From Podarcis muralis (Eukaryota): 64,000 nucleotides of DNA. The notes under the pieces are model-generated. The model was not told the DNA's origin, ran no database searches, and was given only the letters and a program-made list of their open reading frames with translations. The stretch is from positions 20,398,001 through 20,462,000 of the forward strand of contig NC_135667.1 of NCBI RefSeq assembly GCF_964188315.1, given 5' to 3'. Below, piece after piece: positions 1-64,000 of the stretch (position 1 is its first letter; every line of letters begins with the position of its first letter). Made by a program: the position numbers and the translations under genes.

Positions 1-176
1 ACCTGAAACTGTTCTTAACCTGAAGCAGCACTTTAGCTAATGGGGCCTCCTGCTGCTGTTGCGCCGCTGGAGCACGATTTCTGTTCTTATCCTGAAGCAA
101 AGTTCTTAACCTGAGGTACTATTTCTGGGTTAGCAGAGTCTGTAACCTGAAGCATCTGTAACCCGAGGTACCACTG
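1..176. mobile_element. Tc1/mariner-type MITE (right part)
   Basis: Ends in TIR gtaacccgaggtaccactg followed by TA; same family as 3333-3550 and 40243-40460. Confidence 0.85.
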
Positions 177-413
177 TACTGTATAACAAGGATTATGGGG
201 TAAATGAGGCAAAGAGAAATTTACAGCTCCCCCCCCCCCCCGTAAAAACCTTTGATATTTCAACAAAACTGCATTCTCCCTAGATTGATCGCCACTACCT
301 CCTTCCTCTTCCTGTCCAGAGAAACTCACCTTCCTCGGGCAACTGAACTGACTGACAAGGCACTGAGAAGGCAAAGCAAAGCCAGGCCTCACAGTGGGCC
401 CACAAAGACTCAC

Positions 414-531
414 CCGTAGAAGTGTCCCCGGACGAACTCCTGGATACGAGCTTTGCTCTGGGCATGGAGGTTCTGGAATTCATGCATGGCAGAGAATTTC
501 TTGACATTCAGTCCGTTGGGAGTCACGATAT
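414..531 (-). CDS. GYS1: GYS1 coding exon 6 (118 bp)
   Basis: [40 protein letters not shown]; acceptor ccag, donor gtgagt. Confidence 0.96.
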
Positions 532-3500
532 CTGGATATGTTGGGAGTGGAGAACAGAGCAGAGAAAAGGTAGAAGCAGAATTTTATTTCTTTTCTCTTA
601 AAGATCATCAGTAACCTGACAAACACTCAAAAGCTACCTAGAGACGTAAAAAAAAAAACAAGAGTCACAGCAACAAGACAATGTTTCAGGTTTGTTCCAT
701 GCTGTTTATTTTTATTTTTAAATCTGCACTTTCTGAAAAGGTGATTTACAGCTCTGGAAAAGGAAGAGCGTGCAGCCAATCAGTGCTTACACAACCCCCT
801 TTGGTTACCATGGCATCCTCAGACCAGAGACACACACACCAGTGCCTGCCAAAAAAACCCCAACCCCTCTCAATTTTTAACTGAGCTTAAAAAAAGGGGT
901 TGAGGGGTTGCCCTATTGGTTGCATGTCACCTGCTTTGTTTTAACTATTTAATTTGTGCTTGTATCCTGTATTTTTATTGTGTAAACCGCCCTGAGGTCT
1001 TCAGATGAAGGGCGATATAATAATAATAAGTTTTGAAAACTGAGGACCCCTGCCTAATGCCACTCACCAGGCTTCCGCTTTAACAGGTGTTCAGCTTCCA
1101 CGGCTGTGATCTGGGAGACAGTGGTGAAGACGTGGGTGCAGTGGACAGCAGCCCTCTCCATGCAGTATCGGTGGTAGATCTGCCGGTCCCCAGCCTCCTT
1201 GTCCACATTAAACTAAAGAGGAAGGAGATACAACAAAACTGAACCAAAACCATAGGACCTAGTATTGCGACTGTTAAGTTGTGGGTGAACATATCAGACG
1301 ACACAGCGATTCTTCAAACAGCTCTTGTTTATTCACAGGCCAGAACAGAACTGAACTGAAGGGTTCAGCCAGCCTGCTTATATAGAGCTCAACTAGAACG
1401 CAACAGTAACCATTTTCTGTAACTATCCAATCACTGAACGTCACTTTCAATCTTTTATTTGCATATGTGGACCTGAGTGAAAACTATCTACAGTATCCCC
1501 CTGCTGGCCCAGGGTGAGAACTTCAGTACATAACAGCCACGCCTTAGGAATGGAAGAGGGCAGAAAGTGCTCAAGGAAAACAAATTCCCCACAGCACCCA
1601 CAATATGAGAAGTATTAGAAAGTGCAGAATCATGTTTTCCTGGCAGTGAAAACGTTGCTGTTTTGAGTGGTGGAGAAAACGTGATCTCCTCAGACCTTGC
1701 CTTGAGGAACAGTGTCTGGATTTTGTGCGATGACTGCACATTTTTTTCCTGACTAGGACACTGCCTGGAAAGGACTTGGGGATGATGGGCCTCTGAGAAG
1801 AGAGTGAGATTATGAGAGCTGGATTTTGTGACTTTTGAGTAAGGAAGCAGGGAATTTCTGGGGCAGACCAGGAACCTAGTAGGGGTTCACGGGGGAAGAT
1901 TCTTGAATCCTGGGCTATTTAAGAGCAGACCAGGAGCCTTACGATGACAGCCTGGGGTTTGCAGAAGAAGAAAACAGCAAGCCAGAGGTTCCAGCATCAC
2001 CCCCTCCGAACCCCACAGCTCCCTGCCTCAATCGCCTTTCCTTCCTGGCCTCCACAAGACTCACTTTCTGCAGGTTGTTGTAGAAGTCCACGCTGCCCGC
2101 ACACAGGTATCGGCCAAGCAAGGTGGCGTGCGTGGTGAAGATGGTAGCCACCGGGAGCTTCCGGATTCGGCAGAGGAAGAGACCGACTCCAGACAACCAT
2201 TCGTGGAAATGGCCGATGATGAAAGGCTTCTCCTCACATTGTGCAGCAAACTGTAGAAAAAGGCAAGGACAGAGAGAAAGGCCTGTGTGTGCGCTGAGGA
2301 TGTTGTTGGGACCACATCTCCCCGTTATCCCTGGCCACTGGCCGTGTGAGCTGCAGCTAATGGGAGTTGGAGTCCAACAACATCTGGCAGGGCAGTAAGT
2401 CCTCCATCTCCAGAGAAAAGAAGAGAAGGGAAAGGGAGGGAGCGGATATGATGTGGAAGAAGCGCATTTTCTTACCTCCCCTATAAACCAGGCTGTGAGG
2501 AAGCCAAAGAGCACGGCGTCGTTGGCCTCTCGGTCGTACCAGGGAATCCCGATGGAGCAGCTTTCCCAGAGCTCTGTCTTCCAGCGGTCCAAGCTCCAGG
2601 CAGTTGCCCCAATATCAATGAGGATAACGTACGGACCTCCCTCAATCAGCCAGCGGCCAAAATAAACCTGGACAGGTGTTATATGAGCAGCAGGTTAGCC
2701 GATTGCAGGTAGGTACCAACTTACAAACAGTAAAATGCGACTCCTCCCCATTATCTTGTCAAGTTCCCCTCAGTAAAATGCAACCATTGCAGCATGGGTT
2801 TTGAATTTCAACATGCAAACTTGAAATATTTCAGCTTTGTTCCCAGTTCGAAAGCTCCAATTCAAAACGCTGGGCTTCAGGCTAATGAAGATTTTTAGAG
2901 CCTAAGCATAGTATTGTTTGAAGCAAAATCTTGAATATTTGTGCGTGCACACAGATTTTGGGATGGAAGATTTCAAGGAACAACCTATTTTAAAAGGGCT
3001 GAGGAGAGAAGGAGAGAGAGAAGTGGGCAGGGAATTAGAATTATGCAGAAAGAAAATGATTTGCACTGGGCAGGCGGATGGCACTCAGAACTCCACCATA
3101 TATTTCTGAGCTTCAGCAGATGATGCCTATAACATGTTAAAACCTTTCCTTTCCTTGTCACCAGGCCTAGAAACTTGCTTCAGATTTTTACAAGGAAGTT
3201 AAAATGCTTGGAGGCCCAAACTCTATACTAGGCCATCAAATTCTTCACAGAATTGCACAAGAGACAGTCTTGGACTACAACTCCCATCAGCCCTCTGCAC
3301 AAGAGTAACCATCATCTTCTATGGCCAAACTACAGTGGTACCTCGGGTTACATACGCTTCAGGTTACAGACTCCGCTAACTCAGAAATAGTATCTCGGGT
3401 TAAGAACGTTGCTTCAGGATAAGAACTGCTCCGGCAGTGCGGCGCCAGTGGGAGGCCCCATTAGCTAAAGTGGTGCTTCAGGTTAAGAACAGTTTCAGCT

Positions 3501-6500
3501 TAAGAACGGACCTCCAGAACGAATTAAGTATGTAACCAGAGGTACCACTGTATATATCTATTTGAAAGAACTTATACACCTCCTGTCTGTTCTGCCAAGC
3601 AGCTTTGCAACACAGGCCTTATAGCCTGTCAACCCTGGTGAGCAGCCTCCAAACTCTTGCCTTCCTTTGTGGAAGAACCTAGGAGCTTAGGCTTCCATTT
3701 TTAACCCAGATTGCTCTTCCCACCAGTTCCTTCCCTCTGCCCCTCCATCCCCTCCATCTTGAACTCAGTGGGCCTCAGTGTCATTGGTCCCTCTCAACCG
3801 GCTTCACGAGGCAGAGTGTGTTGTGTATGTGCATGTCTAATTTTAGCCTGCGGTTCATATTACACCCCCCCCCCCCAATCTCCATTTTGTGAAAGGTCTC
3901 GCCTGCCTGGTGTTGTTCTTCTCAGAGTTGCTCAAAATAAACTGCCTGGACAGAAATGCCCAGCTGCCTTCGTGGTCAGGGATGGGGTGGGGTGGTTAGC
4001 TACAAAGAATAATAATTACTTCTATTAGTTGCTTTCTTATATTTTTTGAAACCATTTGCATGAACCCAGCTGTGTTTGGAGAAAAGCAGATGGTGCTGAA
4101 CAGGATCTTATGGGGAAGAATTAAACGCTGATTGTTCTGATCAAACTGATTGTTCTGTCAGAGCAAGGTTTTCAGCAGATAAGAGCTTAGAAACTTGAAA
4201 GGCCTGAAAGAGCCAGAACTACTTCTCTCCTCCGAGGTATTTGCAAACTACCTCGGTCTACAAATGGAAACCGAACGGTGGAAGGGCACCAGTGGCGGGA
4301 GGCCTCATTAGGGAAAGCGCGCCTCGGTTTAAGAATGGATTTGCTGTAAGAACAGACTTCCGGAACGGATTAAGTTCGTAAACCGAGGTACCACTGTACT
4401 TGACTTTTAGAAGACATCTGAAGGCAGTCTTGTTCAGGACAGTTTTTAATGGTTGATGTTGTGTTGTGCTTTTAATATTTTGTTGGGAGCTGCCCAGAAT
4501 GGCTGGGGCAAGCCAGTCAAACAGGCGTCATATATATAAATACAAACTTCATTCCAGGTCTGGCCAAACCACAGTACAGAACACCCCCAGCCACCATGAC
4601 TACAGTTTAGTATTCCTGCTTTTAAAAAAAATTAAACGTCTTTAGAATTCCAATTTTTCAGTTAATCACAAATACGTAAAAGATGGTAGTGATATCACCA
4701 GTCAGGTAGGCAGTTTGAGAATCAAGCTCCTATCCTACCTGGTTTTTTTAAAAGTAGCATAACTATGGGGAGAAGGACTGGCCTAGAAATTAAGTCCTAT
4801 GACAGGGTGGGGAATCTTTGTCAGCCCAAAGGCCACATTTCCTTCGGGGGGGGGGGCACATGCAGCAGTGGGCTGGGCCTGAAGCAAAAGTGAGAGGAGC
4901 AATCAAGTTTCAGCTTTGTACACTAGGCTAGTTTCCACACACACTCAGAAACCCCTCTCTCTCCTCCATCCAGGGAAGCAAGAAGCATTAGCAGAGCTCA
5001 AAGTCGCATTCCAGGAGGGTACGAAGCTCATAAGGTGTGCGAAGGAAGAGGCGGCCTGGAGGCCACTTTCTGCCCCTGGCCCCAAGGCTACAAGAATAAG
5101 ACACAATATGCTTAAAGGACCCTCAGGATGTGAAAAGTGACTTGAGACTGTCTCCTGTAGACTGAGAAACAGCATCCAATATCAGAGTCGCCAGAGAGTG
5201 AGGAAGGGCCCGGCATGCCACCAAAACAGTTCAAAGCAGGGGCAAGGGGAGAGAGGGGGAGAAGGAAAGGGAGTTGCCCAGCTAGTAGACAACTCCTGCA
5301 GGCAAAGGCTGGGCACTTCTTAAGTGGGAGCTGAGGTAAGAGTGGGCAGTAGTGAACAGGACTGCCAGCTGGGGGCTAAAATAAACCCACAAACCTTGAT
5401 GAAAGCAGCTTAATTATTTCTCCTGATCTTTCACTTCTGGACTTCGGCTTAACAAAACATTTTAAATACCTGCACTGCCCTCCCCAGAAGCAGGCATGTT
5501 ACATCCACCGTATGGAAGTTGCCAAGAATGGTGTCTATGCGACAGCACCTCCAAAGCTAAGAGTTGTAATGTAAACAGATCAGACCAAGGCAGCCCGTTA
5601 TCTGCAGTGAGTGACCATTTAGATGCTTCAAGTAGGCTCACATGCAAGGCAGCAACAGACCTTTCTGCCCTGCAAGATCTCTAAAAAGACAGGTCTCATT
5701 TAGTTGTTGTGGCTTAGTGGTCTCTCCTCCTCCTTAGATTTACCTAAAACTACCCAAGCCAGGATCTTCCATCGCATCTTGCAGCAGATAATTCCACTGG
5801 TTAATTGCGTGCTAATTGAAGGAGGACTTCTCTTTTGTCTGTCCTGAATCAATTGCACTGCTTACTATGGGGGTCCTCCCAGTTTTGTGGACAGCCGTCA
5901 ATGCCAGCAGCAGCTGCCACAAGGAATGTGCAATGAGAGCGCAAAGCAGCTCCACAGTGTTTGGGGGATGAACACAAAGAGTATATTTCTCTGTGTTATA
6001 GCCCAGCTGTCCTATCAAATTTGACCCCTGGTGTGATAAAAACTGTACCGGTAATTTTAAGGATAAAATCACTTAAAACTTGTGCTAGAGATTTCTGCAT
6101 TATAATGTTAGATTCAGGCACGACCCAGAGAGGCAAACGAGACCCCAACTGATAGCTATTTGGACTGCTTGGATTCCACAATTCTGCCCAAGTGTAGATA
6201 AAATAAAGAGCTTCGTACTGGGTGCAAAATTCAGCACCCTGAAGGGTTCTGCTTTTATTTACAGTGGTACCTCTAGTTGTGTTCCACTCTTGTTACGAAC
6301 TTTCAGCTTACGAATGCGGCAAACCCAGAAGTGTTTACTGCACGGAAGAGGCACTGTAGTTGCGGATTTTATGGGGTGCAAATGGCACCCCGAAATTGAT
6401 TAAGTCCGCAACTAGAGGTACCACTGTATTTTAAAATAAGTGTCTTGCACTTAGGGGTGTGAAATGGCCCTCTCTGCCACCAGAATGCGGGGTGGGGGTG

Positions 6501-9500
6501 CGACAGGCAATACACTCCAAATGAAGAAAAAGAGGAATAAGGATGCAATAAGAGGAAATGAAAAGACCTTTATTTTAGACCAGGGAACCTCATATAGAGA
6601 GACATTAACCACAAACAATGGTGGCAGAGCAGGTTCTAGACTGTACCACTTCAGACTGAGAAAGGGACTCACAAGAACGTGTGCTTCATCGGGTTGTTGT
6701 TTTTTAAAATAACTCCTGCAAAATTAAACTGGATGTATCCTAGGCATGCCGGCTTCCTATATGTAGGAATGTTATTTTTTTCTGTGGGGGAGCAATTCTG
6801 TCTTGTTGGCTCCCATCTGCGGTCTGAAAAGGCACAGTACTGAAAGTCACATGACAGTCACAGTCACATGACACCCCCTCTGTTAGGAAGAAAGGAAGAT
6901 GCTTTATACCAGGTCAAACCTCTCGTTCATCTAGCCCAGTATCTGCTACTCTGACCAGCTCTTCAGGGTCTCAGGAAGATGTCTGTCCCGACACCTGCTG
7001 CCTGATTCTTTTAATTAGAGATTAACCTGGCACCATCTGCATGCACAGCATGTGCTCTACCACTGAGCTGCAGTCTCTGCCTCAAAGGAAGGTGAGGTGC
7101 TGCTGCAAGAATTTGGCCTCTGCGGACCCCAATTTGGCCTCCCCCCGTTTCTTACCTTGCATCCTTTTGCATTCATGGAGTCAATGGTGCGGCGGATGGC
7201 AGGGTTGGGCGGCTCTATGAGCTCTACCTGTGTGCGGACATTCAGCTCCAGGTAAGGCCCAATCAGGAAGTAATTCTCTCCCCACTCATCCAGTGTAATC
7301 TTGGCTTTGGTCTGGATAACCGTGTAGATCCCACCAACTGAAGGGAGAGAAGGGGTGGCATTAGTTGACCCCCTGTAGGCTGGTACCCACTCGCTCCCAG
7401 ACATCAATGCGTACAAGCACAAAGAGGGAGTTTCGTCCACTTTCAGGGGTCCTGGCATTGGGTTGGCTTGTGACCACAGGATGCTGAATGTGAAAATTAT
7501 CAGTGGTAGATTCAGGAGGCTGAAAGGAAGCGCTTCTTCACACAATGTAAAGTTACGGGATTCGCTAAGACATGATGTAGGGATGGCTGGTGGCTTTCAA
7601 GGATGGACAGAGAAGTTCATAGATTCAGAGTTGAGTAGGATCTCAAAGGTCACCTAGTTTAACCCCCTGCCAATGCAGAAAATCCACTGCTTCAGTATCC
7701 CTGCTTGGCTTCAACCTCTGCTTAAAAACCTCTAGTGAAGGAGAGTTCTCCAGCAGCAGCTTCTGAACTGCTGAAAAGCTGTGCCATCGGGAAGTTCCTG
7801 ATAAATGTTTACTTGAAATCCCCTTTCTTGTAATTTGAATGTTAGTTTCGTTCCCACCCACCCAAGCAACAGATTTGCTCCATCATCTATGTAACAGCAC
7901 TTCAAATATTTGAAAATGGCTATCGTATCGTTTCTTAATCATCTCTTCTTCAGGCTAAGCAGTTCATGGAGGATAGGTCTATTCGTGGCAATTAGTCACG
8001 ATGGCTATATCCAGTTTGCACATTCATTCCACAATGGGGGACAAAAAGGAGGGAGGGGCATTTTTTCAGGCTCTTGCAAGCATTCCCAGAAACACCTGCC
8101 TGGCTACTGCAGGAAGTAGGGTGCTGGACCAGGCAGGTCTTTAGATTAGATTAGATCTTTAGAGTTCTTCCTGTACTCCTGTGGTTGTACTGCTTGGATG
8201 TTCCTCAGTGAACCTATTTCAGTGCTTTATACAGTAACCTACTAACACTATTTCCCTTCGATAGGAAAAGCTCTTGTGCAATGCAACAGCCTGCTTTCGC
8301 TAGATCCTTAATCAGAAATGGAAGCATTCCAACATTAAGTCAGAAACATTATGGGGAGGTTGGCTTGTGCATGCTCCCAATGGATGTCTGTGGCACAGCA
8401 CAACAATTTCCACATGTGAATTGCAGGTCAAGCAGAATGGTTCTCAGTAGCTCACGTTTGACTCCAAATCATCACTGAGAAAGGATAAATCATGGCGGGG
8501 AACATGAATTTGTGGATGCCACAGAGATGCACTTACTTAAACAGTGCCATAAGCAGAAGTAAGTAGGTTAGGAATATACAACTGTTTCAGTTACATCTAC
8601 TTATGTTTAGGTACAGATATTAGGGTAGGGATGGGAATCCTATGGCTATTCAGATGTTGTTGGACTACATCTTCCATAATCCCCAAGCTGTGGCCGTGCT
8701 GGCTGGGGCTGATGGGAACAGGAGTCCAACAGCATCTCAAGGGCACAGGTTCCCCATTCCTGCAGTAGGGTATTGCTACACTTCCATAGAAATGTCTGAG
8801 GCAGAATTCACTCAGGGGTGGTGAACAAGCAGCTACACGATGCACACCTCTTCTGAATGGGTTCCTGCTTCAACATTATAACTGAAGAACACATACAAAA
8901 AGGAAGCTTTGAGATACCCTTGCGTCTGCTCACCAAGGCTTTTGGGGTTCTGGGATTTGCGAAGGAAAACTGGAATGATGCAAGCTCCACCCCAGCAGCC
9001 CAGGAGATGCACAGATCAAAACTTTAGATCTTTCAGTTTGGAGTTGCCCCAAAGTACTTCGCTCTGACTCTGCAGACCCGAGAGAATTAAGGAGGCCACT
9101 TGCTCCAAGATTCCTGGCACTAATTGTTCTCTTATAACCAGTTAGGCGCCAGTTCTCTTCCTGGAAAGAGCACAAACTCTGCCATCACTTGCAAGCCACT
9201 TCGCCTACCTATGGTCCTGGCTGCCTCTGTCAAATGTGCATCTCATCTTGGCTCACTGCATCCCCTTCCAAGCTAGTAAATCGAAAAGAAGGGAGGAAAA
9301 CCACCTACATGAATAATGTAGGTGAAAAGGCTTGGCCAGGAAATTAGCACTGCAGGATACAAGGGCCTGGGGCATCACTTCTATAAGGAGCAAGCGCCAT
9401 TTTGGGGCTGGATAAATGCAGGCATCTCACATGGAATTTGTAGGTGCACTGCTGCTCAATTTGGCCTCAGGCAAGACCTCAGCTGGATGGCTGCAGTTTG

Positions 9501-12500
9501 AGGGCCTTGAAGGACAATGCTGACCAATGTCATCCCATCCACTACCTGGACAACCCAGGTGCCCTAAACACAAGAAGAGCCTGCTGGATCAGGCCACTGG
9601 CCAATTGAGTCCTGCATTCTGTTCAGTGGCCCAACTGGTTGACCATGGGAATCTTGCAAGCAGAGACTGAGCACAAGAACGCTCTCCCTTCCTGTGGTTT
9701 CCAGAAACTGGTATTTAGAAGAGGCAGAGCATTGCCTCCATCACAACTACTAGACATTGACAGCTCTGGTGCTTATGTGCCTTGAACAACCCCAGTTTCA
9801 TTCATCCCCATGACCATGAAGCCAAGGCACTGTGTTCTGTATTCATCACTCCACAAATATACGCAAGCCCTACTTTGAGATAATGGAAGAAGTACTTAAT
9901 ATTGATACACCTGCCAGACTTTCAGGAGCTGATTTGCTCCAATATTCTTCTGGCACACTGCTTCCTAGTAACTCCAAGTTGCGATCTTATGCGGTACAAT
10001 TGCTGTATTTCAGAGTGTACTAGGACATAAATATGTATATATTAACTAGGGTCTGCCACCCCTGCTCATTCCACTTCCCAATACCATTCCCCTACACCCA
10101 GAACAACAACCCCTTCCCTTTATATCTCACCCCAGTCCCTCACTTATCCTGCCCCACAGCTTGTCCCTCCCCTCCTACCCCACCTCATAGAGCAGCTTGC
10201 TAAACAGCTATGCGAAAGTGTGCTTAATGGGGAGGGGGAGGTGCTTCACACAGATTTAGCAAACTTCATTGTGCCTCTGATGGTGCCTCCCCTCCCCCCA
10301 CCCCACCCCACCCACCTATCACCCCCACACTTGCTTGCTTGGCTGCCTGCTATTCACCAGACAGGAGTTGTCAAGGCTGCCTACATGACAACAGCATTAC
10401 CATTTTATGCATATAGGAAGAGACACATGCACACATTTCATAGGATTTCATAGGATACATTCAGACACAAATTCCAACTATGTTTTACAAAACCACAGTG
10501 CAACACTACGCCTGAAAGCAAGTCCCACTGTATTCTGTGCAACTTATGCTCGGGTTACACATGTGTAGGACTGCAGTCTTTGGCAGATTTCAGTTTCTAA
10601 GACCTGCCTCCTCTCAGATCCCCAAGGATCTTGGTGGAAGCAACTGTTTAAAAACAACAACACACCAACAAAACAGTTAAGGCAAAATGCAGTTATGTAA
10701 AACAGTACATAAAAAGCCATTCAAACTGCTTCAGCCTCCTTGGCCCAGTGTGTCAAAAGCCTGTCCTAAACAAAGAAATTCCAGAATTGCTCAGGATCCA
10801 TCATTAGCCACCACGTGCCTTTGTCGCCTGGCTCTGCTGCATTGGTGACATGGCTCATGCGTGATCTAATAGTCACAATGGAGAGCATCTTCCACTGAAT
10901 GTCCTAAGAAAAACAGCAGGCTTTGCAAGTTAAAACTAGCATCTTGAATGGTGTCCAAAAGACAATGTGGAGCCGGGACTGATGCTAGAGCACAACTGTA
11001 ACATTTTCTTGGCAACCCACCCACCATCAGAAGATAGGCTTCCAAATTCTATATCCAATGGAAGTTTCCCAGAAAGTCATCTAAAACACCCCCTTCTTGA
11101 ATATACCATCTTCAGGTACAAGACCTGGGATGCTGAGGTTTCTTTAAATGGGAAAGGAACTGAGACTACAGAAGGGAAGAAATGAATAGTGTACCTTCAG
11201 TAGCAACACACATATTAAAGAAACATTACTGCCGTTTCCTGATATGTAACCATTAAAACCAAAGACACACAGAGGAAAGAGAGAACAGGCTATGTTAATG
11301 TGACAGGGGCAGGCGGAGAAAGGAAGTACATGATAAAGAAGTTCAATTCCCCAACAAACAGAAGTTGCAACAGGCTCTTAATAGCTACCATGCTTTGAGC
11401 AAATGTTGCTTTACGTGTTTATAATCCCATGAGGACTAGCAGCTTGATTTTGCTTCAAACTGAAGTCAAGTTTTTGTTCCTAGGCAGCATGATTCCAGGT
11501 GAGGTGGCTGAATCATGACACTGGATAGGGAAGGTTCTGCCAACCTGACATTCAGAAGCAGCCACCCTCCTGCTTCTAAACAGTTTCCTATTTATACAAG
11601 GACGCAGCAACTTCAAGGACTGTCTGACATTTCAAGAGGTTCCTTATGCAACAGAACGGTGTGTGGGGTTGTGTGTGTGTATGTTGAGTGTAACCTATGT
11701 ATGTGTGCGCGTGAACGTGGGGAGGTTGAGTGTAACCTTTCTGTGTTGGTAATATAGCTGGGGCATGCAAGGCACGTGCTCAAACTCTGGGGAAGAAGCC
11801 AGGAGAACTTTAACCTCCCAAAGGGTCATGTCCTTAACAGCGCACATGGGAACAGGTCCTCCGGGATAGTGACGGCGCTGGCAAGTGTCCAGGATCGAAA
11901 GGAGTCTCCATCGAAGCCCACTGCCCCTTGTCCAAGCAGCTCCACAGCTGCATCCTTTCAACATCATTGCACCCCATGTTAATCACTTTATAGCCTGACA
12001 AAAGAGCACCAGGACTTCTGAAGCAAGACACATGGCAACTGATTCAGCCAGAGGGCACACTGGGTGATCATTCTACATTCTGACAGCTGACTGCACTGGG
12101 AACACTCAGAATAATGGGGCCCTACAGCTGCCCATCAACCCAAGTTGCATTAACATAAAAGGGGAGGCTTTATAGCTAGGAGGTGCCATGCAAAGTCATA
12201 GGAGGAATAAGGCCTAAGCTACTTCCCAGACCTGTTGATTGCAAGGAAGAGACCACAGAGGTCCATTATAGGAGGAAGGGGAACCCCAGAGAAAAGAGGA
12301 TCCCTGACTTTCAGCTTCCTTTCCTCCGACACGTGCCCTCCAGATGTTTTGGCTCCAGCTCCCATCAACAAAGTAAATGGTCTGGGGTGATGGGAACTCA
12401 GATCCGACAACATCTAGAGGACATCAGGCTGTGGGAAGGATACCTTTACCCTTTCCAGCAGGGATGGGGAACCAATGGCCCTCTAGAATGATATTGCTGG

Positions 12501-13066
12501 ACTGCAACTCCCATCATCCCTGGCCAGCATGGCTAATTGCCAGGGATGGTGGGAAATGTAGTCCAACAACGTCTAGAGGACTGGAAGCCTGCTACTCCTG
12601 CTTTAACGTCTAGGCCAGGCTTTCCCAAACGTGGATCTCCAGCTGTTTTGAGACTACAGTTCCCATCATCCCTGACCACTGGTCCTACTAGCTAGGGGTG
12701 ATGAGAGTTGTAGTCCAACTGGTGTAGGCTACTGGCTTTCAGGACTCAACATTACTTTGCTTACAAATATCTCAGCAAGGCGTGTTCCCAGTCCCTCCTT
12801 ATGCTCACCCACTAGTCCCAATTCTGCAACACCCCCACCAAGGAAAAGAACCTCAGGCATTCTGGTTTCCACTTGCCAACCTGCTCGAGCCCATCAAACA
12901 TCACCATTTTCCTTAAAAAAAGAAGCCTGAAAAGAGATTACATCTTACCTTTATTGGCCACTTCCCAAGCCACCTCAAAAAGGATGGCATTTTCTAGGTC
13001 GAGTTCATCATCCCAGTCCTCCAATCCTGTCAGGGAGGTCACTGAGAGGCTGCGGGCAAGTGGCAT
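414..13066 (-). CDS. GYS1: Muscle glycogen synthase, 5' part (coding exons 1-6; gene continues left of the window)
   Basis: join on minus: 13066-12949, 7337-7156, 2667-2476, 2250-2065, 1212-1068, 531-414. All boundaries are GT-AG. Translation [52 protein letters not shown]...HFHEW...[13 protein letters not shown]...[40 protein letters not shown] matches glycogen synthase. The N-terminus resembles GYS1 rather than GYS2, and exon sizes 118/182/192/186/145/118 fit GYS1. Confidence 0.96.
945..1030 (+). mobile_element. L2-like LINE 3' tail (approximate)
   Basis: gtaaaccgccctgag...gaagggcgatataataataataa tail typical of squamate L2. Confidence 0.5.
1068..1212 (-). CDS. GYS1: GYS1 coding exon 5 (145 bp)
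   Basis: [48 protein letters not shown]; acceptor ttag, donor gtgagt. Confidence 0.96.
1272..1535 (-). mobile_element. Solo LTR (264 bp) in GYS1 intron 4
   Basis: TGTTA...TAACA termini; 5-bp flanks gcgac/gccac (4/5); on minus, octamer, CCAAT, TATATAA and AATAAA in LTR order. Confidence 0.8.
2065..2250 (-). CDS. GYS1: GYS1 coding exon 4 (186 bp)
   Basis: [62 protein letters not shown]; acceptor acag, donor gtgagt. Confidence 0.96.
2476..2667 (-). CDS. GYS1: GYS1 coding exon 3 (192 bp)
   Basis: [64 protein letters not shown]; acceptor ccag, donor gtaaga. Confidence 0.96.
3333..3550. mobile_element. Tc1/mariner-type MITE, complete
   Basis: TIRs cagtggtacctc...gaggtaccactg with TA on both sides. 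Confidence 0.9.
4230..4396. mobile_element. Tc1/mariner-type MITE, left-truncated (start approximate)
   Basis: Right TIR aaccgaggtaccactg + TA. Confidence 0.7.
4400..4545 (+). mobile_element. L2-like LINE 3' fragment (approximate)
   Basis: ttttagaagacatctgaaggc...gctgcccagaatggctggggcaa...tatatataaata. Confidence 0.5.
6262..6426. mobile_element. Tc1/mariner-type MITE, complete
   Basis: TIRs cagtggtacctctagttg...caactagaggtaccactg with TA TSD. Confidence 0.9.
6895..7080 (-). mobile_element. Squamate tRNA-derived SINE (Squam3-like; ends approximate)
   Basis: Reverse tRNA-like head ...catgcacagcatgtgctctaccactgagctgcag; similar to 20495-20670 and 51950-52055. Confidence 0.6.
7156..7337 (-). 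CDS. GYS1: GYS1 coding exon 2 (182 bp)
   Basis: [60 protein letters not shown]; acceptor tcag, donor gtaaga. Confidence 0.96.
7600..7810 (-). mobile_element. CR1 LINE 3' fragment (approximate)
   Basis: catagattcagagttgagtaggatctcaaaggtcacctagtttaacccc...ctgcttaaaaacctctagtgaagg resembles a reversed CR1 3' end. Confidence 0.6.
9560..9780 (-). mobile_element. CR1 LINE 3' fragment (approximate)
   Basis: aagaagagcctgctggatcaggcc...ggtttccagaaactggtatttagaag; same family as 57812-58051. Confidence 0.6.
12325..12730. mobile_element. Cluster of palindromic hAT-type MITE copies just downstream of GYS1 coding exon 1
   Basis: Repeated arms (g)actacaactcccatcatccc / gggatgatgggagttgtagt forming short inverted repeats. 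Confidence 0.7.
12949..13066 (-). CDS. GYS1: GYS1 coding exon 1 (118 coding bp)
   Basis: ATG at 13066 (gcaccATGC); [39 protein letters not shown]; donor gtaaga. An acceptor 57 nt upstream of the ATG (13124-13125) implies this is not the first exon. Confidence 0.95.
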
Positions 13067-13823
13067 GGTGCCCCAGAGGTTGAAAGTGAGGACAAGGGGT
13101 TTCGGGGGAGGTCTAGGTCTAACCTGGAGGAATCAGAAAAAGAAGGTCATGTTCTATTATCTATTATTGTATCTATTGTTCTACTATTCTATCATGCCTG
13201 GAAGGGTCTCCGTAACTGGTGAGAATTTCATGGTTCCCTGAATTCTAAGCATCCAGTTCTCTCAATGTGCTTAAATAAAGACTCTTTCCTCCTCAGATCC
13301 TAGAATTGTAGAGTTGGGGCAATCTAGTCCAAGCCCCTACAATGTAGGAATCCTTTCAACCCTCCTTTTTTCCTCCTCAGACTACTTGGGAGTCCTGGCT
13401 CCCAGCCCACCTTCTCTAAACCATTATAAACCAAGTTTTGTCTCTGTGATGGAAAACCTCCCTTACGTTTGCCCCCCACCCCCGTTTTGCTTCTAAAGAA
13501 CCCAGGAGTCCAAGTCCCTGCCACCTCTCCACTACCACTACCACCACCCCTTGATCTTTTCGAAGGCTTGCATTTAGTCTTGAGTAACAGCAACAGCTGA
13601 AGGAGGGGAAAGGGTAAGATGGGAGGTCTGCCGGGAGCTTTCCGACTGCAACATTTAAGAGCTGGCAGGACGGATGGGTGCATTTTAGAGAAGCTTGAAA
13701 AGAAGAGGGCATAGAAATCTTCTGTATCTAAGTAGGAAGGAACAGGAGTCCCGGTTTTTCCTCCTAAGCAATAGCTAGAAGGAAACCTATGCGAAGAGAA
13801 GGCGGAGTGCAGGCCTCGCTTAC

Positions 13824-13921
13824 TCTGCAAGAGACTCTGGACAGCAGGCTTGGGATCCTTCCGGGAAGCGCGGAAAAGACTAGAATATAAGAAGGAACGT
13901 AGCGATCCTTTAAGAATCTTG
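13824..13921 (-). other. GYS1: Candidate non-coding 5'UTR cassette exon of GYS1 (98 bp)
   Basis: Minus strand: pyrimidine-rich acceptor ctcctttccccccacctgttcctag and donor AGA|gtaagc; no ATG inside. Sequence signals only. Confidence 0.35.
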
Positions 13922-14082
13922 CTAGGAACAGGGTGGGGGAAAGGAGAGCCTATTAGATTTGGGATCGCAGGCCTGTGGGAGCAGAGGTAAAAGATTTGTT
14001 CCTCAGAGGTATTGAGCGAGGGCTGTGCAAGGATAGGGAGGGCGAGAGAGAAGGAAGGAAGGGAGAAGTAACTGTCGCAGGA

Positions 14083-14084
<2 letters not shown>

Positions 14085-14130
<46 letters not shown>
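14085..14130. repeat. (TG)n microsatellite
   Basis: About 23 uninterrupted TG units. Confidence 0.95.
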
Positions 14131-14134
<4 letters not shown>

Positions 14135-14301
14135 GCATGCAGTCCGGTTCCCATTGGGAATCGGGGGGAGCAAGAAGAGCTAGATACAGCATGGAATGAA
14201 AAGAGTCATATAGTTATGAATAAAGCTGGGTCACTGGCGATTAAAGGAAAGGGGGATCTGGAGATCCTTGGGAGCGCCCGGGGGAATCCGGCTGTGCTTA
14301 C

Positions 14302-14460
14302 CTCTCTGCAGCTGAGGACAAACTACTTGCTCGCTCCCCCGCACCTCCTCCCCCTCCCCTCCAGACCCTCCTGCTCAGAGGCCACACCCCTCGGTGGGCG
14401 GGGCCACGGCCCAAGCCGGACTCGCCCCCCTCGACAGGGGCAGCCTTCTCATGCCTCCGG
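14302..14460 (-). other. GYS1: Probable non-coding first exon of GYS1 (5' end approximate)
   Basis: Strong donor GAG|gtaagc at 14301-14300 inside a CpG-rich stretch, downstream of CCAAT boxes; pairs with the acceptor at 13124-13125. Confidence 0.6.
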
Positions 14461-14690
14461 GGTTTCTTTTCCTGCTTCTGCCCACCCTGACCCACGTTCC
14501 TTTGCCTCTCCGGCTTTCTTGATTGGCTGAGGGGGAAGCCTCCCAGCAGGCTCGGCAGCGTCTCGAACGCGTCGGAAAGGAAGAGAGGTTGTTGCAAGGT
14601 CTTAAAGGGGAAGTGTCGGCAGTGAAAGGAAGGAGGGGTTGCATTGGCGATGGAAGGAGAAAGCCGAATGGGAAACGTGTGTGGGGGGGT
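14380..14690 (-). promoter_or_regulatory. GYS1 CpG-rich promoter
   Basis: Minus-strand CCAAT at 14522-14526 (GCCAATC) and 14643-14647, GC box gggcgggg near 14396, RCGTG at about 14675, CpG-rich. Confidence 0.6.
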
Positions 14691-15312
14691 GAATAGAATA
14701 TGGGTACAGGGAGAATCAGGGGCGAAAGGGGTTCCAGGAAAAATATAGGAGGCAATTATGCAGAATAATTATAGAGAAAAAGAGAGTTTAAGGACACACT
14801 GTGGGGCAAAAGGAGAAAGTCTGGTTGAAGGTGAGTGTGGGGTAATGATAGAGAAGGAGATTGTGGGATATAACAATGGAGAATTTGAGTAAAAGCACAG
14901 TAGGGTGGTTTGAGGGTTAAAGTGAGGTTGTGGTGTAATATATGGGGCTAATGACAGAATCAGGTAAAAGGAGATTATGGAATAGATGTTGGGATAATGA
15001 TGGATAATCAGGGTGAAATCAGATTATGGACTAATTAACATCTTCCTCCTTCCTCCCAATTCCTTTTGTATCATGCATCTTATTATTGATCTTTGTAAGG
15101 AGCTCTGAGAGCCTGAAGTGTGCAAATGCTTCAAAGAAATGAGAGGGGGAAAGTAATTAGGGCTGCACAACTTTTGATCAATTAGGCTGAATCCTGTTTA
15201 CCAGCTGTGTATGACAGCCCACTGAGGTACAGTAAACTTTGCTGCCTGCCTGAGATTGCAAAAACAGGTTATCAGTGGGAAGCAACTAAAAGGCATAAAA
15301 CGAAATCTTACA

Positions 15313-16246
15313 CTTGATCTTAGCCAAAAGGCAGTCAAGCTTGCAAAAATATACCATTTGCCAGATAATAAGTGTTGGAAATGTAAAGAAACTGAGGGAA
15401 CATTCTTTCACCTTTGGTGGACGTGCCCAAAGGTCAAGGCTTTCTGGGAAATGATCTATAATGAACTGAAAAAGGTATTTAAATATACCTTCCCTAAGAA
15501 ACCAGAGGCCTTCCTTTTGGGCATTGTTGGCCAAATGGTGCCAAAGAAGGACAGAACTTTCTTTATGTACGCAACAACAGCAGCAAGAATACTCATCGCA
15601 AAACACTGGAAGACACAAGATTTGCCCACTCTGGAAGAATGGCAGATGCAAGTGATAGACTACATGGAATTGGCAGAAATGACTGGCAGAATCCGAGACC
15701 TGGGAGAAGAGTTAGTGGAGGAGGACTGGAAGAAATTTAAAGACTACCTGCAAAAGCATTGCAAAATGTATGAATGTTAAAATGATGCAGGATATAAAGA
15801 TAATATGGCATTAGTGACATAGTTGAAAGGAATATGTAAAAAACGTTTCAGAAGACTAAGGGTGAAACTAGAATAAATATTATGTCAAATTTAAACAAAT
15901 TGATATAAAGGGAAAAATTAGAGACATAATAGTTGAAATGTATAATACAAAATAAGATTTGAAAGAGGGGGAGGCACTGCTGAATAAGATTGTGTAAAAG
16001 GGAACACAGAAAAGGGAGATGTGAGGGAGTCTGGAAGGAGGGTTAAGAAAACAATAAGTAAGAAATTGGTTTTTTTTAATCTTTTTTTTCTATGTTTATT
16101 CTTTTTTATTTTTTTGGTGTGTTCTACTGTATTTTTTTGTTTTTTGCTTGACTGTGATGGTGTTTTTTCTTTTTTTTTCTTTTCTTGTTTCGACTGTGAA
16201 GTTTGTTTTACTGTTCAAAACTTTAATAAATATCTTTTTTTAAAAA
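15313..16246 (+). mobile_element. 5'-truncated L1 LINE (ORF2 C-terminus + 3'UTR)
   Basis: Zinc knuckle CWKC...HLWWTC and ATTAARILIAKHWK; AATAAA then A-rich tail; flanking 18-bp repeat ataaaacgaaatcttaca (15295-15312) / ataaaacgaaatattaca (16247-16264). Confidence 0.88.
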
Positions 16247-16939
16247 ATAAAACGAAATATTACAAATGGATAAAAATAGATTGCATCATTTTGTTGAAAT
16301 ATCTTAACCCATGTGCTAGTTTAACCTCCCAAAGCGAGACAGATGGGTCTTGCAACACTTCGGAAGTTGCTCGATCTTGGGTGTTGGCAGGACTCTGTGA
16401 ACAGGGGATTTTGGATGAAGAGAGGCACCCAAAACAGTTCTGTTGGCAATCTGGCTCAATTCAAGGGACCCTTAAGGTAGCAACACTGTTTTTGGAGTAA
16501 GCCTCATTAAGCTCAGCAGGATTTACAATGTAGATAGGCTATTAATTTTCTACAGTATTATCTTTCCTTTCCTTCCATTAAGGAGCTCATGGGTGCTTAC
16601 CCATCCCATTTTATGAACACAACCACCTTGTGAGGTAGATTAGGATAAGGAATAGTGACTGCCCGATGTCTGCCTAGAAAAACTTCAGTGAAAGATACGG
16701 GGAAAGTGTTGGAGGTCCAACCACTCACTGTTAAACTCAAACACACATAAAACATTCTCCTCTGAATTGGCCTGAGTCTCTTGAGGTCAGATTCGTTAGT
16801 ATCTGTTATGTGTTTTTTAAATTCACTGTTCAGATTCCGGTTTAGTGAGAGCTTGTCAGATTTGAACAATTTACTGTTACCATGTAACGTGCTGAATTAT
16901 TCCTCACTGCGATACGTAGAAAAAGGGACGGACGGAGCT

Positions 16940-18206
16940 ACAGGGACACGTGCATAACCTCACATTGTCAATGGCACCCTTCTTGACCAATAGGATCTCA
17001 TTAGGGCTTCGACCAATGAGCTTTCACGAAAGAATTCCCAGGCTGATAATGGCGCGGCCCATATAGGCCTGACACCAATCAAGGAGGCCTGTATTTGTTG
17101 GATACAGACAGTTCGCGCTTTATGAACGATAACAAAAGTACCCAATCGAACATGATAGCTGTTAAATTGACAACGAACTCGCCCAATAAGCGCTTCTGTT
17201 GAAGAGAAAGGGCTGTTGCTAATCCCTAAGTGATATCTTGTCCTTCTCAAATAGAATTTGACCTTGGCCATGAAGCATTACAACTTTTAAATCCTTTTAT
17301 AATCGTTCCCGCCAATAATTGTCATAGAGATCCGCCAGTAAGTGAATGAAGGGCACTATGTGGGGATTTAAATGTGTGAGTGACTGCCAAGGCGGCCAAT
17401 GGCCATTAGAGAGTCACTTTATAGGCGGTCTCTTCCTCATCTCAGCCAATCGATCCTATATTCGGTTTTTCAGGACGGCTGTCTCCTAATTCCTTAAGCC
17501 ATCCGGCTTTCACTCTGTGCTGCTGGAGTTTCTCATTCAGAATGTGGATTCCTTTTCGGGATCCCGCTCTTCCTTTGTCATGTTTCCCTCGTGTCAAATT
17601 ATCTGAAGCGACTGGATTTGAAAGCGAACGCTCTTATTTGATTGCCACTTAAATGAACCAATAGCTTCCACGTTTGAGAAGGTGGGACGAAGAGAAAAAC
17701 CAATAGCTATGGAGAAGACGGAGGCCTTTATCTTTGAATGACGCTTAGGTACACCGATAGTTATTCGTCTATCGCTGGTAAAAACCGCCTCCCTGCTACG
17801 ATTGACGGCCATTTCCCCACCTCATCTAATGGCATTTAAAGCTCATGGAGTGGAAGCAACGCCCCCAGCGCTGACGGACAACTTCCCCTCCCGCTCCTTT
17901 GGATCTTTAGCCTCTGGGAGCGCTCAGCGCGCGCGCGCGCAAACGACCGACCAAGAAGCCGCTCTGCCTCTCTGAGTTGGTCCAATGGAGATTGAGCGTC
18001 GGTTGATAGACAGCTATTCCTCCTTCTGACCGTCCGAGACCCAGTCAGCCTATGAAAATCCAGAGGCGGGCTTTACTTCCTTTCCCGCCCATGCGCCTTG
18101 AATGACAACGGCTCCGCCCAATGGGCTGCCCAGTCCCCTCCCCTCCGCTCAGCAAGGCTGGGGGAGCCAAGCCCGTGCTTCTCTCTTTCTGTGTCTCATT
18201 CACAAG
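16940..18206 (+). promoter_or_regulatory. PRMT1 promoter / CpG-rich region with 12 same-strand CCAAT boxes
   Basis: CCAAT at 16987, 17013, 17075, 17142, 17183, 17312, 17396, 17446, 17658, 17700, 17982, 18118; CACGTG at 16947; (GC)7 at 17927-17940; GC boxes near 18065 and 18085; YY1-type CAAGATGGCGG over the ATG. Confidence 0.75.
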
Positions 18207-35723
<17,517 letters not shown>

Positions 35724-36582
35724 CCCAGCCACCCCTTGCCAGATTTTTTTTTCTCCTCCTCCTCCTCCAACTGACCTTGCAACCCAGAGCTAACCCTCCC
35801 TGTCGTCCTGTTTAAGTTGGTGTCTCACTAATTCATTTCATTGTGTAGTTCCTTGTTGCTGCGACTCTGGGCCAGCAAGGGGAGGGTCAGTATTAGAGGC
35901 TAGGGGGAAATAGCCAAGACCCCCCCCCCTCAATCCTGTTGCCCCTCATTTTCAAATCTCCTTCCGCACCCGCAACCAACCTCCCCTCCTCCAGGCCAGG
36001 AGCCAAGGCTGTTAGCACAACTGAAGACACAGGTGGTTTGTCCATCCGTCCGTTTGTTCTGGGGCCCGAGTGCCGACAGCAGACTTCCATCATGAATTTC
36101 TTTTTAAAAAATAATAATAATTTTTTTTTTTTTTGGTTAGTTAAATCATTGTTGGTATCACCTGCCAAACTGTGTTGCCCAGGATCCTCGTCCCTCCTCT
36201 TGCCCTGTTTTCTGGAGTAACTGCTCCTGACAATACCCTCTGCTCCAGTGTAAACGCTGCTCAGTTTTTTTGAAGGGTACACACTTCTATCCGGTGCCCA
36301 AATGGGGGTGGGGGTTCCCAACAGGTTTTTATCAAGAGGGCACATGGAGGGGTGTGGGTGGAAAAGGCATCTCCATTTTGTGAGTGTTAAGTTTTTTTCC
36401 CCACTGACGGTTTTGTACTCCCCCCCCCCCTTAACAATTCCCTGTTCGGATCTGTGGGAGGGAGTTGTGTGGGGTTTTTCTTTTTCTTTTTTAAATCCCT
36501 TGCCCCTTCGAAATCTGACATCGTGTGACTGTTTCATAACTTATGGTTTTTATATGGTTACATTCATGAGGGAAAAAATAAT

Positions 36583-36588
36583 AATAAA
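36583..36588 (+). terminator. Probable PRMT1 polyA signal
   Basis: First AATAAA I found downstream of the PRMT1 stop, about 860 nt into the 3'UTR, after a U-rich block. Confidence 0.65.
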
Positions 36589-37938
36589 GAAGTTGAAACC
36601 ACCTCTTCTTTTACTTAAACATATTGCTTGCCTGATGGCCTTAGGGTTGCATTTAGAGAGAGGCCCTTTCCTTGGGCCCAGCCTCACTGCTTGTTCCCCC
36701 CCCCCAAAAAACCCCCAACAAACGTCTGAACAGAAGTACAATGTAAGGTGTAGGACTCTCAAACCAGTCGAACCTAACAAGGCAGAACTTACAGCTATAA
36801 ACACAAAAATGAGGTTATTGAGGAAGACATGCTTTTGTTCCATAACACTGTGGCTTCGGACTAGTTACAGATACAGTGGTGTTCTCTACAGAGCCATCCC
36901 AAGACATGTTACTGGAGATGGAGAACAAGGCCCCTTGTTCCCACTGCCAGGTACCAAAGCCAATGGGACCGGCAAGTGGATTGTTCTCGGACCCAATTGC
37001 ACCAGCAGTGTCTTCAGATTCTTGTTACAAATCCTGTTTTAAGTGGGGAGCCTAGATTATCAAGAAGGTTAACGGCATGCCCAGCTATTCCTTGATTTTA
37101 AGATGGAGGGGAAGAATTTGGATCAGGTGACGAATGCTGAGCCTGTGGTTGGGAGCCGGCAATGCACCTTGGATGCAGGGACCAAAACTCGCAGTTTAAA
37201 GTGCCAGAAGAGCTGGACACAGGAATGTCTCCCTCACCTCAAATTCACAAAAGGACAGTACCTTTATTAGGCCCATCAAAAGATCACAAAATAGTGTGCA
37301 CGCTGCTGGGAATGGTTGGTGTAACGAAGGTATTGACAAAACCAGATTTTCTTATGACCAATGTAGGCTCTGGTGCCTAGGCAGGTTCAAAAACAAGCTG
37401 CATTGGCCTCAGTCTGCAAGGCAACAGGTGAAATTGCCACAACTTTCAGCCCATCACCGGCAGAGCCGCCATCCTTGGTGCTCCCCCCACTTGTGCGGAA
37501 GCCAGTGCCAGGCTGGGGGATCCTTTAACTGCTCAGAGGGGAGCAGCAGCTGCACACTCAGCTGAGCAAAAGATGCAGAGGGAGGAACAAGCTGTATCAG
37601 CGCTGATGCAGATTTTTTCTCTGTGCACTATGAGGGCAGAATGGGATAATGGTTTCACAAACACTTGCTGGAGGAAGTCGCTAGTAAAGGGACTCTGAAG
37701 CGGCTGTTTCACCAGCTTTGTGAACGAGACATCGCAGTCTGCTCCTCATACTGCTCCTGGATGATAATATTAATATATCGCCCAGGCCTAGAACAAGCCT
37801 CAGAACTCTGGCGGCATCAGCAGTTTCAGTGGTATTTTGCTTTTGTGCATCATTGAATCTGGAAGCCTGAATGACACATGAAGCCCTTGCTCCTAGAGAT
37901 TCTAACCTAAACACTGAATTGGCTTTGGTGGTCTTGAG

Positions 37939-38161
37939 CATGGGTAGGCAAACTAAGGCCTGGGGGCCAGATGTGGCCCAATCGCCTTCTCAATCCGGCC
38001 CGCAGACGGTCCAGGAATCAGTGTGTTTTTACATGACTAGAATGTGTGCTTTTATTTAAAATGCATCTCTGGGTTATTTATAGGGCATAGGAATTCGTTC
38101 ATTTTCTTTTTTCCTTCAAAATATAGTCCGGCCCCCTGCTGAAAAAGGTTGCTGACCCCTG
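37939..38161. mobile_element. hAT MITE
   Basis: catgggtaggcaa...ttgctgacccctg; perfect 8-bp TSD gtcttgag. Confidence 0.88.
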
Positions 38162-39532
38162 GTCTTGAGCTTAACTTCTGCACCACTAAAAGCGGATTCT
38201 GAAAGCTCTGGAAGGTTTATGTGTGGCCATGCTAATTTATATAAATGGACGTTTTTACCTGTGCCTACTTCCAATACTAATTACTGTTCAATAGGCATCA
38301 CTTATCACTTCAGCTAGTCTGGTGGTTGCCAACCATTGTGGACCAGTGGGCAGCAGTCACAAAATGGTTATGGGGAGAACACAAAATGGCTGCCACATTT
38401 AAGAGACGGGAACAAAATGGAGGCGAGGGCCGGTGCCCAGTTCTTGCAGCCAACGAAACGCAGGCAGAGGAAAGGCCATGTCGGTGCAAACACAAACTGA
38501 GCAGGAACAGCAAACAGCTTCTTGTGTCGGTTTTTGAGGGGATATTCACTGATCCCTTTTGCAGGTGTTGTAACAGGTACTCGCAGGCACACTGGCAGCC
38601 TTGGCTGTCACACCGGCAAGTTCTGAGCTACCGCCTGCCCTAAAGTGCGGTCCATACATTCAAAGAGACCAAAATTAGTTTGAGATTTGGTGGCGTCAAA
38701 GCCAATTTCCTTGAAGGTGGTAGCTGGGTCCCTGCTAATCCTTTAGTTAGCATGCGTGAAGTCCAATGAAATCAGTTATGTGCCATACATCCATAATTCT
38801 GTGAAATCAACATGGGTTCACAGTAGCCACAGTTTGCATATATGTTTAAATAAACTATATATTCTAAAGACACCACAGACTGCTGTGCCTCTCCGAAAAA
38901 GGAACACAGACCCTGGGTAAAGCATCTGTAACCCCTTGAACAGCACAAGAAGATTGGGGTTGTGTGTAATATGTTCCTGGGGCCTGTAAATCTTGGCTCC
39001 TGTAATCTCTGGGGCCTTCTTGTTTTTAAGGGAAATGGTGCTGCTCTCTTCCCCATCTTGCTGCCATACCCTGTTTACTTTTGCAGGAACTGAGGAACTC
39101 TGGGACCCATGGCTCTTGGAAGGGCGTGTCTCCTGAAATCATTCTCTCTCTGTTCTGTTGGAAAGCCTGCTTCAATAATTCACTGTTCAGAGTACTGTCT
39201 GCTCTGATTTAACACTAGTTCTGATCAAATCTCACAAGATTGTTCTAAAAACCTGGGCTAGCCTATATGCAGGGAAACAAGGCTGCATAAACCGCTCCAA
39301 GCACAATGAAGTATGTTTCTCCTTTCATTCAGAATAAAAATCCTGAGGAAGGCAGCATTGAAGACAAAATCAACAGTAAAATCTACTCTACAAGCATATT
39401 CCACAAAATACCAAAGATCATTTTGCTCAACCCCACCCCACCCCGAAAACCCCACCGAAAACAACACAAGAGTAAATTTGTGTGTATCATTCTTTTGGGA
39501 ACACAGTGCATGTGCACCTATGCACCATGCTC

Positions 39533-39538
39533 TTTATT
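39533..39538 (-). terminator. Probable POLR2L polyA signal
   Basis: AATAAA on minus, about 185 nt after the stop codon. Confidence 0.65.
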
Positions 39539-39721
39539 GCACATCACTGAATGAGACAGAATCCTTCCATTGCACAACAGCACCCTCCAGTGGGAGGTGC
39601 CTGGTTTGGATACAATCTGAAGACAGGCTATCTGTCTATCTTATCTATCTATCTATCATCTATCCACCGGGGGCGGTGTCTTCCAGCCTCATTGTGGCTC
39701 TTTTCCAGGGTGCCAACGCTA

Positions 39722-40793
<1,072 letters not shown>

Positions 40794-41299
40794 CTACCTA
40801 TTCTTAGTGTTGCAGGAATTTCTCCGTTAACATTACTTTACAGCAGGGGCCCCCAACTTGAATAAAATATTGTGGGGGTCCAGGTAAGTCCTGCCCCCAC
40901 ATAACTGATCACAGGATGCAGTGCACCCACACTGTTTGAATGGGAATACTCATCAACTTTGGGGGCGCCAGGCCCCTCAAATATTTTATTGTGGGGGACT
41001 CCAGCTCCCACCAACCCCAGCTGGCCTGGCCAATGGCCAAAGGTGATAGAAGCCTTAGGAACCCCCCCCCCCCCATCACCATCATCCAGCCACGGGTTAA
41101 CTGCTCTTGCTGCAAAGGTGATCGGGAGGTAAAAAGCCCATACATCTTAGGTTAAGGCCACGCCCTCACCCCCGGCTTTTACGCTTGTAAACAGCTTCAG
41201 GGAAGGCTGAAATTCAACAGGTGCTGCTTCCCTCTGTTACTGCGTCTTCCCCACTCTCTCTACAAGCTTCACCGGGTGAATCTCTGCCTCTCGTGCCCT

Positions 41300-41894
41300 T
41301 GGAGCTGTCCCGAACAGCCTTTCGCTCCCCTAAGCGCTTCCCCCATTCCTGCTTCCCCCTTCGGGAAGTGGGGGCGGCCCTCGCCCTCCCCGGATCTCTC
41401 ACTCCCCGGCCCCACACATCCACTTTCTCCCGCCAGCTCGGCGCACCCCAGGCCTCCCTCCCTCCTACTTGCCATCTTTCCCCCTCGCCCTCCTCCCTGG
41501 CCGACCCTTCTCCCCGCCGCTCCCCACCTTCCTCTCGGCCTCGGCCGCCTTCCTCTCTCCCGGGAGTCCCTCGTGGTTCTGGCGCAGCAGCGAGGCCGAG
41601 GGCTGGCTTCTTCCGCTGCCCGCAAGAGGGAGACACAAGCTCCGCCGCCGCAGCAGCAGCAGGAGGAGGAGCCCCGACGGCGACGCCGCCCCTTCCTAGC
41701 GGAGCCCAAATTTCTTCCCCTTATAAGCGGCAATCGATCTGCCAGAAGGTCATCTTGTTGTTGCTTGCATCCTCGGGATCTTCGCGTTTATCCAAGTTTT
41801 TTTCTTTCTCTCCGCCCCTTTATCTTTCTGTGGATTTACGCGTTTATCCAAGTTTTTTTTCCTTTTTCTCCGCCCGCAGATAGATCTTTTCTGT

Positions 41895-41900
<6 letters not shown>
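41300..41900 (-). promoter_or_regulatory. CpG island: probable POLR2L promoter and non-coding first exon
   Basis: CpG-dense; TATA-like TTATAAG at about 41721; GC boxes; candidate minus-strand donors near 41527 (AAG|gtgggg), 41401 (gtgaga) and 41169 (gtgagg). The exact exon cannot be resolved. Confidence 0.6.
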
Positions 41901-41929
<29 letters not shown>

Positions 41930-41966
41930 CTCTCTCTTTCTTTCTCTCTCTCTCTCTCTCTCTCTC
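41893..41966. repeat. (TTTC)n(CT)n microsatellite
   Basis: Read directly; homopyrimidine tract. Confidence 0.9.
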
Positions 41967-43299
41967 ATCCCGCCTGAGGGAGAATTCTGGAGAACTCGGA
42001 AGTTTGCTTGGTAATTTCATACATTTTGCTTGGCGCAAATATAGGCATTTGCCCCCCAAATTTGGAATTTTTGCGCATGCGGTTTAAATTTTGAGAGTGA
42101 TGCGCATTCTCTCTCCCCGAAATAATGATACCTGGCCTGCCTTACAGGGTTGTTGTAAAGATTGTGGCATATTTATATATATAGTGGGTTGATAACAGCC
42201 ACCATCTCAAACAGGGGTTTATTCCGAGGTAACGGTCCTCGCTTGTGAAATCCTGAGCGCTGCCCCGTTACTTTGCCGTGCCCCCGCTTCCCGCAACTGC
42301 TATTTGACAAACTTTCTGTCTACCACACGGGGGTCTTCATATTGCAAAGCGCACGGCTTCCCCCAAACAATCCTGGGAACTGTAGTTTACCTTTCTCATC
42401 GCTACAATTCCCAGCACCCGTAACAAACTACGGCTCCCAAAATTCTTCTGAAGGAGAGAATGTTCTTTAAACGCCTGTGATGTGAAAGGGTGAATCAGGA
42501 TTGAATGCAGGTGCGCTGGAATTTTGACGTGTGAACGCTGCTGGAGAAAACTCGTGTGCACGGGGAGCACAAAACCCACAATAAACACCCACTTGGAAGC
42601 TGGCAATGTGGAAGGTACAGAAGCGAAGTACTTTACTCCCGAAGTTGCTCCCAGAGTAAACTACTCCTGCACAACAGGACGTGCTCTCGAAAGTGCTTTG
42701 AGCAGAGTTGGAAATCTGAGGCTGTCTGTCACGCGCAGCCTGTGTTGGCGTTTACTTAGAATTGTAAACTTGGGAGGGACACGGAGGGTCATCTAGCTCA
42801 ACCCCCCAGGAATATTTTTGCCCAACGTGGGGATGGAACCCACAACACCCTGAAATCCAGTCTCTGCAAGCATGTTTTAACACCCTCCCTTCCGCGGGGG
42901 CATAATTTGGAAACGTCTCGAAAGCAGAAAAAGAAGTGATTCTCCAATCCCATACAAGTCTACTCCGAAGTAAGTCTCATTGAGTCCAATAGGACTTGCC
43001 GTACTGAGACAGGAATGGAACAGAATCCTGAGCCACACGCTTCTGGTGTTAATGCGGTACAACTGAGTCGCTTTTCATTGTCCTTTTTTGCGGGGGAGGG
43101 GGAAGGTTTAAACAAGAACGGGGGTTCAAATCCGACTGGACGTCTTTGTCTCGAATAGAAACCCGTTTCCCTCCCAGAGCCCCCTGGGCTCCTCCCCACA
43201 GTCTCAAACACGCCCCACATTACTGCCCCCCTTTCTCCCCTCCCATTTCCTTCCCCCTGTCCCGTGCTGGAATTTGCTCCCCCTCCCTTTCCATCCTGC

Positions 43300-43405
43300 A
43301 TCCCATCAGAGGACAAGCAACTTGGAAGAGGTCTAGGTGTCTGGGAGGGGGGCTCCCGCCCCAAATCCGCACTCCCGCCCCAAAGTCTCCTGCCCCGAGA
43401 CCAAG
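43300..43405 (+). other. Probable non-coding first exon of the TSPAN4-like gene (5' end approximate)
   Basis: Strong donor CAAG|gtgagg at 43406 after GC boxes (ctcccgcccc twice); pairs with the acceptor at 45913. Confidence 0.55.
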
Positions 43406-44919
43406 GTGAGGGGCGCACGGAAATGTATTTATAATGGGGGGGGGGAATGTGTCGAACCAGGGATATTTTGAAGGGTATAAAAAGCAGGAGGAGACTCTCT
43501 CTTGGGGGGAGGGGATGATTTCTGCTGTATTGCAATATTTTTCTGGGTCCCATAGAACTGATTCTGCCCACCCCAAAGTCTCTTACTGCAGGATCAGGGG
43601 GGGCAGGGAGAGATTTGGCAGCTGTAGTTAGTTCCTTCCCTCCAGAGGTATTGGTACTTCGTTGAAAGAAAGACGAAAGAAAGAGATCCAAAGGCTCCTT
43701 TCATGTTATTTTGCTTTTCTCCCATTTGTCCCCCCCCCCCCCAACTTTAGGGAAATAATTTAAGGGAGAGCGGGAATGGGTGTGTGCGTTTTAAAAGCCC
43801 ATCACAATTTTATGGGTTATTTACTGTAAGGAATATATTTTCGACCAGTTCAGATCCGGGAATTTAACATTCTTGTTAAATCCAGAAGAGTGGGCGGCGG
43901 GGGGGGGAGGTTTGGATCTTGAATTGGGAAGGTGGGTCTGGAATGTGGGTTATGTTTTATTTCTACAGAATGGGCTTTGCTGAAAAAATGGAAAAGGAAC
44001 TGTGTCCTGAGTGGCAAAAAGGCAAGGAATGAGGGTAAGGGTGGGGTAGCTTTAGCAGGAAAGACCTACAGGGTGGGGAGCGTTTGGCTAAGGAAAACTT
44101 GGCAATTTCATTTTACGTGGTCTGGGGATAAACATTGCCCGTCTTCTTTCTCGCCTTCATGTACCTTCAGCGCACATGATAGAGGGGATGCGTTGCCCTA
44201 CAGGAAATCTGTAATCTGGGCCTGGACAAGGGGACTTTCCCACCCCCTGTTCGTTTGTTGTTTATTTATTTAGCTTTCCCTAAATCAGATAATTTACCTG
44301 CTTTCCCACCACTTCCTTAGCCGCTTCGTCTGAAGGGGATAAATCAACGTTTTATGTATTTCCAGTTGTTTTCCTAAAAAATAAAATTAAACAGTGTTAT
44401 ACTCTTAGTTGTTTTGATACTTAAAACATGGTGCGCTCTCCATTTAAATGGGACAACAAAATAAAATAAAACAGTTCCCAAGCTTGACCGCATTCGTAAT
44501 TTTTATTGCAGTAATTTTCAAGATGAGGTGGGAAACAGGCAAACCTTTAAAGTTAAAAGTTAAAATAAATACGGCATTGTTCTTTTTAAAAAGCAGAGTA
44601 TATGAACACTGGGAACCAAAAATAACTCCCTCCATTTTGATGTCCAGAGGTTACGATTGAAGGTTGTTTGTGTTTGTGGGGAAGATTTTGCCATTCTCTT
44701 GATAGGCCTCTCAATGTTTTTTGGCTGATAGGGAGCTGCTCGGATTCAAACTTCCCTCAGTTCTGCCTGAATACACAGTTCCCTTGCTACTGGCATGATA
44801 TAGAAAGGACATTGCTCCTACGCCCTGCCCCGCAAAAATTCAAAACTGTCTAATCATTGTCCAGGAGCATCTTTATTTCTGACCAGCCTACTGATTCTGC
44901 ACACTTTAGAAGCCATAGT

Positions 44920-45090
44920 GAGACAGGGCTGTGTAGTGGTTAGACTTCAGGGAGAGACCTGAGTTCAAATCCCACCTCAGCCATGAACTTTTGGCCAGAA
45001 CTTAGCCCAGCCTACCTCACAGGGGGGTTGCCAGGATGCAATTGGTGAGAGTCCTTTAGCCACCCTTTGCTTTTTGAATAACATAAACAA
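44920..45090 (+). mobile_element. MIR-like tRNA-derived SINE (approximate)
   Basis: gtgtagtggttagac...gagttcaaatcccacctcagccatg...cctacctcacaggg. Confidence 0.6.
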
Positions 45091-45924
45091 AAAATTGTAC
45101 AAACCAGTGTGCCAGGCCTGAAGGCCATAGCCACCAACTTGTTTGCTATGATTAAAGAGGGTGGTGAGCATTTAAAATTTTTAGTATGTCCAAGAGACGG
45201 TCTTTAAACTTTATGTAGAATCCACAATACCATTTCTAATGCTAACCAGGCCTTGACCTGCCCACCCTCCCAGTTAGGTCTAAGAATTTTACCTCGGCCT
45301 GTTCGCTTGGGGTCTCCCAACTCTGAAATGCTTGTTTTTGTCTGAGGAAAGGCTTCCTTTCATATAGATTAGCCTAATCACAGTTTGACTGAAGTGGCAC
45401 GGGGGGGGGGGGGGACAGGACGTTTCTCTGAATATTTTCAGTGAGAGAGACTTCATTTTATTTCATATTGTGTGAGTGACACTGAGTAACACCAGCTTAG
45501 TAGTTCTTAATTATAACAGTTGTATTCTGGTACTCCTCTAAGGGGATCAAGGTGGCATACATAGTTCTCCCTCTTAATTTTTTTAATTATTTGAATTTAA
45601 AGGGAATAAAATATGAAAACTCCGAATAAATTGCTTGTGGGATCCAAGCAGACTTTTTCACCTTCCCTCTCCTCGTCCCTCCCTTGCAGTCCCAAGCCCC
45701 ACAGAGCAAATTAGGGGAAGGGGAGGAAGCTGCAGGCGAGATGAGAGGAGGGTGGAATCCTGTTGCATGGACAGCTTTGGGTACATCACTTCAATGTTTT
45801 CATAGAGGACCAGGATTGCCTATGAATTTCTGCCAACTGTATTGTAAATGCTCATGTATGAACGTTCCAGAATTGCAGTACGTATGTTGTTTTCTCCCCC
45901 CCCCCCTTTCCAGACACATCCACC

Positions 45925-45993
45925 ATGGGGGTCAGCCGCGGTTGCTTGCTGTGCGTTAAAGTGAAGATGTTCGTCTTCAACCTCATCTTCTGG
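45925..45993 (+). CDS. TSPAN4-like coding exon 1
   Basis: MGVSRGCLLCVKVKMFVFNLIFW; Kozak caccATGG; exon starts at 45914. Confidence 0.92.
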
Positions 45994-48832
45994 GTGAGTT
46001 GCAGCAGTTCTGTGCACCTCCCCTCAGACAAGGTTGTGTGAATGTCAAAAAATTATTCATTGGATAGCCTTTCCATCTACATCTGACCTGGGGACTCCCA
46101 GGATTAGTGGGAAGGGCTTTTGGGCATGTTATTGATGGCAGGACATTTCTCTTTTAATAAATCAGTGACACAACAAGTTGCCTTACAGGTTTGTAAGGAC
46201 GAACAAGATGGAAAGTGCATTTGTGTGTTAAAACGCTGTCATTTTATAGCAAACCAAAAATCTGCCTGTAGACTGCATGAGAGACCCCGCTCTCCACTAT
46301 TGGCTGAACCGCTTGTGATGTCACAGAAGTTTCATCGGCATTGTAATGGGCAAGGGGTGTGTGTGTCAGCAACAGAATGTTGACAGCTGCTTTATTTGTT
46401 CCAATAAAAAATTGGCACAGGATTGGGAGTCAGGAGGAACTAGGTCTTGTTTGTGGGAAGGGGCTGAACTGAGAGCGTTTGTGGCTGGTGAGTGGAGACT
46501 CAGCCGATGATCTCTTCCACAACAGCATCCTGGATGGAGGGGGGAGGGGGTACCATCAGAGGTGGGGAACCTCAGGTCATGCACATCTCTCCAGACCTCT
46601 CTACTTGACCCTCAGGACTCTGCCCAAGCCACACCCCTCACTAGCCTTGATCTTCACCCTCCTCTAGTGATTCTACATGCTTGGCATGTGTCCCTGAACA
46701 GTGATAATAGCTCTTCTTGGTGTGAGCTTCCCTTCTCTCCCCATAGCTCGGCGGCTGTGGGGTGCTCGGCGTGGGCGTATGGCTGGCTGTGACCCAGGGC
46801 CGCTTTGCCACCTTGTCGTTCTCGTTCCCGTCTCTGTCGGCAGCGGGGCTTTTCATGGCGACTGGAGCCATCATTATGGTTGTGGGCTTCCTCGGATGCC
46901 TGGGGGCGGCCACAGAGCACCGCTGCCTCCTACTGACGGTAAGAGGTATCTCTCTACTGGGTGTTACACTGGGGAGTGTGAGAGACTCGGATGAAATTTG
47001 TGCAGAGGTGTCTAATGAGATCTTTGGTAGGGGAAGGTGCCAGGCAGAGAAATGGGCAACTGACTTAATTCAAAGCAAGAATGCTTAGCCCTGCTTTGGA
47101 GCATAGGCAGAGTGCAGGCATCACTAGGAAGCAGAAAAGTGCATTTCTGAGATGCTGTGGACAAGATGGGGTCCAAGAGGTGCATTTTTCTGTGCATAAA
47201 ACCATTGGGAGCAGTGACATAACTTCGCTTGTGGGCCATCTTGCTTTAGAGATGTTGTTGCTTTCAACTTTTCTTCCTGATTGTGACTTGGCTGCCTGGC
47301 TTGAGCGATGCAGAGCTGTGGGTTCTGCATGTATCTTTCAGCCATGCCAGTGATCTCTGCTTGTGGCGGCAACTTGTGCTACTCATTCAACTGTGGGTGG
47401 CTGGGAGGAAGGAGGGCTTGCAGGGTTAGTTGAACCAGAGGGCCTGATGGCATGTATATGATCCTGTGACTGCAATCAAGTATGGAGCAGAGAGGGGGGG
47501 GTGCGGTAGGAAGTGGGGGCACACTTTGTTCAGAGATGCACACATCTGTAAACACAAAACTGTGTTGTATGAGGCTTTCTCCTTCTCCCCGTAATTGCTG
47601 ATCTGGGTATCTCTCTTCCCTAGTTCTTCCTGGTCCTCTCCACCCTCTTCCTCCTGGAGCTGGTTGGGTTGCTGGTTTTTGTCACCTGCAGGGACAAGGT
47701 AAGGACCTTCCTCACCCCGTATGTAGAATGAGGATGGTGAGATCCAGCTCATTTGGGCAACCTGCAGACTGCAGGCCACGTGTGGCCATCACAGGCCTGC
47801 AGTGCAGCCCACGCCCCTTGCCACTGTTGAGTGCAGCCCTTTGCATTTTAGCAAGAGATGTAAGGGGGCAGTTCTCAAGCTACCACTGTGCTGCCTCCAG
47901 GTCACCAGGGCTTTGTAATGCAAAGCTTGAGACGTCTTTTGAGAACCACACTCTGGTACAAGGTAGTTTACTTAAAGATGCCATTATATTACTGGCAGCT
48001 CCCTGTAGCATCTGTGCTCTTAACAGATGTGTGTGCAGAGAGGAAACTGATTCAAACCATGAGCCTGTCCCGATTCTTGTGGAATGAGAAGAGTCCATTG
48101 TATAGACCTCATGAATCAACATCCTGCACCTCCCCACCACACCCCATATACTTCTTCAAACTTTGGGGTCTGCCAAGCCTGCTGATACCTTCCACTTGTT
48201 AATGGAGGGTGCCATTTTTGGCTACATTAGGATCCACACTCAGACATTGAGTTTGCTTATATCATGTATACGGAACAGTTACAGTGTGGATAAAGTTATT
48301 TGAGTTACATGCTTTCTTAAGATAGCAGGTTTTAATTCGTCCTTGGAATTTGGAATATTGCACCATTTCATTTAGGGTGGTATCTTCCAGAAAGAGGTCT
48401 GGAACCCACGGAATTAGGAAGTGAGGGAAAAGAGAAGGGAAGGTCAAAAAGGAGTGGGGGCTGGACTTCAAACTGTTGGAGTGAACTACTTGGCAAAGTC
48501 TCCACCCCTAACTTGAACATCGGAGGGCTTCCCGATACTCCTCCGGTTTGGAGAAGTTTAGAAGAAAAATGGCAGGGCAGGGTTTCCATCCAACTTTGAA
48601 TAAGCACCATGAGGGCTGAGTTCGCCCCCTCAAACCGAAGTCACAATCTAGTCTCTGCATCACTCTTACCATCACACACACAGGTGCTGCTGGTCCATTG
48701 GGTGTGCTTATTTTGTCCTTTCTCTAGTTTGATAGATATGCCCAGTCCAATCTGAAGGAAGGACTTCAGCTGTATGAGACAGAGGGAAATGTGGGTTTAA
48801 CCAGAGCATGGGACGTTGTGCAGAATGAGGTG

Positions 48833-48889
<57 letters not shown>

Positions 48890-51800
48890 TTTACAGTACT
48901 TCCAAATGGTCAGCAGTCACATCCTAGCAAATTCAGGTTGCTCAACTAAAGCTGATTTTGAGTTCTTGTGCAACAAACCCACTTCCCTAATAGATTGGGA
49001 TATTTTTGCAAGAAAGAGGTGGGGGAAAGGTGGTAGGATGTGTGGGATGGTGCTTGCATCATGCGTTGCCATCTAATCTACCCACAAACAGGTAATCTGG
49101 AAGTGAATTTAGAGAGCTAAGAAACAGCCAGGGAGATTTCCCCCACTTTAAGCATCCTCATCCCATTTCGGAAGAGCACCCCCACCCCCCCCGTGTGAGA
49201 CTGATTTCTCCCCTTGCTTCCCAGTTTCGCTGCTGTGGGGTGCAGAACTACACAGACTGGTTTGAGGTCCGCAACAGAACGTGGGTTCCGGAGTCCTGCT
49301 GCTTGCAGCAAAGTGACATCTGCCAAGTGGACAGCGCCAGCTGGTGGAAGGAGGTGAGACGGCAGCAGGAGTTGCCCTCAAGGAAGAGAGAATCCCCTAC
49401 GGCTGTGGGTTCCAAATTAGGTTGTCCGCTGAAGCCCCCTCCAGAAATGCTTGTGTCCTGAGCAAGTGGCAAATGGCTAAATGCAGGGTCCGATTACAAG
49501 ACTGGCCTGCACTAAAACCCTCCAGCAGACCTCTCTCTCGGAGCTGTTGAGGTAGAGACGGCCTTTGACACTCTGTCCTGCGACAAAAGTATCAGCTTCT
49601 GGCTTTTGACTGTAGATTCTCATCTCCCTCTCTGACCATACAACACACTCAAATTTACTTTTATGCTGTTCTAACTTCATGGCTTATCCCAGTGAATCCT
49701 GAGAATTGTCACTCAAGGAGGTGCTGAGACAGAGGTCTCAGAGGTCTGAGACTCTCTGCTTTTAACATTTTGTGCATTAAATGTTGAGCTGTCTCAGGAA
49801 GGAGGGAATGATGAAACCGGAGGGGGAAGGGGTTCCTAGTCTTTGGTGGCCTACGAACCAGCACATGACTTTTATGAAGCCCCCCAAAATTTCAAGACTA
49901 GCTACTCTGTGTGTCTTCTTGCCGTTAGCAATATGCAATAAGACAGAGGGCCTTTGTGGATTGCTTTTCCTGAGGAAAGCGGCCTAGCCCAGTCCTCTTC
50001 TGATGCTTCAGCCCAACTGAGTTTTGGTGACGGCTGCAGCCTTTGATTTGCTTCATTAATGCTGCTGCTCAAAGCTGTCGTGTTAATTTAACTCATCTTT
50101 TTAACTGTGAGATTTTCTTGCTCTTTTTTTTTGAGCAGAATAGCATATCTGCTTTATGATTTTTAAAATGTCAGGTTGTTTACACTTAAAAGTCACTAAT
50201 GAGAAGCAGGCTATAAATATATTGGGGGGAAACAACAACACCTAGTCCGGGCTGTAGTATGGATACATCCAATTTAATTGGGTTATCTTCCTCCCTTCCC
50301 CAATATATTTTACTCTCAAAAGACTTACATAAAAGGAGAGTGGCAGTCAGCCTATTAGCGTGACCAGTTACCAGCCTGGGTTGCTGCAGTTTTAATGATA
50401 TAGGCAAATTAGAACAGGTTCAGAAAAGATTACTGAAGATGGCCAGCTGTATGTAAAATAGTCCTGGGAAGATAGGTTGGATGAACCGGGTATGTTGATT
50501 CTGTTTAGACTGAGAGGGGTGTGTGTGTAATAGCCCTCTTCAAGGAGAAGTACTGTCACATAAAGCAGAGGCAGGGAACTTCAGGGTCAAATGCAGCCTG
50601 CCAGGCCTATCTGTCTGTTGAAATTTCCCTCAGCCTCATCCCTCACTGGTGCTGCTTCGTATCTAGAGTGGTTTTGCCTGACTGTAGTACGTCCTTGAAC
50701 TCTCCTAATGCCTGTTGCTTGTCTGGATGGAGGACAGAGGGGTGACTGTGCAGAAACCAGTCTAGTTACTGTACAGTGGTAAAATTCACTTTCTCTCCTT
50801 CACCCATCCTAGCCTGAAGCTCCCAGATAGTTGCCAAGAAGAAAATGCAGCCCTCCTGCTGGCAAAGGTTCCTGTTGCAGAAGAAAGGCTTGTTCACTTC
50901 AGCCCAGTGGATAAGAAGGGGGGACACTTTAAGTTATAGGAGCTGATTTGGGCTGAATATTCAGTTTAATACTCAACCCAAATATTCAACTGATTGATGG
51001 CAAGCGCAGTTCCACAATGGAACAAATGACCCAGAGTTCCTACTAGAAACAGCTTGCATGTTAAATAAATGTTAGATTAAATGGAAGATGACATTTTTTG
51101 GGTGCACAGGAGTTTGATCAACCCAGATCAGAGGCACTGCCTCTTCTTGCCAGTGCGCTCTGGTGACCATGTTTGTTTTGTGCTCTATTCCCCTAAAGCC
51201 CTGTTACGAGAAGGTGAAACGCTGGCTAGGAGAGAACATCTCAGCCATGGGCATCTTTGCCGCCTGCATCATTGTTGTCCAGGTGAGCAGGAAGGAACAG
51301 CCATGGGAGGGGACACGCCTGACCTGAGCAAGTGCTGAGGCTGCTCTGGTGCAACACCACACGTGCCACCCATTACCATCAGCACAAGAACGGAAGGTGG
51401 GGTTGTCTGCAGGGGACCACAGAATAGGATGAAGCTATTCTTTCCAACACTGGCCATGGTCCCACAGGGAGTAAATAAATAAATTGGAAGCAACACGTAA
51501 ACTGGTGCAATCTGTGCTGTCAAAAGGCATCCCCCTTTAGGAGAGAAGACTGTCCAGGAGGATGGTTTCCTGACTGGGAAAAGACCACATAGAAGCTGCC
51601 CCTGCCACCTCCAGTTTGTACAAAATGGGCCAAGAAGCAAGGGACTGGGAAGCCAGAAGCCAGGGCATTGGCTCATTTGTAGAGTCTACGCAGTTAGCCA
51701 ATATGGGGCCTTTTAGAAGTTGTGGACTAAAACTCCCATCAGCCGCAGGCAGCACGGCCAGAGGCCACAGGTGATGCGAGTTGTAGTCCAAGATATCTAG

Positions 51801-52273
51801 AGCAGTGTTTCCCAACCTTGTGCCTCCAGATGTTTTTGGCCTACAACTCCCATCATCCCTGACTAGCAAGACCAGTGGCAAGGGATGATGGGAATTGTAG
51901 GCCAAAAACAGCTGGAGGCACAAGGTTGGGAAACACTGATCTAGAGGGCAACCCATTGGCTACACCTGGTCTACACTGACAGGCAGCAGCTCTCCAGCCT
52001 TTTGGATAGCCTTGCTTGGAGATCCTGGGTGGTTGGACCTGAGACCTTACGCTCAGCCTTCCTACATTTTAGAGGCAGCGGCAAGGAGGGGAGTTCAGGA
52101 GGCAGCATCTTAATTCCAATATTGTAAGGAAGTGACATGCTGGGCTGGGACTCTTCCACCCCCACTTTTTTGTTGTCTGTCTGACCTCCTTTATGTCTCT
52201 CCAGGTCTTGGGCATTGTTTTCTCCATGCTGATGTACTGCCAGGTGCGGCGGGCGGAGAAATACTATGACTGA
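45925..52273 (+). CDS. Tetraspanin of the TSPAN4/TSPAN9/CD53 family (TSPAN4-like), complete 239 aa
   Basis: join: 45925-45993, 46747-46938, 47624-47698, 48728-48829, 49225-49353, 51199-51282, 52205-52273 = 720 nt, all phase 0, GT-AG. Four TM segments; EC2 with CCG, PESCC, C and PC (6 Cys); sequons NYT, NRT, NIS. Closest recalled protein is TSPAN4, at about 60% by hand alignment. Confidence 0.93.
46747..46938 (+). CDS. TSPAN4-like coding exon 2
   Basis: LGGCGVLGVGVWLAVTQGRFATLSFSFPSLSAAGLFMATGAIIMVVGFLGCLGAATEHRCLLLT. Confidence 0.94.
47624..47698 (+). CDS. TSPAN4-like coding exon 3
   Basis: FFLVLSTLFLLELVGLLVFVTCRDK. Confidence 0.92.
48728..48829 (+). CDS. TSPAN4-like coding exon 4
   Basis: FDRYAQSNLKEGLQLYETEGNVGLTRAWDVVQNE. 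Confidence 0.94.
48835..48889. repeat. (CT)n(CA)n compound microsatellite
   Basis: Starts immediately after the gtgagt donor of TSPAN4-like exon 4. Confidence 0.9.
49225..49353 (+). CDS. TSPAN4-like coding exon 5
   Basis: FRCCGVQNYTDWFEVRNRTWVPESCCLQQSDICQVDSASWWKE. Confidence 0.94.
50400..50620 (+). mobile_element. Degenerate CR1 ORF2 C-terminal fragment (approximate)
   Basis: aaattagaacaggttcagaaaagattactgaagatg... resembles the CR1 LERVQRRATKM region. Confidence 0.5.
51199..51282 (+). CDS. TSPAN4-like coding exon 6
   Basis: PCYEKVKRWLGENISAMGIFAACIIVVQ. Confidence 0.93.
51803..51938. mobile_element. Near-perfect palindromic hAT MITE (136 bp)
   Basis: cagtgtttcccaaccttgtgcctccag...ctggaggcacaaggttgggaaacactg; perfect 8-bp TSD atctagag. 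Confidence 0.92.
52205..52273 (+). CDS. TSPAN4-like coding exon 7 (last)
   Basis: VLGIVFSMLMYCQVRRAEKYYD* (TGA 52271-52273). Confidence 0.93.
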   Translation, partial: VLGIVFSMLMYCQVRRAEKYYD

Positions 52274-52681
52274 GCCCCATCCGAGTACATTCTTCATGCC
52301 TCCATCTTTGTGGCTCAGAAGCAGCACCAAGGGGATTCCTAGCTCCTTTAGGGCACCCACTTTCCCTTGCTTCCTCTCCCTTTCTTCCTTATTTGAGAGC
52401 CTGAGGCATTTTGCTAAAGACCATTTCTGCCATTAGGCTCATGCCATATCTGCTGGGAGAGGAAGATACTCCCCCCTTCCTTCTGAAGGACCTCGTTTTT
52501 TGCTAAATCTTTTATTGTGTGTACCTCTTTTCAGGCCTAGAGTGGGATTATATTTCCTTTCACTTTAGCCTACATAATCCCCCATCCCAACCCTATATTT
52601 TACATCGTGATCCTGACGCCTACCCACCCTTTGCCCTTCAATCTTGTTGCTTTTGTATATAACAGAACTATACCAAGCACC

Positions 52682-52687
52682 AATAAA
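52682..52687 (+). terminator. Probable polyA signal of the TSPAN4-like gene
   Basis: First AATAAA after the stop, about 410 nt downstream. Confidence 0.65.
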
Positions 52688-52713
52688 GCAATTAATCCCT
52701 TTCAGTCACTCTA

Positions 52714-52719
52714 TTTATT
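52714..52719 (-). terminator. Candidate AKT1S1 polyA signal
   Basis: First canonical AATAAA on minus after the AKT1S1 stop; ATTAAA variants occur earlier at 53869 and 53079. Confidence 0.45.
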
Positions 52720-54049
52720 TCCTGATGCACATTTGTATTTTGGGTTAGGGGTGAAGAGTGACAGCTGCTCAGAGTTCTTCATGCTAACTCTCCATCAGCC
52801 CAAATGGCAAGTGATTTTACGAACGAGGCGATCTCCTCTTTGAGGGAGGGGGGATATAAACAGAAGAGGGAAAATATATAATGGGGCATGTTTCTCCCCC
52901 TCCTGTTTTGTTCCGCTCACAGGTCTGGATGAAGGTAGCTGGTGGTACAGGAAGAGGTCTTCCACAAAGGCCTGCCATCCCACCACCTTTCCGGAGATGT
53001 AACCCCCCCCCCCTTTCTAACTCACTTCCTGTCAATCAGACAATACAGCAAAAGAGTTGGTAAAAGACAGCTTTTTTTTTTAATTATTATTATTATTGGC
53101 TTGTAGGTTTGCAGGAAGGAGAAAAATAAATACATCCTCTCCCTTCCAATTCACCAATCATCTTTGGACAAAAATAGAGGGCCAGGGCCACAAAGCGCCC
53201 TTGAAAAATCTGATACAAAAGTATTATGCTGGGGCAGCGAGGGGGTGGGTGGAAGATAAACGGAGGGGTGTAGGTGACTCCTAGAGCCGCTTTTATATCC
53301 CGCCTGCCATGAGAGCAGCCTCACCTTTGCACCACCCCTCCCCCCAAGAGGGAAAAAAAGGACCCTGAAGTACCGCTCCTGGAAATTGGGAGAGAGCTAT
53401 GCATGGGGGAAAGTGGGGGAGGGGGAGGTGGGGCAAGCACAAAACGACAGGATTCCTTCCCCCACCACTGCTGCCCTGCTCTACAAAGGGTCAGTTAGGT
53501 CAAGTGTATAGACAAACCCAGCTTATGTGCAAAGGAGATTTTAAGACACTTATTTTGGGAGGAAGAAAGCAAAAATAGAGGGGGGGGGGGCTTGGGGAAC
53601 TGACGAAGGGAACCTACCGCAGCCAGATGCTGGGGTAGATTGGAAGGGTTGATGGTGGTGGCAAGAACAGATATGGGGGTGTATTTGTCGTCAGTATCCG
53701 TCCGTAGTGTTCCATTTCCCTCTTCTATGTGTCAGGGACCCCTCTCAGAAAAACAACAACTCCTCAATTAGATAGGATAGAAGGGGAAAGTGGGACAGAA
53801 TTTCTGGCGTGGAGAGGAGACAATTGGACCCTCCACACCAGCTGTAGTGTAGAGATTGAGGTCATCACTTTAATTTAAAGCTTGTGGGAGCTCAGGAAGG
53901 GGAGGGTGGGAATAGAGAGGGGAGGGAATTCGAGCTGTATGGCTTGAGGGGAGCTTCCAACCCTGTCCACCGATTTGGATGTGGGGGGGTGGGGAGAAAT
54001 AAAAGGGCACAAACAGAGGAAGGGGCAGGACAAAGGGCCACCAGATCCA

Positions 54050-54193
54050 TTAGTATTTCCGCTGTAGTTTCTGGAAGTCGCTCGTGTTGAGGCGCGGCCG
54101 AGGCAGGTCCCCAAACATCTCAGTGCCATCTGACACCCTCAGCACCAGAGCTCGCATGCTGGCGGCAATTTTCTCCAGGTCGGGGGACGAATG
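54050..54193 (-). CDS. AKT1S1: AKT1S1 last coding exon
   Basis: [47 protein letters not shown]. Confidence 0.95.
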
Positions 54194-57100
54194 CTGTATT
54201 GAGGAGCAAGGGAGAGGGAGCCAGGTGGAGAAGTCTTCGTTATTTGTTTTAAATAATTAAGTAAGTGAGCAAAACTAGGTTGCTCCCGTCCTACAGCTAA
54301 ATTCAGATCTCTACCTAGAAGAGCTTTTCAACAGAAGCTCCCACTGGAACTCTGGAGGTTCTGCCACCCAACTTCCAAAGTCTATGCATTCTACTCTAAG
54401 ACACACAACTCCTAATTGAGACTCTGTGTATTTCTTTTCTATGTTGTCAATGGTTATAACACAGAACAATATAAAGGCATCAGGGCAGGGCGTGACAAAA
54501 TTAAGCACCATTAAAAAAGTAACAGGTCAATCAAAGATGCTTTAAGCCACCATATAGGCCTGGTGGTAGAAGAAGATATTCCAGAAACACCTGAAAGTTA
54601 ATGGGTTTTTTTGGGGGGGGGTCTCCCAAATCTCCGCTGGAAGTGTGTTCCATAGCATGGGACTGGGGACACTAAATGGCCAACTCCTAGTGGAAGCCAT
54701 TTGGCCTTTTTTGTAACCCAAGATACACACCCTTCCTTGAGATCCTTCACCTACTTTGCTTTCTGGCTCTCACTAGGTGCAAGCAGCTCCAGCACCCAGG
54801 ATGCCCCCTAAGTCTCCCTCTTCTCCATCAAACCGGTCTCAGGCATTATCCTTTGCTCAAGCACCATTAAAAAAAACACCATTGCTGATTTTCGCATAAA
54901 GTACACATCACACAATTGTCTGCCAAAACCATGAGGAGGGTGAAAGGGCTGTGGAGGACTTAACAGGCCTCACCTTGCTCACTTCCGACTTCTCTCCCGT
55001 TGGCCACACACATTCAAACCCTATCTTTGCAATCGTAAGAACTTGATTTTTAAAGAAAGCAAAGCAAAGCTGAGACTCGCCTGGTGAATTAACGCAAACG
55101 ACATTCGTTTCTGTGCATTCAAGCTGCAGCCACAGGATATGCACAGCCCCAGCCACTTACAAAAGCTACAATGACACCTGTAGGAACTGGGGGGGTTGAA
55201 CTTTTTGCAAATGTGGCCCCAGCATCTTTCCAGCAGCGACTCTACCACCCTGCTGGAAGATGTGTTTTTTCTGGAGCTTACCCACCAGCCGAACCCTACA
55301 CACCTGTCTTAAAAAGGAAGGGGGAGAGCTCTGGAGTGTATCCCCCCCCCCAAAAAAAATATGTCTGCCTTTCCAATACACACATTCTCAGTTCCTACCC
55401 ACCTTGCTGTTCTCTTCATCAGAGGATCGCATCTCTTGCCGTTGCTCCTTGAAGCCCCAGATAGGCACTGAGACAGGCAAGGACTTGGCATACTGATGGC
55501 TGAGGGGTGGAGGGGCTGTCTGGCCAGGAGCCTCCTCACTTAGACTCCCATCTGGTAGAGAGAAATGGGGGGAGAAAAATGGGTCAGAAGGACGGAAGGA
55601 AATAAAAAGAAATGAACCATCAGAAAGCATCCTCCTCCCTAGCTACAGGAGGGAAGGGATAACATCACTCTCGCAGGAACTATGCTCCCATTTAGTTCGA
55701 ATTCCTAAAACTCACTAAAGCAGTGTTTCTCAAACTTGGGTCCTCAGCTGTTGTTGGACTACAACTCCCATAATCCCTGACCACTGGTCCTGCTAGCTGG
55801 GGATGATGGGAGTTGTAGTCCAACAACAGCTAAGGACCCAACACTGCAATGAAAAGGTGGTATGTTTTTTACAGATGAGTGATGTTGTTTTGCAGCATCC
55901 CATGAAACTTCCAGCTTTTGCTGACATAGCATGCACCTGAGAAGGAAGGTTCAGTTTTGGCCGGGAGAGGCCTGAAGAGAGACTCCGCTACAGGAAGCCA
56001 GACATTTCAAGCAAATGTCTCCTTCCTACTGTATAAAGTCCCTGACATGCCTCCCTTATCTTTTGTAAATTTAGCAGTAACAAAAGAGTGTCAGGCTCCC
56101 TTCTGGAAGTGTTGAACAAAGATAAAATCTCCTAAACGTTACTCCTTTCCTTTGCCCACCAGTTCTTGCAATTACTAGATCAAGTAGTTCCCAATGGCCT
56201 GAGGCTCTTGTCAGAACAGCCCAACATATTTGCTGATCTCTTTTCCCTACCTCACCTGGACAGCAAAATCAGATGCATCTCTAGAAGCTGTTTTGCAAGG
56301 TTTTTTAGACAGACTCTTCCCGGCTTGCCTTACAGTTTGTAAGATGAACATGGAGCTTCCATGTTCCAAGGCAGTATCTCCAAGTCTGTTGCCGGGTGCT
56401 ACATCTTAAGAGGTATGTGATATTTGGAGCCAAGTTATCAGGAGGTGGTCTGCCCACTTGCAAGCTTTCCCCGAGACACCTGCTTTTACTTTGCTGGAGG
56501 TAGAACAAAAGGACTATGGGGACATTTGGCTGGGAAAGGCAATTCGTTTGTCATTAGGATGCACATAACTTCTGCTGCCACCGCCCTTCAAAACCCTGGT
56601 AGAATAAAAAAACTTAATGAATGTATGAAGCAACAGAGCCCTACTCCTTGTACCTATTGTTCACATTTATTGTATCCTTCCTCTGAGCAGCTCAAAACAG
56701 CAAGGGTGGAGATTGGGGGGGTCCCCTCTTTTATCCTCTTAGACCACCTTGTAAGGTAGGCTAGCCTGGCCTAAGGTCACCCAGTGAGCTTCAGGGCCAA
56801 GCAGGGATTAAAACCCAAGTTTCTCTGGTACACTCTCACCACTTTGCTCCTCTGACTGCTGATCCTCTCCCACAAGGAAGATCCTGACAAACAGAGGGGA
56901 TGTGGGAAAAGCTGCTCCCTCAAGATACCTATAAAGTCTTGAATGACTCCAGGCCTAATGCAATCAGCAGGGACGTGGGTGGCGCTGTGGGTTAAACCAC
57001 AGAGCCTAGGACTTGCTGATCAGAAGGTCAGTGGTTTGAATCCCCGTGACGGGGTGAGCTCCCGTTGCTCGGTCCCTGCTCCTGCCAACCTAGCAGTACG

Positions 57101-60100
57101 AAAGCACGTCCAAGTGCAAGTAGATAAATAGGTACCGCTCCGGCGGGAAAGTAAATGGCATTTCCATGCGCTGCTCTGGTTCGCCAGAAGCGGCTTAGTC
57201 CTGCTGGCCACATGACCTGGAAGTTGAACACTGGCTCCCTCAGCCAGTAAAGCGAGATGATCGCCGGAACCCTAGAGTCGGCCACGGCTGGTCCTAATGG
57301 TCAGGGGTCCCTTTACCTTTACCTAATGCAATCAGCAGTATCTTGGCTTCTTCCACATTTGCAGTCAACATAGTATGTGCATTGTGGGAAGCTGGCAGAG
57401 GGAGTGAAGAGACTAAAAAAAAAAAGTGGGAGATTCAGCTGCCGCTCACCGTCAGTGCTCTCCAGATCAGAGTCGAAGAAAGGCTCATATTCCTGGCTTG
57501 GAGAATCCTCGTCCATCACAAACAAACCTGGAAGTGAATTAAAAACAAAACAGAATTAGATCTCGCTGAGTTGTATGCACAGGGACCCCCTATTTGAACA
57601 TGAGAAGTAGCCGTTCTGGGACTGCTTATCGAGCGATCAACACAGTCACATCCGGAGAACCAATCTCCCCCCCCCCCCCCAATTATACTGGGATCCCTCA
57701 CTCACTAGTTAGGTACAGCTATATTTTGCTTCAAGTTCCATCTCTCAACTGAGAGATGCAAGTGGCAACTGTAAGCAAAGCGTCTTCCCCTTCCTGTGGC
57801 AACTTTAAAAACTAAGAAGAACGCATTTGATCAGGTCAATGGCTCCTCTAACCCAGCATTCTGCTCCCACGAGTGGCCAACCAGATGCCTTCTGGGAAAC
57901 CTACAAGCACAGGAGAAGACTCCCACATGGTGGTTTCCAGCAACTGGTTTTCAGAAGCATTATCATCTCCAGCTGTGGAGGCAGAGAATAGACAGCATGG
58001 TTCATAGCCATTGAGAGCCCTCTCCTCCATGAATTTGTACAATCCTCTATTATGTTTTTTCTTTTTTTATTAAATGTTACCCAAAAAAATGAATAGAAAA
58101 AAAGAAATAGAAACAATACATAACCATACATAAAAACATTTTGTCTACACAATTTTCCAGAATGCAGGCTAGAAGACAAAAGATAAAATAAACAAGAAAA
58201 AGAATGAAGAGAAAAAATATTTTTCATAATCAATTATTCCAAATTCATACTTCAAACATCACAATATTTAAATCCTAGTTAAAATATTATAAAAGACTTC
58301 CACCGCATTCACCACACGTCTCTTGGTTATCTAATTCACCTTTACATCTGTTCTTCAGTCACTCCCTTTCCTTAAATTCTTTCGGAGTCCATCTAATCTT
58401 TGTATTCTCAGTATTCTTCACAAGGTTAGTCTAAGCACAACCAAACTTTCATGTTTGATCCCTGTTTGTGTAAATATTCATTTAAGCATTCCCATTGTTT
58501 CTGTACCATAGTTTTAGATTTATGCCTTATTATATCCGTCAATTTTGCTAATTCCAGATACTCACATAGTTTACTTAACCATTCCCTTTTTGTTAGGATG
58601 TTATTTCCTTTCCAGTAACTGGCCACCAGTGTTCTCGCTGCTGTTGTTGCATATAGGAATATGTTAATTTTATCTTTGGGGATATCCTTACTCAAAATTC
58701 CTAATAAGTATGCTTCTGCCCTTTTGTTACATGAAACCTTTATTAATTTTTTAATTTCTTCATGGATTATTTCCCAGAATTTTTTGATCTCTGAACATGT
58801 CCACCACATATGGTTTAGAGTGCCCTTCGTCTTATTGCATCTCCAACATTTATTACTAATCGATCTATTCATTTTTGCTAGTCTGTCTATTTTAAAGCCA
58901 CCTGGGTCGGTAGCCAATTTTAACATCATATACCTGCGTGGAACTCCTCACCAGATGAGGTGGTGATTTTTTATTTTTAAAAAGTATTTCTGATTTAAGA
59001 ACGTACCAGAGGGAAAGGGTGGGAGAGGGGTTGCTTTTTTCAGTGCCAAGAGGTACAGATTAAAGGACAAAGCATTTGTGTTCAGTCTCTGAAAAATACC
59101 GCATTTCTCATTATTTCCACATCAAAATATAAGCTAAAACGGGAGCTGGGACAGAGCCTGGAAACCTGACAGCCAGTTTTGCTACATCTCCTTAAGCGGC
59201 ACAAAAAATAGTATTTTTCTGCGATAACATCTGATCACAATGTACGTCAGCAGCCCAGTTTTCTGGGACGGCAACTGGACCAGCACATAGTTAAAACGAT
59301 GGGATTTACTATTACAGGATGTTAATAGTGGCACCAAACTTTAACGTCTTTAAAAGGGGCTTAGACAAATTCATGGAGGATAAAGCTATCAATGGGTATT
59401 GGCAGGTAGTGTGTTTTTGGTTTTTAATTTTTTTATCGAAACTTTTCAGCATACAATACAAAAACAAACTATTCTAAATAGTAAAAAAGAAAAAGTGAAG
59501 GGGAGTGGGGTGGGGTGGGAATACAAAGCCCTCTATCAGGGGTAGATCTTAACCCTTGTCTCCCACAAAAGCGGGTGGACCCTCCCAGCTTTCACCTGGG
59601 AGCATCCCATTCGTCTCCCAGGCTCCCACCCTGGGAGATCTTCCCTTCCCTGTCTCTCACACAGGGTTTTTTCCTGTTTTCAAACCACCCTCCCACTAAA
59701 GTGGTCAATTTCCGCAAGTTCTATCACCATAAACACCACTTTGAAACACTTTTGCTTCTAGGTTGTGAGCTTGAGGCTATATTGCAACTCTTTAGGGGAC
59801 AGATTTAAAGAGTCGAAAATTATACTTTCAAGTATTGCTAAAATGGTGAAGAGCTCCTCTCCCCTTTGGGAAGGCATGGTGATGTGCTGTGTGCCTGGAT
59901 ATGGATTCTGATCTGGAAAAAAAGCATTATCCAAAGTTGAGTTTCTGAGAAAGGGGCATCTCCTATTCAGCAGGCAAAAGCAGCACCCTACAAATACTTG
60001 TAGAGCTTGAGACCCAACTACTGCGTGCTAGGTGTCAGGAAACATCCAACAGGAGTGAAGAAAGTGTTACTTTGGAAGAAGCAGATTCAATGAGAAAGCC

Positions 60101-61463
60101 ACACCAAAATTTCAGCTCATTTATCTGTTTATTATCTGTGCTCTGAACTAGTGCATCCTGACCAGAACAGGCAAAATACTCAGGATTTTGCGGTGAAGAA
60201 AGAAAAACCAAGTTTCTAGGAGTTAAAGGCACACTTTCAGCAGTTTTCCACATAAGGAAATCTTGATATTGCTACGGACAAACCTCAGGCATGGAACAAA
60301 CCCTTGTTGAGGGTGAAATAATAACAATAATGACTTTAAACCAAGCATTATCCTATGCAGACTGATTCAGCTGAGCATTAGTGCTGCAAAGCTTGCCTTC
60401 CTGAATTGAAAGAGGTCTGGTGGTTTCCTCTGGGGACACAGCCACAGCAGAGAATGCTCCAGGCTACTTGAGAAGGGACAGTCCTAGCAGCAGCTCCTGG
60501 GAGGCAGGAATAATGTAGGACACATTCACACCATTTATTTAAAGCACTGTGATACTAAAGGGAGCTTAAGGGTAACAACTAAGAGTTGTTAAGAAACCCC
60601 TCCTCTTCTCACAGACCTACAATTCAGAGTTCCCTGGGAAGAGGGATTGATTCTTAAATCACGAAGATTTTTAAACTCTGGGGGAGGAGTAGGATCTCAA
60701 AACAACTTTCATCACCCTTAACAAACTACAGCTCCCAGAATTCTTTGGGAGAAGCCACAACTGTTTCAATGGTATCATTGTGATTTAAATGTATGGTGTG
60801 AATGTTGCTTTAATGAATTTACTTCTGGCTACTGTGACTTTTTGCTTTATTTGTTAAGATGTTGCCTATCACTCCCCATTTTTAGTGATTATACAGCATT
60901 TCATTGATGCTACTAACAGCCACTGTAAGCATTTTAAGGAAAGCAGAGATAAATATATTTTTTCCACAAACAAACCACCGACTGCACATAGACGTACCAG
61001 TGGTGTCACTGGGATGCTCTCTCCCACCTGGCTGCTCCAATTCTGTCAATGTATTCCTGTCTCCTTCATCGTCTTCCTCTTCAGGCTCCTGGCCTCCAGA
61101 AGCCTGGGGCAAGGGCCCCTGGGGGGTAGGTGTCCTGTGTGGGGCAGGCTCATCTGAGGCATTGGTAGAGGGGCAGCTCCTGGAGTAAGACCCGTTGGTG
61201 GGACCTGGGCGGGGGGCAGAAGGAGGACGGGCAGCATAGGTAAAGGCGGTGGTCTTGTGAACCACCGCGATATCTTCGAGGTAGCGTTGAACAGCATCAG
61301 CCAGAGCCCCACTTCCATGCTGTGCGTAGCTGAAGCCACCAGGGGGTGGGGCCCTGAAGGCGGTGAGCAGCACTATCTCATTGCCCGTCTGACGCCGGTA
61401 CTGTTCTGCTGCAGCAACCAGGGCCGCCCAGCTCTCCTTGTGGTTATCCGCCATGTTCGTCAT
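54050..61463 (-). CDS. AKT1S1: Proline-rich AKT1 substrate 1 (PRAS40), complete 278 aa from the first ATG
   Basis: join on minus: 61463-60998, 57527-57450, 55551-55403, 54193-54050 = 837 nt, GT-AG, in frame. Contains TOS motif [26 protein letters not shown] and the Akt site [11 protein letters not shown]. Confidence 0.95.
55403..55551 (-). CDS. AKT1S1: AKT1S1 coding exon 3
   Basis: [50 protein letters not shown]. Confidence 0.94.
55721..55846. mobile_element. Palindromic hAT-type MITE
   Basis: cagtgtttctcaaac...ggactacaactcccat...atgggagttgtagtcc...acactg. Confidence 0.8.
56971..57321 (+). mobile_element. Sauria SINE, full length
   Basis: ggacgtgggtggcgctgtgggttaaacc...ccctttacctttac; 17-bp TSD cctaatgcaatcagcag (56954-56970, 57322-57338). 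Confidence 0.93.
57450..57527 (-). CDS. AKT1S1: AKT1S1 coding exon 2
   Basis: [26 protein letters not shown]. Confidence 0.94.
57812..58915 (-). mobile_element. CR1 3' fragment interrupted by an L1 (CR1 parts about 57812-58051 and 58886-58915)
   Basis: ...ccatgaatttgtacaatcctct resumes as ttttaaagccacc...gtagcca after the L1. Confidence 0.65.
58052..58885 (-). mobile_element. 5'-truncated L1 LINE (ORF2 C-terminus + 3'UTR)
   Basis: CWRC...HMWWTC zinc knuckle and [14 protein letters not shown]; polyT on plus at 58055-58068; TSD tctatt. Confidence 0.85.
59280..59405 (+). mobile_element. CR1 LINE 3' end (approximate)
   Basis: tttaaaaggggcttagacaaattcatggaggataaagctatcaatgg. Confidence 0.65.
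60998..61463 (-). CDS. AKT1S1: AKT1S1 coding exon 1
   Basis: [35 protein letters not shown]...EHPSDTT; acceptor at 61465-61466, donor gtacgt; second ATG at 61454. Confidence 0.92.
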
Positions 61464-62019
61464 CCTACAGGCAAACAAAAAAGAGAAGGGGTACACGCGT
61501 TAATGTTGTGGAAATAGCAGCTGGGCAAACGTTAAGGGCTTTAGTTGACTGAAATATTAAATTGGCTTAAGTAATATGGATGAAACAGTACTTGAGAGGC
61601 AACCCAAAAACCTTCCCTTTTGACCACACGCATGGACCGTATTTGAAGAGAATTGCATGCAATTCCTCTTCTAAAGCAGAACCTGCTACCCACTATTTCT
61701 GTAAGCGTCTGTATCGAAACAATAATCATTCTTATTAAAGAGCACTGCTGCCTAATCTATCAGGGGCAAACTTTTGCCATTGGGAAGGAAGGCAAACTAG
61801 CACATTTAAAGCAGGAAGGGTCAAGAAGCAACGTGTCCAGGGTCCCCAGAAAAGGGCAAGCAGAAAAGCTACCCCTACCCAGACCCTGGGGCTCTCTTTT
61901 TTGGGGGGTGGGTAATAGACAGTGGGGTCCTTTCTAACGGGTCGCAGTGAGGGATGGAAACAGGCAGCCAGGACTCCTGGGTTCTGGTCCAGCAATACGG
62001 CAAAAGGCACGTTCCTCCC

Positions 62020-63620
62020 TTTGAGGGCGGGGGCGGCAGATCACAATATCTCCAGACAAACAACGCTAACGGGGGGAGGAGGAAGAAGAAGGGGGGCAGA
62101 AACAAACACCTTCCCCCCTCCCCTTCCAAGAAGGGCTCCAGAGGGAGGGGGGGAAAGGGTTGCATTACCTGCCAGCGCCTCTCAGTTCTTCCTCCGCCGA
62201 AGCCTCCCCACCCCCCTCGGGGGCCACCACTCGGAACCCTGACCTCTCACCTTTGACCCTCCCCAAGACACTTATGGGCCCCCCTCCTCCTCCAAACAAC
62301 AACCGCCTCCTCCTCCTCCCGGAGGCCCCGCCCACTCCCTCTGCCCTCACAAGGCATGAGAGAGGCGCCCGCACGTTTCCCGTTACGAAGATGGCGGAAC
62401 TAAAAGAGCGCAGCGCCCCCTCCCTCCCTTTTAAGGGCCTGAGGGGTTTTTTCATGCCCGATTCAAAGATGGCCGGAGAGCGAGGGGCTGGCCCCGCCCG
62501 GGGCTACGGAAGGCGCCTTCTCCTCAGGCAGTCCCTGCCGTGCCTGGGGGGCGGGGAGGGGTTGCCCTCAGGTAAGGGCCGCAGCCGGGAGCGCCCTTCC
62601 TAAAAGTGGACCGGGGGCTTCGAGGCGCTCCGTGCAACAAGGATGGAGGAGGAGGAGGCGCTGCGAAAAAGGCGCTGCCATTTAACTTCACTCAGGCCTG
62701 AACGGCCATAATAACGGGAAAGCCGCCCATCCTTTTTTTCTTGGGCGCTTTTCAGCTTGGTGCCTTCGGGACAGAATCTGCACTTCGCGCGGGGAGATTC
62801 CGTGCGGGGAGCACTTCCGGTTTGGCCCGGAAGTGGGTGAACCATTGCGAGCAGTGTGCGTCGCTCTACTCTTTTCCTATCTCTACGCGTAAGATGGCGT
62901 TCGGCGCCTCGATAAAGGCGACGGTAGGAAGCGGTTGCCCCACCCGCTGTAGTCCTTTGCCCTATATAAAGATGGCAGGTGCGTCCACTTTCCTCTCCCC
63001 TCCCTCCTTGTCACTGATACGCTGTTGCGTTAATTGTTTTTTTCTAACTGCGGTTCGGTTATAAAGTGTTCACACCCCGCATTTAAGCATAAAAGCACAT
63101 TTCTATTTGGCCCGCCTGAACGCATGAGCTTTCCTTCCCGTCAGTGTTTGTGGTATAATCTGATTGGTGCACTTTGCCCACAGACGGGGAAGATCGCAAA
63201 GCCGCGGCTCTTGGAGACCATGCCCTCTACCAAGATGGCGGCAGAAGCGTCCGCGGACGTGGCGCCCGTAAGCGTTCCTTGCTGAGGCGCTTTCTGCCAG
63301 AAACAAGGATGGCGGCCGGGGTGGGTGTGAAGCGGCCTAACCAAGAGGGTGGAGCAAATGGAGCAGGAAATGACGGTTTGTTTTTCCGGAAGTGGCTGTC
63401 AGGGAGAATGGAGTTAGGGGGCTGCAGGGTGAGGGAGGCCTTCCCCGCAGTGGGGCAGGGCTGGCCAGGCTCCTCGGAGAAGGGGAGGCTGGGGGGAGGG
63501 TTGGGTTTCCCCTCTCTCGGAGAGCTCACATTTGTCCCCCAGGAGCGGAGCGGGAGGGTCTCTTTCCTCCTCTTGAGCGCAGTGGGAGGTTGGTAGAGCG
63601 GCTCTCTCGTCCCCTCAGCC
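62020..63620. promoter_or_regulatory. Bidirectional CpG-island promoter of AKT1S1 and TBC1D17
   Basis: CpG-dense. Inverted ETS/GABP pair at 62813-62820 and 62827-62834 and a third at 63386. AAGATGGC (YY1-type) at 62388, 62466, 62891, 62969, 63232. Minus-strand donors for an AKT1S1 non-coding exon at 62250 (AAAG|gtgaga) and 62168 (CAG|gtaatg). The pair is also head-to-head in human. Confidence 0.8.
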
Positions 63621-63977
63621 GGATAAGTTAGTGGGGAGAAGCGGAATCTGACCCCTTTCCTGGGTGGAAGTTCCTAAAAGGCCCTTGCTCTGAGTTGTCT
63701 TCATAAAGTCGCCCTTCCTCTTACTTTAGTGTTATTGAGGGGGCCATAAAGTATGTTCCAGCAGCCTTAGTTTGAGGCAGGGCTTCTCTTCCCCAGCTGC
63801 ATTCTACAGAGGTGGGTGGGGATGCCAGTGAACCTGCTTCTTGTGCTGACCTCCTGTTTTTTTCCTGTCCTCCTCCAGGTTGCATTTGAGAAGGATGGTG
63901 TCTATTTACACACCAGCGCAAAGCGTCATCCTGACCAGGATTCCCTGATTCCGGGGGTTATCCGCATAATCGAGAAG
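63408..63977 (+). CDS. TBC1D17: TBC1 domain family member 17, first two coding exons (continues right of the window)
   Basis: join 63408-63428 (MELGGCR|gtgagg) + 63879-63977 (VAFEKDGVYLHTSAKRHPDQDSLIPGVIRIIEK|gttggt). Matches the recalled TBC1D17 N-terminus and sits head-to-head with AKT1S1. Confidence 0.9.
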
Positions 63978-64000
63978 GTTGGTTGAGGTGGGATACGGGT

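What the first reader, a model, noticed from the sequence alone, without database searches (positions are those of the whole stretch)
45914..52273. Intact TSPAN4-like tetraspanin in a 19q13.33-type neighbourhood: candidate fourth TSPAN4/TSPAN9/CD53 ohnolog missing in human
Seen: a complete 7-coding-exon, 239-aa tetraspanin ORF with canonical splice sites, a 6-Cys EC2 and three sequons, lying between PRMT1 and AKT1S1. Established: human TSPAN4 (11p15.5), TSPAN9 (12p13, beside the PRMT1 paralog PRMT8) and CD53 (1p13) occupy three arms of the 1p13/11p15/12p/19q13 vertebrate whole-genome-duplication paralogon. I know of no family member at human 19q13.33. By hand alignment to human TSPAN4 as I recall it, identity is only about 60%, lowest in TM3 and the tail (KYYD versus TYCA), which is low for an amniote ortholog of this gene. 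TM1 has an unusual KVK where the family has KYL/KYM. Inference: this is a retained paralog lost in mammals. TSPAN4 drives migrasome formation, so a second divergent copy could have its own membrane-microdomain role.
Basis: partly seen in the sequence, partly recalled or inferred. Interest (0 to 1): 0.82.

Follow-up and report, generated by a model that had tools for sequence, protein, structure and literature searches.

The report
Known TSPAN4-like (tspan4b) gene in lizard
The window holds an intact, expressed tetraspanin gene that is a genuine old sister copy of TSPAN4 missing from mammals, but it is already annotated ("tetraspanin-4-like", fish tspan4b) and was described as the "TSPAN4-like" lineage in 2010.

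Summary
Seven phase-0 coding exons (45925-52273, + strand) with AG/GT borders encode a 239-aa tetraspanin. It is 100% identical to RefSeq "tetraspanin-4-like" of Podarcis muralis.

RNA-seq covers only the predicted exons and shows four of the six junctions. dN/dS among squamates is 0.04-0.05.

It is not the TSPAN4 ortholog. In rooted ML trees it falls in a separate clade B: chimaera, coelacanth, ray-finned fish tspan4b, amphibians, turtles, alligator, tuatara and squamates. True TSPAN4 (clade A) occurs from sharks to mammals, and Paroedura, Pogona and Erythrolamprus carry both genes. No mammal or bird sequence falls in clade B. A tetrapod-only duplication is rejected (AU p = 5.5e-5).

Neighbours are 19q13.33-type genes: GYS1, PRMT1, AKT1S1 and TBC1D17. 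The AKT1S1 neighbour is conserved in Pogona, Rhineura, a turtle and a caecilian.

The gene is not new. Huang et al. [quoted passage not shown]

What this work adds is evidence for a whole-genome-duplication origin: the split predates jawed vertebrates, the gene sits on the paralogous arm, and a POLR2L copy was duplicated with it. The scan had already noted that POLR2L pair on this window (s1-180253).

Function is uncharacterised. Interest is low to moderate.

The parts
45914..45993 (+). First coding exon of the TSPAN4-like gene. The acceptor AG is at 45912-45913, the ATG at 45925, and the exon encodes 23 codons.
   Evidence: identical to RefSeq protein P0384
46747..46938 (+). Coding exon 2 (64 codons): end of TM1, EC1, TM2 and the inner loop.
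   Evidence: RNA-seq depth and the 46938>47624 junction
47624..47698 (+). Coding exon 3 (25 codons): TM3.
   Evidence: junctions 46938>47624 and 47698>48728
48728..48829 (+). Coding exon 4 (34 codons): first part of EC2.
   Evidence: RNA-seq depth. The 4-5 junction was not reported because reads are cut at the (CT)n(CA)n repeat at 48826-48899.
49225..49353 (+). Coding exon 5 (43 codons): CCG motif, two sequons, and five of the six EC2 cysteines (C149-C179).
   Evidence: junction 49353>51199
51199..51282 (+). Coding exon 6 (28 codons): sixth EC2 cysteine (C191), third sequon, start of TM4.
   Evidence: junctions 49353>51199 and 51282>52205
52205..52689 (+). Last exon: 22 codons plus the stop (ends at 52273), then the 3'UTR up to AATAAA at 52684-52689.
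   Evidence: stranded RNA-seq depth to at least 52650
43136..44033 (+). Candidate upstream, mostly non-coding 5' exons (43136-43404 and 43968-44033). They match the predicted N-terminal extensions of Lacerta agilis isoform X1 and the Podarcis lilfordi model.
   Evidence: tblastn; not checked with reads
41300..41750 (.). G+C-rich stretch (GC 0.52 in the 40001-42000 bin; CG-rich on reading the sequence) between POLR2L and the TSPAN4-like gene. It is a probable shared bidirectional promoter region.
   Evidence: collinear with Rhineura L001; promoter role is inferred
39722..40691 (-). POLR2L copy (67 aa) with two coding exons, 40597-40691 and 39722-39830. It lies head-to-head with the tetraspanin gene.
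   Evidence: identical protein in Pogona L002 and Callorhinchus L004
26874..35725 (+). PRMT1 coding exons, the upstream neighbour.
   Evidence: motif scan; collinear with turtle PRMT exons; Pfam PRMT families in Pogona and turtle loci
54026..61496 (-). AKT1S1 (PRAS40), the downstream neighbour.
   Evidence: PF22911 at E = 1.3e-30; FVMDED motif; PRAS genes in Rhineura, Pogona, turtle and caecilian loci
63864..63980 (+). Exon of TBC1D17; matches the start of the annotated turtle RabGAP-TBC gene.
   Evidence: tblastx to the turtle locus, 84.6% identity, and the turtle annotation

Best explanation
This is the wall-lizard (Podarcis) ortholog of the vertebrate 'TSPAN4-like' gene, called tspan4b in fish.

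Shown. It is an intact gene, spliced as predicted, transcribed from the + strand and under strong purifying selection. It encodes a standard four-helix tetraspanin with a three-disulfide EC2 and three N-glycosylation sequons. It belongs to a clade separate from true TSPAN4. That clade is present from chimaera to reptiles and is absent from the mammals and birds among the database hits.

Inferred mechanism. Like its closest relatives (TSPAN4, TSPAN9, CD53), it should sit in the plasma membrane and be palmitoylated on juxtamembrane cysteines (C7, C10, C83, C229 are candidates). It should organise tetraspanin-enriched microdomains through lateral contacts made by the variable part of EC2. I put about 40% on it sharing TSPAN4's ability to concentrate on curved retraction fibres and migrasomes. 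Its divergent TM3, N-terminus and tail (40-50% identity to TSPAN4) suggest different partners or trafficking. A G+C-rich stretch shared with the housekeeping gene POLR2L predicts broad expression.

Inferred origin. I put about 70% on it being the fourth 2R ohnolog of the TSPAN4/TSPAN9/CD53 family. On this view it lies on the chromosome arm corresponding to human 19q13.33, was duplicated together with POLR2L, and was later lost in the mammalian stem.
For: Gene model and identity.

Expression: four runs cover only the predicted exons. Junctions 46938>47624, 47698>48728, 49353>51199 and 51282>52205 are seen. First mates lie on the minus strand, as expected for a + strand RNA.

Selection: dN/dS is 0.040 against Rhineura and 0.045 against Pogona. 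All 7 exonic variants seen in the reads are synonymous.

Fold: AlphaFold mean pLDDT is 81. The best PDB match is human CD53 6WVG, TM 0.73-0.74. CD53 is also the best sequence match, E = 1.2e-34.

Phylogeny: clade B has support 99/94 and clade A 100/97. Both contain cartilaginous fish, ray-finned fish and tetrapods. Bichir and gar each have both genes.

Both genes in one species: Paroedura P0156 and P0276; Pogona P0155 and P0332; Erythrolamprus P0387 and P0324; Gopherus evgoodei P0040 and P0401.

Synteny: PRMT1-POLR2L-B-AKT1S1 in Pogona; PRMT1-B-AKT1S1-TBC1D17 in a turtle; B-AKT1S1 in a caecilian and in Rhineura. GYS1 lies at the window's left end.

Block duplication: POLR2L also lies head-to-head with clade-A TSPAN4 in Sceloporus. 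In Callorhinchus the order is POLR2L, B, then an alpha-adaptin gene.

Literature: the lineage is named TSPAN4-like.
Against: Rooted with amphioxus and a hemichordate, B is sister to TSPAN4 (97/87). This is also what a later single-gene duplication of TSPAN4 would give, which was the reading of Huang et al. 2010.

The order of A, B and TSPAN9 is not resolved (AU p = 0.17 and 0.10). CD53 could not be added to the tree.

In gar and medaka, no AKT1S1 or POLR2L motif was found within 10 kb of tspan4b. Deep conservation of the neighbourhood is therefore shown only for tetrapods, plus POLR2L and AP2A in the chimaera.

The human map positions used for the paralogon argument come from my own knowledge, not from a tool. 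No functional data exist for this gene. A clade-A TSPAN4 in this particular genome was not shown directly.
Confidence: 0.7

Rival explanations
1. The gene is real and is the TSPAN4-like/tspan4b lineage. However, it arose by a small-scale or segmental duplication of a POLR2L-TSPAN4 block before jawed vertebrates radiated, not by whole-genome duplication. The copy happened to land in, or was later moved to, the 19q13.33-type arm.
For: B is sister to TSPAN4 to the exclusion of TSPAN9 in the rooted tree (97/87). Huang et al. 2010 class it as an independent duplicate. Ray-finned fish loci do not show the tetrapod neighbours within 10 kb.
Against: The location is on an arm whose genes are paralogous to those on the TSPAN4 and TSPAN9 arms: PRMT1/PRMT8, AP2A1/AP2A2. 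The PRMT8-TSPAN9 block is described in PMC5608299. The adaptin neighbour in the chimaera mirrors TSPAN4-CHID1-AP2A2. A topology of ((A,B),TSPAN9) is equally what two rounds of WGD predict if CD53 pairs with TSPAN9. The branching order is not resolved in any case.
Confidence: 0.25
2. The gene is simply this lizard's TSPAN4 ortholog. It moved, with POLR2L, into a new neighbourhood and then evolved fast.
For: NCBI calls the ortholog 'tetraspanin-4' in Zootoca, Pogona and Protobothrops.
Against: Holding tetrapod A and tetrapod B together costs 60.6 log-likelihood units (AU p = 5.5e-5). Other squamates have a separate, highly conserved TSPAN4 on another chromosome. In Sceloporus that gene has its own POLR2L. 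The AKT1S1 neighbour is shared with a turtle and a caecilian.
Confidence: 0.02
3. The reading frame is a decaying or untranscribed relic that only looks intact.
For: None found.
Against: Spliced, stranded RNA-seq in four runs from three studies. dN/dS is 0.04-0.05, and only synonymous variants were seen. All tetraspanin hallmark residues are kept.
Confidence: 0.01

Closest known systems
TSPAN4-like lineage of Huang et al. 2010 (PMC2965184); zebrafish/medaka tspan4b; RefSeq 'tetraspanin-4-like'
   Same: Same gene lineage. The window protein equals RefSeq XP_028607609. Medaka 'Tetraspanin 4b', and cyprinid proteins that share their N- and C-terminal strings with the paper's zebrafish entry, fall in the same clade. 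The exon plan is conserved from chimaera to lizard.
   Different: Tetrapod members have K-V/I-x in TM1 where fish members keep KYL. Fish proteins are 232 aa with shorter EC2 exons (96 and 114 nt). The paper calls the lineage an independent duplicate, whereas the synteny found here favours an ohnolog.
TSPAN4 (human 11p15.5; fish tspan4a), the migrasome tetraspanin
   Same: Closest paralog by identity, about 60-61%. Same size, same seven-exon phase-0 structure, same 6-Cys EC2, and head-to-head with a POLR2L gene. Frog isoforms of B even share TSPAN4's alternative N-terminal extension.
   Different: Separate clade since before jawed vertebrates. Different neighbours (PRMT1/AKT1S1). EC2 is one residue shorter. 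The tail is AEKYYD rather than ADTYCA. TM3 and the tail are only 40-50% identical. B evolves faster than TSPAN4: sauropsid A terminal branches are about 0.005-0.07, while B branches are 0.02-0.5.
CD53 (PDB 6WVG)
   Same: Best solved-structure match by both sequence and fold. It belongs to the same ancestral tetraspanin lineage according to Huang et al. 2010.
   Different: CD53 has lost two EC2 cysteines and is 219 aa (from the paper and my own knowledge). Identity is only about 31% over the structural alignment.
TSPAN9 (human 12p13.33, near PRMT8)
   Same: Same subfamily, 51-53% identity. It lies in a block next to the PRMT1 paralog PRMT8 (PMC5608299), mirroring PRMT1 next to the window gene.
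   Different: Clearly separate clade.

Membership tests
Tetraspanin superfamily (Pfam PF00335) | Full-length match to the family profile above the curated cut-off | tested here: met
   182.5 bits against a cut-off of 32.1, profile positions 1-225 of 225
Tetraspanin superfamily (Pfam PF00335) | Four transmembrane helices, and an EC2 with a CCG motif plus further conserved cysteines (6-Cys-a pattern: CCG..DW..PxxCC..C..C) | tested here: met
   C149, C150, G151, D157, W158, P168, C171, C172, C179 and C191 are invariant across 41 relatives. Helices are at 2-39, 55-79, 82-108 and 191-238 in the model.
Tetraspanin superfamily (Pfam PF00335) | Tetraspanin fold | tested here: met
   Foldseek best hits are CD53, TSPAN15, CD9 and CD81; TM 0.73-0.74 to 6WVG
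TSPAN4 proper (ortholog of human TSPAN4 / fish tspan4a) | Groups with TSPAN4 of other amniotes in a gene tree | tested here: not met
   Falls in clade B (99/94). A clade of tetrapod A plus tetrapod B is rejected, AU p = 5.5e-5.
TSPAN4 proper (ortholog of human TSPAN4 / fish tspan4a) | It is the only TSPAN4-type gene of the genome | tested here: inconclusive
   Not testable for this genome itself. In Paroedura, Pogona and Erythrolamprus (squamates) and the tortoise Gopherus evgoodei, both genes exist.
TSPAN4-like / tspan4b lineage | Groups with the named members (zebrafish NP_001076276-type, Xenopus AAI67361, medaka Tetraspanin 4b) | tested here: met
TSPAN4-like / tspan4b lineage | Conserved neighbourhood among tetrapod members | tested here: met
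   AKT1S1 lies immediately downstream on the opposite strand in the window, Rhineura, Pogona, Macrochelys and Rhinatrema. PRMT1 lies upstream in Pogona and Macrochelys.
2R ohnolog of TSPAN4/TSPAN9/CD53 | The duplication predates the split of cartilaginous and bony vertebrates | tested here: met
   Chimaera P0185 falls in clade B, and shark and ray tspan4a fall in clade A
2R ohnolog of TSPAN4/TSPAN9/CD53 | Lies on a chromosome segment paralogous to those of the other members, with neighbours duplicated alongside | tested here: inconclusive
   Neighbours are GYS1, PRMT1, AKT1S1 and TBC1D17. A POLR2L copy lies beside both A and B, and an adaptin gene lies beside B in the chimaera. The human map positions and paralog pairs are from my own knowledge and PMC5608299, and no statistical paralogon test was run.
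2R ohnolog of TSPAN4/TSPAN9/CD53 | Tree topology compatible with two rounds of duplication, including CD53 | not tested
The order of A, B and TSPAN9 is unresolved.

The most novel reading that the evidence does not exclude
The TSPAN4 lineage would be the only tetraspanin lineage to have kept all four 2R copies: TSPAN4, TSPAN9, CD53 and TSPAN4-like. Huang et al. 2010 report at most three for any lineage. The head-to-head POLR2L-TSPAN4 pair would have been duplicated as a unit, so squamates and chimaeras still carry two POLR2L genes of about 500 million years' standing. Mammals would have lost the whole 19q13.33-arm pair.
Probability: 0.6. Interest if true: 0.4.

Novelty: already known. Interest (0 to 1): 0.25.

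Why it matters
For annotation, it shows that 'tetraspanin-4' and 'tetraspanin-4-like' labels in reptile, amphibian and fish genomes cover two different genes of pre-gnathostome age. Zootoca, Pogona and Protobothrops B genes are labelled plain 'tetraspanin-4'. This can mislead orthology-based transfer of TSPAN4 (migrasome) biology.

For evolution, the synteny found here argues that the 2010 classification of this lineage as a small-scale duplicate should be revisited in favour of a fourth ohnolog.

For cell biology, non-mammalian models used for migrasome work have a second TSPAN4-type gene that nobody has tested. Zebrafish tspan4a mutants are one example, and the second gene could mask phenotypes there.

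None of this is surprising to a specialist in tetraspanin evolution.

Tried and rejected
1. Searching with the whole spliced protein was not possible by reference. I searched with exon 2 alone, then used a Naja partial model and later the exact RefSeq protein P0384 found in a cluster listing.

2. Extending exons into flanking open frame to pass the length filter did not give long enough pieces, so I dropped it.

3. Look-ups of clade-A isoforms of Pogona and Paroedura found no record. Bichir and Sceloporus A genes are too long to return DNA.

4. Neighbours of gar, bichir and medaka tspan4b carry no Pfam label. They show no AKT1S1 or POLR2L motif, so fish synteny stays open.

5. Rhineura showed no POLR2L hit in its 10-kb flank. 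By the collinearity (window 41204 at L001 1449) the expected exon-1 position falls about 700-800 bp inside the flank, so absence there is possible but was not followed up.

6. P0122 was tested as a possible CD53 and is not one. CD53 is therefore absent from the trees.

7. A search for the frog and TSPAN4 N-terminal extension exon in the window found nothing.

8. I left the third large protein search unused. The remaining questions were a bird clade-B gene and a Podarcis clade-A gene hidden inside 90% clusters. That search was unlikely to settle either.


Full report
**1. What is in the sequence**

Reading 45500-52700 and splicing by hand gives seven coding exons on the + strand:
- 45925-45993
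- 46747-46938
- 47624-47698
- 48728-48829
- 49225-49353
- 51199-51282
- 52205-52273

All exons are phase 0, and every internal border is AG...GT. The product is 239 aa.

It matches Pfam Tetraspanin over the whole profile (E = 1.2e-53).

The model is letter-for-letter identical to P0384, RefSeq 'tetraspanin-4-like [Podarcis muralis]'. A Podarcis lilfordi entry also matches. The window therefore comes from a Podarcis wall lizard, and the gene is already annotated.

**2. Is it a working gene?**

Two raw stranded RNA-seq runs and two assembled RNA runs of the same species label were laid on 46700-52650. Depth is confined to the predicted exons and the 3'UTR.

Four junctions are seen exactly where predicted: 46938>47624, 47698>48728, 49353>51199 and 51282>52205. 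The exon 4-5 junction is hidden because reads are cut at the (CT)n(CA)n repeat that begins just after the exon 4 donor. The exon 1-2 junction lay outside the stretch.

First mates lie on the minus strand, as expected for a + strand transcript in a standard stranded library. All seven exonic differences between reads and window are synonymous.

Coding sequences were extracted from the Rhineura, Pogona and Macrochelys loci. dN/dS is 0.040 and 0.045 within squamates, and 0.14-0.22 against the turtle.

An AlphaFold model built on 41 relatives has mean pLDDT 81, with the expected helices. It is closest to human CD53 (6WVG, TM 0.73-0.74). CD53 is also the best solved relative by sequence.

**3. Which tetraspanin is it?**

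A search with exon 2 against 1.8 billion cluster representatives led to a Naja model. From there I reached named relatives.

The nearest are 'tetraspanin-4-like' proteins:
- squamates: 87-96% identity for the complete 239-241-aa proteins (shorter or insert-bearing predicted models score 82-87%)
- tuatara: 83%
- a turtle: 69%
- amphibians: 64-72%

Mammalian TSPAN4 reaches only about 60%.

A second search used bichir tspan4a. It showed that a much more conserved 'tetraspanin-4' exists in squamates (Paroedura, Pogona, Anolis, Sceloporus, Tiliqua, Ahaetulla, Erythrolamprus, Heteronotia), birds, turtles, frogs, ray-finned fish (tspan4a) and sharks and rays (tspan4a).

An ML tree of 61 proteins was rooted with amphioxus and hemichordate TSPAN4-like proteins. 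It gives three clades:
- **TSPAN9 plus a lamprey gene.**
- **Clade A** (true TSPAN4, support 100/97).
- **Clade B** (support 99/94), which holds the window protein.

Clade B contains Callorhinchus 'tetraspanin-4', coelacanth, bichir, gar, teleosts (including medaka 'Tetraspanin 4b'), amphibians, turtle plus alligator, tuatara and squamates. An earlier 84-protein tree agrees.

No mammal or bird falls in clade B. In one search, B-type proteins from amphibians to turtles scored 167-249 bits and the list ran down to 148 bits. A mammalian or avian B-type protein would therefore have been listed.

Forcing tetrapod A and tetrapod B into one clade costs 60.6 log-likelihood units (AU p = 5.5e-5). A lineage-specific duplication or a relocated ortholog is thus excluded.

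Several species demonstrably carry both genes on different chromosomes:
- Paroedura: P0156 and P0276
- Pogona: P0155 and P0332
- Erythrolamprus: P0387 and P0324
- Gopherus evgoodei: P0040 and P0401

**4. The neighbourhood**

From left to right, the window carries:
- GYS1 on the minus strand (Pfam Glycogen_syn)
- PRMT1 on +
- POLR2L on -
- the tetraspanin gene on +
- AKT1S1 on -
- an exon of TBC1D17 on +

The same order is seen elsewhere:
- Pogona: PRMT1-POLR2L-B-AKT1S1
- Macrochelys: PRMT1-B-AKT1S1-TBC1D17, where only a 19-residue trace of POLR2L remains
- Rhineura and the caecilian Rhinatrema: B-AKT1S1

In Callorhinchus the order is POLR2L(-), B(+), then an alpha-adaptin gene. The POLR2L protein there is identical to the window's.

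In Sceloporus, the clade-A TSPAN4 also has a 67-aa POLR2L immediately upstream on the opposite strand. Squamates therefore have two POLR2L-TSPAN4 pairs.

From my own knowledge of the human map, GYS1, PRMT1, AP2A1, AKT1S1 and TBC1D17 are all at 19q13.33, with AP2A1 between PRMT1 and AKT1S1. POLR2L-TSPAN4-CHID1-AP2A2 are at 11p15.5. PMC5608299 describes prmt8 beside a tspan9 block, and prmt1 near cpt1c-tsks-ap2a-fuz-med25 in alligator and human.

**5. Origin**

The A/B split predates the divergence of cartilaginous and bony vertebrates. The rooted tree puts A and B together (97/87). The alternatives A+TSPAN9 and B+TSPAN9 are not rejected (AU p = 0.17 and 0.10). The three lineages therefore arose close together in time.

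Three points make a two-round whole-genome-duplication origin the most economical reading, at about 70%:
- B lies on a chromosome arm whose genes are paralogs of those beside TSPAN4 and TSPAN9.
- A POLR2L copy was duplicated with it.
- An adaptin gene follows it in the chimaera, as AP2A2 follows TSPAN4 in human.

An early segmental duplication remains possible, at about 25%. CD53 could not be fetched, so the full four-member topology was not tested.

**6. What is already known**

Huang et al. 2010 (BMC Evol Biol 10:306, PMC2965184) list a 'TSPAN4-like' lineage. [quoted passage not shown]

Their supplement prints the zebrafish (NP_001076276) and Xenopus (AAI67361) members. The N- and C-terminal strings of those entries are found in my clade-B cyprinid and Xenopus proteins.

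Zebrafish has the official symbol tspan4b (ENSDARG00000070391). In the searchable literature it appears only in gene lists. Migrasome work uses tspan4a.

The lineage and its absence from mammals are therefore known. Its function is not. The same paper reports that no tetraspanin lineage keeps more than three ohnologs, so reclassifying this gene as an ohnolog would be a modest correction.

**7. How it most likely works**

Shown: a glycosylatable four-helix membrane protein with a disulfide-locked EC2, strongly constrained and expressed.

Inferred from the family: it is palmitoylated at juxtamembrane cysteines and assembles tetraspanin-enriched microdomains with partner proteins chosen by the variable EC2 region.

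Against TSPAN4, TM1 and EC1 are 80-89% identical. TM2, TM3, TM4, the inner loop and both tails are 31-57% identical. This points to conserved packing of the first helix pair, with different lateral or cytoplasmic contacts. Whether it shares TSPAN4's curvature sensing and migrasome role is untested; my estimate is about 40%.

**8. Verdict**

The core inference, a retained old paralog missing from mammals, is right, and the ohnolog idea is reasonable.

The gene is already annotated, named in fish and described in the literature, so its novelty is low. The earlier scan note s1-180253 on the POLR2L pair, made on this same window, gave the lead to the block-duplication evidence. I checked that claim here.

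Noticed in passing
window 39722-40691 (-); Sceloporus A locus; L002:3135-5033; L004:101-1360; L003:8854-8910: Squamates carry two POLR2L genes. One lies head-to-head with true TSPAN4 (Sceloporus). The other lies head-to-head with the TSPAN4-like gene (window, Pogona). The B-linked POLR2L protein is identical in Podarcis, Pogona and the chimaera Callorhinchus. In the turtle Macrochelys only a 19-residue trace remains.
   Followed up: partly
P0171-P0174 residues 1-78 versus P0178, P0206 and P0280 residues 1-90; no match in the window: Long isoforms of frog clade-B genes start with an extension (MQTSSSDDPS ... YLDLSFLLLLELKK). It is clearly homologous to the alternative N-terminal extension of true TSPAN4 (MRRSSTDESTY ... 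YLDLSFIFLLELKR) in bichir, frogs and primates. This alternative first coding exon therefore predates the A/B split. No trace of it was found anywhere in the 64-kb window.
   Followed up: partly
window 1939-7545 (-): Exons of a glycogen synthase gene (Pfam Glycogen_syn, E = 7e-46 and 6e-21), presumably GYS1. It is another 19q13.33-type gene, upstream of and divergent from PRMT1.
   Followed up: no
window 51675-52072 (intron 6 of the tetraspanin gene): An interspersed repeat containing an inverted pair (about 51796-51945). It draws very high RNA depth on both strands, with many loose ends and strand-switching joints. These are reads from other copies in the genome, not from this gene.
   Followed up: no
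window 48836-48890: A (CT)n(CA)n microsatellite starts a few bases after the exon 4 donor. It hides the exon 4-5 junction in short-read mapping.
   Followed up: no
window 63864-63980 (+): An exon of a RabGAP-TBC gene (TBC1D17 by position). It is 84.6% identical at the protein level to the turtle gene that follows AKT1S1.
   Followed up: no
window 15256-15780 (+): Weak zf-RVT match (E = 0.006, below Pfam's cut-off). It is probably a retroelement remnant between GYS1 and PRMT1.
   Followed up: no
Database names: Naming of clade-B proteins is inconsistent. They appear as 'tetraspanin-4' (Zootoca, Pogona, Protobothrops, Bombina, several teleosts), 'tetraspanin-4-like', 'Tetraspanin-9' (Varanus, Oryzias melastigma, Clarias) and 'TSN9 protein' (Atractosteus). 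Orthology transfer from these labels is unsafe.
   Followed up: yes
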